Shown one piece after another: positions 1 to 64,000 of a stretch of DNA of 64,000 nt. Both the position numbers and the translations under genes were made by a program. Below the pieces are notes generated by a model that made no database searches, was not told where the DNA came from, and was given only the letters and a program-made list of their open reading frames with translations. The stretch is taken from assembly GCA_000004695.1 (NCBI GenBank), contig CM000154.2, positions 1,248,001 through 1,312,000 on the forward strand, given 5' to 3'. The number at the start of each line of letters is the position of its first letter. The stretch's first letter is position 1. Source of the DNA: Dictyostelium discoideum (Eukaryota).

Positions 1-1001
1 TTTGGATGGACGATGACGTACCCGGTATGGAAGGTGCTGCAAAATTCTCAGAGAAATTAGGAATTCAACGTACTTTTATAGTTTCAACCAAACAAAATGA
101 TCCAAATGGTCCAAAAGATGCAAACGATGCATTATTGGCTGGCAAAGATTTAAAAGCGATTTTATCAACAGCTGCCAATATACCACATGATCAAATTTGT
201 GATTTCAGTGATGTAAGATCAATAATACATAATGAATTAAAGGATCCTCTATCGGTTATTGGTAAACAAAGTAAATGGTTCCCTTCATTTAATAAAGTTT
301 TAAAAGGTCATAGAAAGGGAGAGTTAACCATTTTCTCTGGTCCAACTGGTATTGGTAAAACAAGTGTATTATCCCAATTATCTTTGGATTTCTGTTCACA
401 GGGTACTAGAACACTTTGGGGTAGTTTTGAATTAAAAGTACCAAGATTGGCCAGAAAAATGTTATCACAATTTTCAAATTGTAATTTAGATAAACATGTT
501 GAAAATTATCAAGAAATAGCAGACAATTTCTCAAATATGCCAATGTATTTCCTTAGATTCTTTGGTTCAACTCAAGTTGATAAAGTAATAGACGCTATGG
601 AATATGCTGTTTACGTTCAAGATGTTGAACATATAGTTTTAGATAATTTACAATTCATGTTGGGTTCTCAAGCTAAAGGTATTGAAAGATTTGAAATTAT
701 GGATGATTCAATTGAAAAACTTCGTAAATTCGCTTCTCAAAAAAATGTACATATCACTTTAGTAATTCATCCAAGAAAACAAGATATCGATCAAGTACTA
801 AACATTAATGATATCTTTGGTACTGCTAAAGCTACTCAAGAAGCTGATAATGTTATCATTTTACAAAATTCTAAAAATAATCAACGTTATTTAGATATTA
901 AAAAGAATCGTTTCTCTGGTGATCTTGGTATAATTCCTTTATCTTTTGAAAAAGAAACAAATAGATTTAGTGAATCAAATGAATTTGATAATAATAATTT
1001 A

Positions 1002-1038
<37 letters not shown>

Positions 1039-1044
1039 TAAATT

Positions 1045-1049
<5 letters not shown>
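1..1049 (+). CDS. DnaB-like or Twinkle-type mitochondrial DNA helicase, C-terminal part. It is truncated at the 5' end by the window edge.
   Basis: The ORF is open to the window edge: the TGG codon at 3-5 is in frame with the ATG at 6. It carries a Walker A motif FSGPTGIGKTS and RecA/DnaB-fold helicase motifs (HIVLDNLQFM, HITLVIHPRKQD). The motif DANDALLAG at the TOPRIM-to-helicase junction recalls T7 gp4 or Twinkle. The product ends in a poly-Asn tail and the TAA at 1047-1049. Confidence 0.6.
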
Positions 1050-1081
<32 letters not shown>

Positions 1082-1147
1082 TAAATTTATAATAATAATA
1101 TTAAAAACACAAAAAAAAAAAAAAAGAATTTATTTTTTTTATATTAT

Positions 1148-2717
1148 TTAAATTTTTGAGGATGTTGGTGTTGGAATTTGTTGAAATGACAAATGATTAT
1201 TGTTTGGTGCATAATAGTTATAAGTTTGTTGTTGTTGTTGTTGTTGATGCCATTGACTTTGGTTTGAAATATCTTCATTCGTTGTTGCGGTATTTAGTTG
1301 ACTTCCACAATTTACATAATTATTTGAATAGTAATTGTAATATTGTTGTTGTTGTTGTAGGTGTTGTGGAACATGGTATCTTTGTTGTTGTGGTTGTTGT
1401 GGTGGTTGTTGTTGTTGATAAACCATTTGGTTATAATTTTTATTTTGGAATTGGTAAACTTTTGGACTTTGATTATTTTTAGAAATTAATGGACTATATG
1501 GGTTATTTGGTGAATGATTAGAATGTGGTGTTTGAATATTTTTGTATACCTTTTGGGGTAGTTGAATTAATCCATTTCCATATTTTTTATTTGTTGTACT
1601 TGGACTGTTAAAGTCCCATTTGGATGTAGAGGTAGAAGAAGAATAGTTTATATTTTTAAATACATTACCATGATTTAATGGTGAATGATCAGAGTTGTTT
1701 GATTTACATGGTGCTCCAAAAGAGTAAGACTTCATTAATGTTGGTGTTGTTGGGCTACTTATATTGCATGGTGAAGAATAGTTATTAGGTGACATTGATA
1801 TTGGTGATGAATTTGATGATTCATTATTTAATTTTACATGGTTATTGTAATTATTATTATTATTATTTTTAATTATATTAATATTACTATTTGAATTATT
1901 ATTTGTGTTATTAACACTTGAAATTGAAATTGGTGATAAAGAATTTGAAGGTTTTTCAGTTTTAAAGAAAACTGGAGCGGAGTTTGAAAGAATGTTTGAA
2001 CCATTAAATTCAGTAGGACTTGATTTATTACTATTTGGTTTTGTTAAACCACCTGATAAGGACAACTCTCTTTTTTTAACGGTTTTATTTAAAAGTTTTT
2101 GTTTTAATTTAATTTCTCTTTTTAATTTCTATTTTAAATGATTAAAAAAAAAAAAAGTTAATATATTTTATAAATTGAAAAAAAAAATAAATAAATTAAA
2201 TAAAAAATTTTACCTTTATTTTTTTCTTTAAATTTGAATTTAAATTTTGTGTTGATTGATTCTTTGAAGAGTTTGAATTATTGTTACTGATTGAAGATTG
2301 GGTAGTAATATTGTTGGTATCATTTTTAGAATTTTGTTTTGAATCTTCATCGGAGTCATCATTATCATCATCATCACTAAAAATATTATTATTATTTTCT
2401 TCATTTTTATTTTTATTTAAAATTGAATTTAAAAAATTTTCTGCTTGATTAAATTCAATTGTATTATTTTCTAAATTGTTTTTTTCTTTTAAAAGGGGTT
2501 GTTTATTTATAATATTATTACCATTTAAAAATTCACCTGGTAAATCAATTATAACTTTTTCATTATCTTGGCATTTAAAAATTACCATTGTGTTTTTATT
2601 ATTAGTAGTATTGGTATTGGTATTATTATTATTATTATTATTATTATAAATATTATTATTATTATTAATATTATTATTATTATTATTAATATTATTATTG
2701 TTACTAATAGTATCCAT
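1148..2717 (-). CDS. Hypothetical low-complexity protein rich in Asn, Ser and Gln, about 494 aa in 2 exons.
   Basis: The first ATG is at 2717; the ORF track's start at 2762 is a TTG. Exon 1 is 2717..2214 and ends AAG|GTAAAA. The intron is about 85 nt and ends TTAAAATAG. Exon 2 is 2128..1148. The exon phases match (0/0). I recognise no domain. Confidence 0.35.
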
Positions 2718-3571
2718 ATTTAGTATTGTGAAATTATTATCTATTAATAATGAAATTAACAATAAAAAAAAGTTGTGATCTTGAAAAAATATAATTTAAT
2801 GTTACAAATAAAAAATGTGGGTTTATTTATTATTTTTATTTTTAATTTTTTAACGAGCAATTATTCAAACTAAGATTTAATTAATTTTTTTTTTTTTTAA
2901 TATTTTTTTAATTTTTTTTTTTTTGTTTTTTTTTTATAATTAATACTAATTGTAGATATTTATTTTAGTTCAATTTTATTTTTAAAAAATAATAATAACA
3001 TAAATTAATTTGGAAACTAAATTAAAACTTTTAAAATTTGAGTTGACTTTTTTTTTTTTTTTTCAATAAAAAATAATTTCCAATGAAGATATATATTAAA
3101 GTGGGGGGTTTGTCAAAATCAGGAAAAAAAAAAAATATAAAAATTGGGGTAATAAAATAAACCACACAAACACATTAAATTCTAGAATTTCCGTATTCAA
3201 ATATTAAAAAAAAATTTTTTTTTAGAACAACACACAACCACACAACCCATAAATAATTTTTTTTTTTTATTTAAATAAAAAATCGTAAGGACAATAACAA
3301 CAATAACACACTTAAAAAGACAAATTTGATTTCATAAAACTTTATTTTTATATTTTTTTTTTATTTTAATTTTGACCCTATTTATTTTTTTTTTCTTAAT
3401 TTTCCTTTTTAATTCCTTTTGTTTAATTCCTATATATTTGAAAATAATATTAGTAAAGGATATTTTCATTTAAAATTAATTTGAAAAGATTATATATGTT
3501 TTTATAATTACAACAATAACATGCACCTCTTTTTTTTTTTTTTTTTTTTAATTATTATTATTATTATTATC

Positions 3572-3614
<43 letters not shown>

Positions 3615-4160
3615 TAATTAAAAATAAAAATATTAAAATTGTGTTTAATTCCTAATACTCTAGGGCAAAAAGATGGATGCGTGTGTTTCCAAACAATAAA
3701 ATGAATAAATAAAAACAATACAAATATGGTTTATAATAGATTAAATAATCTTAGTTAGAGAATGTGTGTTTGAGTGTGTGTTAATTTTTGTGTGTATTTA
3801 TATTTGAGAGAAGTGTGTGGGTCTAAAAATAATCTCTCATTTGTATACTCTTTATATAGTAATTTTAGTGGGTTGTTTATTATTATTGTTTTTTTTTATT
3901 TTTTTAATTTATTTTACAAAAATTTGATTAAATAGAGTGATTATATACAAATAATTATTTTAAATAAATAAATGTATTTTTTTTATTTAAAAATTATTTT
4001 TTCTTTTCCAAGTGCTAGTGATAGAGAGGAGAAAAAAAAATCAAAAAAAAAAAAAAAAAAAAAATCAAAAAAAGGTTTATTGTGTTTTAAGGGTGTGTTT
4101 ATGTGTGTGTGTTGTTAATAACAAATAAATAATGAGTGAATTTAATATTTATATGATATT

Positions 4161-4195
<35 letters not shown>

Positions 4196-4282
4196 TTATA
4201 ATTTTATATTATTATTATAATAATTTTAAATCAATTGTTTTTTTTAAAAAAAAAAATTTTTTTTTTTTTTTTTTTTAAGGGA

Positions 4283-4320
<38 letters not shown>

Positions 4321-4435
4321 CCCCGGGGGGATAATTTTTTAAAATTTTAATTTTCCCCTAAATTTTTGGAAAAAAAAAAAAAAAGTTTTAAATATATTTT
4401 TTTTATAAAAAAAAAAAAATTTTTAAAAAGAGGGG

Positions 4436-4468
<33 letters not shown>

Positions 4469-4636
4469 TTTTTTTTTTTTTTTTAAGATTGTTAAATAAT
4501 TATTAAAAATTATATAATAATAATAAAAAAAAAAAAAAATAATTAAATTTGCAATTAAATTAAAAAAATAAATAAATAAAATCGAAAATAAATAATAATT
4601 AAAATATAAATATAAAATTTTATATATTTTGTATAG

Positions 4637-4680
<44 letters not shown>

Positions 4681-4722
4681 AATAATTTTTTATTATTATT
4701 TAAATATATATAGAATTAAAAA

Positions 4723-5852
4723 ATGACTATTATGTCAGATATTATCGCACAAAGAACAATCTTGCTAATCGCGGATTTTTCATCGATTATTGGATGTTCT
4801 TTGGTTTTAATTGGATTTTGGAGGTTAAAACTTTTACGTAATCACATTACAAAAATTATATCATTATTTTGCGCAACTTCTCTATTTAAAGATGTAATAT
4901 CAACAATTATCACATTACTGTATAAACCCGACCAAACAGAATCTGGTTTTCCTTGTTATCTTCATGCAATAGTAATTACTTTTGGTTCATTAGCATGTTG
5001 GCTTTGGACTCTTATGTTATGTATGTTTTTTTATTTTTTTATTTTCCTTATAAAAAAAAAAAAAAAAAAAAATTAAAAAAATTAATATTAATATTAAAAT
5101 TTTAATTTTAATTAAAATAGCATTTAGTATTTATAATTTAATAGTAAGAAGAGAACCAGAACCAGAAAGATTTGAAAAATTTTATTTTTGTCTTTGTTAT
5201 GGATTACCATTGATTAGTACGATTGTTATGTTATCAACACATATTATTCAACCAGTTGGTGGTTGGTGTTGGATTGGTGATAACTATGATGGGTATAGAT
5301 TTGGATTATTTTATGGGCCATTCTTTTTCATTTGGGGAACATCAGCAATTTTGGTTGGATTAACATCGAAATATACATACTCTGTAATACGTAGTAGTGT
5401 ATCTGATAATAAGGATAAACATATGACCTATCAATTTAAATTGATAAATTATATCGTTGTATTTTTGGTTTGTTGGGTATTTGCAATCGTTAATCGTATT
5501 CTAAATGGTTTAAATCAATTTCCAACGGTTCCAAATGTTTTACACACCTATTTCAGTGTTTCCCACGGTTTCTATGCTTCCATCACTTTTATTTACAATA
5601 ATCCATTGATGTGGCGTTACTTTGGTGCAAAATTCTTATTGATCTTTAGTAAATTTGGTTTATTTGTTCAAGCTCAACAACGTTTGGAATTAAATAAAAA
5701 TAATAATAATCCATCACCAATTATGAGATCAAAGAATGCTCTAGATAATGGTGCCGACTCTTCGGTTGTAGAATTACCTTGTCTCTCAAAAGCTGATTCT
5801 TTATCACTTGATGCTGAAAATAATATTGAAACTCCAAAAGAAAATGAAAATC

Positions 5853-5890
<38 letters not shown>

Positions 5891-5950
5891 AATCATTATA
5901 ATAATAATAATAACAATAATAATATAAATAATAAAAATGATATGATTTAA
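4723..5950 (+). CDS. cAMP receptor (cAR) family 7TM GPCR in 2 exons.
   Basis: Exon 1 is 4723..5020 with donor GTATGT at 5021. The intron is about 100 nt. Exon 2 is 5121..5950 after acceptor AAAATAG; an alternative acceptor giving an exon start at 5145 is also in frame. Motifs are nearly identical to the Dictyostelium cAR1-4 family as I remember it: [82 protein letters not shown]. The intron sits after TM3, as in cAR genes. The C-tail has an 11-His run. Confidence 0.8.
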
Positions 5951-6055
5951 AAGTGATAATAAAATAAATAATAAATAATCAATAATCAATAATAAGAACC
6001 TTCCCAAATAATATTTCAACAACTAAAAACGTGATTAACTTTTTTTTTTTTTGAA

Positions 6056-6093
<38 letters not shown>

Positions 6094-6146
6094 ATAACAA
6101 ATCATGATTAAATAATATTATTTAAATGATATATATAATTTTTTAG

Positions 6147-6207
<61 letters not shown>

Positions 6208-6757
6208 AAAAAAAAAAAAATAAAATAAAATAATTATTGTAATGTTATACTATGTACTATAATTAAAACATAGTATTTTTTTTTTATTTTTTTTTATGGT
6301 TGTTTTGAAATTCTTTTTAAAATTTCACAATTTTTATTTATTTATTTAAAATTTAATTAAATAAAAAAAATGAAAAAGAAAAAAAAGAAAATCGAAAATT
6401 TTTTAAAGAAAAAAAAAATAAAAAAAAAAAAAAAAAAAAATTTAGGGAATAAAATAAAAAATAAAATGAGTAAAAAAAAATAATTATATAATATATATTA
6501 TTACAGAAAAATAATAAATAAATTAATAAATAGAATAAGAAGTTTATTTGTTTTTAATTTTTAATTTTTTATTTAATTTTTTATTTAATTTTTTATTTAA
6601 TTTAATTTTTAATTTTTTATTTAAAATCGCACCACACTTTTTTAAAAGGTAGGTGTGTGAACTTGTTGTTCGGGATGTTTTTTTATTTTTTTTTTATATA
6701 TACATTAAACAATCCCAATAAACTAATCGAAAAGAATAGTTGAGAGAACTATTTCTA

Positions 6758-6785
<28 letters not shown>

Positions 6786-6788
<3 letters not shown>

Positions 6789-7073
6789 ATATACAAAATT
6801 CATTTTAACTTTTAAAGTTTGTGTCTGATTTTCACCATCATTTTCTATAAACTTTTTTAAAAAATTTAAAATCTTTGAACCAGTTGATTTATTTTCTTTT
6901 AATTCTTTTTTAATTTGTCTAATTTGATATTGTTGTTGTAGGTGTTGTTGTTGTCTTTGTCTACGAATTCTTCTCATTTCATCACGGTTGAAATTTTCGT
7001 TATTATTCATTGGAAAATATTCAAGGTTATTTAATTTCTTTTCAGTTGATAATTCATTATTTGTTGAGACCAT
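6786..7073 (-). CDS. Hypothetical small basic protein of 95 aa.
   Basis: It has a true ATG (plus-strand CAT at 7071-7073) and a stop at 6786. It is not low-complexity and has an RRIRRQRQQQ basic stretch. It is flanked by A/T-rich sequence. I recognise no homolog. Confidence 0.3.
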
Positions 7074-7106
7074 TTTTTTATATGTTTATTTGTTTTATTT
7101 ATTTAT

Positions 7107-7159
7107 TTATTTTATTTTATTTTATTTTATTTTATTTTATTTTATTTTATTTTATTAAT

Positions 7160-7194
<35 letters not shown>

Positions 7195-7200
7195 CTTATT
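7107..7200. repeat. (TTTTA)n followed by (TTTA)n simple repeats.
   Basis: It is a direct repeat in an intergenic region. Confidence 0.85.
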
Positions 7201-7536
7201 TATATTTATTTATATTTATTTAATAGTTTATTATTTATTTATGAAAATATTATAATTTGTATGAATGTATGTTGTTGCTAAGAGTTTCAACTATAAAATA
7301 AAATTTAATAATGTTAGGTCGACTAGTTATTAAAAAAAAAAAAAAAAAATAAAAAAAAAAAATAAAAAAATGAAAAATAAAAAAAATAAAAATTTAAGAA
7401 AATAAATAAAAAAAAAATAAAATAAAATAAAATTGAATTAAAAGAATATAGAGAAGGGTCGAAATTGGATCACTAAAAGACCACAATGTTAACCCCTATT
7501 TTTTTTTTTTTTTAAATTTCAATATTTGTCATTTTC

Positions 7537-7579
<43 letters not shown>

Positions 7580-8710
7580 ATAACAAATTAAATTTATTAT
7601 TTTTTTTTTTTTTTTATTTTTTTTTTTTTTCATAGTTATTTAGTTTAAGAAATATATTTTTATTTTACCTACTTTTTATTTATTATTGTAATTATTTTTT
7701 AAAATGAGATATTGTTATAAAAGAGATATCTTGTGATAATATTTTTTTTTTTTTTGTTTATAATTTATCTGATGAAGAGATAATGAATAAAAATAACTTT
7801 TTTTATTTTTTATTTTTTTTTCTTTGAGATTTTATAGTTTTTATTTTATTTTTCAAAATTTATTTTTTTTTTTTTTTTTTTTTTTTCCAGATTTAATTTA
7901 GTGTGAGTGGATGTGTAAATGAGTGTGGCACACAAAAAAAAATGGCTTTTTTTTTAATTTTTTAATTTTTTTTTTTTTTTTTTGGAGTAAGGGTTTAAAA
8001 AATTAAATTTCATTCATATTAATTAAATTGTGAGCTTTTTTTAGAGACCCTAATAATAGGAAACACATCATTCCATTTTTATTTACTTTAATTTCCTTAA
8101 AATACAATCATAATGAAATTCTAATTTTAACCACCACACTTTTGTTTTAATATTAAATTTATTTTTGTCATGTTAATAATTAATATTAACATTAATATTT
8201 TAACATTAATTTTTTTTTTTTTTTCTTTGATTAAAAACACAACACAATCCCTTTTTTTTTTATTTTTTTTTATTTTATTATTCAATTCATTTTGTTTGAT
8301 TCACTTTTTTTTTTTTTTTATTTCATTTTTTTACCTAAATTAGAATGGTGGTGGGATTTATTTTTAAAAGAAAGTGCAATTTACAAGTCCAAAACCTATT
8401 TTTGGTAAATTACTATTTTTGTGAATGTAAAAATTTTTTAAAAAAAAACAAAAATATAAAACAGGGTAACTATTTTCTAATTATAGCAAGGTAAAAAGTG
8501 GTGTGACACTTCTTGGAATCTAAAAGTTTAAAAAAAGAATAAAAAAAGATAAAAAAAGAATAAGATAATTATAAAAATAAAATAATATAAAATAAAAAAA
8601 ATTTATTAAAGATACTATCATTATTATTATTATTTTTATTATTATTATTATTTTTATTTTTTATTTTTAGTTTTCTTTATTTTTATTTTTTTTTTTGGAC
8701 CAACAACCAA

Positions 8711-11700
8711 CTAATTATTTTTAGAAATGTCAACAATTTTAGATAGTGTTGCAATTGCCATAACTCTTGAGTCTTTATCAGAATCGGATTGAGATACTTC
8801 AAATAAAAATTGAGCAATATCTTCAATTTCATCAGTGTAGTCTTGATCAATAACTGACTTTGTAATTGTCTCTCTATAGAATACTCTTGATAGTGAATAA
8901 AGTAATGACCTTCTCACATTTGAATCTCTATGTGATTTAAATGACCACAAAAATCTAACCAACTCTTTTGATATCATTCTAGTATCATTTGAATTACCTG
9001 CACATTCAACAATAACACCCAATGTATGAATTAATCTACTTAATAAAAAACTATCATATCCCATCATCATCTCACCACCACTAGCACCACCTTCATAACA
9101 TTGAGTAACTTTATCAAATCCACTTAATAATGGATAAAAATAAATTTTTACAAATTTATGGAATCTATTTGATTTTATTATTGGTCTAGGTGTCTTTCTT
9201 TGTCCCCATTTTCTAACAATACCAATTTGTTTTAAAATTGGTAATTTACTACTTTCACCACTACCACCACCACCATTAATATTAAATATACTATTTTTAG
9301 ACTCTTCATACTGTTGTTGTTGTTGTTCTTGTTGTTGTTGTCTTTGAGTATTTTGTTGATAATTTAAAGCTGATAATTCTTTAGCAGATTCAGAGATTGT
9401 TTCCAAGATTTCAATTCTTTGACCAATGCTAAAATTCTTTTGTTTGAAAGCATCAGTGAGATAAGGAATTACTAATGAAGTTGATTGAGTTGCTAAGGAA
9501 ACTAATGATTCATGACGAATTGATGAGAATGATTCTAAATCATATTCATTTGTTAAATGAATTAATGAATTTGCAAGTTGTACACTTAATTCATCTAAAT
9601 CATCAGGTAATGACCAAACTATATTTGATATTGAATTTAATGCATTCTCCCATGACTCTGCTGTATGTTTTTGACTTTGTAATTCTAATAAACAGTCTCT
9701 TAAATATATCTTTTTTTTAATACCATTTAAATCTGATTCATCATCATCTAAATCATATGGTTTTAAATCATCATCATCCTCATCCTCCTCCTCATCTTCT
9801 GAATTGATTTCTGTAATTTTTGGTCCATTTTGTACTACTTCTTCATCTTCATCTTCATCTTCATCTTCATCATCTTCATCATTCATAATTTTATCAGGAT
9901 CATCATATTTTTTAAATTCTTTTTCTAATAATTTTTTATAATGTTCTTTTGAGCTATTTGATTGTTTTTTTTCATTTCCAATATTTGATGATGCTGTACT
10001 GTTGCTTGTTGTATTGGTGGTGGTAGTGGTATTGGTGGTCGTTAAAGGTTCTTGAAAAATTGGTTTAAAATTTAAAGAAAAACATTGTTGATCAGGTGTA
10101 TCTAGTGAATAGTTGAATTTTAATGGTTCTGATGAATTATTATTATTATTATTATTATTAAATAATTTTGAAAATTGTTCAGCTACAAACATACCACGAT
10201 TATTTATATTTGAAATTGTAAATTTTAAATGTACATCAATACCACTTAATAATAAATGTTTAATATGTTCAATCTTATCTGATGGTAATGGTTTAATAGT
10301 TGATGTTGATGTTGAATTTGCTATTGATAATTTTTCAATAAAAAAAATTATTGATCTTGTAATATAAGAATGTTGCTCATTTGTACAATGTCTAATAAAG
10401 TAAGGATCTTTCCATGATTTTAATAAATTATTTAAAATTAAAAATAATAATGGTTCTTTATCTTCATTTGTACTACCTTCAAATAATAGTATAGAATAAA
10501 GTAAATCTAAATAACAATTTTGACTATTATTATCCATTACTTTTAAAATTAATATTTTATTTATCATTATATGTACAATCATTGAAATTTCATTTCTTCT
10601 TTTAAAAATTTCTAAAAATATTAATTTAAAAACATCTTTATATATATTATAACTAACTAAAAAAGAAGGAAAATAATTATTAGAATATTTTTTTTAAATA
10701 TATATATATTTAAAATGAAAAATAAAAATTACATACATTTTGATAATGATTTTATAATTGTTTCTAAAAATGTATCTAAACAACTACCTTGAATTCCAAT
10801 AATAATATTAGATGATAATTTCTTTTTTAATATTAAACTACTATTCTTATTATCATCTTGAAATAACTCTTTAAAGAAATTATTTACAATAATATCTTTT
10901 TCACCAATTTTAATCATTTTTGAAAATAAAATTGAATATTGGTTTGAAAATAATGTTATTATATTATTTATATTATTATTATCACTATTATTATTGAGGT
11001 TGGTAGAAATACTACTATTTACAGATTGAATACATTGTTGAATGATTTTGGAATAAAATAAATTATTATTGGTAAAGAATTCTAAAATATAATCTTTAAC
11101 TGATGATAATGGTGATTGAATATTCCTAATTCTATTATTTTTATAATAATATTGAATTGATCTACATTTATCTGGTATCAAACAAATTGATTTTATTATT
11201 AAATTCCAAATTGTTTCATGAATTTCTAAATCAATATTATTATTATGTTTTTTAAATTTTCTATTTTGAAATTCAATTATTAACTTTGATAAATTATTAC
11301 TATTATTATCATTTATAAATTTATATAAAATATTAAATAAAAAGTTTAATTTTTGTGAATATAATTCTTCATTATTTTTACTATTATTATTATTACTATT
11401 ACTATTATTATAATTATATTCTGATAATAATGTTGTTAATGTTATAAATGATTCTGATAATAAATTTGGTAAAAAGAAAAAACTTTCAAATAATTGTTTA
11501 TCAAATTCTGTGAATGCATAATACCAATTATCTAAAACATTTTCAATTAATAATTTTAAAATTGATGTTATTGTTACTTGATTATCATTATCATTATTTT
11601 CGCTATTATTATAATTTAAAAATGATTGTTTTAATTCCCTTAATTGTTCAATTATTAATTTTATATCTTTAGTTTGACAAATATTATTAATTAATTCTTT

Positions 11701-11715
11701 CAATGTTAAAACCAT
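8711..11715 (-). CDS. HEAT/ARM-like scaffold protein of about 974 aa, possibly a Tel2/TELO2 homolog, in 2 exons.
   Basis: The true ATG is at 11715 (MVLTLKEL...). The ORF-track start at 11742 is a TTG. Exon 1 is 11715..10737 and ends ...AAAT|GTATGTAATTTT. The intron is about 81 nt and ends TCCTTCTTTTTTAG. Exon 2 is 10656..8711. The phase is consistent (1/2). The protein has helical-repeat N- and C-terminal halves joined by an acidic Ser/Asp/Glu linker (DEDDEDEDEDEDEE, DLDDDESD) like the CK2 site cluster of Tel2. The C-terminal ...DSNVRRSLLYSLSRVFY block resembles the Tel2 conserved domain. The family call is from memory only. Confidence 0.45.
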
Positions 11716-11947
11716 TTTTATAATATTGAAATTCTTTCCCAAAAAAATTTTTATTTTTTTTAATTTTTTATTTTATTTTATTTTTTTTTTTTTTTTTTTT
11801 TTTTTTGGAATCCAGAAACCAAAAAATCTCAATAAAAAAAAAAATTTTTTTTTTTTTTTTTTTTATTTCAAATTTTTTATTTTCATTAAATTAATTAAAA
11901 ATAAAAAAAAAAACGAGTGGTTAAATTAATTGATAATAAAATAAAAA

Positions 11948-12378
11948 ATGACATCAAATATAACGGAATTAAATAAATGGATTGAAGGTTATGTTAATCC
12001 ACAATCAGAAGAATCAGTGAAAACCAATGCGATTAATATGGTTTTATTATATATGAAATCAAATAAAATTGATTTACAAGATGTGGTTCAAGGTTTAGGA
12101 GATTATTTAAAGAGTAATGATTCAATACTTCGTGCAAGAGGTACATTATTATTATCAGAAGTATTATGTAGATTACCAGATTTACCATTAAATCAAGATC
12201 AAGTTCATTTCCTTGCAATGTTTTATTGTGATCGTTTACAGGATTATGCATGTTCTTCAGAAGTTGTTAAAGGTATTACTGGTTTAATAACAAATCATAC
12301 TCCAGATTATCCTGATAATCAAAAATTATTAAGAAAGTATGTATTAATAATAATAATAATAAATAAATAAATAAATAA

Positions 12379-12442
<64 letters not shown>

Positions 12443-12818
12443 AATTAACACAAATAATTATTATTAATTTTTAGTATATTTTCAGAAGTTCATCCAACAT
12501 CATTAACTCAAGCACATAGAAAGATGGTATTACAAGTTATTGATATAATGTTTAATAAATGTTTATCAGAGATTCAAGAACTTAAAAATGATTTTATGGT
12601 TGGATATTTACAATTTATAGATAATGAAAAGGATCCAAGAAATTTAATATTCTCATTTAAATTATTACCAAAAGTAATTTATAATATACCAGAGCATAAA
12701 CACTTTTTAGAGAGTTTATTTGAAATTATATCTTGTTACTTTCCAATTTCATTCAATCCAAAAGGAAATGACCCAAATTCAATTACTAAAGATGATTTAT
12801 CAAATTCATTATTGTAAG

Positions 12819-12873
<55 letters not shown>

Positions 12874-15800
12874 AAAATAAATATATTATAAAGTTATTCT
12901 AACCTTAAAAAAAAAAAAAAAAAAAAAAAAATTAGAAATTGTTTTTCATGTACACCATTATTAGCAGAACATTCAATTCCATTTTTAATTGATAAGATTT
13001 GTAGTAATTTAATTGAAACAAAGATTGAAGCATTACAAACATTGGTATATTGTTGTGATCGTTATGGTGGATTTGCAGTTCAACCATTTTTAGAAGAGAT
13101 ATGGAGTACATTAAGAACTTTAATTTTAACACACAAGAATACAACAGTTATTGAAGAATCAAAGAAAACCATTTTCTATTTAACAAGATCATTTACAAAA
13201 GAACGTAAAGTTTTAGAATCATTCCTTTCAATAATGATTAAAGAATGTCTTCATCATATTAAATCTTCACAAGATTCTAAAATTGCAATTTATTGTGCTT
13301 CAATTCTTTATCAATCTGTTAGTGCAAGTTGTATGTATCTATAATTTTATTATATATTATATATTAAATATTAAATATTATATTAATTGTATTTATATTT
13401 TTATCTCTACTACTAAATCATCATAAAATATATACTATTATAGTATTATCATCAAAAATCATTTTAATTCATATTTTCCCAAATTTATTTAATTTCCTTA
13501 GTGAATTACAAAAACAAGATACAGTACAAAAAGTAAATGAACAAAATTCAGTGATCGCATTATTTAATGATTTATTGAAAGCAAATTCAATAGCATTTGA
13601 AATGTATTCAAATGAAAATAAAGAACCAAATCCATTAGAACCATTTGTTGATCAATTATTTAAATTATTTTCAGATTTATTATTATTGAATTCATCATCA
13701 TCAATTAGATCAAATTCAATCGAATGTTTATCAAATCTTTATATTTCAAAAAAGGTACATACTACTGAACAAGATGATGACGATAGTGAACAAATCACTA
13801 ATGAATTCCTTTTGGATTTAGAAAAGAGACAATTCATTATTAAAAGTTTAGTTTCACTTTTAAATAGTTCAGACAATACATTAAGACATAAGAGTTTAGA
13901 TTCATTGTTTACTATTGCCTCAAATGAAGATCCTTCAGTTTTAAATTTATATGTAATACCAACTTTATTACAAATGATTAATCATTCATCATGTAATATT
14001 AATACAACTAATAATAAAATTAATAATAACAATAATAATAATAATATTGTTATAAAAAATAATAAATGTCAAGATGAACATTGTAATGAAGATCATAGTA
14101 ATAAAAATGAAAATAATAATAATAGTAACGAAAATAGTAATGGTAATAGTACTAGTGGTAGTGATGATGATTTAAAACATTATTTAGAAGCTTTCACAAA
14201 ATTATGTACACATCAACCATTATTAGAGAGTGTTATACCACAAATTCAAGTACTACTTCAACATAATATTAAAGAAACTTATCAATCGAATGAAGATTTT
14301 GAAAAGAGTATATTGATTTTACAATCTATAAGTTTTATTTTAGAGAAATCAACAAATATTAAATCAATGACAATTTGTTCAAAATCAATTTTATTCCCAT
14401 TAATTAAAGGTTTATATAAACAAGAATTAATATCTTCAAGTAATGATAATAACAATAATAATAATAATAATAGTAATAGATTTAATCAAATTTTAACACC
14501 AACTTTAAAAATGATTCATTCAATTTTTGAAAATATTTCAATTGAATCACAAAAACCACTTTTAGAGAAATTAATTAAATTATTTTTAAATGGTGATACT
14601 TTAGTTATTAATTATCAATTACCAACAACGACAACAACAATAATTAAACCATTTGAAAAATCATCACCATATAAATATTTAATACCAATATTTACAACAA
14701 TCATCTCTCAAAGTAAATTAGATTTATCAGAAAATAATGAATTGAAACAATCACTTTACCAAATGTCATTAGATGTAAATGTAGATGATTCAATTGCAAT
14801 CTCTTGTTCAAAAGCTTATTCATCAATCATTAATAAACAACAACAACAACAACAACAAGATCAAATCAATTTCAATTTCTTTAATGATAATCTATTAAAA
14901 GTTATCAATGATACTACCACACCATTACCTTTGAAAATTAGACATTTAGATTTATTCACTTGGTGTACAAAAGCATTATTAACAAATGGTAATTCAATTA
15001 ATATTAAACTTGGTTCTTGTTTAGCTGATATCATTTCAAATGAAAATGTAGAATTATCTTATCATGCTTCAAAATCATTTGGTATTTTATTAAGTGAAAC
15101 TGATGTTTTAAATGAAAAATCTGGTTCAATTATAAAAGTAAATATATATATATATACACACACATATATAATATATATTTGAAAATTTTTATACTAATTT
15201 TTATTTTTTATTTTTTAAAAAATTAGATCTTATTTGAACAAAAATTCTTTACATTAATGTTCCCAATTTTATTAGAATCATTTAAGGTTAGTAAAAATAA
15301 AGAATTACAAACAATCTCATCACATTATTTAATTGCAATTTCAAATTTACTTAAACATGTACCAAAAGAGATTTTACTTGCTGAATTAAATGAAATCTTA
15401 CCAATCGTTATGCAATCACTTAAAAGTTCTGATAATAATGATCAAGTTCAATTATTAGATAGTAGTTTACAAACTTTAACAATGTTAATCAATGAAACTC
15501 CTTCAAGTTTTATTTCTTATTTAGATTCTTTAATTCCTTCATTAATTAAAATTTCTACAAAATCTACAAAATATGTAAGTGTATAAAAAAAAATTTTAAA
15601 AAATCATAATAAATTTATATATATATATAATATATATTATATTATATATATTATATATTAATCCTTTTATTATTATTTTTATTATTATTATTAGAATTTA
15701 AAAAGATCAGCTTTAGAGATTTTAACATTATTATCAAAGTCAATTCCATTTGTTAATTTATTCCCTTATAAAACTCAAGTAGTTACAGATATAATTCCTT

Positions 15801-15877
15801 GTTTGGATGATAAAAAGAGAATAGTAAGAAGAGAGGCTCAAAAATGCAGAAACAGCTGGTATATTTTGCAAAAGTAA
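11948..15877 (+). CDS. mms19: MMS19 homolog (cytosolic Fe-S assembly targeting factor / nucleotide excision repair protein) in 6 exons.
   Basis: The exons are 11948..12336 (donor GTATGT), 12475..12813 (donor GTAAGT followed by (GT)n), 12936..13330 (donor GTATGT), 13444..15137 (donor GTAAAT), 15227..15574 (donor GTAAGT) and 15695..15877 (TAA). All splice phases are consistent. The N-terminal block VVQGLGDYLKSNDSILRARGTLLLSEVL and the C-terminus ...DDKKRIVRREAQKCRNSWYILQK match the MMS19_N and MMS19_C families. Confidence 0.85.
12820..12870. repeat. (GT)n dinucleotide microsatellite of about 25 units starting at the donor of MMS19 intron 2.
   Basis: The sequence reads TTG|GTAAGTT(GT)25. Confidence 0.9.
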
Positions 15878-16526
15878 AAAATAAATGAATTTTAATGATT
15901 AATTTTCTTTTTTTTTTTTCCTATTTTTATTTTTTCTATTTTTATTTTTTCTATTTTTATTTTTTTCTATTTTTATTTTTTCTATTCTATTAATTTGATA
16001 TTTTCATTTCCTTAAATGGAATAAATTCACATTTGTTTCTATATTTCTTTTTGAGAGTTTCTGAAAAAAAAATAATAAATAAAAAATAAAAACAATACTA
16101 AAATGTCTTTTTATTAATTTGTTAATTATTTTTTTTTTTTATTCATATTATTTTTTGTTACCCAAAAAAAAAAAAAAAAATTTAAAAATATAATATGTAT
16201 ATATATATATATAAAAAAATAAAATTAAAAAAAAAAAAAAATTTTATAAAAATTTTAATTGCTTGGTTTTATATATAATATTTTGGGGTATGAGCAAGTA
16301 GTGATACTAAAAATATGAAACCCACATTGGAAAATAGATATTGGGAGTATTTGTTTAACACACTCACACACCAACCCCCATTAAATGTTTAAATTACAAT
16401 AATTTAAATATTGTTTAATTATTTTACAATATTACTTTTTGTTCAATGAAACAAACAATCATTTAACAATGTTGAAAAAAGTACTTTTCATAAATTAATT
16501 TAATTATTAAAATTTTTTATTTTTAT

Positions 16527-16565
<39 letters not shown>

Positions 16566-16760
16566 ACTTATAATATATTTTATTTATATATGTATTTTTT
16601 TAATTTTAAAAAAAATTCTATAAATAGTTGTTATTAGTCCTAAAATAATTATTTAAAAAAGATAAAAATAAAAAAATAAAAATAAAAATAGAAATAAATT
16701 AAATAAATAAATTAAAATAATTTAAAATCAAATATTTAATTTTAAAAAAAAATAAAAAAA

Positions 16761-19700
16761 ATGAAAATTATTTTTTTTATTTTTTTTATTTTTTTTTTTA
16801 TTCAATTGCTTTCAAACCGATATGTATTAGGTGAAAAATCAAATAATATTGATAATACTAAGGATGATAAATTAAGTCCTTTAAAACAAATATTACAAAA
16901 ACAAAGAAAACAAGCAGAAAATGAAAAGAATTTAATTAAAAATCTTGCAGAAATCATTTACACTGTGAAATCAATGGATCAATCACAATCTGAAACTGGT
17001 GATGTTTATATTGACCTATTCTTAGAGGATACCGATGGAAAGAATACTACAAAAATGGCAGAATCTATCTACAGTTTAATTGATACCTTGGAGAGATTCG
17101 ATATTGAAAAACGTCAATTACGATTAGAAAAAAAACAACGAAAACATAAACAATCTAAAACACAACAACAACAACTAGATTTAGTTAATGACAAATTCAT
17201 TTCAAAAAAATTACTGTCAATTGATATTGAAAATTTTGATTTTGAGAGAAATGTTGACAACAATCAACAACAACAAGATTTTGATATAATCGATCAAGAA
17301 ATCATTGATGGTTTACCAATAACTCATTATAAAGATGTTTATCTTCGAAATAAATTAATTTCAAAATCAGTTAATACTGACTCACAATCAAGTAATTCAG
17401 AAAATAATGAATCATCTTCAGTAGGTTTATCAATTGGTTCAACATCTTCACCAAACAGCTCACAAAAACCATCATTAGAATCGTCGTCAACAAACTCAAA
17501 ACCTCTTGAGCCACCCTCTCAAGAGTCACAAGGATCATCAGAAAATTCATCATCAATAGATTTATCTTCACAAGAATCTTACTCAAATGAACAGTCCTCA
17601 ATTGAGTCATTCTCACCAAGTTCCTCATCTAAAGAATCATCACAAGAATATTCTTCAAGTGAACCATCTCCTTCAAGTGGGCCATCATCATCATCATCAT
17701 TAAGTTCACAAGAATATTCTGCTGGTTCATCTTCAGTAAGCCTATCTTCAGTAGGTTCACACTCACAGGAATCTTCTGTAGGTTCATCTTTAGTAGGTTC
17801 ATCTTCTGTAGGTTCACAAGAATCTTTAGTAGGTTCATCTTCTGTAGGTTCACAAGAATCTTTAGTAGGTTCTTCTTCTGTAGGTTTACCTTCACAAGGA
17901 TCATCCTCAATAGATTCATCCTCACAAGAATCATCTTCAATAGGTTCAGTAGGTTCAACTTCACAAGAATCTTCAGTCGGTTCATCTTCACAAGAATCTT
18001 CAGTAAGTTCATTTTCAGTAGGTTCACCTTCACAAGGATCATCCTCAATAGGTTCATCCTCACAAGAATCATCTTCAATAGGTTCATCATCAGTAAGTTC
18101 ATCATCAAAAGGTTCGTCATCACAAAACAATGGACTAAGCTCTGAGCAACCTTTATCAGATAATGAATCAAATAGTGAATCAAACTCTTCACAATACATT
18201 TCAGAAAATGATTCAACTTCGTCATTACAAAATAATGACCCAAACTCATCATCACAAAACAATAATTCAAACTCTTTACAATCTGAATCTGAATCCTCTC
18301 AAAATGAATCAAATGAATCAAACTCTTTAGAAACCGAATCATCTTCAAATATTAAATCTAGTTCATCACAATCTGAAACATATCAATCAAGTTATGAATC
18401 TTCAAACTCATTTTCGTCTCAAAGTTCTGCTTTTGTATCATCTTCTTCTGAATCAAATGGTAGATCATCATCATCATCATCGTCATCATCCGCCTCCTCA
18501 TCATCATCATCACCAGAAGAACAATCATTTCCAATATCATCCTATTCAAATGATGAATGTGGAATTGAAGTTCAACAAATTATGTTAAAGAAATTAGGTA
18601 ATAATTTAGCATCATGGTCGATGAATATTATTAATTTAAAACCATTAATAGTTTTCGAACATATTTCAGTTTATAGAAAAGAGGCAATCACAAAACCAGA
18701 TAATTCAATTGGATATAATAAAGTGGATGTTTGGAATACCATTACTTCAAATGGTCGTCCTGAAGGAAAATTATTCTCATTTGTTTATATTGGAAATTTA
18801 GTTCCTGATAATTTCTTTATTTCTTGTGATAATAATACAACACCCCCAACTTTACCACCTACTCTATCACCAATTGATAATCATTTTTCATCATCTCAAC
18901 AACAATCCTCTTCACAATCCTCTTCATTTACACCATCCACATCTTCATCAACCCAAACTGAAGGATTAAAATGTAAATTGTCATATTCACAAAGAAGAAT
19001 TGGATATATTAGATTTGGAACTAAAATTAAATATATATGGTGGGTTGAAATTGCCAATAAAGGTGAAACAAGCATTGATAATCAATTATTTATTAAATTT
19101 GACCAAAATGTTGAAAATGTAAATGGATTAGATAAGGTTAATGTTGATGATGATAATAATAGTGAAGGTAGTTCAAGTATTGGAAGCAGTGATAGCATTA
19201 GAGATAGCATTAGTGATAGTGATAGTAGTGGTAGTGATAATAATATATATAAAGTTGGATCGAATGGTATACCATTAAGACCTGATAGTTTTTATGCATT
19301 TACATACTTTACACAATCAATTGTTCCAGCACAATTAGAATTTATAGATCATGATAATTGTGCTGAACCCATCGATTCGGGTAAACCATCACCAAATCAA
19401 CAAATTGGTACACCTGAAACTCAATGCTCAGCAGAAATTCATCAAGAGAAATTATCAACTAGTCTCACATTCTTTGGTTTCATTTCTTCATATGCTGTAA
19501 CAATTAAAAATACATCACCAGTTCAATCACTTTATGATTTAACAATCATATTTAAGAGTAGTATTAAAGAAGTAAATGGAATAGATCCATTAGTAATAAA
19601 TACATCAAGCTCAACAAATACTCAAATCTCTACAATCTCTGATTCAAATTATCAATTACCAGAATCATTACGTGTAATCGGTATAAAACCAAATCAACCT

Positions 19701-19796
19701 TTTGTTTTTTATTATGAAAAATATGGTTTCTTTTCATCTGATATTGAAATTCAAAATGAATTATGTTCACCAGAATACTTTTACAATAATAAATAA
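16761..19796 (+). CDS. Secreted Ser-rich repeat protein of 1011 aa: signal peptide, a Ser-rich repeat region of about 400 aa, then a C-terminal globular domain.
   Basis: It is a single ORF starting with the hydrophobic leader [24 protein letters not shown]. Degenerate tandem 11-aa units run through about 17700-18100 (SSVGSQESLVG, SSQESSSIGS). The Cys-containing C-terminal 450 aa are not low-complexity. I recognise no family. Confidence 0.7.
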   Translation: MKIIFFIFFIFFFIQLLSNRYVLGEKSNNIDNTKDDKLSPLKQILQKQRKQAENEKNLIKNLAEIIYTVKSMDQSQSETGDVYIDLFLEDTDGKNTTKMAESIYSLIDTLERFDIEKRQLRLEKKQRKHKQSKTQQQQLDLVNDKFISKKLLSIDIENFDFERNVDNNQQQQDFDIIDQEIIDGLPITHYKDVYLRNKLISKSVNTDSQSSNSENNESSSVGLSIGSTSSPNSSQKPSLESSSTNSKPLEPPSQESQGSSENSSSIDLSSQESYSNEQSSIESFSPSSSSKESSQEYSSSEPSPSSGPSSSSSLSSQEYSAGSSSVSLSSVGSHSQESSVGSSLVGSSSVGSQESLVGSSSVGSQESLVGSSSVGLPSQGSSSIDSSSQESSSIGSVGSTSQESSVGSSSQESSVSSFSVGSPSQGSSSIGSSSQESSSIGSSSVSSSSKGSSSQNNGLSSEQPLSDNESNSESNSSQYISENDSTSSLQNNDPNSSSQNNNSNSLQSESESSQNESNESNSLETESSSNIKSSSSQSETYQSSYESSNSFSSQSSAFVSSSSESNGRSSSSSSSSSASSSSSSPEEQSFPISSYSNDECGIEVQQIMLKKLGNNLASWSMNIINLKPLIVFEHISVYRKEAITKPDNSIGYNKVDVWNTITSNGRPEGKLFSFVYIGNLVPDNFFISCDNNTTPPTLPPTLSPIDNHFSSSQQQSSSQSSSFTPSTSSSTQTEGLKCKLSYSQRRIGYIRFGTKIKYIWWVEIANKGETSIDNQLFIKFDQNVENVNGLDKVNVDDDNNSEGSSSIGSSDSIRDSISDSDSSGSDNNIYKVGSNGIPLRPDSFYAFTYFTQSIVPAQLEFIDHDNCAEPIDSGKPSPNQQIGTPETQCSAEIHQEKLSTSLTFFGFISSYAVTIKNTSPVQSLYDLTIIFKSSIKEVNGIDPLVINTSSSTNTQISTISDSNYQLPESLRVIGIKPNQPFVFYYEKYGFFSSDIEIQNELCSPEYFYNNK

Positions 19797-19912
19797 AATA
19801 AAATAAAATAAAATAAAATAAATAAAATAAAATAAAATAAGATAACTAATAAATGAATGTTCTTTATTTTTTTTCTTTTTTTTTTTTTTTTTTGTTTTAT
19901 AAATAATTTATT

Positions 19913-21691
19913 TTAAAATGATTGTGAAACTAAAAGAGTAGCGGTTGTACTATTAAAACCATTAAAACCAAGTAATGTTTCAAATAATTCAATTTTACTA
20001 GGTGTTTTGTCAGCCTTAATATTAAATATTACTGATAAGGAACTCTCGCCACTTAAAGGATCTGTAAAACCACTTCCAATAGCACCACTTGGACTAAACC
20101 ATGAACGTTTACCTCTTTGTAAGAGCATATATTTAGTGGTACCATCAGTATATGTGATTTTAATAGTATAATCACAACCATTTGCATGACAATACCATGC
20201 ATATTTACTAACATTTGGTCTAATGTCAACCAATTGAGTTGAATTGGTTGGATCAAAAAAGGGCATAAGATTTCCTTTTGATTTAAAAATTGGATAAATT
20301 TGAGAAAGGTTGGCTGGTCCAACAAAACTGTGAGTGATGATGATTGTGTAAACATCTACATTTCTTTCAATTGGAAGACCATCATTTATACCATAGAGAC
20401 CATTGCTCTTGGTGGATGGAGTATAGGTTTCATATTTAAGAGTTGTTGTATTCCACTTTTTGTAACCAGTGGAAAAGGATTTATCATAAATGATTGAATC
20501 TTTGAAATAGTTTTGAATGGTAACTTCTTCATAATCTGCAAACATTGAGTATCTATAGCCTTGGGCTTGGTTACCTGCACCACCTTGCATTACAGATTGT
20601 TTAACGCAATTTTTATTTTGATCCAATATAAAACTTTTATTACAATTTTTATATGCACCAATATTTGATGGAATATTTACACTTAAAAATTCATTATGGT
20701 TCATATCAAAACCCCATTCTGATCCGAGCAAGCTTCCATCTACATATGGATAATTTCCACTCTTGTAACTATCACCGGCATGGGGCAAACCATAGCTATG
20801 ACCGGCCTCGTGGATGAAAATACCAGTATAGGAATAGTCTCCGGTACCCACGGAACCACCTCCTAAGCCTCCCCAAGGATCTGCATATTTACCATTGGCA
20901 CCCAAGTGAATAAGTGGAGCATAGTAAAGAACTGATGATGGACCTTCACCATTTGCACCTCTAATTCCACTCAAAATACCCAAAACGACACTCATAATCT
21001 CATAACCATCTCTTTTTTGGTCAGAGTTGGTTATTCTTAAACCTGGTAAATTATTTCTACCAGCTGGTAAAATTAAGTATGACCAATCAATTCTGGAAAT
21101 TGGGTGATTAAGTGCATTCAATGATGACAAAGACCATTTTTGAATTAATTCATCTGAAACATCTTTAGATATTGAACCAGTTACAGAGAGTGGTTGAGTA
21201 TTGGTATCGTTTGCACCAAATAAATAGAATGGAAGAAGCCACATATTTAAATTTGTTTCATGACCAATGTTTGGGAAAAAGAATTCAGATTTCAAGAGCA
21301 TAGTTGAAAATTGAATTTTCATTTTTGGTTTCATCCAATCTTTTGGAATTCTTATACTATGATGAACAGTGGAATATTTGGTACCATTGGATTCTGTTGG
21401 TGGCAATTTACTTGGATCATTAAGTGTTAATTTTCCCATTAATGAATCATCAACCCAAACTTTAACAGTATAGGAAAGAGTTTGATCTTGAAATTTGGCT
21501 AATAACAAAGACTCTCTGTTTGGAAGAATTTTTAATGTTACAGTATTATTTTTCCAACTTTTACCTTCAATTGGAAGTACATGTGTATTGGCAAATTTAA
21601 TATCACTGACTTGTAATCTTGAAGAACAGACTGCGCAATTAATATTTGTAATTAAATTTAAAAAAACTAATAAAATAATTAATATTTTCAT
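19913..21691 (-). CDS. Secreted zinc metalloprotease of peptidase family M66 (StcE-like), a dictomallein-type protein.
   Basis: It is a single exon with an ATG at 21691. The leader MKILIILLVFLNLITNINC is a signal peptide. The extended zinc-binding motif HEAGHSYGLPH (HExxHxxGxxH) lies in an M66-like context (IFIHEAGHSYGLPHAGDSY). Several named dictomalleins of this family exist in Dictyostelium, as far as I recall. Confidence 0.8.
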   Translation of the reverse strand: MKILIILLVFLNLITNINCAVCSSRLQVSDIKFANTHVLPIEGKSWKNNTVTLKILPNRESLLLAKFQDQTLSYTVKVWVDDSLMGKLTLNDPSKLPPTESNGTKYSTVHHSIRIPKDWMKPKMKIQFSTMLLKSEFFFPNIGHETNLNMWLLPFYLFGANDTNTQPLSVTGSISKDVSDELIQKWSLSSLNALNHPISRIDWSYLILPAGRNNLPGLRITNSDQKRDGYEIMSVVLGILSGIRGANGEGPSSVLYYAPLIHLGANGKYADPWGGLGGGSVGTGDYSYTGIFIHEAGHSYGLPHAGDSYKSGNYPYVDGSLLGSEWGFDMNHNEFLSVNIPSNIGAYKNCNKSFILDQNKNCVKQSVMQGGAGNQAQGYRYSMFADYEEVTIQNYFKDSIIYDKSFSTGYKKWNTTTLKYETYTPSTKSNGLYGINDGLPIERNVDVYTIIITHSFVGPANLSQIYPIFKSKGNLMPFFDPTNSTQLVDIRPNVSKYAWYCHANGCDYTIKITYTDGTTKYMLLQRGKRSWFSPSGAIGSGFTDPLSGESSLSVIFNIKADKTPSKIELFETLLGFNGFNSTTATLLVSQSF

Positions 21692-21907
21692 TTTTATTTT
21701 TTTTTATTTTTTTTAAAAAAATAAAATTATTTGTTTGATTGAAATAAAAAAAAAAAAAAAAAAATTATTTATACAAAAAAAAAAAATAATAAATAATTAA
21801 ATAAATAAATAATAAAAAAATAATAAATAAATAAAATAAAAAAATGTAAATATTTATTTGAAATAAAATGTGATTAAAATGAAAAAGTAGATATGTTTTT
21901 TTTTTTC

Positions 21908-21943
<36 letters not shown>

Positions 21944-22556
21944 AAAAATGGGTTTGATTAGGCTGTTATAATAAAAATTCCAAGATCAAATTTTTTTTAT
22001 TTTTATTTTTATTTTTTTTTTTTTTTTTGCAAAAATATCTTTTAAACGCATTGAAATTTAATGGTTTTTATAATTTCATCAAGGTAAATATATTGTAATA
22101 TGAAAAGACAAAAAATAAGTTGGGAAAAAGTGGTTCTTAATCAAGCTTTAGATATCTTCAACCATTTTCAATTATTTTTTCAAATAATAATTTGTGGATC
22201 ACATTACCGAGGTGAAAGTTTAACGAAAAAAAATATCACCAAAATTGTTTTTAATAAAAAAAAATAAAAAAAATAAAAAAAAAACTGTTTTTTTTTTGGG
22301 GTTAAATAGTTACTCCATACCTTTTTTTTTTAAAAAAAAAAAATCCATTTCTTTTTCGTATAAGGTAAGATCTAATTTATTTTTTTTGGTTTAATTTTTT
22401 TTTTCTTTTTTATTTTTAGATTATTTACAAACAGTTTTATTATTTTTTTTGGGAATATTAAAAAAAAAAATTTAAAATTTTATTACTTGAAAAAAACAGG
22501 ATAAAAAAGTAAACCCCCAAAAATCAAAATAAATTGATAATTTTAAAAATAAAATT

Positions 22557-22608
22557 AAAATAACAAAATGAATATTAATTTTAAAATTAATATTCATTTT
22601 GTTATTTT
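22557..22608. repeat. Perfect 52-bp palindrome (26-nt arms, no spacer).
   Basis: The sequence AAAATAACAAAATGAATATTAATTTT|AAAATTAATATTCATTTTGTTATTTT equals its own reverse complement. Confidence 0.9.
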
Positions 22609-22723
22609 TTTTTATTGTGATTTTTTTTATTGATTGTATTATTAAAATGATTTTGTAAAAATTAAAGAATATTAAAAAAAATAAATATTAATAAATAGTT
22701 TTTTTTGTTGAAAATTGATGACC

Positions 22724-23498
22724 TTATTTCTATTTTTTGTGTGAAAAAATTGATTGTTGTTAGTAAAATGATTAGAAAAAAAATTTTAAAAAAAAAAAAA
22801 ATAAAAACTTACAGAGAAAACTTTTAATTTAAAACTATTTAAATTTCCATTCTTTTTCTTTGAATAAATAAGAAAACCTGCAGCACCAAGGATTAAAACT
22901 CCAGCAACAACACCAATTGCAATACCAGCGATTGCACCACCTGATAATCCAGAATCTTTTGATGGTAATTCCATTGTTGGATCTGCTCCACAATATTTTT
23001 GTTGAAATTCTGTTTCTTTCAAACCTGAATATTTGTTTAATTCAACTATTTTTTTTATTTAAATTTATTTTTATTATTAATATTATTAAGTAAAATTTTA
23101 AAATTTTTTTAACTTTTAAAATGTTATTGTTATTATTATTATTTTTTTTAATTACATTTTGGTGTGTTTTGTCCTGGATTTGACTCAACTTGGTTTGTGT
23201 AAATAACTTCTGGATAATAATTACAAGTATTTAATTCAACAACTTGTAATAAATTAGTCTATAAAAAAAATAATAAAATTAATATCTTTTTTGTTTAGAA
23301 AAAAAAAAAAAAAAAAATTTTATTTACCTTCCAATTATCAAATTTTATTTGGATTTCATTTGTTGGATAGTTTATTTCATAATTATCCATCCAATTTAAA
23401 AATGATTGATAAAGTATACCATTATCTGGTAATGATTGACAATTATTTAAATTAATAAAAAATAATATGAATATAGATAAACAAATAATAAATTTCAT
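22724..23498 (-). CDS. Small type I membrane protein (signal peptide, Cys-containing ectodomain, one TM helix, short KKK tail) in 3-4 exons.
   Basis: Exon 1 is 23498..23328 and ends AAG|GTAAAT. Exon 2 is 23258..23156 and ends with donor GTAATT in phase 1. Exon 3 is 23024..22813 after acceptor ATATTCAG, and ends with donor GTAAGT. A possible 6-nt last exon AAATAA at 22729..22724 follows a TTTTACTAAC branch site. The TM helix is AIAGIAIGVVAGVLILGAAGFLIY followed by SKKKNG. Confidence 0.5.
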
Positions 23499-24146
23499 TT
23501 TTACAAGACTTATTTTAGATAAAAGATTTTTATAAATTAATAAAAAAAAAAAAAATAAAAAAAAAAAATCAACTTTTTTTTTTTTTTTTTTTTTTTAATT
23601 GAATTACATTAATGTTATAAAAAAAAAATGTTCTAAATTTGAAGGGACTGGATGTATAAATATCTACCTTTTTCGAAATAAAAAGTCATTATTTTAAAAA
23701 CTCGAAAACCAAACCGTTAGATATTTTTGATCAAAACAAAATCATTTTAATCGATTTGAGGGGTTTTTATTTTGAAAAAAAAAAAAAAAAAAAAAAATTA
23801 AAAACATTTACCGGTAATAACAACAACCCCACCCATTTTTAATTTTTTTTTCATTTTTTCATTTTTGTTAAAAATTGGGTTCTAAAAAAAAAAAATAAAA
23901 AAATTAAAATATCATTTTTTCCGCATTTTGATTTCATTTTCTTAAATTATTTTATTTTATTTAATTTTGTTTCCATTTTAATTTTTTTTTCATTAATTTT
24001 ATTTTTAATTATTTATTTATTTATTTGTTTATTTATTTATTTATTTATTTTTTATTTATTTATTTATTTATATATTTATTTAATTAATTAATTAATAATT
24101 TATTTATTTGATTTTTAATTTTTTTTTTTTTAAAAAAATTGTTTAG

Positions 24147-24177
<31 letters not shown>

Positions 24178-24180
24178 AAA

Positions 24181-25456
24181 ATGAAATTTTTGGCTAAATT
24201 AATTTTTTTAATTTTAATAAGTTCATGTGTAAATAGCCAATTGACTCCAAATGAAATCACTTTAATTCAAAATTACCATAATCAATGGAGATCCAATCCT
24301 AATGGTCCAACTCCAGTAACACCAATTTCCGGATTAGTCTACAATGAATCAATTGCAACTGCACTTAATTTAAATCTTAGAAAATGTGACGATTCTTACA
24401 GTAATATGTATCAATACGCTCAAAATAGTGAATGGCAAACTTGGGCCACTCCAATTTCATCTTTTAATTTAACTTCCATTCTTGTAAATATTGGAGAATC
24501 TTCAAAATATTATGATTGGTCAATTGCTGGTTGTAATAATATTTCTTCCTCAAATTGTGAAATTTGGACAAATGTAAGTTATTTTTTTATTTTATTTTTT
24601 TTTTTTTTAGATTTATTTAAAATTATTTAAATATTAAAAATAAAATATTAACATATTAATAATAATTTTAAATAGGCTGTCTGGAATAAAAGTAAAAGTT
24701 TTGGATGCGCCAAATCAATTTGTGATGAAACTATTGTATTATCATGCTCCTATTATCCAGCTGGTGGATTTAAAGGTGTCCTCCCATACAAGCCAACCAG
24801 TATAAACCCTTCAGCTTCTACCACTCCAAAAATGCCAAATTTTTCATCTGGAAGTGTTGATTGGAGTGATTATCAAACACCAGTTAGAGACCAAGGTGAA
24901 GTAAGTTTTTAAAAAAAATCTTTTTTTTTTTAATTTTATTATTTATATAATATTCTAAAATTATTATTATTTTTTTAAAAAAAATAGTGCAAATCATGTT
25001 GGGTTTTTGGTTCTTTGGCAGCATTGGAATCAAGATATTTAATTAAAAATGGTGTATCAGAAAAATCAACATTACACTTATCAGCTCAAAATGCAATGAA
25101 TTGTATTACAAGTGGTTGTGAATCTGGTTGGCCAGCAAATGTATTTGATTATTTTGAATCATCAGGAATTGCATTTGAAAAAGATTATCCATATGATGCA
25201 ATTGGTAGTGATAATTGTACTTCATCTTCTAACAAATTTGAATACTCTGGTTATGATTCAGTTGAAAATACTAAAGACTCTTTAATCCAAGAATTAAAGA
25301 ATGGACCTATCACTATTGCTCTTTACTCTGATACTGCATTCCAAAGTTATGCTGGTGGTATTTATGATTCTGTTGAAGAATATAAAGATGTAAACCACAT
25401 TGTATTATTAGTTGGTTATGATAAACCAACAGATTCTTGGAAAATTAAAAATTCGT

Positions 25457-25489
<33 letters not shown>

Positions 25490-25632
25490 AACAAAATAAT
25501 TTTTACTAACTTTTAATAATTATTTATAGACTTGGAACAAAATGGGGAGAATTAGGATATGCTCGTATAACTGCATCAAATGATAAGCTTGGTATCTTAC
25601 TTTATAATTCTTTTTTCCCAAAATTTAAATAA
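24181..25632 (+). CDS. CAP/SCP/PR-1 domain fused to a papain-family (C1A) cysteine protease in 4 exons, with an apparent +1 frameshift in exon 2.
   Basis: The ATG at 24181 opens the signal peptide MKFLAKLIFLILISSCVNSQ; the ORF-track start at 24139 is an artifact of a poly-A tract. Exon 1 is 24181..24573 with donor GTAAGT. Exon 2 is 24675..24900. Exon 3 is 24988..25454 with donor GTAAGT. Exon 4 is 25530..25632, preceded by a TACTAAC branch site. CAP motifs are present: YHNQWR, then EIWTN|AVWNKSKSFGCAKSIC...LSCSYYPAGGFKG. Papain motifs are present: SVDWSDYQTPVRDQGE|CKSCWVFGS, NHIVLLVGY, NSLGTKWGELGYARI. The CAP frame and the papain frame differ by +1 within the sequence GGTGTCCCTCCCATAC at about 24775-24790. 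Confidence 0.55.
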
Positions 25633-25773
25633 AAATAAATTATTTAAACATTTAAAAAAAAAAAAAAAACATATACACATGTATTTATTTATTTATAATT
25701 TTTTTATTTTTATTTTTTTATGTATATTTAAAATTATACATTTTTATTTTTTTATGTGTATTTTTATTTTTAA

Positions 25774-25806
<33 letters not shown>

Positions 25807-25821
25807 AAATTGATTATTTAC

Positions 25822-28436
25822 TTAATTTAATTGAAAATAATCTTGATTATCATCTTCATCCTCTAAAGGTAATTTATCAATTAAAGAACGAATGTAATTT
25901 GAATTTTTTGGATCAAGATCCAAAGCGGTATTTAAAGAATCTAAAGCTTTATCGAGTTCGCCCAATTGTTTATAACATTTACCTAAAAGAATGTAGATTG
26001 GAGTTTCTTTTGGTTCAATTTCTTTAAACTCTAATAATTGATCGATAGCATGATGATATTGTTGATTTGCAAAGAGGAAGGCAGCTAATTTGAATTTTGC
26101 AAAGGTATTCTTTGGTTGAATTTCAATTGAACGATATAGCATATCAATACCGTCTTGAATTTTATTTGGATTATGTTGTAGGGTCATACCTAAATAACAA
26201 CATAACACCGAACTGGACTCATTGATTGATAATGCTTTTCTAAAATGATACTCTGCTAAATTGTATTTCTCTTGACGATAATAAATCAATCCAATGCCAT
26301 AGAAGGCATTGTAATGACGTGGGTCACATCTAATGGCCATTCTAAATGCATTCAATGCTAACTCCAACTCGTCGTTCGCTAAATATTCATGACCACATAA
26401 TGTATAGGCATAGGTCATGTCTGGATCCAATTGAATGGCTCTTCTAAACAATTTGATTGCAGCTTCATGATCACGTTGTAAACTGAAACAATTGCCTACC
26501 ACTACCCAAGAGTAGGGTGACAATCTATCGAATTCTGAATATTTATGTGCAATATAACTTAATTCTGCATCTTCATTCATTTGCCATAACAATGTTGAAT
26601 ATAATTCCATACCCTCTAATCTATATGGTTCCATTTGTGATACCTCTTGAAATATTGATCTTGCCTCTTTATAATCAATTAATTCATGATATGCTTTTGC
26701 TACTTTTGTTAATACCCATCCAGTTCTATATTGTTCTTCTGATAATCTTTTAAATGATTCAATTGCTTCTTTACATAAATATCTTTAATATATTAAAATA
26801 AATTTTTTTTAATTATTAGATTAGATACTTTTTATAAAATTATTTTAAAATATATATATACACATACAAACAAAGTAATCTATAAGAATCTGCTAAAATA
26901 AAAAATAATTCTAATAGTTGAGTTTGACCTTTATGTAATTCAATTAAACCTTCATATAGATCACCACCATTGAAATCCAAAATTGAAGATTCATCAAATT
27001 CATAGAAATTTGGTTGAACTGAATTATCAGTAATATTTAATTGATCATCCTCTTCTAATTCTAATTCGTCAATAGATTTATTATGATGATGGAGATGATG
27101 ATGTTGTTGATAATGATGGTTTTCTTCATCATAATCATCATCACTTAATGAAGATGATAAACTTTTTAAACTAAATTCTTCAGTTTTACCAAAATTAACT
27201 TGTTTCTTTGTTTTTGTTAATAAAACCTCTTTATCTGTAATTGATGTTGTTGTTGTCGTTGTTGTTGTTGTTTGTTGTTTAGTTTGTTGTTGTTGTTGTT
27301 GTTGTTTTGATGTTGATGAAGTAAATCCATGGACATCACTACTTGTTGATGTTGTAAATATTGGACTCTTTAAATCAAGTGACATTGGTGTATCAAATTC
27401 ATTACTCATAGATTTCTTTATCATTTGAGATGGTGGTGCGCTCTTTTTATGTTGATGTGGTTGTTGTTTCTGATGATGATGAACACCTGGAGTTGAAGGT
27501 GTGTATGGAGTTTGACTATTGCTAGAAGGGGGATGTTGTGATCCTTTACTGTCAGGTGTATCCATAACCATTGGTATTGGATCTACAACATTTTGAGAAA
27601 ATCTATTTGAAAGTATTGGTGTTATATGAGAAAGTGGTGTTTGTGGTGTAACGAAATATCGATTATTATATTTTTGTAGATTTTGTTGTGATGGTTGTTG
27701 TGGCTGTTGTTGTTGTTGCTGTTGCTGTTGTTGATTAGTTTGTTGAATAGATGCTTTAAAATTAATTGGTGTAATATGTATTGATGAATCATAAAATGAG
27801 GAAGGTGTTAAACCAACTCTATGGTTTGGATGATATGGCGGTTTTATAAAATTATTTGGTTTAATTGTATTCGTTGTTATATTTGTTGTACCTGTAGCTA
27901 CTGTTGATGTGATAGTTTGTTCATTATTTTTATTACTGCTATTATTATTATTAATATTGTTATTATTGTTGTTATTATTATTATTATTATTATTAACTTT
28001 ATTTTGATTTAAGCTATTTGATAAATATTGTTGAAATTGTTGATGTTGTTGATGTTGTTGTTGATTTAAATGATTAATTTGATGAATTAAATTTGTATGG
28101 GAGAATAAGTCAGAGATATCAATTTCGTCGGGACATATATTACATAATTGCTCAAAAGCTACCCATAGGAATGGATAGGTGTAAACTGATTTTTTCAAGT
28201 ATTTAATTGCTTTCTCTTTTTGATTCTTTCTCTTTGATATTAATCCCATTAAATAATAAACTGATCCAATGCTACAAGGAGAATCAAAGCCATATGATAT
28301 ACTATTTATATCAACTATATCATCAAATTCACAAAGTATATCACTATAAATACCATAATATTCATTTTCATTATTGTTGCTATTGCTATTGTTATTGCTA
28401 TCATTATTTTTATTACTATTGTTACATTTATCTTTG

Positions 28437-28511
<75 letters not shown>

Positions 28512-28819
28512 GGTTGAAAATATTTTTCAAAATATATACAACATTTAATAATTGATGATTCAGCTTCTTGAATATTACCAAGATCATAATTTGATAATGC
28601 TAATAGATATAGGTTCTTTATCATTGTAATTTGAGGATGTTGTTGAAGTATTAATAAACATTGATTTATTTTACCCATTTGATAATAGATTTGAGCTATT
28701 TTAAAAAGGTTATCTTCATTGGCTGTTGATGCATATAATCTCTCTGAAAGAAATAATGCATTCTTTATTAATCCACAATGTATTGATTCATCAATACTTT
28801 GAATCATTATTTCTTCCAT
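25822..28819 (-). CDS. anapc3: CDC27/APC3 (anaphase-promoting complex subunit 3), about 970 aa in 2 exons.
   Basis: Exon 1 is 28819..26868 with an ATG at 28819 and donor GTATGTGTATAT. The intron is about 85 nt. Exon 2 is 26782..25822. The phases are consistent (2/1). The junction reads YRLLCL-YLCKEAIESFKRL...QYRTGWVLTKVAKAYHEL, followed by EPYRLEGMELYSTLLW...GNCFSLQRDHEAAIKLFRRAIQLDP...RHYNAFYGIGLIYYRQEKY. This matches CDC27 almost motif for motif. The internal Asn/Gln-rich insert is typical for Dictyostelium. Confidence 0.85.
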
Positions 28820-28985
28820 TTTTTTTTTTTTTTTTTTTTTTCTTAAAAATTTAATTATTTAATAATAAAATAAAAAATAAAAAATAAATATTATTTTATA
28901 TTAATTGTTTGACAATCGTTAAACCTTTTATTTATCTTGAAAAAAAATTAAAAATTAGAAAAAAATTTTTTTGTTGTTTATATTA

Positions 28986-29034
<49 letters not shown>

Positions 29035-29133
29035 GGGGTTATCCTTTTTTTTTTTTTTTTGTATTTAAATTTTAATTTTTAAAACAGTTGAGCATTTTGG
29101 ATAATAAAAAAAAAAAAAAAAAAAAAATTAAAA

Positions 29134-29298
29134 ATGGAAAATAAAGAAGTACAATTTAACAAAGATAAATCGTTATACAGTAATAGTGATATAAGGCAAA
29201 ACAATAAGAATGATGTTGTAATTACAACCAATTTTCATAATAGCAATAATTACGATCGTTCATATAAAAATAATAATAATAATAGTGATAATAGTGAT

Positions 29299-29335
<37 letters not shown>

Positions 29336-29512
29336 GCAATATTAATATAAACTATGTATCTAACAATCCAAATAGTAATAAATATTCAAATAGTAGTAAA
29401 CTGGAAATAAGGAATAATCATAGATCCACTCCCTATGATAGACCAAATAATAATAAATATAATGTAAAAACAACATACACTCAAAACTTTAACCCTACAA
29501 ATAATAATAATG

Positions 29513-29572
<60 letters not shown>

Positions 29573-30219
29573 TTAATATTAATAATGGAAATACACACTA
29601 TAATAGCAAATACTATAACCAAAATAATAATAATGAAAATAAAGAAAATAAAGAAAATAATAATAATAATAATTTTAATAATAAAAAATTAAATGTTGTA
29701 TCATTACCATCAGTTTTAAAGAATCAAAAAGAAACTGATGAAGAAAAGATTAAACAAAGACAAAAGCAAATTGACTTTGGTAAAAATACAATTGGTTATG
29801 ATAATTATATTCAGAGAGTACCAAAAGATAAAAGAGATAGAATACATCCAAGAACACCTGACAAATATCAAAAATGTTCAAGAAGGTCTTGGTTAGGTCA
29901 AATTAAAATTTGGAGAAAAGCATTACACAAATTTGATCCAAATAAAAGTGATAATGATAATGAAGATAGTGATAATGATAATTATATTGATAACGATAAT
30001 GAAGATGATAATCTTAAAAATGAAAAAGATGAAAATATCATAAAAATTAAAAAAGTACATGATAAAGATTATGAAATTGATGAACAATTAACACCACCAC
30101 CACCACCACCACCAAAAATAATAGAAAAGAAAAAGGAAGAAGAAGAAGAAGAAGAAGATTATGAAATTGAATCACTTGAGGAGAATCAAGAATTTTTAAG
30201 ACAATTATTAACAAAATAA
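29134..30219 (+). CDS. Histone mRNA stem-loop binding protein (SLBP) homolog.
   Basis: It is a single exon. The RNA-binding domain [69 protein letters not shown] matches the SLBP RBD, including the HP+TP-K-[YF] and SRRSW signature. Asn-rich low-complexity sequence flanks it. Confidence 0.8.
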
Positions 30220-30381
30220 AATTTAATTATTTATTTTCCAATCTTTTAAAAAAGAAATAACAATATATTTTTCTTTTTTTTTTTTTTTATTTTATTTTAT
30301 TTTTATTTTATTTTCTATTGTTTGTTTCTTATTAACTGATACCAGTGAATATCAATATTCTTTTTTTTTCTTTTTTTTTTT

Positions 30382-32360
<1,979 letters not shown>

Positions 32361-32699
32361 TTTTTTTTTTTTTTTTTTTTCTTCCTATGTATTTATATTG
32401 TTATGATTCCCCCAATTATAATTGTATTTTTTTATTTTTTTAAATATGGCTGATCTGAAATATAAAAAGAGGAAAAATTAAAGTTAATAGAAAATACAAA
32501 AAAAAAAAAATATAAAAATATAAAAATTAAAAAATATCTTGGATTGGTGAGAAATGAATTTATATAAGATTGAGGGCAAAATGAAAAAAGTAAAAAAAAA
32601 TTAAAAAAAAAAAAATTAAAAAAAAAAAATAAAAAAAAAAAAAAAATAATTTGTAAGATTTCGTCAATTTTATAAAGCCACAATTATTAACACACTCAA

Positions 32700-34179
<1,480 letters not shown>

Positions 34180-34530
34180 AAAAAATAAAAAAATAAAAAA
34201 ATAAAAAAATTAAAATTATAAAAAAAAAAAAAAAAAAAATAAAATAAAATTCTTGTAAATGTGGAAAAAAAAAAAATTTTTGGTATAAAGGATATAAAAA
34301 AAAAAAAAATAAAATAAAATAAAATAAAAATAAAAATAAATAAAAAAAAAATATTAAAAAAAATAATAAAAAAAGGTAAAATATGGCTTGTGAAATTAAG
34401 AATAATAAATCTATTCAATGAATTTAACACCTATAATAGTTTTACTTAAGTTCCAATAATAATAATTTCATCACTCAAGCCAATCTTTAATAATTGGAAA
34501 AAAAAAGATATTTTTTTTTTTTATTTTTTT

Positions 34531-34580
<50 letters not shown>

Positions 34581-34808
34581 AATTCAAAATTTTTGAATAA
34601 TAAAAAAAAAAATAAACAGAACCCTACAAACTCATGGAACAAACAAATACTAAAAATAAAATAAAAAAAAAATAAAACAAAATAAAAATAAAATAAAATT
34701 AAATAAAATAAAATAGAATAAAAGATAAAATATTAAATAAATAATACTAAACATAAATTATTATTCGAATTTTAAATTTTAAAAAGTAAAGGGAAAAATA
34801 TCAAAAAA

Positions 34809-34855
<47 letters not shown>

Positions 34856-35160
34856 TTTTTTTTTTTTTTTTTTTTTTAATTTATTATTTATTATTTTCAT
34901 AAAATTAAAATATCACCAACATTATTTATTATTTTCATAAAATTAAAATATCACCAAAAATAATTCTTTTTTTTTCTTTTCTTTTTTTTCTTGAACAAAA
35001 TAATTTAAATAAAACAAAAAACTATTTAATATTATTATTGTAATTATTATAAATGTAAGAATTAATACCAACTTCCACATTAACAACCACCATCGTCGCT
35101 ACTCCCCACATGACACCATTTCACATAATACTTTCACAAATAAATTCAATACCATCATAT

Positions 35161-35238
<78 letters not shown>

Positions 35239-36244
35239 TTTTTTTTTTTTATTTTTTTATTTTTAATTTTTTTTTTTGGGAAGGGCCCCCCTTTTTTTTT
35301 TTAAAATTTTATTAAATTTTAATAAAAATTTTTTTTTCCTTTTAAATTTTTTTTTTTGTTTTTTTTTTTTAAAAAATTTTTTTTTTTTTTTTTTTCTTTT
35401 TTTAAAAAAAAGAAAAAAAAAAAAAAAAAAAAAATCATTTTTAATCGATTAATATTTTCATCTTATCGCATTATTGCCTTTTTTTTATATTTCAATAAAA
35501 AAACCAAAGGAGGGGTCAGTTTTTTTTTTTTTTTTTTTATTTTGTTTTTTTTTTTTTTTTTTTTTTTTTTTGATTTTTTTATTTTTTTTTTTATTTTTTA
35601 TTATTTTTTTATTTTTTTTTTTTTATTTTTTTCAAATAGTGTGGTGCCTGTAAAACAAAATAAAATAAGATATTATTATATTTTTAAAAAATATAAACAA
35701 AAATAAAATAAAATTAAAAATAGTATTCTCAAGGTAATTAGGTTAAAATATTACACACATTGTATTATGATGAATTTGTTTTTGTTGTCACATCATATTT
35801 CATTCACTCACTTCCTTTTAATTTGTTAAGTTTTTTTTTTAAAATAATAAAACCCAACCAAAATTTAAATTTTTTGTGCATATTAAGTTGTGTATGTTTT
35901 TTAAAAACATATGGATATATTTGTGTGTGAATATAAATGTGCGTGGTTTGAATGGGAAAATAGAGTGTGTTTGGAAAATTATAAAATATTATCTTTTTTT
36001 TTTTTTTTTTTTTTAAAATTTATTTATTTATTATTTTTTTTTATTTATTTTTATTTTATCATTATATTACATATATAATTTTTTTTTTAATAATAACACA
36101 TAACATAAAATTTAAATTTATTAGTTTTTTTTTATTTTATTTTATTTTATTTTTTTTTTTTTGGTTCTTTTTTTCATTTATTATATTTAAATTATTATTT
36201 TTTATTTATTTTTAATCAATAATATAGAACCTTAATAATAGATA

Positions 36245-36282
<38 letters not shown>

Positions 36283-36580
36283 TACCCACATACTAATTTT
36301 AATTTCTTTTTTTTTTTTTTCTTTTTTTTTCTTTTTTTTTTTAAAAAAAAAAATAATTATAACAATAATATAGTAATACAACTTATAAATATAATATTAA
36401 TAGTGTATAAATAGATAAATAGTAATACTATATAGTTTATATAGAAATATATAAATAAATAGATAATTAATTAATAAATAAATAAAAAAAAAATATATAT
36501 ATATAATATCAGTAACATTAAAAAAGAAAGGTTAAAAAAAAAAAAAAAAAAAATAATAAAAAAAAAATAAATAAATAAAA
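34180..36580. other. A 2.4-kb A/T homopolymer-rich intergenic desert upstream of roco4.
   Basis: It has T and A runs of 20-50 nt, no ORF with complex composition, and a GT-rich element at 35750-35960 shortly before the roco4 start. Confidence 0.6.
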
Positions 36581-36582
36581 AA

Positions 36583-41862
<5,280 letters not shown>

Positions 41863-42028
41863 ATCGATTCATTAAAATTTAATAAAAATAAAATGAAATA
41901 AATAAATAAAATAAAATAAAAAACAAAAAAAAAATAACCTATTTAATTAAACTATGGCTCCTTTTCCTTTTTTTTTTTTTTTTTATTAATCTCTTTTTTT
42001 TATTATCTAAAATCTAAAATAAAATTAA

Positions 42029-44032
42029 TTATTTTTTTTCAAGTTCAATAGATTTACTATCGTTGTCACTATTATTACTATTTTTACTATTATTACTATT
42101 TTTACTATTATTACTATTTTTACTATTATTATTTTTTCCAAAACTGATATCAGTTCTACTATTGTTTCTAGAAATTCCAGATTCACTTTGGGAAAGTCTG
42201 CTTCTTACTTCATCAAATACAACCTCTGACCAAATATCTCTTGCAACTCTTGAGGTTCCATATATTGAAAAGAATAAAACACCAAAAACTCTAATAAAAA
42301 AATAAAAAATGAAAAAAGATGCATAGTTCGGTCCAGTTGTAAAACAAGTTTCTTCTGACCCACCACTTAATAAACAAAGTACATAATCTGCCACAGCAGC
42401 TTTATATGAATCAATTTTCCTTTCAACATCAAAAAAGAAAATAAATAAATACAAAAATGAGCCAGCAACAGAAAAAACTAAAGAAAAAGGTTTGATTTGT
42501 CTTAATATAAATTCACTCTCTCTAATGTTAACTTTTTTTGAAATCTTAAAAAAAAGTTTTTTTTTTTTAAAAATATTAGTTAAAAAATATAATGAAAAAT
42601 AATTTAATGTTAAATATTTACATTATAAATCTCATGAATAACGCCACCAATACAGAAAATACCAATTGAAAGACCAATACCACAAGGCAACCAAAAAAGT
42701 GTAATAACAAACCTGGAATTTTAATAATATAAAAAAAATAATAATAATAATTTAAATATTAATAACTATCAATATTAAAATTAAATATTTTAAAATTAAT
42801 TTAATAAATACAAACCATCTTTCTCTAACCCAACATTCAATATAACCTGTACCAGCAACCATCTTTTTTGCTGATAAAAGTATAACAGTTGTTATTATAG
42901 TAAAAATTGTATTTCCAATCATAAAATGTCTAAAATAAAATAGTTTTATTCTTTTTACACTACAAAATAATACTATACTCATTGTCATTGCCCAGCAACA
43001 ACAATAGGTTATACCAAAATGAAACATTGCTCCGGTAATTCCACATGCAGCATCATTTTGAACAGCACTTCTACCTGGCTCTGGACATAGAAACTCCTCA
43101 ATACCATAACCAAATTTAATAATATCAGTTAAATAAACCAATGCAATAGAAGTAGACATCAAGGTGATACATATATTATATTTTGATTTTCTTTTTCTAT
43201 TTAAAATTCCAAATGTTAAAATATTATAACAAGCGCAAATAAAACTAATTGATGATAAGGTTTTAGCCATATCATAAACTCTTTTCCATTGGGTTTTTGT
43301 ATAATTTGGCATTGGACAAGTTAGAACGCAGTTTGTTGGTGGGAGATAGGTATAACCTTTATTGGGTGAATATTTTGGGTCACTTGAATTTTTTAAAAGA
43401 AGTGGGTATGGACAAGCTTGAATTAATTCCATTTGGTTGGAAATATTATTATACCCGTCTGTTGGATCAATACATGGTACCTTATATAATCCTTTATTTT
43501 CAGTATACCCATATAGTGTTAAATTATATTCAGTTCCAATCTCTGGAAATAAAAAGGAAATTGAACAATCAATTTTCAAAGAAAGTCTTGGACAATTTGA
43601 GACCATTCTTTCACATACAGATTTACATAATCTTTGAGGCAATGAAACATTTTGTAGAGGTGTAATTTTGGGTATCGTTTCAACACAAGGAGAAAAATTT
43701 AAATCGCACAAACCGAATTGGGTAAATAATAAATCATCGCATTGGTCTTGTAAAAATGTTAAAGCTTCAAAAGATTTTAAAATTTCTATTTTTGAAAGTT
43801 CCTGGGAAGAAATATTTTTATTATCAACAAGTGTAACAGTTGAATAAATTTTTTTACCTCCATTAAATAATCTGTTATTACAAAGTGGTTGGCCAATTGA
43901 ATCCCCGACATAGTTCAAACATTTTGAACCTGGAAATACAATTCCAACTCCATATCCTTTGCTATATTCATTATTTTCCCCATTAATTATTATTATTTTT
44001 AAAATTAAATAAATTAAAAAAATTCTAATCAT
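42029..44032 (-). CDS. Frizzled/smoothened-like (Fsl) receptor with an N-terminal cysteine-rich domain and a 7TM region, paralog A, in 3 exons.
   Basis: Exon 1 is 44032..42816 with donor GTTTGT in phase 2. Exon 2 is 42712..42622 after acceptor AATTCCAG, and ends with donor GTAAAT. Exon 3 is 42544..42029. It has a signal peptide, a Fz-like CRD (FLQDQCDDLLFTQFGLCDLNFSPCVE...PQRLCKSVCERMVSNCP), TM helices, the conserved ECWVRERW-FVITLFWLPCG motif, and a Ser/Asn-rich tail. Confidence 0.75.
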
Positions 44033-44249
44033 TTCTTAAATGTTAAATATTTATATAAATGTTAAACTATTAATAATTAAATATAAAACAAAAAATAAGA
44101 TTGCTTAAAAAAAAAAAAAAAAAAAAAAAAAACAACAACGAAATACCCATTTAAAAAAAACAACCAATTACCAGAGCCACTTTTTTTTTTTTGAATTCTT
44201 TTTTTTTTTGATTGGTTCTTGAAATCTCAGGAAAAAATTAGATTCAAAC

Positions 44250-44285
<36 letters not shown>

Positions 44286-44297
44286 TTTTTTTTTATT

Positions 44298-46154
44298 CTA
44301 ATTAATTTTAATTGATTCTAATTCAACTGCTTTCTTTTCATTTAGATTTTTATCATTGTTATCATTTAAAATCATATTGTTATTATTTGTACTATTACTA
44401 TTAATTTTAGAATCACTATTTTTAGGACTGGATTTTGGTGTTGATTTTGGAGAAATTGAGGAACTAATACTTTTCCAGATTTTATTTTGAACCCAAATTT
44501 TTCTTGCAATATTAGATGTACCATAGAATAAAAAAAATATAATTCCAAACCATCTAATAACCAAATAAAATAAAAAATAAGGAACATAGCTTGGTCCGGT
44601 TGTGAAGCATTCTTCTTGGCTTCCATTTAATAAACATAAAACATAATCTTCAACAGCTGATCTATATCCTCCAAATTTTCTTTCAATATCAAAAAAGAAT
44701 ATAAAAAGATATAAAAATGATCCTGAAATAAATATAACAATTAAAAGAGGTTTTAATTCTCTTTGTAGTAAATCATTTCTATTACTAATAGATTTTTTGG
44801 ATGTCTTTTTTTTAAAAAGTATAAAAAGATTAATATTTGTTTAATAATTATATAATTTAAAAAATAAAAATAAAAAAAAACTTACTTTATAAACTTCATG
44901 GATTACAGCAATAATACAAAAAGAACCAATTAATAAGGCAATACCACAAGGAATCCAGAATAAAGATATAGCATACCATCTATCTCTAATCCAACACTCA
45001 ATAGATCCTAAACCAGCTTCGAATTTGGAAGTTGCAGCAGCGATAACAACAGTAGTAATTGTAAAGGTAGTATTACCAATTAAGAAATAATTGAACTTAA
45101 ACCATTTCTGACGTTTAACGCTACAATAAAGAACAAGACCCATTGTCATTGACCATAACACACAATAAGTAATGCCAAGGTGAAAAAATGCACCCGTTAG
45201 ACCACAAACTGGATCAAGTTGTTGTTTGGCACTTCTTCCAGGTTCTGGGCATAAAAGTTCTTCATAGCCAATACCATAGGTAATGATATCACACAGATTA
45301 ACCAATGCAATTGAACCAGAGAAAAAACATGTACATTTATGGGGATCTGATACTTTTTTATTTATTATTCCAAATGTTAAAACATTATATAAAGATAAAA
45401 TAAAACTAATTGTTGATAAAATTTTTGACATTGTTAAAAGTTGATCCCATTTTTGGTTTGAATAATTTGGAACAGGACATGGGAGTACACAATTTGATGG
45501 TGAAAGATATGAATATCCTTTATTAGCGGCATATTCTGGATCACTTGAATTCTTCAACAGTAACGGAGATGGACAAATTTCAATAAAACTAGAATTACTT
45601 GAAACTTGATTAAAAAAAATAGTAGGATCTGAACATGGAACTGCAAAGGTACCATTATCAATAGTATAACCATATGGTGATAGATCATAAAATGTACCAA
45701 TCTCTGGAAATAAAAATGAATTTGAACAATCCATTTGCTCTTCAAGTCTTGGACAATTTGAAACCATTCTATCACATACTGATTTGCAAAATCTTTGTGG
45801 CAAAGATATACTTTTCAATGGGGTTAAAGTTACTTCAATACATGGTGCCAAATAAATATCACAGATTCCAAATTGAGCAAATAATAAATCTTTACATTGA
45901 TCTTGTAAAAATGTTATTGCTTCAAATGATTTCTTTATGTTTGTTTGTGAATCTATTTGTGAATTTGTGGTTGTATAAATTCTATCACCATTATTTTGTA
46001 ATTTACTATTACATAATTGCTGGTCAATTGGATCTCCTATATAATTTAAACACTCTGCATCTGGTATAACTAATCCAATTCCAAATCCTTTTGGTATTTC
46101 AAATCCACTAATATAACTAATAATAAAAATAATAAAAATTATTAAAATTTTCAT
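44298..46154 (-). CDS. Frizzled/smoothened-like (Fsl) receptor, paralog B, in tandem with paralog A, in 2 exons.
   Basis: Exon 1 is 46154..44886 and ends VIHEVYK|GTAAGT. Exon 2 is 44804..44298. The domain order is the same as paralog A: CRD (FLQDQCKDLLFAQFGICDIYLAPCIE...PQRFCKSVCDRMVSNCP), ECWIRDRWYAISLFWIPCG, then YGTSNIARKIW. Confidence 0.75.
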
Positions 46155-46448
46155 TTTTTATTATTTTTTTATTTTTTATTTATTTATTTTTTTATTTATT
46201 TATTTATTGTTTATTGTTTATTTAATTTATTTTTATTTGTTTTTTTTTTATTGTTTGATTTTATTTTTATTTAATTTATTTTTATTTGTTACAGAGGTTT
46301 AAAAATAAACTTTCAAAAAAAAAAAAAAAAAATTTATAGCGTTCTAAAAAAAAAAGAAGAATTTAAAATAAAAAAAAAAAAATCATATCGCCCACAATGA
46401 ATTCAAAAATCTAAAATGGTTTCGCATCTTTGATTGACACATTATTAG

Positions 46449-46479
<31 letters not shown>

Positions 46480-46523
46480 TGAAAATATCTAAACCACATA
46501 TACCCAAATGAAACCAGTGTTTG

Positions 46524-46578
<55 letters not shown>

Positions 46579-46678
46579 GAGAAAATTATAATAAAATTTT
46601 TAAATTTTAATATCTTGTTTTGCTTAGTGTTTGGTTTTTTTTTTTTTTTTTTTTTATATATGAAAGATTTAAATTAAT

Positions 46679-47902
46679 TTAATCTAAATTTTCCAATGGT
46701 TGGATTGGTTTATTAATTTCTTTTATAGACTCTGTATTTAATTGGCCACATGCAGCCAAGATATCACGACCACGTGGTTGTCTAATAGTAACCTTTATAC
46801 CTTTATCATCTAAAATTTTAGAGAATTGGGAAATAGTTTCCTTTGAAGAAGATTTATATTGTGATCCAGGCCATGGATTAAAAGGTATTAAATTTACAAA
46901 AGATGGAAAAGATTTTGAAAGTTTAACTAAATCATAAGCATCTTGTTCTGAATCATTTACACCTTTTAACATTACATATTCGATTGTTATTCTTTCTTTA
47001 CAATTTTTTGAAAATTTAATACAAGCTTCAACCAATTCAGAGATTGGCCATTGTCTATTTGCAGGTACAATCTCTGAACGAGTTTTATCATTTGCACTAT
47101 GTAATGAAATTGCTAAACCAATACCAGGGAAATCACTACCCAGTCTATCGATCAAAGGTACGACACCACTTGTTGAAACTGTGATTTTACTCTTACCAAT
47201 TGCCAAACCATTTGGATCAGTTATGATTTTGATTGCCTTTGAAACGTTTCTATAATTATAAAATGGTTCACCCTGACCCATAAACACTATATTAGTTAGA
47301 GTTCTTTTTATTGAGGAATCTGTAAAATCATTTAAAACATGTCTTGTCGCTATTACTTGTGATACGATTTCTGATGCAGTTAAATTTCTAATGAATTTTT
47401 GGGTACCAGTATGACAAAATGTGCAGGCGAATGTACAACCAACTTGTGATGAAACACAGAGTGTACCTCTTTTACCTTCGGGTATAAACACACTCTCGAC
47501 TTCTGCACCATCAAATGAAATTAAAAGTTTTCTAGTTCCATCTACTGATAATTGATGTTTGGTAATCTCACCTATATTAACTTCATATTTTGATTTTATT
47601 TCTTCTCTTTTTTCTTTTGATACTCTTTCAAATGAATTTATATCCACAATGCCTTTATTATACATAAATGCCCATATTTGTTCACTTAAATATTTTGGAT
47701 ATCCAAGTTTTAAAACTTTATCTTCTAATTCATCTTTTTGAATTCCAATTAAATTAATTTTTTTTATTATATCTGTTTTTTCATTGGTGGTTGTTGTTGT
47801 TGTTAATATTGATTCATTTTTTGAATCAAAATTTTTAATCTTTGAAAATGAATTACAATCTCTTTTTAAAATTTGATTATTTATTAAAATTCTTCTTATC
47901 AT
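46679..47902 (-). CDS. Radical-SAM 23S rRNA/tRNA adenine-C2 methyltransferase of the RlmN family, probably mitochondrial.
   Basis: It is a single exon with an ATG at 47902. The radical-SAM Cys cluster is CTFACTFCHTG. RlmN-type motifs include GQGEP and TVSTSG, and a C-terminal Cys is present. The basic N-terminal extension MIRRILINNQILKR looks like a mitochondrial presequence. Confidence 0.8.
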   Translation of the reverse strand: MIRRILINNQILKRDCNSFSKIKNFDSKNESILTTTTTTNEKTDIIKKINLIGIQKDELEDKVLKLGYPKYLSEQIWAFMYNKGIVDINSFERVSKEKREEIKSKYEVNIGEITKHQLSVDGTRKLLISFDGAEVESVFIPEGKRGTLCVSSQVGCTFACTFCHTGTQKFIRNLTASEIVSQVIATRHVLNDFTDSSIKRTLTNIVFMGQGEPFYNYRNVSKAIKIITDPNGLAIGKSKITVSTSGVVPLIDRLGSDFPGIGLAISLHSANDKTRSEIVPANRQWPISELVEACIKFSKNCKERITIEYVMLKGVNDSEQDAYDLVKLSKSFPSFVNLIPFNPWPGSQYKSSSKETISQFSKILDDKGIKVTIRQPRGRDILAACGQLNTESIKEINKPIQPLENLD

Positions 47903-48274
47903 TTTTTTATATTAAAATTAAAAACAAAAAAAAAAAAACAAAAAAAAAAAAAATCTATTTGAAAAAAAAAAAAAAAAAAAACGTTCGTTGGTCGTTTTTT
48001 TTAAAATTTTAACTTTTTTTTAAAAACTTTTTCTAAACACTTTTTTTGATTTTGGAAATAAACAAATTTATTTTTCTATTTTTTAAAATTCTAAAATCCC
48101 CAAACTATATTCAGTAATAAAGAAATAACAAAATAAAATAAAATAAAATACTTTTAAAAATAAAAAACAATTTCTTTTAATTAAATTTTATTATTATTTT
48201 TTTTTTTTTTATACATTTTTTTTAATTCTTTTTTTTTAATTTTTTAATTTTTTTTATTAATTTAAAATTTTAAA

Positions 48275-51200
48275 TTAAGTTTGAGTAAACATACGTGGAG
48301 CAATTGACATTGACATTAATTCTTGGAATAAAAGTTTTGCAGCATATGGCATTCTAATTTGAGAAATTTGAGTTTTATTTTTACATCTACGACATTCAAA
48401 TGAATTCTTTTTTAGATTTGCAATTGCAATGAGACCACAAATATCACAAATATGAACACGATAACTATCTGATTGATCGAATAAACGTTCTTTTAAGAAT
48501 TGAGCTGCACCATGAGAAATCATACAATCCTAAAATTATAATAATAATAATAATAATTTAAAATTAATAACTATTTTTACCTTATTTTTTTTTTTTTTTT
48601 TTTTTTTTTTATTAAAAAAACTTACTCTTTCCATCTCACCAAAACGTAAACCACCATCACGAGAACGACCTTCTACAGGTTGACGGGTTAAAATTTGAAC
48701 AGGACCTCTTGAACGACTGTGAATTTTATCATCCACCATATGTTTTAAACGTTGATAATAAGTTGGACCAATAAAGATTTGAGCATCCATACGACGACCA
48801 GTGTGACCATTATACATAACTTCATGACCAGTCATTTGATAACCAATTTTGTGTAGTGCTTGTGAAATAGCTTCTACAGTGACATCAGTGAATGGGGTAG
48901 CATCACCTTCATCACCAGTTGAAGCAGATACTTTACCAAGAAGACATTCAATCAATTGACCAATGGTCATACGAGATGGAATAGCATGTGGATTTACAAT
49001 GATATCTGGAACGATACCTTCAACAGTGAATGGTAAATCCTCTTGACGATAAGCCATACCACAAGTACCTTTTTGACCATGACGAGAAGAGAACTTATCA
49101 CCGATTTGAGGTACACGCATTGAACGAACACGAACTTTACAAAATTTGAAACCTTCACCACTTGTGGTGAGAATAACTTGATCGACAATACCAGTCTCTG
49201 AGGAACGGAGTGCTGTTGAACTATCACGTTTAGTGTGACGACGTGTTTTTGGACCTAAATCATCATCGGATGGTGGTAATGGAGTGGTTTTACCAATGAT
49301 AATATCATCACCAGCCACACGGACACCTGGAGCAACCAAACCATCGTCATCAATCTTTTCATAGGAACCATGACGCATACCAGCGCAAGTATCACGTTCT
49401 GGTTTTTCAAATACTTCTTCCATGAGTGAGGTTTGTTTCTTTTGTTCATCCTTGTATGCACGATAAAACATTGAACGGAAAAGACCACGATCAATAGCCG
49501 ATTGATTTAAAATTACAGAATCCTCTTGATTGTAACCAGAGTAACAAGCGATGGCTACACATACATTTTGACCGGCAGGTAACTCTCTGAAATGAAGATA
49601 CTCCATTGAACGAGTGGTTACCAATGGTTTCTGTGGATAGAATAACACATGGGCCATAGTATCCATACGAAGTTGATAATTTGTAATATAAACACCCATA
49701 GCTTGTTTACCCATAGCAGCTTGATAGGTATTACGTGGTGATTGATTATGATCTGGGAAAGGAATGATAGAGCAACAAATACCCAAAATCATCGATGGAT
49801 GAATTTCACAATGTGTATAGGTATGCACAATTTGCTCGTTTGGCATTGGCACCAAATCTTCGGGAGTCATTGCAATTAGAACGGTCTCTTCTTCTTCAGC
49901 ATCGATATATTCAACGATACCCTCACTTAGGAGATCTTGCCATTTGTATTCGTCATTGTTGATCAATTTATTGATATGTTGTTTCTTAATTTGAACTTTA
50001 TTGTCTTGAACCACAAACAATGGACGACAACATCTACCAGGATCAGTGTACAATCTTAATTCCTTCTCACGAATATCTCTAACAACTGAAACCTCTACGG
50101 ATACATCACCACAACGACGCAATAAACGAAGGGTACTTAATAACTTATCTGGTTGATGATGAATACCTACCCACATACCATTTACAAAGATCTTTGTAGC
50201 AGAGAAAATTGAAGAGAGATCACTAATCTCCTCGAGATTCTCTGTTGTCCATTCTTCAAGAAACTCTAAAATTGGTTGAGATGCTGAACCTACAGAAATG
50301 TAAGACATCATAGCAAGATTCTTTACCAAACCACATGCTTGACCTTCTGGTGTTTCGGATGGACAAACGATACCCCAATGAGTGTTATGAAGTTGACGTG
50401 GTTTTGCTAATTTACCCTCTCTACCGATTGGTGTATTCAAACGACGTAAATGAGATAATGTTGAGGCAAAAGTTAAACGATTCAATACTTGAGCTACACC
50501 ACTCTTTGTGCCACCACTCTTTGAAGAACCCCAATTACCAGTTGCCAATGAATATTTCAAACCACTTGTTATTGTTTTGGATTTAACAGCAGATGATGCA
50601 ATGAATTCTTTATCTTTATCTATACAACGTTGAAGATAAAGACGGACATCTTTTGTAAGTTTTTTAAAAAGTTGACGGAAAAGTGTACCAAGTAGTGGAC
50701 CAGCCAAATCCAAACGTTTATTTGCAAAATGATCACGATCATCCAATGGACGTCTTTCAAGTGAAGCCAATAAAAGACGATGAGTGATATAACCAAAGTA
50801 AAATGCTTTCTTTGTTTCATAGAATTCAGCGACACTAACATGTGGTAACATTTCCTTTTGTAATACTTCACGAGCGAATTTGATACGTTGTTCACGAGTA
50901 CCCATTGTGGAACCACGTTTACCCAAATAATCCAAAGCAACCTCTTGTGATTGAATGACAAAGGACTCCTCGAGTGATGGTCTCATAAGATCCATCATTT
51001 GGGCATCCTTGAAGTCATAACAAATATGTTCTAAAATATCTTTATCGGCAACAAAACCCAATGCTCTAAAGACAATGATAACGGGTACATCTTGTTTAAT
51101 GTAGGGTACAGTGGCTTTGATACCCACTGGACCCTTGTTGGTATTGTGTAACATTTTCAAATACATTGTTGAGGTTGGTCTTGAACCTGTCTCTTGACAA

Positions 51201-51643
51201 GAACGAATCTCTGCAACATATGAATATTTTGATGGTGGTGATTTCTTAAATACGTAAACATGATTGTTGTTCATCTTCTCTTGTGCAATCAATACCTTTT
51301 CACTACCATTAATGATGAAATAACCGCCTTGATCGAATGAACATTCTCCCATCGTTGTTAAATCTCTATCATCTGCTTCATTCAACATACAATATTGTGA
51401 ACGTAACATAATTGGTACTTTACCAATGAAAATTCTCTTTAATACCTCATCGGTTCTTCTTTCATCACCTTTACTCTTTGATCCTGTCATCACCGTTTTC
51501 GTAATATCCACAAATAATGGTGCTGAATAGGTTAAATTTCTAATTCTTGCTTGATTTGGTGTAACTTGTTGTGATACACCATCAATTTCTGCTGTTGGTT
51601 TACTAAGATAAATTTGTCCAAATTTAACTGAAAATGTTGATAC

Positions 51644-51677
<34 letters not shown>

Positions 51678-52079
51678 TAATAATAATAAATTATTAATAA
51701 ATTATAAATATTTATATTATGAGAGTGTGTGTGTATAATTATTGAAATAAATTCATACATTATTACTAACTACTGCTTGACCTGGATGATGTTGTGATTC
51801 AGGTCTTAATGTAATTGGTGGTGATTCATCTATAATTTCTTGCATTGTATTTTGAATAAACTCATCAAATGAATCTAATTGTTGTCTAACTAAACCTTTC
51901 TCTTGAAAATATGCACTAATAACTGTCCAAACATCCTCTTGCGATATATCTGCATGTGGATTATCTATAAAATCATTATAATTTAATAGTTAATAATAAT
52001 TATAATAATAGTAAATATACAATATACTATATATAATATACATACCTTGGGAATCATCATTCATCATATAATCAGACAT
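48275..52079 (-). CDS. rpb2: DNA-directed RNA polymerase II second-largest subunit (RPB2), about 1170 aa in 4 exons.
   Basis: Exon 1 is 34 nt at 52079..52046 ([11 protein letters not shown], donor GTATGT). Exon 2 is 51964..51759 ([38 protein letters not shown], donor GTATGA). Exon 3 is 51643..48626 and ends GEMER|GTAAGT. Exon 4 is 48529..48275 ([16 protein letters not shown]...HICDICG...CRRCKNK...[24 protein letters not shown]). The phases are consistent. Hallmark motifs include [13 protein letters not shown] and [13 protein letters not shown]. Confidence 0.9.
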
Positions 52080-52099
52080 TTTATTTTATATATATATAT

Positions 52100-52255
52100 T
52101 TGTTTTTGTTTTTGTTTTTGTTTTTGTTTTTGTTTTTGTTTTTGTTTTGTTTTCGTTTTTGTTTTTGTTTTTGTTTTTGTTTTTGTTTTTGTTTTTGTTT
52201 TTGTTTTTGTTTTTGTTTGTTTTTGTTTTTGTTTTTGTTTTTGATTGTTTTTGTT
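52100..52255. repeat. (GTTTTT)n hexanucleotide microsatellite of about 25 units immediately upstream of the RPB2 start codon.
   Basis: It is a direct repeat with a few 5-mer variants. It produces phantom ORFs 52047..52244 (+) and 52086..52316 (-). Confidence 0.9.
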
Positions 52256-52714
52256 TAAGAAAAAAAAAAATTGAAAAATTTATGTGTATATATAAATGAA
52301 TATATATTGAATCCAAATTTCTAAAAGAATAAAAAAAAAAAAAAAAAATGATGTAATGAGGGTCGGGAAGTTGATTTACAAGTGATTTAATTCGATTTGG
52401 TTTGATATTTTTTTATTTTATTTTATTTTATTTCCCAAAAAAAAAAAGATATTTATTTTAGTTCAATTTTAATCTATCTTTTTTTTTTGGTGTTCACTCT
52501 GTAATGAATTAACAAAAAAATGAAAAAATTTGAAAAAAAAAAACTTTTTGAGAAATCCAAAAAAAAAAAAATTAAAAAAAATAAAAAAAAAAAAATAAAA
52601 AAAAAATAAAAATAAAAAATAAATTTCAACCTTTGAGGGGGAAAATCATTATTTGATATAGAATAATGATTTTTTTTTTTTTTTATTTTTAGAATTCTAT
52701 TTTTAATTTAATAA

Positions 52715-54137
52715 TTATTTATTTTTTGAGTTTTCAAAATAATAACTATCTAAAATTGAAGGAGAATTACTTTTCATTGCAAACACATAAACATAATGAC
52801 CTTGAATTAAATCCCATTCTTCAAATTCATCAAAAATTTCTAATTTTTCAGTTCTTTTTTTTTTTTTTAAAAAAAAAATATTTAAGTTAGTTTTTATTTC
52901 TAAAAGATTTCAATCCTTTTATATATATTAATTTGATACATACTCCTTTATTCTATTCTTATTTATAAAATCACTATATACATGTCTCATATCTAAAATC
53001 TCTGTTTTATTCCAACCAAGATTATTATATCTTTTTCTTTGATCATCAATTTCTGGAAATGATTCAATTGATAATAATGGACAACCTTTCATCTATTAAA
53101 ATAGTAATAAAGAATAAAGAATAATGATAATATTATTAATAAATTTTAAAAATTGATTATTATTATTATTTTTATAATAATTCTTACTTCAATATTTTTA
53201 ATCATCATTCTACCAAATTCATCATTTGGTTTAATTTGTTCATAAGTTATGAAACAAGATTCAGAGAATTTATTAGATGCCCATTGAATAACATCGTTAC
53301 CACATTTGGTTGGAATATAAACTAAAACACATTCTGATAAGAATAAAGTTGGTACATTATAATCTATCTCTAATTCATCGAAAATTTTAAATGTTTCTAA
53401 ATTGGTTAAATCAATTGAACCTAATCTATATGATTTCGATGATACTCTCTGATGATTTACCATTGATGCTAACTTTTCATTCGTATCATATTTACTATCC
53501 CATTCTTGATCAATCATTGATTGCAACTCTTTATGATTTTGAATTATCTTTATTTTATTACTAATCACTTGATCATAATCAACTTCAAAATATATAAAAT
53601 CCTTTTTAATATCTTTATTATTCTATTTTTTAAATTAAAAAAAATAAAAAAATAAAAAAAAAATAAAAAAAAAGTTAGTAAAAGTTAATAATAAAAAAAA
53701 AATTAAAAAATTATAAAAAAATTTTATTTTTTTTTTTTTACCATTAATCTAAAATAATAAGTATCAAAACCACAACCTAAACTAATGATTTGTTTTTTAT
53801 TTATATCTTTATATTGAGTAAAGAATTGTGATACTAATTGTTCAATACATTCAACTCTTGAAAAGAAACCACGATTGATTAATGGTTGTCTTCTAATTGG
53901 ATGTTTAACAAAATATTTTACAAATGGGTCTGAATAATATCCAACATTGACTGCTGATAATTTACATGAAGCTGCATCATCATTGGTTCCAATAATTGAT
54001 TCTTTATGACTTTTCTTTATTGAGGTTCTTGGTGCATGTGAATTATTATTATTACTATTATTATTATTGTTATTATTATTATTTTTATTATTGTTATGGC
54101 TACCAATACTACTTAATGGTGGTATTGAAAATGACAT
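52715..54137 (-). CDS. Leucine carboxyl methyltransferase (LCMT1/PPM1-type PP2A methyltransferase) in 4 exons.
   Basis: Exon 1 is 54137..53742 (...GYYSDPFVKYFV...LINRGFFSRV...IISLGCGFDTYYFRLM, donor GTAAAA). Exon 2 is 53622..53188 with donor GTAAGA. Exon 3 is 53092..52944 with donor GTATGT in phase 2. Exon 4 is 52853..52715. The phases are consistent. The motifs match the LCMT family fold. Confidence 0.75.
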
Positions 54138-54174
54138 ATTTGGATTATTTTATAAAATAAATATATTTTTGCCC

Positions 54175-54205
<31 letters not shown>

Positions 54206-54979
54206 AAAAATAAAAAAAAAAAGTTTTATTTTTGGCAAATTAAAGTTGTGTGTGAAGACTGGAAATTTTTTTTTTTTTTTTTTTTTAAATTTAATTTTTT
54301 TTTTTTTAAATTTATTTTCTTTTTTTTTTTTTTTTTTTTTTGTTTTTTCAATTTTTTTTTTTTATATTTTCTTTATTATACACCCGTATTTTTTTTTTAT
54401 ATATAAACAATTCTCCATATATATATATATATATAACTTTTTTCTTTTCTTTTTTTAATCATATATATATATATATATATACATTCATTTATATACATAA
54501 TATATATAAATATTATATAGTTGCCAAGCCTCAAACCGCCCGAGAACAGTAGAAAGAAAAGATACGATTTGTTCAGAAAAACAGTAAAGAGAGAATCCAA
54601 AAAAAAAAAAAAAAAAAAAAAAAAAACAAAAAAAAAACAAAAAAAAAGAAAATAATAATAAATAAATAATCTCAAAGGTGACATTAACAAAAGTTTAATA
54701 ATCACTTTTTTGGTTTAAAAAAAAAAAAAATAAAAATAAAAGTAAAAAAAAATAAAATAAAATAAAAAAAAAAAAAAATATATATATATACCATATATAT
54801 AAAAAAAATAATACATTAAAAAAAAAAAAAAAAAAATTTTTATATAAATAAAAAAAAAAAATAAAAAAAAAAAACTTTATTCTTGTGAAGTATTTGTTTT
54901 TTTTTTTTTTTTTTTTTTTTTTTTTCTCCCAAGTGTTTTTAAAATTAGATTTTCGAATTATAATTTATAATTTTCAAAA

Positions 54980-55375
54980 ATGAATAAAAATGGTGGACCA
55001 CCAGTTGCCAATATAACAACTTCATCCACTACAATCACATCTACAACCACAACACAAGCAAAATCACAATTACCATCATCACTTTCGGTAAATAATTTAC
55101 ACACAACACAAGGTTCAACTGATCAACCAACCATTTTGGGTGTAACTGAGCCAATTTCAACCGCTCCACCATCATCTATTGATTTTAAACTTTCCACTGA
55201 ACTTGAGAATACATTAATTTCTTTCAATTTATTTGAATCACCAGAGGAGAGTAGAAAAAGAGAAGAGATTTTAGGTAAATTAAATCAAATTGTTAGAGAA
55301 TGGGCAAAACAAGTTAGTTTAAAAAAGGTAAATTATTATTATTTTTATTTTTCTTGTAATCATTATTTTTTTACT

Positions 55376-55436
<61 letters not shown>

Positions 55437-57635
55437 GGGTTATCCAGAACAAACTGCATCAGAAGTTGTAGCAAAAATTTTTACATTTGGTTCATATAGA
55501 TTGGGTGTACATGGCCCAGGTAGTGATATTGATACACTTTGTGTTGGTCCAAAACATATAATGAGATCAGACTTTTTTGATGATTTATCAGATATTTTAA
55601 AAGTTCATCCAGAAATTACAGAATTTACAGTAAATATTATTAGATAATTATTATTTATATTAAAATATAACAAATCAAATTAAATTTTTAATACTAATTT
55701 ATTAATTTTTTATTTATTTTTTTTATTTTTTATTTTTATTTATAGACAGTCAAAGATGCATTTGTACCAGTTATAACAATGGTATTTTCAGGTATACCAA
55801 TTGATTTAATTTATGCAAAATTAGCATTAACAGCAATTCCAGAAGAATTAAATGATTTAATTGATGAATCATTTTTAAAGAATATTGATGAAAAGAGTAT
55901 TCTTAGTTTAAATGGTTGTCGTGTGACTGATCAAATTTTAAAATTGGTACCAAATATTCCAAACTTTAGAATGGCATTAAGATGTATTAAACTTTGGGCA
56001 ATTAGAAGAGGTATTTATTCAAATATTTTAGGATTTTTAGGTGGTGTATCGTGGGCACTTTTAACAGCAAGAATCTGTCAACTCTATCCAAACTCTGCAC
56101 CAAGTACCATCATTCATAGATTTTTCAAGGTATATGAAATTTGGAAATGGCCAGCACCCATTTTATTATGTCACATTCAAGAGGGTGGTATTTTAGGTCC
56201 AAAGGTTTGGAATCCAAAGAGAGATAAAGCTCATTTAATGCCAATTATTACACCAGCATATCCTTCAATGAATTCCACTTACAATGTATCCAAATCAACA
56301 TTACAATTAATGAAGAGTGAATTTGTTAGAGGTGCAGAGATCACAAGAAAGATTGAAACTGGTGAATGTACTTGGAAGAATTTATTGGAGAAATGTGATT
56401 TCTTCACTCGTTATAGTTTTTATATAGAGATCGATTGTTATTCAATGAATGAAGAAGATTCTAGAAAATGGGAGGGTTGGATAGAATCCAAATTAAGATT
56501 TTTAATTTCAAACTTAGAGTCTACACCAAAGATGAAGTTTGCTGTGCCATATCCAAAAGGATTTACAAACAATCTTCATAAAGCAAATAATCCCGATCAA
56601 ATTTGTACCTCTTTTTTCATGGGTCTCTCTTTTAATTTTTCAAATACACCAGGTGCCGATAAAAGTGTTGATTTAACCAAAGCTGTGACTGAATTCACTG
56701 GTATAATTAAAGATTGGCTTAGAACTCAACCAAATCCTGATACAATGGATATTAAAGTACAATATATTAAAAAGAAACAACTTCCAGCTTTTGTAAAGGA
56801 TGAAGGTCCTGAAGAACCTGTAAAAACTACAAAGAAGAGATCTTCAACTGGTGAACCTTCTGCAACTAGAAAGAAATTAAAAAGTGAAAATTCTGATAAT
56901 AAATTAAATTCTCCAAAATCTCCAATAACTACAAATATTAATTCTACACCTACTACTTCCACTCCTACTACTACTGCTAATACTACCACTAATACTACCA
57001 CTGCTACTACTACTACCACTACTACAACTGTTCCGATCACTTCCACACCAACTTCAAATATTTCTTCACCAACTATGAATTCTACAGAGTTAACTACACC
57101 AACTTCAACCTCTACAACAACTTCAAATGATTCAATTACAACTCCTCCTACCACTACAACTATCAACTCTGTACAACCACCATCTGCACAACCAACCGAA
57201 AATGGTTCATCAACATCTAATTCACCAACATCTACTTCAATAAATAATACCGCATTACCACCCAATCCAACCACAAACAGTGAGTCAACTATTGAAACAA
57301 CAATAACCCTACCAACAACATTAGAGTCACAAACATCAACATTAAAAGATAGTAACGAAATATCCACCAATGGTACAGCAGTTGCAACTGAACCAACAAT
57401 TACTTCACCATCTGTAAATATAAATGAATCATCAACATCAACATCAACAACAACTACAACAACAGTAACCGAACAACAAATTCAAACTGCACCAACAACT
57501 GCTACTCCAATAAATAAAACCATTGTAAACACTATGGAAGTTAATGAATTAAGCTTCATTTCATCTTCAAGTGAAACTTCTCAATCTAAACCACCACCAA
57601 AGAAACCAACTATCAGTATTATTAGAGGCAATTAA
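54980..57635 (+). CDS. Canonical nuclear poly(A) polymerase, about 809 aa in 3 exons.
   Basis: Exon 1 is 54980..55327 with donor GTAAAT. Exon 2 is 55437..55628 after a T40 A25 AG acceptor, and ends with donor GTAAAT. Exon 3 is 55746..57635. The nucleotidyltransferase core is [24 protein letters not shown]. The central domain has [23 protein letters not shown] and [16 protein letters not shown]. The C-terminal region is Thr/Ser/Pro-rich. Confidence 0.85.
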
Positions 57636-58169
57636 AATTTTCACAACTAAAACGACATCATCTTCACATTCCATCTTTTTTTTTTTTTTTTTATTTTTTT
57701 GGATTTTTTTTTTTTTCCTTTTCCACTTCTTTCCTATCCTTTCTTTTTTCTTTTTTTTTTTTTTTTCCATTTTCCATTTTCCTTTGATCTATTTTTCCCT
57801 TTTCTATCATATATTTTTTTTTTTTTCCTTTTACTAGGTTGGTAGGTATAAACACTCAAATCCAATAAAATAAAACTACAAAAAAAAAAAAATAAACAAC
57901 AAAAAAAAAACAAAAAAAAAAAACAACAAAACAAAAAAAAAAAGCAATAATAATAATAATAATAATAATAATAGTAATCAATTTTACCTTTTTTTTTTTA
58001 TCTCTTCAAATATTTAAATAAAGTTATAAAAAGTATAATTTTTTTAGACACTTGTTCTAAATTACTTTTTTAAAAAAAAAAAAAAAAATTAAAAGGCTTG
58101 TGTATGAATAATTACTATTTTTTTTTAAAAAATTTAATCTAATTTATTTTTTCTTTTTTTTTTGTTTAT

Positions 58170-59857
58170 TTAATGATGTTCATCGAAATCGATAGCATGT
58201 TGTAATTGATTTAAATCTTCGATAGTTCTACGTTTTAAGATGAGGTCACGAGCAGTATCCATTTTACCATAGTTACCATAACATAAGACACCAACGACAT
58301 TATTGTTATCATTCAAGTAATAGATGTTACCTTTGGTGTAGGATTGTTTAGTTTCATCAGAGGATGGCTTCTCCCAAACTGAAAATGTTTTTAATTTTGA
58401 GCTAGTATTACCAACAGCTTCAAAACCAACACCTGGTGTTAAATCTGACCAAAAGAATGGTTGATATGTGTATGGAGCTGGTGTATCCTTAGTTGACATA
58501 TTTGAACCAGCCATTTCACCAGTGGCACGTGCATGGTCATGATGTTCAACACGACGACGTACACCTAAACTGAAATCATAATAGGATGCGACATCACCAG
58601 CGACATATAGATCGGTACGAGCTTGAAGTTCTGGATTGACGACATAACCACCATTTATTGGATCTATTTCTAATGTTGTACTTTTAACTACATTTGTATT
58701 TGGAATGATACCGGCGGCAACAACAACATGATCAGTTTCAAAGGTTTTACCATTGTTTAAAGTGACAGTTAATCTACCATTTTCAGAGTTATCGACTACA
58801 TCTTTAATTAAAGTACCAGTGTGAACATTAACACCACTCTTAATGATTTCTTCAGTTGCATATTTACTAAGATAGTCTGGGAATAAAGTACTTAATACAC
58901 CAGATTCTGGGAAAATTTGATCGATTTTAATGTTTTTATCTTGAAAGTTTGAATTGATTGCACAAGTTAATTCACTACCTAAGAAACCACCACCTAAAAC
59001 GGTGACATGTTTACCACCATCCTTTACAACTTCATAAAGTTTTCTAAAATCTTCAACGGTTCTATAGGTTGAAATCTTTTTATCATTGGTTGATGTGAAT
59101 TTTAATTGACGTGGTTCACCACCTGTTGCAATTAAACATTTGTCATAACGAATTAATTTACCATCATTTAATAATACTAATTTTTCATCAATATGTAAAT
59201 CAATAACTTTTTTAGTTCTAATAAATTGTAAAATTTCATTACCATATGCTGATTCTTGTTCATATAATAAACTAAAAAAAATAAAAAAATAAAAAAATAA
59301 AAATAATTAATATTATGAAAAAGACTAATATAAATAAATAATAAAATGAAAATAACATACTTTTGTTTTTTACCAGACCAATCAGAGAAATTTAAAGTAT
59401 TTACAACATTATCATCTTTAGTAGCCCAAAGTGATTTTGTTAATGGTGGTCTTTGATATGGAACTTCATACTCTTTTGAAATTAAAAGGATAGTTGCTTC
59501 TTTATCATTCTCTAAGATTTTATCAATTGCATGGTAAGCTGCTGTTCCACCACCAATGATTACATATTTAAATTGTTCAATATCATATTCTTCATCCATC
59601 TTCTTTTGATAATCTTCTTTGGTTTTTGGTGGTTGTGATTTTTTTTCTTTGACATCAATTGATGGAGTTGATTCTGGTTCTTTTTCTTGATCTAAAAATA
59701 CACAACCAGCAAATAATGCTGATACACCAACTGATACACCAACAATTGATTTGAATGCATTGTTTCCATTTTTACCACTGAATCTTCCTTTTGATGAGGA
59801 TTGGTAAAATCTATTTCCAATTGTAAATTTTGTTAATTTTGTTAAATTTCTTATCAT
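58170..59857 (-). CDS. aifA: Apoptosis-inducing factor (AIF)-like mitochondrial FAD-dependent oxidoreductase, about 532 aa in 2 exons.
   Basis: Exon 1 is 59857..59361 with donor GTATGT in phase 2. The intron is about 88 nt. Exon 2 is 59271..58170. It has a mitochondrial presequence plus a TM segment, a dinucleotide-binding motif YVIIGGGTAAYHA, the AIF-type PYQRPPLTKSLW motif, and a second Rossmann motif VTVLGGGFLGSELT. Confidence 0.85.
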
Positions 59858-59934
59858 TTTTTTTTATTTTTTTTTTTTGGGTTGGGGATGTTGAAAAAAA
59901 AAATAAATTAATGAATCAAATGATGTTAAAAATG

Positions 59935-59979
<45 letters not shown>

Positions 59980-60842
59980 AAAATTAATTTACACAACAAA
60001 TTCAAACGCGGAAATTATAAAAAATAAAAAAAAATAAAAATAAAAAAAAAAAATAAAAAAAAAAAACTTCTATTTTTAATCAAATAATTTCAAAACAAAT
60101 TTTCTTACAGAATAAAATTTTTAAATTATTTATAACACTTTAGATTTATAACCTTGTGTGTAAGAGTATAACAAATATATGGAAATAGTTTTTTACTATT
60201 TCTATATTTTTTCTTTTTCTTCTTCTTAAAATAAATAAAAAAAAAAAATTAATTAAATATTTAAGTACACTGTTCATCAAATTCAATAAGAGTTCCTTTA
60301 CCCAAATTAATTTCTAACCCGAACTTTAAAAATCTCATATCTTTTAATAATTAAAAATTAAATAAAATAAATAAAATCTATTTTTAGGATTAAAAAAAAA
60401 AAAATTAAAAATAATAAATAAATAAATAAAAAATCTATGAGCAAACCGAAATTATTAAAAAAAAAAAAAAAAAAAAATATTTTTGGAAGTTTTAAAGAAA
60501 AAATATTTGCTCATAATTAATTCTAAGCAAGTATTTTTTCTTTAAAACTTCCTCATTTATTTTTATATTTAATTTTTTTTTTTTTTTTTTAAAAAATAAT
60601 ATTCAATGATGGCTTTTCATGAAAATCATTCGAACCATTTTCAATTGGCTTTCCGATTAAAATATTTTTAAATTTTTTTTTTTTTTTTTGTCAGATGAAG
60701 ATCAAGATCTTGTCAAAAAAAAAAAAAAAAAAAAAGGATTTTTTTAAATTAATAAAGATTTTATATTTTATAACAAATTTTTTTTTTTTTTTTTTTATTC
60801 ATAAAAAATAATAAATCTCTTTTTTCTTTTAAAAAAATAATA

Positions 60843-62648
60843 ATGAAATCAATAATATTTATAACTTTTTTTATTTTTTTTTTAAAAAAATTAAATGGAT
60901 TACCAAATGGATATGGAGTAGGATTAGTTGACCCAAATGGGCAATGTATGAATTATATTGGTGATTCAATTGACCAACCATTATGTAAAAACAAATTATC
61001 AAATAATGGTGAATTTATTTATTCTACAATTGGAAATTCATTAAATTCACAAACTTTATCACAACAAACAATAGCAAAATCATTTGAAGCATTAACATTC
61101 ATTCAAAACCAATGTCAAGATTTATTATTTGCAGAATACGGAATTTGTAATATTTATTTATCACCATGTATTATAACAACTGTAGCACCATTGAAAAATA
61201 TATCGCTGCCACAAAGATTATGTAATTCAGCATGTCAAAGAATGGTTACCAACTGTCCAAGGCTTGGAGAAAAAATTGATTGTTCAATTTCATTTTTATT
61301 TCCAGAAGTTGGGACACTGTATAACCTATCTGATTACGGCTATAAAGCCAATGGTGGTTTATATGAAGTACCATGTTTTAATCCAACTGCTGATTATGAC
61401 AATTCCTCTAGTTTAAATGAATTTATTGAAATATGTCCCTCTCCATTATTATTAAAGAATTCAAGTGATCCGAAATATTCAAAAAGAGGCTATACTTATC
61501 TTCCACCCACAAATTGCGTACTTCCATGTCCAGTTCCAAATTATACAAAAGAAAAATGGAATCAAATTGAAAACTTGTCAAAAGTATTATCAACAATTAG
61601 TTTTGTATGTTCAATTTATAATATATTATCATTTGGAATTTTAAAAAAAAAAAAAACTAAATATACAATTTGTATATCAGCACTTTCAGCATCAGTTGCA
61701 TTGATCAATCTTGGAGATATCATAAAGATTGGGGTTGGTTATGAAAAAGTACTATGTCCAGAACCAGGTAGATTTGCAACACAAGTAGATGATCCTCTAT
61801 GTGGATTAACCGCTGCATTATTCCATGTTGGAATTTGTAGCACTGTATTATGGACTACAACAATGGCAATTTATTTATATTCAGCAATTAAAAATATTAA
61901 ATTATTTAAATTCCGTTATTTTATAATTTTTAATACTGGATTTTCATTAACAAGCTTAATAATTGCTGCATCAGCCTCAAAATTCGAAGCTGGTACTGGT
62001 TCAATAGAATGTTGGATTAGAGATAGATGGTATTCAATATGTTTATTCTGGCTTCCTTGTGGTATTTGTTTATTAATTGGTACAATTTGTATTGCTTCTG
62101 TCATTGTTGAAATTTATAAAGTATTTTTTCAAAATTTTTAATATATATTATTTTTAAAAATTATTTAATTTCATATTAATTATTTTAAATTTATTATTTA
62201 GGTTTCCAAGAATATTAAATTAAGTGAAAGTGAAACAATAATGAGACAAATTAAACCAATTATAAGTGTAATTTTAGTATCTGGATCATTTACATACCTT
62301 TTTATAATATTTTTTGATATTGAAAGAAACTTTGGAGGATATAGATCAGCAGTGACTGATTATGTTTTATGTCTATTAAACAGTACTGATAATGGTATAG
62401 AATGTCATACAAGTGGTCCTAGCTATAATCCTTATTTTATGTTTTACTTCTTTATGAGGTTTTTTGGAATTCTATTCTTTTTAATTTATGGCACTTCAAA
62501 AAATGCAAGAGATTCCTGGTATGAATTATTTATAAAAATTAAAGTCTCTCTTAGTGAAACCTCTTCAACAATTAGTAATAATAGTGGTGGTGGTTCTAGT
62601 CAACAAAAACAACAACAACAAAATGAAATAAAACTGGAAAAAATTTAA
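60843..62648 (+). CDS. Frizzled/smoothened-like (Fsl) receptor, paralog C, in 2 exons.
   Basis: Exon 1 is 60843..62120 and ends EIYK|GTATTT. Exon 2 is 62202..62648 after acceptor TATTTAG. It has the same CRD as paralogs A and B (FIQNQCQDLLFAEYGICNIYLSPCI...PQRLCNSACQRMVTNCP), the ECWIRDRWYSICLFWLPCG motif, and YGTSKNARDSW. Confidence 0.75.
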
Positions 62649-62715
62649 TAATAAAAAAAAATAAAAATAAAAATTGCACAAAAAGTTACTTAAATAATTA
62701 ATTTATTATTATTTT

Positions 62716-63179
62716 TTAAAATTTAATTAATGAAGGATAATCATTTTTACCACCCAATTCAATCATTTCATTAGAATCATTTTGATTTTCACCCCAAAAT
62801 GATTTTGAATAGTCAATAAAAATCTGTTCACCTTTTTTAATTGATTTAGTTGCAGTGATGAGTGCTTGTTCACAACCATATTCAAATATACATTCACTTT
62901 CTGCATTTTTAAATTTACTTGAATGATTAATCATACCACCCATTGATCTATATTTTGAGGCATCTAAACCAAAATCTTCATTTGAAATCATCATATTATA
63001 ATTTGTAGTTTCCATTTTTTCATTCATTGTTATCATACCACCATATCTAACTATAAAATCACCACTTTTAAAATCCTTACCTGCAAATAATCCCCAACCT
63101 ACTGATTCTGAAATAAATCCTAAAATTATATTTTCTTCACCACCACTATTATTAATTAACTTTAAATATATGTTAATAA

Positions 63180-63273
<94 letters not shown>

Positions 63274-64000
63274 TTCTCACACCCCGTATTTTTCAAATGT
63301 ATTTTTATTATTATTTTTTTTAAAAAAATTATACAAACATTTAAATATTTATTTCTAAAATTTAAATCTGGATTAATTTGTAAACTTGAAAATAATAAAT
63401 CAACTAAATAATCATTTGTTGATAAAACTTTTGAAGTATAAATTATATTTAATTTTAATTGTAATTGTTCAATTGATAAATCTTCAAATGATGATGAATT
63501 ATTATTATTATAAGTTTTAATTGATTTTGGAGTTGGTGGAGTATTTGATGGTAATAATCCTTTTAATTTTGCATAATCGAAACCAGTTGCTCTAAATGAA
63601 TCAATTGTATCAAAAAATGTAAAATTCTTTAAATCTTTAATTTTTGGTGATTCTATTATATATTGTAAAATCTCTTTATTACCAAGCATCATTGCTAAAT
63701 GAAATATAGTTATACCAGTAACTGGATCACGAAATTCCACTAAATTATATCCACCTTGTTCAAAAATATATTTAAAAATTTCAATATCATTAGTTCCAAT
63801 TGAAAAAAATAAACTCATTCTATTCAATGATGGTGATTCTAATTCTTCTTCATTTTTTATTTGTTGTTGTTGATTTAATAAATCTTTAAAGAAATTTGGA
63901 TTTCTTCTTAATTCTGATGATAATTGATATTTAATACTACCTAAATCTTTTTCTAAAATTATCTCTGTTAATGATGTTAATTGATCTTCAAAAACTAACT
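62716..64000 (-). CDS. Ankyrin-repeat plus SET-domain protein, 5' partial: it continues beyond the right window edge. It has at least 2 exons.
   Basis: The upstream exon is open to 64000 (...LAMMLGNKEILQYIIESP ankyrin-like ... NFRNKYLN). The intron contains an (ATT)n repeat of about 30 copies at 63183-63273. The last exon is about 63175..62716 (LINNSGGEENIILGFISESVGWGLFAGKDFKSGDFIVRYGG...MINHSSKFKNAESECIF...QIFIDYS), which is a SET-domain core. The donor position is ambiguous between GTTTGT and GTATAA. Confidence 0.5.

What the first reader, a model, noticed from the sequence alone, without database searches (positions are those of the whole stretch)
11500..12200. Head-to-head Tel2-like and MMS19 genes sharing an intergenic promoter of about 230 bp
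The Tel2-like gene starts at 11715 on the minus strand and MMS19 starts at 11948 on the plus strand. The two are HEAT-repeat scaffold proteins that both deliver clients to chaperone or assembly machineries and both function in genome maintenance: Tel2 within the TTT/R2TP system for PIKK kinases, and MMS19 within the cytosolic Fe-S assembly (CIA) targeting complex. The spacer at 11716-11947 is almost pure A/T with a T22 run. A divergent arrangement of two functionally related scaffold genes suggests co-regulation from a bidirectional promoter.
Basis: inference. Interest (0 to 1): 0.5.

Follow-up and report, generated by a model that had tools for sequence, protein, structure and literature searches.

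The report
Ordinary divergent Tel2–MMS19 gene pair
Two correctly identified housekeeping genes (Tel2 and MMS19) sit back-to-back 232 bp apart in a social-amoeba genome, but this layout is commonplace there, arose only in one branch of the group, and gives no sign of special co-regulation.

Summary
A Tel2 orthologue starts at 11715 (-) and an MMS19 orthologue at 11948 (+). Both gene calls pass profile tests: Telomere_reg-2 at 95 bits, human TELO2 at 8.8e-41, MMS19_N at 289 bits and MMS19_C at 192 bits.

The head-to-head layout recurs in a second D. discoideum-type assembly, in D. citrinum and in D. purpureum, with spacers of 210-282 bp. In Polysphondylium violaceum the two genes are adjacent but tandem. 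In Acytostelium, Heterostelium and Cavenderia, MMS19 is not within 10 kb of Tel2. The linkage is therefore a derived trait of one lineage, and sharing a divergent promoter is not required.

The spacer's composition and homopolymer runs are generic for Dictyostelium intergenic DNA, and no motif beyond T-tracts is conserved. The same 64-kb window holds another divergent pair, an APC/C subunit and SLBP, with a 314-bp spacer of 90.4% A+T. Published data put 63% of D. discoideum–D. purpureum orthologues in conserved blocks averaging 2.8 genes.

Expression correlation could not be retrieved. No paper found here links Tel2 and MMS19 functionally. Verdict: a real but ordinary feature. Co-regulation is possible only in the trivial sense that the two genes share promoter space. 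Low interest.

The parts
10737..11715 (-). Tel2 orthologue, exon 1 (ATG at 11715; donor GTATGT at 10736)
   Evidence: Gene model built. The splice junction ...SLSKFSYNIYK... is identical in database protein P0001.
10657..10736 (-). Tel2 intron (80 nt, GTATGT...TTTTTTAG)
   Evidence: Sequence. The frame is restored across the junction.
8711..10656 (-). Tel2 orthologue, exon 2 with stop codon; 974-aa product. Carries the Telomere_reg-2 domain (aa 643-751) and a C-terminal region matching human TELO2.
   Evidence: Pfam PF10193 95.3 bits (cutoff 23.6), TELO2_ARM 24.9 bits (below cutoff 27). PDB 7f4u TELO2 8.8e-41, query 597-965 to chain 469-822. Equals DDB_G0288215 through the D. purpureum orthologue table.
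11716..11947 (.). Divergent intergenic spacer, 232 bp, 90.5% A+T. Must contain both 5'UTRs and both core promoters.
   Evidence: Orthologous spacers are 210, 231 and 282 bp at 91-92% A+T.
11781..11806 (+). T26 homopolymer (read as A26 on the Tel2 strand)
11834..11864 (.). A11T20 junction. On either strand it reads as an A-run followed by a T-run. Candidate nucleosome-excluding or core-promoter tract (inference only).
   Evidence: An A-run followed by a T-run also occurs in the orthologous spacers, but such tracts are ubiquitous in this DNA.
11948..12336 (+). MMS19 exon 1
12475..12813 (+). MMS19 exon 2
12936..13330 (+). MMS19 exon 3
   Evidence: The MMS19_N match runs unbroken over profile positions 1-261 of 262 across exons 1-3.
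13444..15137 (+). MMS19 exon 4
15227..15574 (+). MMS19 exon 5
15695..15877 (+). MMS19 exon 6 with stop; 1115-aa product
   Evidence: MMS19_C at 191.8 bits over profile positions 1-425 of 426.

Best explanation
This is an ordinary head-to-head gene pair in a compact, A/T-rich Dictyostelium genome.

The minus-strand gene encodes the Tel2/TELO2 orthologue, the HEAT/ARM scaffold of the Tel2-Tti1-Tti2 co-chaperone for PIKK kinases. The plus-strand gene encodes MMS19, the HEAT scaffold of the cytosolic Fe-S (CIA) targeting complex.

Only 232 bp separate the two ATGs. Both 5'UTRs and both core promoters must therefore lie in this one spacer. Its poly(dA:dT) tracts probably keep it nucleosome-poor, so the two genes share promoter space in a structural sense (inferred).

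The juxtaposition arose by rearrangement in the ancestor of the P. violaceum + group-4 clade. It has since persisted as a two-gene block, which is what most genes in these genomes do. The tight spacer may also help it persist, because there is little room for a breakpoint that spares both promoters.

Nothing found here indicates selection for coordinated expression because of related function. Any correlation in expression would most simply reflect that both are constitutive housekeeping genes.
For: Identity. The profile search recovers proteins that their sources name Telomere length regulation protein / TEL2 homolog.

Arrangement.

Phylogenetic pattern:
- Head-to-head in a second D. discoideum-type assembly (210 bp), D. 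citrinum (231 bp) and D. purpureum (282 bp).
- Adjacent but tandem in P. violaceum: MMS19 stop to Tel2 ATG is 166 bp, with no Ns in the stretch.
- No MMS19 within +-10 kb of Tel2 in A. subglobosum, H. album or C. fasciculata.
- A. subglobosum and C. fasciculata share a different Tel2 neighbourhood of methyltransferase, patatin and acyl-CoA dehydrogenase.
- H. album mms19 is PPL_00375, flanked by forD (PPL_00374) and a hypothetical protein (PPL_00376).

Base rates:
- 63% of 1:1 orthologues lie in perfectly conserved blocks averaging 2.8 genes (PMC3188802).
- 4,672 convergent pairs are annotated in D. discoideum, implying a comparable number of divergent ones.
- Mean intergenic length is about 700 bp at 13% GC, with long homopolymers.
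- A second divergent pair in the window has a 314-bp spacer at 90.4% A+T.

Spacer content: no motif is conserved beyond T-tracts.
Against: The pair is the only thing shared between the window and the D. purpureum and P. violaceum loci; flanking genes differ on both sides. It also survived an inversion as a pair. Some constraint on linkage is therefore possible.

Expression data were not obtained, so real co-regulation is not excluded.

Alignment of 90% A/T low-complexity DNA is too unreliable to exclude short conserved cis-elements.

No group-3 species was examined.
Confidence: 0.75

Rival explanations
1. The two scaffold genes are kept head-to-head because a shared bidirectional promoter coordinates their expression. 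This would match the supply of two client-delivery scaffolds that serve genome maintenance (PIKK maturation and Fe-S loading of DNA-metabolism enzymes).
For: Head-to-head with a spacer of 210-282 bp in all four group-4 genomes examined. The pair stays together while the flanks differ. In other eukaryotes, conserved divergent pairs are enriched for functionally related genes (PMC2871058).
Against: In P. violaceum, Tel2 is driven from a 166-bp spacer downstream of MMS19, so there is no shared divergent promoter. The genes are unlinked in three group-1 and group-2 species and in two unrelated eukaryote contigs. No spacer motif is conserved. The functional relation is generic, and no paper found here ties them to a common pathway. 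Conserved two-gene blocks and short divergent spacers are the default in these genomes. [quoted passage not shown]
Confidence: 0.12
2. Regulatory entanglement without a functional link. The pair persists in group 4 only because the spacer is so short that any breakpoint would damage one of two essential genes' promoters. Linkage is constrained mechanically, not selected for co-expression.
For: Spacer length is stable at 210-282 bp across species. Across eukaryotes, highly conserved pairs have short intergenic distances (PMC2871058). Both genes are expected to be essential housekeeping genes, from established knowledge of Tel2 and MMS19 in yeast and mammals.
Against: P. violaceum shows a breakpoint did fall between the genes, or that the head-to-head junction was created by such a breakpoint, without loss of either gene. 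This explanation overlaps with the best explanation rather than excluding it.
Confidence: 0.3

Closest known systems
Tel2/TELO2 (S. cerevisiae Tel2, human TELO2; TTT complex)
   Same: Has the Telomere_reg-2 domain. Its C-terminal ~370 residues align with human TELO2 residues 469-822. An acidic/Ser stretch precedes the conserved ...PYD... motif.
   Different: Long Asn/Gln/Thr/acidic low-complexity inserts typical of Dictyostelium proteins. The N-terminal TELO2_ARM match is below Pfam's cutoff. Binding to Tti1/Tti2 or PIKKs was not tested.
MMS19/Met18 (CIA targeting complex scaffold)
   Same: Full-length matches to both MMS19_N and MMS19_C. The orthologous name 'mms19' is already used in dictyostelid annotation.
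   Different: Asn-rich inserts. No functional data in Dictyostelium were found.
Bidirectional (divergent) promoters as defined for mammalian and fungal gene pairs (divergent genes less than 1 kb apart; e.g. HSPD1/HSPE1, histone H2A/H2B)
   Same: Head-to-head orientation, a spacer far below 1 kb, and conservation within a clade.
   Different: The classical examples encode subunits of one complex and keep the arrangement over very deep phylogeny. Here the products act in different machineries, the arrangement is confined to one dictyostelid sub-clade, its orientation is not fixed, and neither shared elements nor co-expression has been shown.

Membership tests
Tel2/TELO2 | Telomere_reg-2 domain (PF10193) above Pfam's gathering score | tested here: met
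   95.3 bits against cutoff 23.6, aa 643-751, profile positions 2-112 of 112
Tel2/TELO2 | N-terminal TELO2 ARM-repeat domain (PF25320) | tested here: inconclusive
   24.9 bits, E=1.7e-5, below the 27-bit cutoff. A weak phmmer stretch matches human TELO2 residues 319-432.
Tel2/TELO2 | Sequence similarity to a solved TELO2 structure over the C-terminal domain | tested here: met
   7f4u_A, E=8.8e-41, query 597-965 to chain 469-822
Tel2/TELO2 | Assembly with Tti1/Tti2 and PIKK clients | not testable with these tools
   Requires biochemistry.
MMS19 | MMS19_N (PF14500) and MMS19_C (PF12460) both present and full length | tested here: met
   288.7 bits (profile 1-261 of 262) and 191.8 bits (profile 1-425 of 426)
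MMS19 | Binding of CIAO1/CIAO2B and Fe-S client proteins | not testable with these tools
   Requires biochemistry.
Bidirectional-promoter gene pair | Divergent orientation with less than 1 kb between the genes | tested here: met
   ATG to ATG is 232 bp, on opposite strands
Bidirectional-promoter gene pair | Shared cis-elements in the spacer (phylogenetic footprint) | tested here: inconclusive
   A four-species alignment shows only T/A tracts conserved. The alignment of ~91% A/T DNA is unreliable.
Bidirectional-promoter gene pair | Correlated (or anti-correlated) expression of the two transcripts | not tested
   No expression table containing DDB_G0288215 or mms19 for D. discoideum could be retrieved. 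H. album mms19 shows only 1-7 reads per sample.
Bidirectional-promoter gene pair | Evolutionary conservation of the divergent arrangement | tested here: inconclusive
   Kept in the D. discoideum-type assembly, D. citrinum and D. purpureum. Tandem in P. violaceum. Unlinked in A. subglobosum, H. album and C. fasciculata.

The most novel reading that the evidence does not exclude
In the group-4 dictyostelid lineage, Tel2 and MMS19 were brought together and are held head-to-head because one nucleosome-free poly(dA:dT) promoter co-ordinates the dosage of two HEAT-repeat client-delivery scaffolds. These scaffolds jointly support genome maintenance: PIKK kinases through TTT, and Fe-S helicases and polymerases through CIA. 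This would be a lineage-specific regulatory coupling of two assembly pathways.
Probability: 0.08. Interest if true: 0.35.

Novelty: new member of a known kind. Interest (0 to 1): 0.12.

Why it matters
It matters little. The result corrects a plausible-sounding inference. Both genes are already in public annotation: mms19 is named, and Tel2 is DDB_G0288215, with orthologues named 'Telomere length regulation protein'. The layout is one of thousands of divergent pairs in a compact genome. The useful outcomes are three:
- a clean exon model for both genes;
- evidence that the linkage is a derived trait of P. violaceum plus group 4;
- a worked example showing that functional stories are easy to attach to neighbouring genes, since the same window offers an APC/C subunit paired with SLBP.

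If co-regulation were shown, it would be a modest example of lineage-specific coupling between the TTT and CIA client-delivery systems.

Tried and rejected
- The search for homologous proteins with the MMS19 N-domain returned no dictyostelid MMS19 at all, only seven distant hits. Synteny therefore had to be traced from the Tel2 side.
I re-ran with database proteins only.
- Expression data: DDB_G0288215 and mms19 were searched in the main text and in the supplements of Schilde 2016, Glöckner 2016, Parikh 2010, Rosengarten 2016 and Rosengarten 2015. The only yield was H. album read counts for mms19 (PPL_00375), too low (1-7 reads) to be informative. I did not establish what PPL_00376 is. H. album Tel2 lies on a locus with no MMS19 within 10 kb, so PPL_00376 is not Tel2.
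- Phylogenetic footprinting of the spacer gave nothing beyond homopolymers.
- The bacterial-type promoter/terminator scan and the RNA-family tools were not used, because they do not apply to a eukaryotic RNA polymerase II promoter.
- I considered whether the A11T20 junction is a special symmetric core promoter. I rejected it as evidence because A-run/T-run junctions are ubiquitous here.
- I considered whether the P. violaceum tandem order is an assembly artefact. Both genes lie on one contig with no Ns.

Full report
**Observation**

The window is A/T-rich (23.8% GC), intron-bearing eukaryotic DNA of the Dictyostelium discoideum type. On the minus strand an ORF starts with ATG at 11715. On the plus strand another starts with ATG at 11948. 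The 232 bp between them (11716-11947) are 90.5% A+T. They contain T26 (11781-11806), A11 followed directly by T20 (11834-11864), and A11 (11903-11913). Everything else in the description is accurate.

**Gene models**

- The minus-strand gene has two exons, 11715-10737 and 10656-8711, separated by an 80-nt GTATGT...TAG intron. The product is 974 aa. The junction is the same as in database protein P0001.
- The plus-strand gene has six exons: 11948-12336, 12475-12813, 12936-13330, 13444-15137, 15227-15574 and 15695-15877. All have GT...AG borders. The product is 1115 aa.

**Identity**

- The 974-aa protein matches Pfam Telomere_reg-2 at 95.3 bits (cutoff 23.6). It matches TELO2_ARM weakly, at 24.9 bits, just under the cutoff.
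- It matches human TELO2 (PDB 7f4u) at E=8.8e-41 over residues 597-965.
- A profile of dictyostelid orthologues retrieves 885 proteins at E<=1e-10. Of the eight top-ranked new hits whose cluster names were looked up, three are called "Telomere length regulation protein" or "TEL2 homolog" by their sources: Heterostelium album, Cavenderia fasciculata and the crinoid Antedon mediterranea.
- Through the D. purpureum orthologue table the gene is DDB_G0288215, which lies on chromosome 5.
- The 1115-aa protein matches MMS19_N (288.7 bits, full length) and MMS19_C (191.8 bits, full length).

**Is the spacer special?**

No.

- The window contains 59 A/T homopolymers of 20 nt or more, about one per 1.1 kb, and 28 of them are 26 nt or longer.
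- A second head-to-head pair lies in the same window: an APC/C TPR subunit at 26840-28819 (-) and the histone stem-loop-binding protein SLBP at 29134-30219 (+). Its spacer is 314 bp, 90.4% A+T, with runs T22, A40, T16 and A22. A "cell-cycle co-regulation" story could be written for that pair just as easily.
- The same paper found no general bidirectional-promoter effect for divergent lncRNA-gene neighbours, with a median correlation of 0.03.

**Conservation**

Synteny was traced from the Tel2 side. The loci compare as follows:

| Genome | Locus | Arrangement | Spacer |
|---|---|---|---|
| D. discoideum-labelled assembly GCA_054859385.1 | L003 | MMS19 and Tel2 head-to-head | 210 bp |
| D. citrinum | L004 | head-to-head | 231 bp |
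| D. purpureum | L001 | head-to-head | 282 bp |
| Polysphondylium violaceum | L002 | adjacent, both on the same strand, MMS19 upstream | 166 bp (72% A+T) from MMS19 stop to Tel2 ATG; no Ns |
| Acytostelium subglobosum | L005 | no MMS19 within 10 kb of Tel2 | n/a |
| Heterostelium album | L009 | no MMS19 within 10 kb of Tel2 | n/a |
| Cavenderia fasciculata | L010 | no MMS19 within 10 kb of Tel2 | n/a |

- A. subglobosum and C. fasciculata share a different Tel2 neighbourhood of methyltransferase, patatin and acyl-CoA dehydrogenase. That neighbourhood is the likely ancestral state.
- In H. album, mms19 is PPL_00375, next to forD. H. album Tel2 is head-to-head with an unrelated 912-aa gene only 70 bp away.
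- Two unidentified eukaryotic contigs that carry MMS19 have no Tel2 nearby.

On the accepted dictyostelid phylogeny, P. violaceum is sister to group 4 and groups 1-2 branch earlier (established knowledge). The Tel2-MMS19 adjacency is therefore derived, and confined to P. violaceum plus group 4. The head-to-head orientation is seen only within group 4.

**How much does that conservation mean?**

- Between the window and the D. purpureum or P. violaceum loci, only the two genes themselves match; the flanks differ on both sides. So the pair is a two-gene conserved block.
- The published base rate is high. 63% of D. discoideum-D. purpureum 1:1 orthologues lie in perfectly conserved blocks of at least two genes, and the mean block size is 2.8 genes (PMC3188802).
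- Divergent pairs number in the thousands, given that 4,672 convergent pairs are annotated (bioRxiv 10.1101/2024.06.12.598618).
- The conservation seen is therefore what an average gene pair shows.
- An alignment of the four divergent spacers conserves only T/A tracts. No footprint of a shared element was detected, although the alignment of such DNA is weak evidence either way.

**Function and mechanism**

From established knowledge:
- Tel2 is the scaffold of the Tel2-Tti1-Tti2 co-chaperone, which works with R2TP/Hsp90 to mature PIKK kinases.
- MMS19 is the scaffold of the CIA targeting complex, which loads Fe-S clusters onto nuclear and cytosolic clients, including DNA-metabolism enzymes.

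They are analogous in architecture and in broad role, but they act in separate machineries. The six papers in the library that mention both MMS19 and TELO2 have titles and abstracts on unrelated topics and mention each gene only one to four times. No Dictyostelium study of either gene was found.

Mechanistically, both promoters and both 5'UTRs must fit within 232 bp. The poly(dA:dT) tracts are the kind of sequence that excludes nucleosomes, so a common nucleosome-depleted region serving both genes is likely. That step is inference, not shown. It amounts to a "shared promoter region" in the trivial sense. Selected co-regulation is not needed to explain it. It is also argued against by the tandem arrangement in P. 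violaceum and by the unlinked state in groups 1-2, where both genes evidently function.

**What could not be done**

No table with D. discoideum values for DDB_G0288215 or mms19 was retrievable. The only data seen were 1-7 reads per sample for H. album mms19.
- Group 3 was not sampled.
- The window and the D. discoideum-labelled assembly L003 differ by about 3% substitutions plus many indels over this locus. They are not the same strain lineage. The exact source strain or species of the window was not determined.

**Verdict**

The interpretation as a functionally meaningful bidirectional unit is not supported. This is an ordinary divergent gene pair, conserved to the ordinary degree, of lineage-limited origin. 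Interest is low.

Noticed in passing
window 26840-30219: A second short head-to-head pair. An APC/C TPR subunit (ANAPC3/ANAPC8 domains, minus strand, ATG at 28819) faces SLBP, the histone stem-loop-binding protein (plus strand, ATG at 29134). The spacer is 314 bp, 90.4% A+T, with runs T22, A40, T16 and A22. Both are cell-cycle genes. It serves as a control showing how easily 'related' divergent pairs occur.
   Followed up: partly
L002 6303-12995 (P. violaceum AJWJ01000275.1): MMS19 and Tel2 are adjacent but co-directional, with a 166-bp spacer of 72% A+T. Relative to group 4, exactly the MMS19 gene is inverted. Here MMS19 is head-to-head with an unrelated 525-aa gene, 592 bp away.
   Followed up: yes
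L005 and L010 (A. subglobosum, C. fasciculata): Tel2 lies in a shared neighbourhood of a PrmA/MTS-type methyltransferase, a patatin-domain protein, an acyl-CoA dehydrogenase and a ~716-760-aa protein without Pfam hits. The order and orientation of these genes differ between the two species. This is probably the ancestral dictyostelid context of Tel2.
   Followed up: partly
L009 7024-14174 (Heterostelium album): Tel2 is head-to-head with an unrelated 912-aa gene (no Pfam hit) at only 70 bp by the annotation. Tel2 therefore sits in tight divergent pairs with different partners in different lineages.
   Followed up: no
L003 2271-9790 (GCA_054859385.1): The deposited annotation fuses MMS19 with the downstream gene, the counterpart of window ORF 16761-19796, into one 2031-aa product with no Pfam hits on record. 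This is probably a gene-model merge error. It may explain why the MMS19 query did not retrieve dictyostelid MMS19 proteins.
   Followed up: partly
window 8001-16500 vs L003: The window and the assembly labelled D. discoideum (GCA_054859385.1) are only about 92% identical at nucleotide level including gaps, with about 3% mismatches. The Tel2 protein has 18 substitutions and 42 indel columns. This seems high for strains of one species (my judgement, not tested here), so one of the two may be a distinct lineage.
   Followed up: no
window 12381-12439 and ~12817-12870: MMS19 intron 1 contains an A59 homopolymer. Intron 2 begins with a long (TG)n microsatellite. Both are likely polymorphic.
   Followed up: no
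window Tel2 aa ~600-640 (about 9800-9920, minus strand): An acidic/Ser stretch, ...NSEDEEEDEDDDDLKPYDLDDDESDL..., is largely invariant across dictyostelids (D621-L636 in alignment A3). It aligns with the human TELO2 segment ...SDSDLDSDDEFVPYDMSGD... From my own knowledge, that human segment carries the CK2 sites bound by PIH1D1. This suggests the R2TP-docking motif is retained or mimicked by acidic residues.
   Followed up: no
window 1-64000: Other genes seen on raw ORFs: a Twinkle-like DnaB_C helicase (6-1049 +), a cAMP receptor of the Dicty_CAR family (5210-5950 +), Peptidase_M66 (19913-21691 -), a Roco kinase with LRR-Roc-COR-kinase-WD40 (37408-41862 +), an RNA polymerase second-largest subunit (48536-51760 -), and poly(A) polymerase (55779-57635 +).
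   Followed up: no

What the first reader, a model, noticed from the sequence alone, without database searches (positions are those of the whole stretch)
24181..25632. Fusion gene of a CAP/PR-1 domain and a papain-family cysteine protease, with an apparent +1 frameshift in a C-tract
The first two exons encode a textbook CAP/SCP domain (YHNQWR; EIWTN-AVWNKSKSFGCAKSIC; LSCSYYPAGGFKG). The same transcript then continues in the +1 frame into a complete C1A protease (SVDW..TPVRDQGE-CKSCW; NHIVLLVGY; NSLGTKWGELGY). It has no I29 propeptide; a Ser/Thr/Pro linker takes its place. The two frames can only be joined by a 1-nt slip inside GGTGTCCCTCCCATAC at about 24775-24790. In the CAP frame a TGA follows 27 codons later. 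There are three possibilities: a sequencing or assembly error, a recent pseudogenising indel, or a genuinely separate CAP protein followed by a 5'-truncated protease. I do not recall a CAP-protease architecture with the CAP domain in the position of the propeptide.
Basis: partly seen in the sequence, partly recalled or inferred. Interest (0 to 1): 0.6.

Follow-up and report, generated by a model that had tools for sequence, protein, structure and literature searches.

The report
Intact CAP–papain protease, propeptide next door
The flagged gene is an intact, already annotated Dictyostelium gene for a secreted CAP-domain/papain-like protease with no frameshift, and the propeptide it lacks is encoded by the neighbouring, oppositely oriented gene as a small membrane protein, a pairing kept in every social-amoeba locus examined.

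Summary
The CAP + C1A fusion is real. The frameshift is not. The real sequence at 24775 has one C fewer, so the CAP end, the linker and the protease start lie in one frame inside exon 2.

Four exons give a 395-aa ORF identical to D. discoideum AX4 DDB_G0288221 (UniProt Q54J84). This is a paralogue of gmsA. The CAP:C1A order in amoebozoans is already in databases and is mentioned in PMC10084794. The gene is under purifying selection (dN/dS 0.12-0.15). Q204, C210, H343 and N361 are all present. There is no I29 propeptide in cis.

One result goes beyond the finding. Directly upstream, 682 bp away and on the other strand, is a 170-aa gene at 22724-23498. It encodes a signal peptide, an Inhibitor_I29 domain and a transmembrane helix. 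This head-to-head pair occurs in all 11 dictyostelid loci examined, although the flanking genes differ. The two families have co-diverged (Mantel r = 0.90).

My best reading is a split zymogen, with the propeptide supplied in trans as a membrane-anchored chaperone, inhibitor or tether. The linkage is shown. The interaction is inferred. I found no paper describing it.

The parts
24181..25632 (+). Complete coding region (ATG to TAA) of the CAP:C1A gene. It equals D. discoideum AX4 DDB_G0288221 / XP_636852.1 / Q54J84, 395 aa.
   Evidence: Spliced ORF of 1188 nt with no stop or frame change. Exact-sequence match in the protein collection.
24181..24573 (+). Exon 1 (aa 1-131): signal peptide and most of the CAP domain.
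   Evidence: Intron 1 (24574-24675) is GTAAGT..ATAG, 102 nt, 5% GC. The intron position is kept in D. citrinum, D. firmibasis and a second D. discoideum strain.
24676..24900 (+). Exon 2 (aa 132-206): end of the CAP domain, the linker and the start of the peptidase unit, all in one frame within one exon.
   Evidence: Three-frame translation. Frames +1 and +2 are closed.
24988..25454 (+). Exon 3 (aa 207-362, split codon): bulk of the C1A peptidase unit.
   Evidence: Intron 2 is 24901-24987 (87 nt, 6% GC).
25530..25632 (+). Exon 4 (aa 362-395 plus TAA).
   Evidence: Intron 3 is 25455-25529 (75 nt, 8% GC).
24181..24237 (+). Predicted signal peptide, MKFLAKLIFLILISSCVNS (aa 1-19).
   Evidence: It is the only hydrophobic segment in the protein (Kyte-Doolittle). 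The cleavage site is inferred, not predicted with a dedicated tool.
24238..24789 (+). CAP/PR-1 domain, aa 20-169 (includes intron 1). It ends CSYYPAGGFKGVLPY.
24775..24789 (+). Alleged frameshift site. The real sequence GGTGTCCTCCCATAC encodes G165-V-L-P-Y169.
Evidence: The residues are conserved in all homologues.
24790..24849 (+). Ser/Thr/Pro-rich linker KPTSINPSASTTPKMPNFSS (aa 170-189).
   Evidence: AlphaFold confidence is low here. The equivalent stretch in GmsA-type proteins is a ~75-aa PTTPAPTTPK repeat.
24850..25629 (+). Papain-family (C1A) peptidase unit, aa 190-395 (includes introns 2 and 3). It corresponds to the mature enzyme only.
24892..24894 (+). Gln204, the oxyanion-hole Gln (papain Gln19).
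   Evidence: Invariant in alignment A1. Coordinates.
24997..24999 (+). Cys210, the catalytic cysteine (papain Cys25), in CKSCW.
   Evidence: Invariant in A1. Coordinates.
25396..25398 (+). His343, the catalytic histidine (papain His159), in NHIVLLVGY.
   Evidence: Invariant in A1. Coordinates.
25450..25452 (+). Asn361 (papain Asn175), in KNSLG.
   Evidence: Invariant in A1. Coordinates.
23499..24180 (.). Shared 682-bp intergenic region between the two divergent start codons. It is a candidate bidirectional promoter.
   Evidence: Geometry. The same head-to-head spacing of 258-891 bp is seen in ten other loci.
23645..23783 (.). Conserved non-coding block inside the intergenic region.
   Evidence: 65-80% of columns are invariant across four sequences from three species. 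GC is 0.20-0.28 against 0.03-0.15 around it. There is no Rfam match.
22724..23498 (-). Neighbouring gene for a 170-aa type-I membrane protein: signal peptide, Inhibitor_I29 domain, TM helix and a short tail. Exons are 23498-23328, 23258-23156, 23045-22813 and 22729-22724.
   Evidence: Gene model. The same length (170 aa) is called in another D. discoideum strain. PF08246 scores 37.5 bits against cut-off 24.4. dN/dS is 0.14-0.17.
23005..23402 (-). I29 (cathepsin propeptide-like) domain, aa 33-105 (includes two introns). It has an ERFNIN-type helix E48-x3-K-x3-W-x2-N-x3-V-x3-N67 and a GNFD-type NKYSG motif.
   Evidence: A profile of the neighbour family hits the N-terminal propeptides of canonical procathepsins in two blocks, with an insertion of about 35 aa between them.
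22864..22941 (-). Transmembrane helix GGAIAGIAIGVVAGVLILGAAGFLIY (aa 127-152), followed by KKK.
   Evidence: Hydrophobicity peak of 2.35. The motif LS(T/G)GAIxGIxxG is conserved in all partners.

Best explanation
The locus holds an intact, functional, already annotated gene, D. discoideum DDB_G0288221. It is a paralogue of gmsA. The product is a secreted two-module protein. It has a signal peptide, a divergent CAP/PR-1 domain, a short Ser/Thr/Pro linker and a cathepsin-L-like C1A peptidase unit with a complete Gln/Cys/His/Asn active site. It has no propeptide of its own. There is no frameshift.

The I29 propeptide that such enzymes normally carry in cis is encoded by the adjacent gene, which is transcribed in the opposite direction. 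That gene makes a type-I membrane protein whose I29 domain faces the lumen or the outside. This is the same compartment as the protease.

Proposed mechanism (inferred):
1. Both genes are driven from the shared ~0.7-kb intergenic region.
2. The membrane-anchored I29 domain binds the protease unit in trans in the secretory pathway.
3. There it does what a cis-propeptide does: it assists folding and blocks the active-site cleft. It also tethers the latent enzyme to the membrane.
4. Low pH or cleavage of the I29 partner releases or activates the enzyme.
5. The CAP domain is an accessory binding or targeting module on a flexible stalk, not a propeptide substitute.

Shown: gene structure, identity, domains, catalytic residues, purifying selection, conserved head-to-head linkage, co-divergence and compatible topology.

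Inferred: co-expression, physical binding, inhibition or chaperoning, and the role of the CAP domain.
For: Gene and frame:
- Uninterrupted 395-aa ORF, identical to XP_636852.1.
- Three intron positions are conserved in orthologues.
- dN/dS is 0.12-0.15 overall: CAP 0.16-0.20, C1 0.07-0.10.

Domains and folds:
- Pfam hits for both domains.
- AlphaFold model with pLDDT 89.

No cis-propeptide:
- No I29 hit in the protein, and the PDB alignment starts at the mature N-terminus.
- The nearest non-family relatives are I29-bearing cathepsin-L-like enzymes.

The partner gene:
- PF08246 scores above its cut-off, and the protein has a signal peptide and a TM helix.
- Its ERFNIN and GNFD blocks match canonical propeptides in a reciprocal profile search.

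Linkage:
- The I29 gene lies head-to-head with a CAP:C1A gene in 11 of 11 loci. Eight were reached from the protease side: the window, L010, L001, L002, L003 (gmsA), L004, L005 and L006.
- Three were reached reciprocally from the I29 side: two in Heterostelium and one in Acytostelium.
- The outer flanking genes differ between loci (same calls).
- Pairwise distances in the two families correlate: Mantel r = 0.90, with 0 of 10000 permutations reaching it. Both members of the DDB_G0288221 pair sit on long branches.
- A conserved non-coding block lies in the shared intergenic region.

Precedent: free I29 proteins (CTLA-2α, crammer, BCPI) inhibit and stabilise cathepsin L in trans (PMC4089206).
Against: - There is no expression, interaction or activity data for either gene. 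Literature searches on the gene identifiers found nothing.
- The I29 domain carries a ~35-aa insertion relative to canonical propeptides.
- The GNFD Asp is Gly in the window's copy. Binding competence is therefore unproven.
- Conserved linkage could reflect a shared promoter alone.
- GmsA knock-down gave no essential mating phenotype (PMC4910948). The biological role of the family remains open.
- The active-site neighbourhood differs from the consensus: CKSCW instead of CGSCW, and NSLG instead of NSWG.
Confidence: 0.6

Rival explanations
1. The CAP domain itself replaces the propeptide. It would fold back on the peptidase unit in cis and act as an intramolecular chaperone and/or inhibitor. It would then be removed on activation.
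For: The CAP domain occupies the N-terminal position of the propeptide. Its position is conserved in all amoebozoan members. The CAP C-terminus keeps the CNYxPxGNxxxxxPY-type motif. In plant PR-1 a papain-like protease cuts at that motif (PMC10403534), so autoprocessing there is conceivable.
Against: Linker length and composition vary greatly, from 20 aa here to ~75 aa in GmsA and ~160 aa of PT repeats in P0079. That fits independent modules on a stalk. AlphaFold gives high per-domain confidence but pTM of only 0.63 and a low-confidence linker, so there is no confident docking. In Aphanomyces the CAP domain is C-terminal to the C1A unit (PMC10084794). A genuine I29 domain is conserved next door.
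Confidence: 0.13
2. The two genes are linked only by history or a shared promoter. The CAP:C1A enzyme folds and is active without any propeptide. The membrane I29 protein regulates other (canonical) cathepsins or has a different role.
For: Interaction has not been shown. Free I29 inhibitors elsewhere act on proteases that keep their own propeptides (PMC4089206). The I29 domain is divergent, with an insertion.
Against: The pair survived in every lineage and after every duplication examined, while all other neighbours were reshuffled. The two families co-diverged, including parallel acceleration in the DDB_G0288221 pair. The partner supplies exactly the domain that this protease subfamily has lost. 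The topologies place both in the same compartment. Every dictyostelid I29-only protein recovered and checked sits beside a CAP:C1A gene.
Confidence: 0.22
3. The gene is a frameshifted gene. This could be a sequencing or assembly error, a recent pseudogene, programmed +1 frameshifting, or two separate genes (a CAP protein plus a 5'-truncated protease).
For: None was found.
Against: The quoted 16-mer is absent. The real sequence is in frame. The product is identical to the annotated AX4 protein. Orthologues of 394-396 aa are 84-99% identical over their full length. dN/dS is 0.07-0.15 on both sides of the site. The CAP end and the protease start share one exon.
Confidence: 0.01

Closest known systems
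[quoted passage not shown]
   Same: It has the same architecture: signal peptide, CAP, linker and C1A without I29. The alignment is collinear, with 59% identity in the best local BLASTP alignment (52% of the query) and 56% over the full alignment. It has the same head-to-head I29-TM neighbour.
   Different: GmsA has a ~75-aa PTTPAPTTPK repeat linker, CGSCW and NSWG motifs, and a partner with a long cytoplasmic tail ending HRSITARAFYS. The window's pair has a 20-aa linker, CKSCW and NSLG, and a partner with a short tail. GmsA is reported as gamete- and mating-type-specific but not essential for mating (PMC4910948). Nothing is published on DDB_G0288221.
Cathepsin-L-like (ERFNIN-type) papain-family zymogens, for example procathepsin L/K and procaricain
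   Same: The peptidase unit has the same fold and catalytic residues. The neighbour's domain carries the ERFNIN/GNFD propeptide signature.
   Different: In those zymogens the I29 propeptide is N-terminal in the same polypeptide and is cut off on activation. Here it lies on a separate, membrane-anchored polypeptide from a separate gene, and a CAP domain occupies the N-terminus.
Free propeptide-like inhibitors of MEROPS family I29 (mouse CTLA-2α/β, Drosophila crammer, Bombyx BCPI)
   Same: They are stand-alone I29 domains without a peptidase unit. They act in trans on cathepsin-L-like enzymes and can stabilise them (PMC4089206).
   Different: Those proteins are small and soluble, and their target proteases keep their own propeptides. 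The dictyostelid proteins have a TM anchor and a cytoplasmic tail. They carry a ~35-aa insertion. They are genomically paired with a propeptide-less protease.
Modular C1A:CAP papain-like proteases of the oomycete Aphanomyces euteiches (PMC10084794)
   Same: They combine a C1A peptidase and a CAP domain in one secreted protein. That paper notes the reverse order, CAP:C1A, in amoebozoans.
   Different: The domain order is opposite, with CAP at the C-terminus. That paper interprets the non-catalytic domains as binding modules. It does not report a separate I29 partner.
Stand-alone prodomain-like inhibitors of other protease clans, for example the Plasmodium SUB1 propeptide-like protein (PMC6993865) and, from my own knowledge and not checked here, Streptococcus Spi next to SpeB
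   Same: The principle is the same: a homologue of the protease's own prodomain is encoded separately and regulates the enzyme in trans.
   Different: The protease families differ (S8, C10). In those cases the protease still has its own prodomain.

Membership tests
Papain family, MEROPS C1A (Pfam PF00112) | Sequence match above the curated Pfam threshold | tested here: met
   159.5 bits against cut-off 20.7, aa 191-384.
Papain family, MEROPS C1A (Pfam PF00112) | Catalytic Cys25/His159 dyad plus Gln19 and Asn175 | tested here: met
   Q204, C210, H343 and N361 are present and invariant in nine family members. They align with cathepsin K and bromelain.
Papain family, MEROPS C1A (Pfam PF00112) | Papain fold (L and R domains) | tested here: met
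Papain family, MEROPS C1A (Pfam PF00112) | N-terminal I29 propeptide in the same polypeptide (typical of the cathepsin-L-like subfamily) | tested here: not met
   No PF08246 hit. The alignment to solved structures begins at mature residue 4-5. Only 20 linker residues precede the unit.
Papain family, MEROPS C1A (Pfam PF00112) | Peptidase activity | not testable with these tools
   This needs recombinant enzyme.
CAP / SCP / PR-1 superfamily (Pfam PF00188) | Sequence match above the curated threshold | tested here: met
   31.7 bits against cut-off 21.1. The family profile matches PR-1 (E = 6e-13), Na-ASP-1, SmVAL4 and GLIPR1.
CAP / SCP / PR-1 superfamily (Pfam PF00188) | α-β-α sandwich fold | tested here: met
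CAP / SCP / PR-1 superfamily (Pfam PF00188) | Conserved His/Glu/Glu/His 'CAP tetrad' | tested here: not met
   In the alignment to PR-1, the His of HYTQ is Ile/Leu (CEIWTN) and the first His is Asn/Thr. Glu84 is kept. The second Glu is not conserved in the family.
GmsA-type amoebozoan CAP:C1A proteins | Collinear signal-CAP-linker-C1A architecture without I29 | tested here: met
   More than 25 representatives span both halves of the profile.
GmsA-type amoebozoan CAP:C1A proteins | Divergent I29-TM neighbour gene (a feature defined here) | tested here: met
   Window. Ten other loci.
GmsA-type amoebozoan CAP:C1A proteins | Gamete- and mating-type-specific expression | not testable with these tools
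   No expression data were reachable.
MEROPS I29 free propeptide-like inhibitors (applied to the neighbour gene) | Inhibitor_I29 domain above threshold, with ERFNIN/GNFD-type motifs and no peptidase unit | tested here: met
   PF08246 at 37.5 bits against cut-off 24.4. E-x3-K-x3-W-x2-N-x3-[IV]-x3-N and N-x-[FY]-x-[DG]. Reciprocal profile hits to procathepsin propeptides.
MEROPS I29 free propeptide-like inhibitors (applied to the neighbour gene) | Small soluble protein | tested here: not met
   A C-terminal TM helix and cytoplasmic tail are present in all ten partners.
MEROPS I29 free propeptide-like inhibitors (applied to the neighbour gene) | Inhibits a C1A peptidase | not testable with these tools
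   This needs a biochemical assay or at least a complex model.
Frameshifted gene / programmed +1 frameshift / pseudogene | Two reading frames are needed to encode the product, or there is an in-frame stop | tested here: not met
   There is a single open frame. The quoted slippery string is absent. Purifying selection acts on both sides.

The most novel reading that the evidence does not exclude
This would be a 'split zymogen'. In the GmsA-type proteases of social amoebae, the papain-family propeptide would have been moved off the enzyme onto a separate type-I membrane protein. That protein would be co-expressed from a bidirectional promoter. It would fold, silence and tether the secreted CAP-protease at the membrane (for GmsA, possibly the gamete surface) until release. 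The arrangement would have been kept as a unit across all the dictyostelid lineages examined and duplicated as a unit.
Probability: 0.5. Interest if true: 0.65.

Novelty: new variant of a known kind. Interest (0 to 1): 0.5.

Why it matters
As flagged, the finding is ordinary. It is an intact, annotated gene, and the 'frameshift' is a reading error, so nothing needs resequencing.

The context is more interesting. Cathepsin-L-like enzymes are generally held to need their I29 propeptide for folding and latency (textbook knowledge, not tested here). This is a whole eukaryotic family that has lost the propeptide in cis. It keeps a membrane-anchored copy as an obligate genomic neighbour.

If the two products interact, three things follow:
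- It would be a natural example of a trans-encoded propeptide for a papain-like protease.
- It would show a simple way to hold a soluble protease latent at a membrane.
- It would give a concrete, testable handle on the unexplained role of GmsA in Dictyostelium sexual development.

It would also correct the annotation of about ten 'hypothetical' I29 proteins and of one truncated Acytostelium gene model.

Tried and rejected
- Frameshift, pseudogene or two genes: rejected directly from the sequence and from identity to the annotated protein.
- Extra copies of the gene in the window: tblastn found none.
- First AlphaFold run with nine sequences: unusable, pLDDT 50. The run was repeated with 56 sequences.
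- CAP-only profile search in the word-indexed database: it returned only two stand-alone 166-aa CAP proteins and, oddly, not the family itself. The exhaustive representative search was used instead.
- AFDB Foldseek library: not available.
I checked the model indirectly through another D. discoideum strain, where the gene is called at the same 170 aa.
- Literature on DDB_G0288221, DDB_G0286015, or Dictyostelium with I29: nothing. The one paper tried had no supplements held as text.
- Rfam and tRNA scans of the locus: nothing.
- CAPE/XCP1 analogy (a PLCP cutting the CAP C-terminus): kept only as a side note. The plant site needs Asp and this protein has Tyr.
- Conserved Cys as in CTLA-2α: the Cys in KYCGAD occurs in the window's copy and its D. 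citrinum and D. firmibasis orthologues. It is Asn in the D. dimigraforme orthologue and Ala/Gly/Thr in the gmsA-type partners. It is therefore not a family feature.
Full report
**1. What is in the sequence**

The window is AT-rich (24% GC) and is Dictyostelium discoideum DNA. Between 24181 and 25632 on the + strand there are four exons: 24181-24573, 24676-24900, 24988-25454 and 25530-25632. They are separated by GT..AG introns of 102, 87 and 75 nt with 5-8% GC. Joined, they give an uninterrupted 1188-nt ORF of 395 codons.

The product is identical, residue for residue, to XP_636852.1 / EAL63341.1 / UniProt Q54J84. This is 'hypothetical protein DDB_G0288221' of D. discoideum AX4.

**2. The frameshift is a reading error**

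The real sequence at 24775 is GGTGTCCTCCCATAC, one C fewer.

Exon 2 therefore reads in one frame...SCSYYPAGGFKGVLPY-KPTSINPSASTTPKMPNFSS-GSVDWSDYQTPVRDQGE. The end of the CAP domain, the linker and the start of the protease lie in the same exon and the same frame.

Three further results agree:
- Orthologues in D. cf. discoideum, D. citrinum, D. firmibasis and D. dimigraforme are 394-396 aa and 84-99% identical over 100% of the length.
- G161, G162, G165, P168 and Y169, which span the alleged slip site, are invariant in nine homologues.
- The three intron positions are the same in the orthologues.

Nei-Gojobori dN/dS between D. discoideum, D. citrinum and D. firmibasis is 0.12-0.15 overall:

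| Region | dN/dS |
|---|---|
| CAP | 0.16-0.20 |
| Linker | 0.07-0.15 |
| C1 | 0.07-0.10 |

. Sequencing error, pseudogene and 'two genes' can all be dismissed.

**3. Domains**

Pfam gives CAP (PF00188) at aa 31-157 with 31.7 bits against a cut-off of 21.1. It gives Peptidase_C1 (PF00112) at aa 191-384 with 159.5 bits. There is no Inhibitor_I29 hit.

The peptidase part:
- Against solved structures it aligns from residue 4-5 of mature cathepsin K and bromelain. The enzyme unit is complete and the entire propeptide is absent.
- Gln204, Cys210, His343 and Asn361 are present and invariant in the family.

The structure model:
- An AlphaFold model built on 56 sequences has mean pLDDT 89.
- Its pTM is only 0.63, and the linker has low confidence.

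The CAP domain:
- It is complete up to the PR-1 C-terminus (CSYYPAGGFKGVLPY against CNYAPPGNYIGQRPY).
- It is divergent, and both histidines of the CAP tetrad are replaced.

The only strongly hydrophobic segment is the N-terminal signal sequence.

**4. The architecture is not new**

The closest paralogue is GmsA (DDB_G0286015, 'gamete and mating-type specific protein A'). It has the same architecture with a much longer PT-repeat linker.

An exhaustive profile search of 1.8 billion representatives found more than 25 proteins covering both halves. Those I could name are all dictyostelids: Dictyostelium, Polysphondylium, Cavenderia, Heterostelium, Acytostelium, Tieghemostelium and Synstelium. A few are unnamed metagenome or transcriptome sequences.

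PMC10084794 states that CAP:C1A proteins occur in amoebozoan slime moulds (Planoprotostelium, D. purpureum, P. pallidum). It also reports the reverse order, C1A:CAP, in Aphanomyces. PMC4910948, citing Muramoto et al. 2003 and 2005, describes gmsA as gamete- and sex-specific but not essential for mating. I found no publication on DDB_G0288221 itself.

**5. Where the propeptide went**

When I fetched orthologous loci, the gene immediately upstream was annotated with PF08246 (Inhibitor_I29). It lay on the opposite strand.

In the window this gene is at 22724-23498 (−). Its exons are 23498-23328, 23258-23156, 23045-22813 and 22729-22724. It encodes 170 aa:
- a signal peptide;
- an I29 domain at aa 33-105 (37.5 bits against cut-off 24.4);
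- an ERFNIN-type helix (E48-x3-K-x3-W-x2-N-x3-V-x3-N67);
- a GNFD-type strand (ELNKYSG...EF);
- then ...YCGAD..., a transmembrane helix at aa 127-152, a KKK stop-transfer and a short tail.

Another D. discoideum strain has the gene called at the same 170 aa. Its dN/dS is 0.14-0.17.

A profile of this family hits the N-terminal propeptides of ordinary procathepsins in two blocks. This shows homology and also a ~35-aa insertion between the ERFNIN helix and the GNFD strand.

The I29 domain is lumenal or extracellular. That is the same compartment as the secreted protease.

**6. The pair is conserved as a unit**

Starting from the protease, the same head-to-head arrangement occurs at seven further loci:
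- the second D. discoideum strain, D. citrinum and D. firmibasis;
- the D. discoideum gmsA locus;
- D. purpureum, P. violaceum and C. fasciculata.

Starting instead from the I29 protein, the last protein search returned only dictyostelid, I29-only proteins. The three new ones (two from Heterostelium album, one from Acytostelium subglobosum) each sit head-to-head with a CAP:C1A gene. The Acytostelium model is merely truncated at its 5' end.

That makes 11 of 11 loci, with ATG-to-ATG gaps of 258-891 bp. The outer flanking genes are different at each non-orthologous locus:

| Locus | Outer flanking genes |
|---|---|
| Window | Peptidase_M66 and ANAPC3 |
| D. purpureum | EF1_GNE and FtsJ |
| P. 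violaceum | ABC2 and PEX1 |
| C. fasciculata | PGP phosphatase and RrnaAD |

.

Pairwise distances in the two families are strongly correlated (Mantel r = 0.90, with 0 of 10000 permutations reaching it). The main clades agree. Both members of the DDB_G0288221 pair sit on long branches.

The shared intergenic region contains a block at about 23645-23783 that is far better conserved than its surroundings. It has no Rfam match.

**7. Mechanism**

These points are shown:
- an intact secreted CAP:C1A protease without a cis-propeptide;
- a membrane-anchored I29 protein encoded divergently next to it;
- both genes under purifying selection;
- linkage and co-divergence across the dictyostelid loci examined.

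The following is inferred from the established behaviour of I29 propeptides and of free I29 inhibitors, which inhibit and stabilise cathepsin L in trans (PMC4089206):
1. The two genes are co-expressed.
2. The I29 ectodomain binds the protease unit in the secretory pathway.
3. It acts as folding aid, latency factor and membrane tether.
4. The CAP domain is an accessory binding module on a flexible, probably O-glycosylated, stalk.

I put about 0.97 on the gene call and about 0.5-0.6 on the trans-propeptide mechanism.

Two rivals remain:
- CAP acts as a cis-propeptide surrogate (about 0.13). The variable linker, the lack of confident docking, the C-terminal CAP in Aphanomyces and the presence of a real I29 next door all argue against it.
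- Linkage exists without functional interaction (about 0.22).

**8. Verdict**

The finding as written is an ordinary, annotated gene plus a misread base. Followed outward, it leads to an apparently undescribed, strongly conserved gene pair that looks like a split papain-family zymogen. This is a new variant of known kinds (cis-propeptide zymogens and free I29 inhibitors). It is testable with one complex prediction and standard Dictyostelium genetics.

Noticed in passing
window 23645-23783: A conserved non-coding block lies in the shared intergenic region. 65-80% of columns are invariant across D. discoideum (two strains), D. citrinum and D. firmibasis. It is relatively GC-rich and has no Rfam match. 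It is a candidate shared regulatory element.
   Followed up: partly
L003-L009 I29 partner proteins; window 22724-22863: GmsA-type I29 partners share a conserved cytoplasmic C-terminal motif, GINVFD..NP[RH]HSITAR. The window's partner has lost it and has only an 18-aa tail. Its last exon is 6 nt (Lys plus stop), where the orthologues end KKGH.
   Followed up: partly
window 19913-21691 (-): A Peptidase_M66 (dictomallein-like) gene of 592 aa lies directly beyond the I29 gene. The same order, M66 - I29 - CAP:C1A, is seen in D. citrinum, D. firmibasis and another D. discoideum strain. The three adjacent genes all encode products with a hydrophobic N-terminal (signal-like) sequence and a protease-related domain.
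   Followed up: partly
window 25822-28819 (-): The downstream neighbour is a TPR protein with ANAPC3 domains (a Cdc27/APC3-like subunit) in at least two exons. It converges on the 3' end of the CAP:C1A gene with about 190 bp between the stop codons.
   Followed up: partly
alignment A1, window aa 330-345 and 378-386: The two cysteines of the third papain disulfide (Cys153-Cys200) are both present in the P. violaceum and C. fasciculata members. Both are absent in all the Dictyostelium-genus members aligned. This is a paired loss.
   Followed up: no
window 24745-24789: The CAP domain ends in CSYYPAGGFKGVLPY. This is the CNYxPxGNxxxxxPY-type motif from which plant PR-1 releases CAPE peptides, and in Arabidopsis the cut is made by a papain-like protease, XCP1 (PMC10403534). 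Here the motif is directly followed by such a protease, but without the Asp that XCP1 needs.
   Followed up: no
protein P0085 (ENA metagenome contig, 2254 aa): This protein has ten tandem CAP domains of the same divergent type as in this family. Its organism is unknown.
   Followed up: no
L009 8328-9625 (-): The Acytostelium subglobosum CAP:C1A gene model (311 aa, 'partial') is truncated at its 5' end. tblastn with the Heterostelium protein extends the CAP domain to about 9625.
   Followed up: partly
window 24000-24080 and 24140-24175: A long (TTTA)n-like microsatellite and an A28 tract lie just upstream of the CAP:C1A start codon. The microsatellite is largely missing from the D. firmibasis sequence in the alignment.
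   Followed up: no
(tool behaviour): The CAP-only profile search in the word-indexed protein database did not return the dictyostelid CAP:C1A proteins from which the profile was built. It returned only two stand-alone CAP proteins. I have no explanation.
   Followed up: no

Follow-up and report, generated by a model that had tools for sequence, protein, structure and literature searches.

A divergent CDC27/APC3 and SLBP gene pair in Dictyostelium discoideum and histone stem-loops in related dictyostelids

[quoted passage not shown] The explanation that best covers the whole locus, and which we hold with considerable confidence, is that of an ordinary divergent pair, consisting of a genuine SLBP gene and a genuine anapc3 gene that share a compact promoter region and are neighbors only incidentally. 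The pairing accordingly says nothing special about cell-cycle control, and its value lies mainly in the annotation that was confirmed. With regard to SLBP, Dictyostelium appears to possess both parts, cis and trans, of the "metazoan" histone mRNA 3'-end system, namely an SLBP with an intact RNA-binding domain and covarying canonical stem-loops, a result that speaks for the opinion, in print since 2008, that the system is older than animals. The anapc3 gene, SLBP, amoebozoan histone stem-loops and the poly-A/T promoter architecture of Dictyostelium are all already known; D. discoideum histone 3'-end processing was reportedly covered by Lopez and Samuelsson in 2008 (RNA 14:1), and Kimmel and Firtel are said to have treated Dictyostelium promoter architecture in 1983.

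Results

Identity of the two genes

A sequence-only reading of this DNA had placed the start of CDC27/APC3 at 28819 on the minus strand and that of SLBP at 29134 on the plus strand. Both positions proved exact, being the first ATG of the minus-strand ORF 26840..28819 and the first ATG of the plus-strand ORF 29134..30219, respectively. The CDC27 gene consists of two exons. Exon 1 (26868..28819, minus strand) encodes an N-terminal ANAPC3 domain (Pfam ANAPC3, 3.1e-17, residues 16-92) and a long poly-N/poly-Q low-complexity middle, and exon 2 (25822..26782, minus strand) encodes the C-terminal TPR superhelix (Pfam TPR_1, 7.6e-32) and carries the stop codon. They are separated by an intron of 85 nt (26783..26867, minus strand; GTATGT...AAAG, with the splice donor GTATGT at 26867), which is the sole GT..AG intron that gives the 970-aa product called in assembly GCA_054883475.1. 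Among solved structures, human CDC27 was the best natural match of this product, and the C-terminal TPR block matched human CDC27 (4rg6_A) at 8e-89 (residues 529-789 of 824), while the scores of the same block were about 1e-24 to 4e-26 for CDC23 and about 1e-11 for CDC16, the other TPR subunits of the APC/C. Because human CDC27 stood far above CDC23 and CDC16, we assigned the minus-strand gene to APC3 and ruled out that it encodes another TPR subunit of the complex. The identity proposed earlier was thus borne out by the ANAPC3 domain together with a TPR block closest to human CDC27, and there are solid grounds in the protein sequence for regarding the product as the TPR scaffold subunit of the anaphase-promoting complex. 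The gene appears as DDB_G0288223 among the D. discoideum entries of Strasser et al. (2012, PMC3386910).

The SLBP gene (29134..30219, plus strand) is a single exon encoding 361 aa, and an identical 361-aa product is called in GCA_054883475.1. The protein has a poly-N-rich N-terminal half, an RNA-binding domain at residues 201-269 (29734..29940, plus strand) with the motifs HPRTPDKY (TPNK-type) and SRRSW, and an acidic C-terminal tail with poly-P and poly-E. It matched the Pfam family SLBP_RNA_bind (PF15247) at 3.4e-32, with 110.7 bits against a cut-off of 27 and along profile positions 1-70 of 70, and it matched the solved RNA-binding domains of Drosophila SLBP (4tux, 3e-26) and human SLBP (4l8r, 1.4e-23). 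Five blocks were kept in the alignments: RQKQI-x-x-GKNT, Y-D-x-Y, HP(K/R)TP-x-K, SRRSW and W-x-x-ALH-x-x-DP. In human SLBP, the key positions according to published structures are T171-P172 (TPNK), R180-R181-S-W183, H195, K146, Y151 and Y154. At key positions the window protein has TPDK, SRRSW, ALHKFDP, GKNT and YDNY, and it differs from human SLBP by the substitutions Y144 to F and R137 to Q. Weak similarity of the RNA-binding domain in a profile search had been named beforehand as an outcome that would speak against this gene; the similarity was strong, and the identification of the plus-strand gene as a genuine stem-loop binding protein can be called solid as far as a protein is recognized by its sequence. 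A homologue of SLBP in D. discoideum was in print by 2008 under the DictyBase number DDB0169192 (PMC5054213). In D. dimigraforme, the SLBP-like gene of locus P0039 is a weak match that is split by an intron; it neighbors a reverse-transcriptase ORF, not CDC27, and was set aside as uninformative for synteny.

Histone stem-loops downstream of H2AX

It had also been proposed that stem-loops be looked for downstream of histone genes. The window is free of histone genes, and Rfam scans at the gathering threshold and at E<=1 returned no histone stem-loop, no U7 and no other Rfam family in its 64 kb. We carried out the check on the H2AX gene and its flanks, that is on one histone type and in the genomes of relatives, using D. 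cf. discoideum, D. firmibasis, Tieghemostelium lacteum, Cavenderia fasciculata and Heterostelium album. The outcome was positive, with canonical hairpins 3' of H2AX in the five dictyostelid genomes. RF00032 (Histone3) was the top Rfam match in all five (5/5), on the sense strand and 54-215 nt past the H2AX stop codon, with 35.6 bits in D. cf. discoideum, 33.7 bits in D. firmibasis, 28.3 bits in T. lacteum, and 37.7 bits in both C. fasciculata and H. album (E-values from 6e-8 to 1e-4; three of the five above the gathering score of 34).

The consensus of the H2AX hairpins is AAAGG(U/C)U(U/A)UU-UUU(C/U)-AA(A/U)A(A/G)CC-A(C/U)C, in which the AAA of the 5' flank, the two G-C pairs at the base of the stem, and U1 and U3 of the loop are invariant. 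Pairing is complete in the 30 stem cells, and compensatory change is seen at two of the six pairs, one exchanged from U-A to C-G and the other from U-A to A-U; in a control in which the partner strand was slid, the pairing signal was lost. Conservation of the hairpin with compensatory changes indicates selection on the structure. The distance from stop codon to hairpin is about 200 nt in the two group-4 species, with an A23 or an A26 tract in between, and the D. cf. discoideum gene has two poly(A)-signal-like hexamers (AAUAAA/AUUAAA type) before the hairpin as well, an arrangement compatible with dual processing. Histone mRNAs with both a hairpin and poly(A) signals have been described "from mice to D. 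discoideum", in the words with which PMC8600027 cites Lopez & Samuelsson 2008.

We propose that the RNA-binding domain of SLBP would recognize the hairpin of 6-bp stem and 4-nt loop 3' of dictyostelid histone genes, for which the GGUUUUUUUCAAAACC hairpin is the candidate ligand, and that this recognition would direct or mark the 3' ends of histone mRNAs. Judged by domain and hairpin together, SLBP appears to have its RNA target within the dictyostelid lineage.

Architecture of the spacer

The spacer (28820..29133) is 314 bp long with 90% A+T (A152, T132, G19 and C11 by base count), which agrees with the A/T spacer of about 315 bp described in the sequence-only reading; the A46 run that was also described there was counted as A40 (28992..29031). 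In assembly GCA_054883475.1 (chromosome CM142511.1) the spacer is base-for-base identical except that A29 replaces A40, and therefore the length of this tract is polymorphic or error-prone. The counterpart of the tract in D. citrinum is interrupted by G, T and GTT. On the sense strand of CDC27 the A40 tract is a T40. It is a poly(dA:dT) stretch of variable length, presumed to exclude nucleosomes, and represents a generic Dictyostelium promoter tract, one among the 59 A or T runs of at least 20 bases in the 64-kb window, the longest of which measures 59. The window has a G+C content of 13-34% per 2 kb and its ORFs are rich in poly-Asn and poly-Gln tracts, a combination that is the signature of the Dictyostelium genome. 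A Roco kinase of 1726 aa, which would fit roco4 (DDB_G0288251), is encoded some genes downstream. The Roco and anapc3 gene content, the SLBP gene identical to that of GCA_054883475.1 and the near-identity to D. citrinum suggest that the window belongs to D. discoideum, probably to its chromosome 5, or to a near-identical strain.

In Dictyostelium promoters, a sense-strand poly-T ends about 2 bp before the transcription start, TATAAA(A/T)(A/T) lies 25-30 bp upstream of the start, and upstream poly-A/T tracts disfavor nucleosomes (Chang et al. 2012, PMC3371697). The homopolymer tracts and TATA-like boxes of the spacer fit this published layout. On the CDC27 side (minus strand), an A22 leader directly upstream of the ATG (28820..28841) presumably belongs to the 5'UTR, and the consensus TATA box TATAAAAT (28893..28900, sense strand of CDC27) precedes the ATG by 81 nt and is followed by two T6 tracts that end at 28872, from which we predict a transcription start near 28870. 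On the SLBP side (plus strand), the base-run scan gave a T16 tract on the sense strand (29045..29060), after which the TATA-like element TATTTAAA (29062..29069) lies 72 nt upstream of the ATG and before a T-rich stretch; the transcription start of SLBP is predicted near 29083-29092, and a second A22 leader (29106..29127) just upstream of the ATG is again presumed to be 5'UTR. We infer that the spacer is a promoter region for both directions with a separate core promoter for each gene, in which a TATA-like box and sense-strand oligo(T) would stand near each predicted start and A22 before each ATG, and that the A40 tract and a GC box between the two core promoters probably keep the region nucleosome-free and carry upstream control.

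The GC box, GGCGGGG (29032..29038), has a core that resembles E2F sites and is a candidate for an upstream element common to the two genes. It is the sole occurrence of GGCGGG or CCCGCC in the 64 kb on either strand, and the spacer of D. citrinum keeps GGCGGG between A-rich and T-rich runs, with much of the remaining spacer diverged. This uniqueness and the conservation in D. citrinum speak for a functional box that could act on both genes. E2F sites of the TTTGGCGGGAAA type, and likewise those of the TTTGGCGGG type, have GGCGGG as their core. However, the E2F consensus TTTSSCGC is absent from the spacer, and the box matches neither it nor the plant-type WTTSSCSS; the box has the GGCGGG core only, and its flanks (A40 upstream of the core and TTATCC-T16 after it, in plus-strand reading) stand the wrong way round for the E2F consensus. 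The only match of TTTSSCGC in the window, at 24707, lies outside the spacer. We rejected the box as an E2F site and kept the likeness as a resemblance only. Two further intergenic GC clusters with homopolymer flanks were present in the window (4321 and 35283), and a GC cluster between homopolymer runs may be a general promoter feature. Upstream of SLBP in other dictyostelids we found differing G/C elements, among which TTTTTCCCTCCAAAAAA is identical in H. album and P. violaceum, and upstream of H2AX we found the E2F-consensus sites TTTGCCGC and TTTGGCGC in D. cf. discoideum and H. album. The occurrence of TTTTTCCCTCCAAAAAA, a motif related to the box, in two distant dictyostelids hints at an older S-phase promoter element; the motifs upstream of SLBP and of H2AX are leads, not results.

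Gene order and expression

Head-to-head junctions are common in the window (7 of 23 according to crude ORF-based gene models), with spacers from 205 to 2447 bp. The ATG-to-ATG distance of 314 bp falls inside the <1 kb range used for bidirectional pairs, and it is a short head-to-head spacer, yet the shortest one of the window has 205 bp. Synteny was followed by tblastn, since neighbor entries that are blank in Pfam are unreliable (CDC27 itself is blank in locus L001). In D. citrinum, CDC27 is the divergent neighbor of SLBP, with a spacer of 306 bp. A search of the 6 kb next to SLBP by tblastn was negative for CDC27 in T. lacteum, H. album, C. fasciculata and P. violaceum, where different genes occupy the upstream side. 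The conserved arrangement by which a co-regulated pair may be known was therefore found in D. citrinum alone among the five other dictyostelids. Older than the pairing with CDC27 is the tail-to-tail position of SLBP next to a WD40 gene, an arrangement that T. lacteum has as well.

Expression data came from Strasser et al. (2012, PMC3386910), whose RblA table has a two-fold threshold. Among the entries listed there, anapc3 is repressed by RblA (4.3-fold in growth and 17.6-fold in development) and has a late-G2 maximum. SLBP is absent among the RblA-regulated genes listed, where the histone mRNA processing factors are eriA and COBRA1, and the category "histone biosynthesis" holds, among the entries listed, HAT1, rbbD, COBRA1 and eriA. 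None of the RblA entries listed has a gene ID adjacent to that of anapc3, where we inferred the ID of SLBP to fall, in the range from DDB_G0288225 to DDB_G0288249 (PMC3386910). As a sign that the expression of SLBP is unlinked, its absence among these genes is suggestive, not conclusive. The same source describes Dictyostelium as a cell without G1, in which S-phase and mitotic genes peak together in late G2, and a shared control of anapc3 and SLBP would therefore be coherent.

Discussion

The sequence-only reading had implied that the pairing of two cell-cycle genes is significant. We found no support for this in a layout that is common in the window, in a gene order shared with the sister species only, and in an RblA listing that contains anapc3 without SLBP. 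Most likely, the two genes came to lie side by side by chance, through a recent change of gene order in the D. discoideum/D. citrinum lineage, and do not form a conserved regulatory unit. The pairing looks incidental, and the genes are likely regulated independently.

Two other explanations have to be weighed against this one. According to the first, which we regard as unlikely, the spacer is a truly co-regulated bidirectional cell-cycle promoter, in which E2F/DP controlled by RblA, or some other GC-box factor, binds GGCGGGG, and anapc3 and SLBP are both switched on in late G2, before the back-to-back M and S phases. The likeness of the box to the core of TTTGGCGGGAAA-type E2F sites, its single occurrence in 64 kb and its conservation in D. 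citrinum are what one would expect from such a promoter, as are the RblA repression and late-G2 maximum of anapc3 and the joint peak of S-phase and mitotic genes among the data of PMC3386910; further, the E2F-consensus sites upstream of H2AX in two species suggest that S-phase genes of the dictyostelids probably make use of such sites. Against it, the box fails both TTTSSCGC and WTTSSCSS and has reversed flanks, SLBP is absent among the RblA-repressed genes listed (PMC3386910), the pairing is kept no further than the sister species, and similar homopolymer-flanked GC clusters at 4321 and 35283 suggest that the box may be a generic promoter feature. That GGCGGGG drives both genes in late G2 as a common cell-cycle element working in either orientation, be it a non-canonical E2F/DP site or a site for another GC-box factor, is in our judgment a decidedly doubtful proposition. 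If it were true, a recent juxtaposition would have put SLBP, and hence the handling of histone mRNA, under the mitotic/S-phase RblA program. The small conserved GC box in the spacer is the sole testable lead of the locus.

The second explanation concerns SLBP itself, which might be kept for a role other than at histone 3' ends, e.g. in the translation or stability of a few mRNAs, in which case the hairpins would be vestigial and the mRNAs polyadenylated upstream of them. The distance of about 200 nt between the H2AX stop codon and the hairpin in two group-4 species, the A23/A26 tracts before it and the additional hexamers in D. cf. discoideum would suit such a history, and so would the presence of both kinds of 3' signal on histone mRNAs from mouse to D. 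discoideum (PMC8600027 citing Lopez & Samuelsson 2008) and the absence of SLBP among the late-G2 replication genes listed in Strasser et al. (2012, PMC3386910). However, the hairpin and its flanks are kept, with compensatory changes, across all four dictyostelid groups sampled, the SLBP residues aligned to the RNA-contacting positions of human and fly SLBP are kept as well, and an exonuclease partner, eriA/3'hExo, is found with cell-cycle regulation among the entries of Strasser et al. (2012, PMC3386910). We consider this explanation very improbable, and we retain that of an incidental pair with a genuine SLBP.

Comparison with known systems

For the CDC27/APC3 gene, the known systems are human CDC27 (PDB 4ui9, 5g04 and 4rg6) and yeast Cdc27 (8a3t). 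The window protein resembles them in its N-terminal ANAPC3 domain, its low-complexity middle and its C-terminal TPR region, with about 260 residues aligned to human CDC27, and the only notable difference is the expanded poly-N/poly-Q middle region, which is typical of Dictyostelium. The spacer is like other Dictyostelium promoters (Chang et al. 2012, PMC3371697) in that it has sense-strand oligo(T), TATA near the start, long upstream poly(dA:dT) and an A-rich leader. Compared with classic co-regulated bidirectional pairs such as histone H2A-H2B, the CDC27-SLBP pair has neither a conserved pairing nor expression evidence that links the two genes.

With metazoan SLBP/HBP (human, PDB 4l8r/4qoz; Drosophila, PDB 4tux/4tv0), the window SLBP shares an RNA-binding domain of about 70 residues that aligns end to end and contains the common motifs KQIxxGKNT, YxxY, HP(K/R)TPxK, SRRSW and WxxALHxxDP, and like fly SLBP it has an acidic Ser/Asp/Asn-rich stretch after this domain. 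In contrast to the metazoan proteins, it has TPDK in place of TPNK, and its N-terminal half is poly-Asn low complexity, in which neither the metazoan translation-activation region nor a cell-cycle degron was recognized from the ORF translation and in which Pfam gave no other domain. The dictyostelid hairpin is built as in metazoans, with an AAA flank, a 6-bp stem that begins with GG, a UUUC loop and an ACC 3' flank, whereas its stem is A/U-rich (GGUUUU) and its distance from the stop codon is unusually large in the group-4 species. Another amoebozoan, Physarum polycephalum, likewise has SLBP with a conserved RNA-binding domain (SLBP1/SLBP2, PMC8600027); Physarum has two SLBP genes, whereas the dictyostelids sampled have one clear copy each, plus a weak extra match in D. 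dimigraforme. Both kinds of 3' signal are present on the histone transcripts of Physarum and D. discoideum in the account of PMC8600027 and its citation of Lopez & Samuelsson 2008.

Histone stem-loop position downstream of H2AX

In two group-4 Dictyostelium species, the histone stem-loop (the Rfam RF00032 match 3' of H2AX) was located about 200-215 nt downstream of the stop codon (D. cf. discoideum, L008 3684-3729; D. firmibasis, L010 3661-3702), while the distance was 54-105 nt in groups 1-3 (T. lacteum, L009 3560-3605; C. fasciculata, L011 3577-3621; H. album, L012 3541-3585). A tract of A23 or A26 precedes the hairpin in the two group-4 species, and two poly(A)-signal-like hexamers are also present 5' of the hairpin in D. 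cf. discoideum. This arrangement suggests alternative 3' ends, formed either by poly(A) or by the hairpin.

Promoter motifs upstream of SLBP and H2AX

In H. album (L004 ~5885-5903) and P. violaceum (L006 ~1031-1052), one identical copy of TTTTTCCCTCCAAAAAA per locus precedes the SLBP start codon by ~85-110 bp. The reverse complement of this sequence, TTTGGAGGGAA, precedes H2AX of C. fasciculata by 260 bp (L011 ~2738-2750). TTTTTCCCTCCAAAAAA/TTTGGAGGGAA might represent an S-phase promoter motif that has been conserved. The H2AX upstream regions of D. cf. discoideum (TTTGCCGC, L008 ~2519-2526) and H. album (TTTGGCGC, L012 ~2765-2772) contain sites matching the E2F-type consensus TTTSSCGC, and D. 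firmibasis H2AX has GCGCGCGC at the corresponding place.

SLBP gene neighbourhood

SLBP of D. discoideum is followed by a gap of 162 bp (window 30220-30381) and then, tail-to-tail, by a WD40-repeat gene on the minus strand (30382-32360). This WD40-repeat gene is the convergent neighbour of SLBP in T. lacteum as well (L003 6871-8352). The SLBP-WD40 adjacency is older than the SLBP-CDC27 adjacency. We also observed that SLBP (L005) and H2AX (L011) of C. fasciculata are separated by only ~11 kb on one scaffold (GL883029.1, near 2.888 and 2.900 Mb), a closeness that is probably a coincidence. The SLBP-like gene of D. dimigraforme (L007 6001-7571) is intron-split and encodes 202 aa with a weak match, the alignment covers only the C-terminal half of the RNA-binding domain, and a reverse-transcriptase ORF is located nearby; this gene is perhaps a copy that is decaying or was mis-modelled.

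Repeats and homopolymer runs

The poly-Asn tracts of CDC27, SLBP and the WD40 gene are encoded by long triplet repeats, (AAT)n/(ATT)n, at window 28437-28510, 29290-29345, 29505-29575 and 31950-32310. In other frames, these repeats yield long poly-Ile and poly-Tyr shadow ORFs. Weak matches to MIR6024 on both strands of an A/T-rich palindrome at 60485-60552 (27 and 26 bits) fell far under the gathering score of 72, and were almost certainly due to chance.

The sole difference in the CDC27-SLBP spacer between the two assemblies was the length of one run, A40 (window 28992-29031) versus A29 (L001 of GCA_054883475.1, ~9859-9887), and its D. citrinum counterpart is broken by G, T and GTT. Two other intergenic GC clusters within long homopolymer runs were present in the window, T34-CCCCGGGGGG at 4287-4330 and GGGAAGGGCCCCCC followed by T10 at 35270-35300, both similar in arrangement to A40-GGCGGGG-T16 of the spacer.

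Follow-up and report, generated by a model that had tools for sequence, protein, structure and literature searches.

In a 64,000-nucleotide window of chromosome 5 of Dictyostelium discoideum AX4 (contig CM000154.2, positions 1,248,001 to 1,312,000), three frizzled/smoothened-like (Fsl) receptor genes probably derive from an ancient tandem triplet that was later rearranged, and one of them, here called paralogue A, probably gained an additional intron, possibly by duplication of its target site. We set out below the gene models, the relationships among the copies and the comparative evidence on the age, splicing and origin of this intron.

Three Fsl genes in the window

A preliminary description of this DNA had placed three paralogous frizzled/smoothened-like 7TM genes at 42029–44032 (minus strand), 44298–46154 (minus strand) and 60843–62648 (plus strand), and gene models confirmed all three. 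The second gene is fslF, with exons at 46154–44886 and 44804–44298 separated by an 81-nt phase-0 intron (44885–44805); its 591-residue product matches FslF (Q54J77/XP_636810) at every residue. The third is fslG, with exons at 60843–62120 and 62202–62648, an 81-nt phase-0 intron (62121–62201) and a 574-residue product matching FslG (Q54J71/XP_636816) at every residue. The first, paralogue A, has three exons and an intact frame of 607 codons, all on the minus strand. Exon 1 (42816–44032) encodes residues 1–405 and contributes two nucleotides to the Trp-406 codon; exon 2 (42622–42712; 91 nt) encodes most of TM5, as judged from the secondary structure of an AF2 model; and exon 3 (42029–42544) encodes TM6, TM7 and the tail, with the stop codon at 42031–42029. 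Exons 2 and 3 flank a 77-nt phase-0 intron, intron 2 (42545–42621; GTAAAT...TAAG). A neighbouring gene in the window is DDB_G0288255. The names fslA to fslH are listed in PMC5821085, and paralogue A, which lies between roco4 and fslF, is probably fslE, the sole free letter between D and F in the series. Both fslF and fslG are annotated reference genes, and at least three related assemblies carry a gene call for A. The literature searched contained no functional study of A, fslF or fslG; mentions of fslE, fslF or fslG came down to the paper giving the gene names and one microarray list, which marks fslF in some strain as putatively deleted or diverged.

Receptor architecture

The proposed common plan of a signal peptide, a Cys-rich domain (CRD) and a 7TM core was borne out in all three products. 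A Ser/Asn-rich tail, also proposed for all, is found in A (Ser/Asn/Lys-rich) and FslF; the FslG tail is shorter and contains a Gly/Ser stretch and a Gln run. The 7TM core is homologous to Frizzled and Smoothened. When a family profile was run against PDB sequences, the top matches were exclusively Smoothened and Frizzled 7TM chains (E values 4e-8 to 1e-3). Consistent with this, the AF2 model (mean pLDDT 72) returned SMO or FZD structures for all of its best 29 Foldseek matches, at sequence identities of just 11–17%, and the Pfam Frizzled domain matched 13 of the 18 family members. Evidence for an N-terminal Fz-type CRD is weak but consistent. Pfam Fz matched 10 of the 18 members (best E value 6e-6), and single-sequence Pfam scores fell under the gathering thresholds (17.3 bits for Fz in A, and 17–18 bits in A and FslF, against a cut-off of 32.1). 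A search of PDB with an ectodomain sequence profile found no CRD. A structural model of the ectodomain (pLDDT 80.5) gave Fz-type CRDs as all of its best 14 Foldseek matches (ROR2, FZD4/5/7, SMO and MuSK), with E values of 0.0099–0.3 and probabilities up to 0.99. The ectodomain contains 13 cysteines at matching positions in A, FslF and FslG.

In metazoan Frizzleds, the KTxxxW motif after TM7 is the Dishevelled-binding motif. Regular-expression searches found neither KTxxxW nor [KR][TS]xxxW in the three proteins, nor KTxxxW in any of 17 further members of the subfamily; after TM7, the corresponding stretch reads YGTSxxARxxW. This agrees with the report that KTxxxW occurs solely in FslJ and FslK (PMC10445921). 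The three proteins thus differ from the metazoan class F receptors (Smoothened and Frizzled-1/4/6/7) both in overall sequence and in lacking this motif. Dictyostelium is not known to have Wnt, Hedgehog or Dishevelled; the ligand and effectors must therefore differ from those of metazoan class F receptors. A, FslF and FslG would accordingly be putative surface receptors in which the CRD may bind some extracellular ligand and the 7TM bundle may signal inward by a route other than Wnt/Dishevelled.

Relationships among the copies

Over the whole protein, A is 56% identical to FslF and 56% to FslG, and FslF and FslG are 58% identical to each other. A is 47–51% identical to FslB, FslC and FslD; in line with the preliminary description, the three copies are mutually closest relatives within AX4 (56–58% against at most 54% to FslB, FslC or FslD). 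The same description had called their CRDs nearly identical, which overstates the resemblance: identity is 59–70% over the motif that it quoted and 63–66% over the whole Cys-rich ectodomain. The second part of that motif fits all three proteins, and the first part, as written, fits FslF alone.

A neighbour-joining tree with bootstrap was built in which A was represented by AX4 and D. citrinum sequences only. The database search with the family profile yielded 18 proteins, none from D. purpureum or another outgroup. Tree and identities together nest A among the clades of FslB, FslC, FslD, FslF and FslG, making it a member of the Dictyostelium Fsl family, which comprises fslA–H and fslJ–Q. The orthologue clades of FslF, FslG, FslB and FslD, each reaching D. 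firmibasis, received 100% bootstrap, and FslF and FslG were sisters at 96%; the placement of A as sister to this pair received just 47%. Fsl receptors belong to GPCR family 5 (Prabhu & Eichinger 2006, cited in both PMC10445921 and PMC5821085), and A shares with the D. discoideum subfamily FslB/FslC/FslD/FslF/FslG its architecture and the phase-0 intron after EIYK; within this subfamily, a second intron is confined to A. The closest characterised relative is FslB, and fslB-null cells are insensitive to CfaD and to chemorepulsion by AprA (PMC5821085).

An old triplet, later rearranged

An orthologue of each of A, fslF and fslG is found in both D. firmibasis and D. dimigraforme, whereas D. citrinum retains orthologues of fslF and A and just a fragment of fslG. 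The orthologues lie at dS 0.4–0.9 to AX4. In D. firmibasis and D. dimigraforme the three genes are directly adjacent in the order F, A, G, and D. citrinum keeps the same order with a remnant of fslG. Because orthologues occur in all three relatives, the triplication and the additional intron predate the split of these species; the tandem triplet F-A-G therefore dates back at least to the common ancestor of D. discoideum, D. citrinum, D. dimigraforme and D. firmibasis. Only later was it rearranged on the branch to D. discoideum, most simply by an inversion running from the poly(A)-polymerase gene to A, so that fslG now lies about 15 kb off on the opposite strand; the inferred end of this inversion lies outside the loci compared.

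The preliminary description had instead seen a recently expanded family with a third copy 15 kb away. Such an expansion, still ongoing in D. discoideum and including a dispersed duplication to a site 15 kb away, would fit the presence of three genes within 21 kb and the report that Fsl genes were amplified mainly in group 4 and most in D. discoideum (PMC10445921). Protein identities of 56–58% between the copies speak against it, as do the orthologues, at the dS values given above, that D. firmibasis and D. dimigraforme have for all three genes and D. citrinum for fslF and A. The adjacency of F, A and G in the relatives refutes the dispersed duplication, since it makes the 15-kb gap the product of a rearrangement of the ancestral triplet and not of a new copy. 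We give this recent-burst account next to no probability.

The additional intron of A is predicted to be spliced

The A-specific intron (42713–42815, minus strand) is 103 nt long, in phase 2, of the form GTTTGT...CCAG and 7% GC. Gene model and comparison confirmed its predicted position inside the Trp codon of ECWVRERW|FVITLFWLPCG. FslF and FslG run uninterrupted through ERW|F, and the phase-0 intron after (V/I)(H/V)E(V/I)Y(K/N) is common to all three genes; the proposed difference in intron content between the paralogues thus stands. The donor had also been termed non-canonical, and this term has to be withdrawn, the intron being a canonical GT...AG intron. Its donor hexamer, GTTTGT, is off-consensus relative to the GTAAGT/GTAAAT type found in most of 16 other mapped introns. 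The predicted splice junction reads ...GGGTTAGAGAAAGATG^GTTTGTTATTACAC..., and the predicted exon 1/exon 2 junction in its junction-spanning form is TGTTGGGTTAGAGAAAGATG^GTTTGTTATTACACTTTTTTGG. An alternative splice from a GTATTT donor after TGG TTT was rejected, as it has no in-frame AG acceptor that restores FVITLFW.

If GTTTGT were left unspliced, a stop 20 codons into the intron would yield a 426-residue product ending after TM4, and A would be a truncated pseudogene. The off-consensus donor is compatible with this outcome, and so is the protein collection searched, which contained only the 426-residue read-through frame, taken from Logan genomic contigs, and no match to the spliced 607-residue product. 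The Logan contigs carrying A are unspliced genomic DNA. Two spliced orthologues of A likewise had no match in the collection, and the D. firmibasis product is missing from it even though the D. firmibasis assembly has a call for the gene; absence from the collection therefore carries no information. An initial view of A as unannotated in AX4, or as carrying a pseudogene flag there, was set aside for the same reason.

The comparative evidence points the other way. The intron occurs at the same site and in the same phase in five genomes (AX4, D. discoideum strain ACTFIW, D. citrinum, D. dimigraforme and D. firmibasis), and the spliced frames are intact in all five (598–611 residues), with no stops or frameshifts in the downstream exons. 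The five introns, 102 to 126 nt long, agree at the GT, the G at +5, the T at +6 and the AG but have diverged freely in their interior; the stop codons that read-through would meet differ in place between species. Overall dN/dS of A is 0.10–0.15, as low as that of fslF and fslG, and for exons 2 and 3, downstream of the intron, it is 0.03–0.16. Independent annotations agree: the D. citrinum P0026 annotation splices identically (...ERWFVIPLFW...), and the D. firmibasis gene call (12411–14401; 598 residues) equals the present model in span and length. Since the intron and an open frame persist in the orthologues, and the downstream exons are under purifying selection, we consider a truncated pseudogene very improbable; on these comparisons, A is a working gene whose intron is predicted to be spliced in vivo.

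Intron gain or loss

Exon mapping showed no intron at the ERW|F site in FslF (three species), FslG (three), FslB (two), FslD, for which the D. firmibasis orthologue stood in for the AX4 locus, FslC or the Tieghemostelium lacteum homologue P0017. Intron 2 of A, by contrast with the additional intron, is common to FslF, FslG, FslB and FslD. On the neighbour-joining tree, the distribution of the additional intron requires one gain as against about four losses; should A be the first branch of the subfamily, only about two losses would be needed.

The intron also carries a direct repeat, G|GTTTGT, across its two boundaries. The 5′ copy (42810–42816, minus strand) comprises the last base of exon 1 and the donor hexamer, and the 3′ copy (42707–42713, minus strand) joins the last intron base to the six bases that open exon 2; these six complete the Trp codon and encode Phe-Val. 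Both boundaries carry the full 7 nt in AX4, D. citrinum and D. dimigraforme, whereas D. firmibasis (GTATGT) and strain ACTFIW (GTTGGT) each show a single mismatch. In the 16 other introns, the corresponding repeat is 0–2 nt long. In coding sequence, GTTTGT has a frequency of about 9e-4 per position, a figure to be read with the fact that the repeat is just 7 nt long and was noticed post hoc.

The lack of this intron in relatives, taken with the repeat at its boundaries, favours a single, old gain in the A lineage, with target-site duplication, over loss. An ancestral ERW|F intron, precisely lost by recombination with reverse-transcribed mRNA on the way to F/G, to D and to B/C and surviving only in A, has arguments of its own. 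D. discoideum shows 441 intron losses against 40 putative gains (PMC4683709), so that precise loss is about ten times the commoner event; the shared intron was precisely lost within the subfamily, FslC of D. firmibasis being intronless; the T. lacteum homologue has no intron position in common with the subfamily, indicating high intron turnover; and the position of A is poorly resolved, as its bootstrap value shows. This history nevertheless needs two to four independent precise losses where one gain suffices. Under it, the 7-nt match of the donor with the beginning of exon 2 would be a coincidence of roughly 1e-3, and no account is offered of an off-consensus donor that mimics the flanking codons and was kept in an ancient intron. 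We regard it as unlikely, and the single gain is the direction that the comparison of exon structures favours.

A possible target-duplication origin

How such a gain could have come about is suggested by the intron-less paralogues, which read TGG TAT GTA at the site, and by the D. firmibasis donor, GTATGTAA. The ancestral coding sequence AGA TGG TAT/TTT GTx would already have held the donor-like G|GT(A/T)TGT. After its split from the F/G lineage and before the species diverged, A would have gained its second intron at the start of TM5, when an insertion or local duplication repeated the 7-nt target. The upstream copy would have become the 5′ splice site, and an AG would have been brought in ahead of the downstream copy, which stayed coding. 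Target duplication of this kind would mean that splicing restores the original reading frame, and would explain why the donor is off-consensus.

Two known models of gain resemble this one: repeat-flanked gains by double-strand-break repair or target duplication, reported for Daphnia and discussed in PMC4683709, and the tandem-duplication model (PMC4974935). The A intron agrees with them in being lineage-specific, with no counterpart in any close relative, in the 7-nt direct repeat across both boundaries and in a donor that copies the coding bases 3′ of the intron. It differs in that its gain is old, being found in five genomes at dS up to 0.9. With such an age, the interior would have decayed, leaving neither a source nor a longer duplication visible; a search of the window for a source yielded nothing beyond low-complexity A/T matches, which scored 64 bits where shuffled versions averaged 50 and reached at most 61. 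The two sourced gains in D. discoideum (PMC4683709), for their part, have no boundary repeats. We tentatively propose that the A intron could be a rare legible gain in Dictyostelium, in which a splice-site-like 7-nt piece of coding sequence was duplicated by insertion or double-strand-break repair, and that this would explain the donor kept in five genomes.

Taken together, these data describe an ordinary case of gene-family and intron evolution that opens no long-standing question. The trio is an old tandem array that a rearrangement, probably an inversion, has split, and not a recent burst, and claims that Fsl genes were amplified very recently in D. discoideum are tempered accordingly. That A appears to be a functional, spliced gene despite its odd donor should be useful to curators and to those knocking out Fsl receptors. 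Its additional intron would be a plausible and unusually legible target-duplication gain in a lineage from which very few sourced gains are known.

Three related Fsl receptors in the window

Gene models built from the ORF listing, with splice sites read directly, gave three frizzled/smoothened-like (Fsl) receptor genes in this very AT-rich region (GC 13–34%), all of which are already known. Paralogue A, probably fslE, has three exons on the minus strand (44032–42816, 42712–42622 and 42544–42029) and encodes 607 amino acids (aa). Paralogue B (46154–44886 and 44804–44298, minus strand) encodes 591 aa and paralogue C (60843–62120 and 62202–62648, plus strand) 574 aa; exact-sequence look-up identified these models as AX4 FslF (Q54J77, XP_636810) and FslG (Q54J71, XP_636816), respectively, and the ORF at 46682–47902 as DDB_G0288255, which places the window on chromosome 5 of D. 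discoideum AX4. The outer coordinates of all three genes in the preliminary description were exact. The copies are mutually nearest relatives within AX4, with protein identities of 56% (A–B), 57% (A–C) and 58.5% (B–C) versus 47–54% to the subfamily members FslB, FslC and FslD. Identity among the three is 63–66% over the Cys-rich ectodomain and 59–70% over the cysteine-rich domain (CRD) motif quoted at the time, and the wording 'nearly identical' for the CRDs was therefore overstated.

Single sequences matched the Pfam Fz model weakly (17–18 bits against a cut-off of 32), and B scored 19 bits with Pfam Frizzled, for which the cut-off is 22. At the family level, 13 of 18 relatives matched Frizzled (best E = 1.5e-10) and 10 of the 18 matched Fz (best E = 6e-6), and the significant matches of a family profile to the PDB were essentially all Smoothened or Frizzled chains (E = 4e-8 to 1e-3). 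The best 29 Foldseek matches of the AlphaFold model of A (mean pLDDT 72) were all SMO or FZD; for a separate ectodomain model (pLDDT 80.5) the best 14 were all Fz-type CRDs, with weak E values of 0.0099–0.3. Taken together, these profiles and predicted structures point to a frizzled/smoothened-like signal that is clear at the family level, and the paralogy and shared receptor architecture first read from the sequence are real. The KTxxxW motif was found in none of the 20 subfamily sequences, in agreement with a published survey (PMC10445921). From homology, we provisionally infer that A, FslF and FslG are surface receptors in which the CRD would bind an extracellular factor and the 7TM bundle would signal without Dishevelled. 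FslB is the nearest characterized relative; cells null for it fail to respond to CfaD and to chemorepulsion by AprA, and tend towards a multinucleate state (PMC5821085). In the literature searched, no published work on A, fslF or fslG was found apart from one mention of fslF, listed among genes that are putatively missing or divergent in some strain (PMC2643946).

An old tandem triplet with a displaced fslG

In a neighbour-joining tree (300 bootstraps), the orthologue clades F, G, FslB, FslC and FslD were well supported (100% for F, G, FslB and FslD) and each extended to D. firmibasis. The A clade, represented only by AX4 and D. citrinum, also reached 100%; the loci, rather than the tree, supplied the A orthologues of D. 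firmibasis and D. dimigraforme. F and G were sisters (96%), and support for grouping A with them was only 47%. For orthologue pairs from AX4 and D. firmibasis, synonymous divergence is about 0.8–0.9. These clades and this divergence indicate that the triplication, and with it the extra intron of A, is older than these species, and not the recent expansion initially suggested.

D. firmibasis and D. dimigraforme share the order Rpb2, radical-SAM, F, A, G, SET, L16, Cpn10, with F, A and G co-stranded; D. citrinum has the same order with G reduced to a fragment. In AX4 (42029–57635 compared with D. firmibasis L002 1–14401, D. citrinum L001 and D. dimigraforme L008), the order is roco kinase (+), A (−), fslF (−), radical-SAM (−), Rpb2 (−), LCM (−), poly(A) polymerase (+) and, further on, fslG (+) and SET (−). 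Strain ACTFIW of D. discoideum (L009) has a locus collinear with this, and in both genomes the genes that follow A are the oppositely oriented roco-type kinase and, next, a SET/MORN gene. AX4 fslG still adjoins its SET neighbour at 62716–63036. A single inversion spanning the poly(A)-polymerase gene through A would yield the gene order of AX4; its far breakpoint falls beyond the loci compared, so we infer this event rather than observe it. The third copy was correctly placed 15 kb away, and synteny identifies it as part of a single tandem triplet that was later rearranged, not as a separate copy.

In D. citrinum ACTFIV, the fslG remnant is a C-terminal fragment (L001 15607–15877) adjoining the SET gene, and a 640-aa gene call covers 3.6 kb over the A orthologue and this fragment; in ACTFIU, annotation P0026 fuses the two into a 678-aa product. 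The AX4 roco-type ORF (37408–41862, plus strand), which we take to be roco4, comprises 1484 aa with LRR, Roc GTPase, COR, kinase and WD40 features (1727 aa in the ACTFIW gene call); its 3′ end converges with that of A, 166 bp apart. Two different SET-domain ORFs, one with MORN-like repeats, flank the region, one beyond each presumed inversion end (33412–34179, plus; 62716–63036, minus). The ORF at 63162–63827 (minus) ends with a stretch of over 30 isoleucine codons, which form (ATT)n on the opposite strand; it is one of the low-complexity tracts behind spurious matches to the A intron.

The extra intron of A is conserved

The extra intron (42713–42815, minus strand; 103 nt, 7% GC, GTTTGT...CCAG) follows an exon 1 ending in AGA TG. 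Exon 2 restarts with G TTT GTT ATT ACA, and splicing restores ECWVRERW/FVITLFWLPCG in phase 2, whereas retention would bring a stop after 20 codons and leave a 426-aa ORF. B and C are uninterrupted here, and a phase-0 intron after EIY(K/N) is common to all three, so the differential intron content reported earlier is real. To call the donor non-canonical was too strong for a GT–AG intron; its hexamer is nonetheless unlike the GTAAGT/GTAAAT type of most of the 16 other introns mapped in the family.

All four orthologous loci (L001, L002, L008 and L009) contain an A orthologue with the intron at the identical codon and phase. Its length across orthologues is 102–126 nt and its donor is GTTTGT (AX4, D. 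citrinum and D. dimigraforme), GTTGGT (ACTFIW) or GTATGT (D. firmibasis); interiors have diverged freely, with GT, +5G, +6T and AG preserved. Spliced A ORFs are intact in all five genomes (598–611 aa), with dN/dS (Nei–Gojobori) of 0.10–0.15 among orthologues, compared with 0.13–0.15 for fslF and 0.15–0.18 for fslG. When only the exons 3′ of the extra intron are considered, the ratio is 0.03–0.16, which indicates that translation of these exons follows the spliced frame. The splice model is also matched by independent annotation pipelines: D. citrinum P0026 reads ERWFVIPLFW, and a D. firmibasis gene call (12411–14401, 598 aa) coincides with the A model in span and length. Logan contigs bearing the 426-aa read-through ORF are plain genomic DNA. 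The protein collection lacked the spliced product of A, the three-exon model of ACTFIW and the A product of D. firmibasis; because the last is called in its assembly, absence from the collection does not equal absence of annotation.

ACTFIW, although labelled D. discoideum, is rather divergent from AX4 for one species (L009 12067–14178 versus 42029–44032: 94.4% nucleotide identity, dS about 0.15), and its annotated A product has 558 aa versus an intact 601 aa under the three-exon model. In the A orthologue of D. citrinum, an (ATT)n microsatellite extends the shared intron 2 (L001 13886–14359) to 474 nt, compared with 71–87 nt in the other four genomes.

Gain or loss of the extra intron

We compared the site in fslF, fslG, fslB, fslC and fslD orthologues and in a Tieghemostelium lacteum homologue. 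None of the following has the extra intron: the fslF genes of AX4, D. citrinum, D. firmibasis and ACTFIW; the fslG genes of AX4, D. firmibasis and D. dimigraforme; fslB of ACTFIW and of D. firmibasis; fslD of D. firmibasis; the intronless fslC of D. firmibasis; and the T. lacteum homologue, the two introns of which lie at other positions. On the neighbour-joining tree, this pattern requires one gain or about four precise losses; were A the first to branch in the subfamily, about two losses would suffice. Losses in D. discoideum are roughly tenfold commoner than putative gains (PMC4683709), and parsimony by itself is therefore not decisive. The phase-0 intron after EIYK, common to FslB, FslD, A, FslF and FslG, has been precisely lost in D. 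firmibasis FslC, a single uninterrupted ORF (L007 3001–4902); in Logan data, AX4 FslC is also found as one whole ORF, which suggests that it is likewise intronless.

The intron boundaries offer a second, independent clue. The last base of exon 1 and intron bases 1–6 (G/GTTTGT) recur as the last base of the intron and bases 1–6 of exon 2. This 7-nt direct repeat, short and noticed post hoc, is present in AX4, D. citrinum and D. dimigraforme, whereas each of the 16 other family introns has a boundary repeat of at most 2 nt; GTTTGT occurs at about 9e-4 of coding positions in the family genes compared. Intron-less paralogues read AGA TGG TAT GTA at the site, a near-consensus donor (G/GTATGT), and the D. 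firmibasis A intron starts GTATGTAA; given this resemblance, the extra intron appears to carry at its 5′ end a duplicate of the coding target. A boundary repeat is what gain by target-site duplication would predict, whether through staggered-break repair or a small tandem duplication, and this would account also for the odd GTTTGT donor. The source of the intron interior was not found within the window. We consider it probable that the extra intron arose by gain; that it did so by target-site duplication specifically is a tentative reading, to which we give slightly less than an even chance. The only mildly novel element here is that A would still bear a readable trace of an old intron gain.
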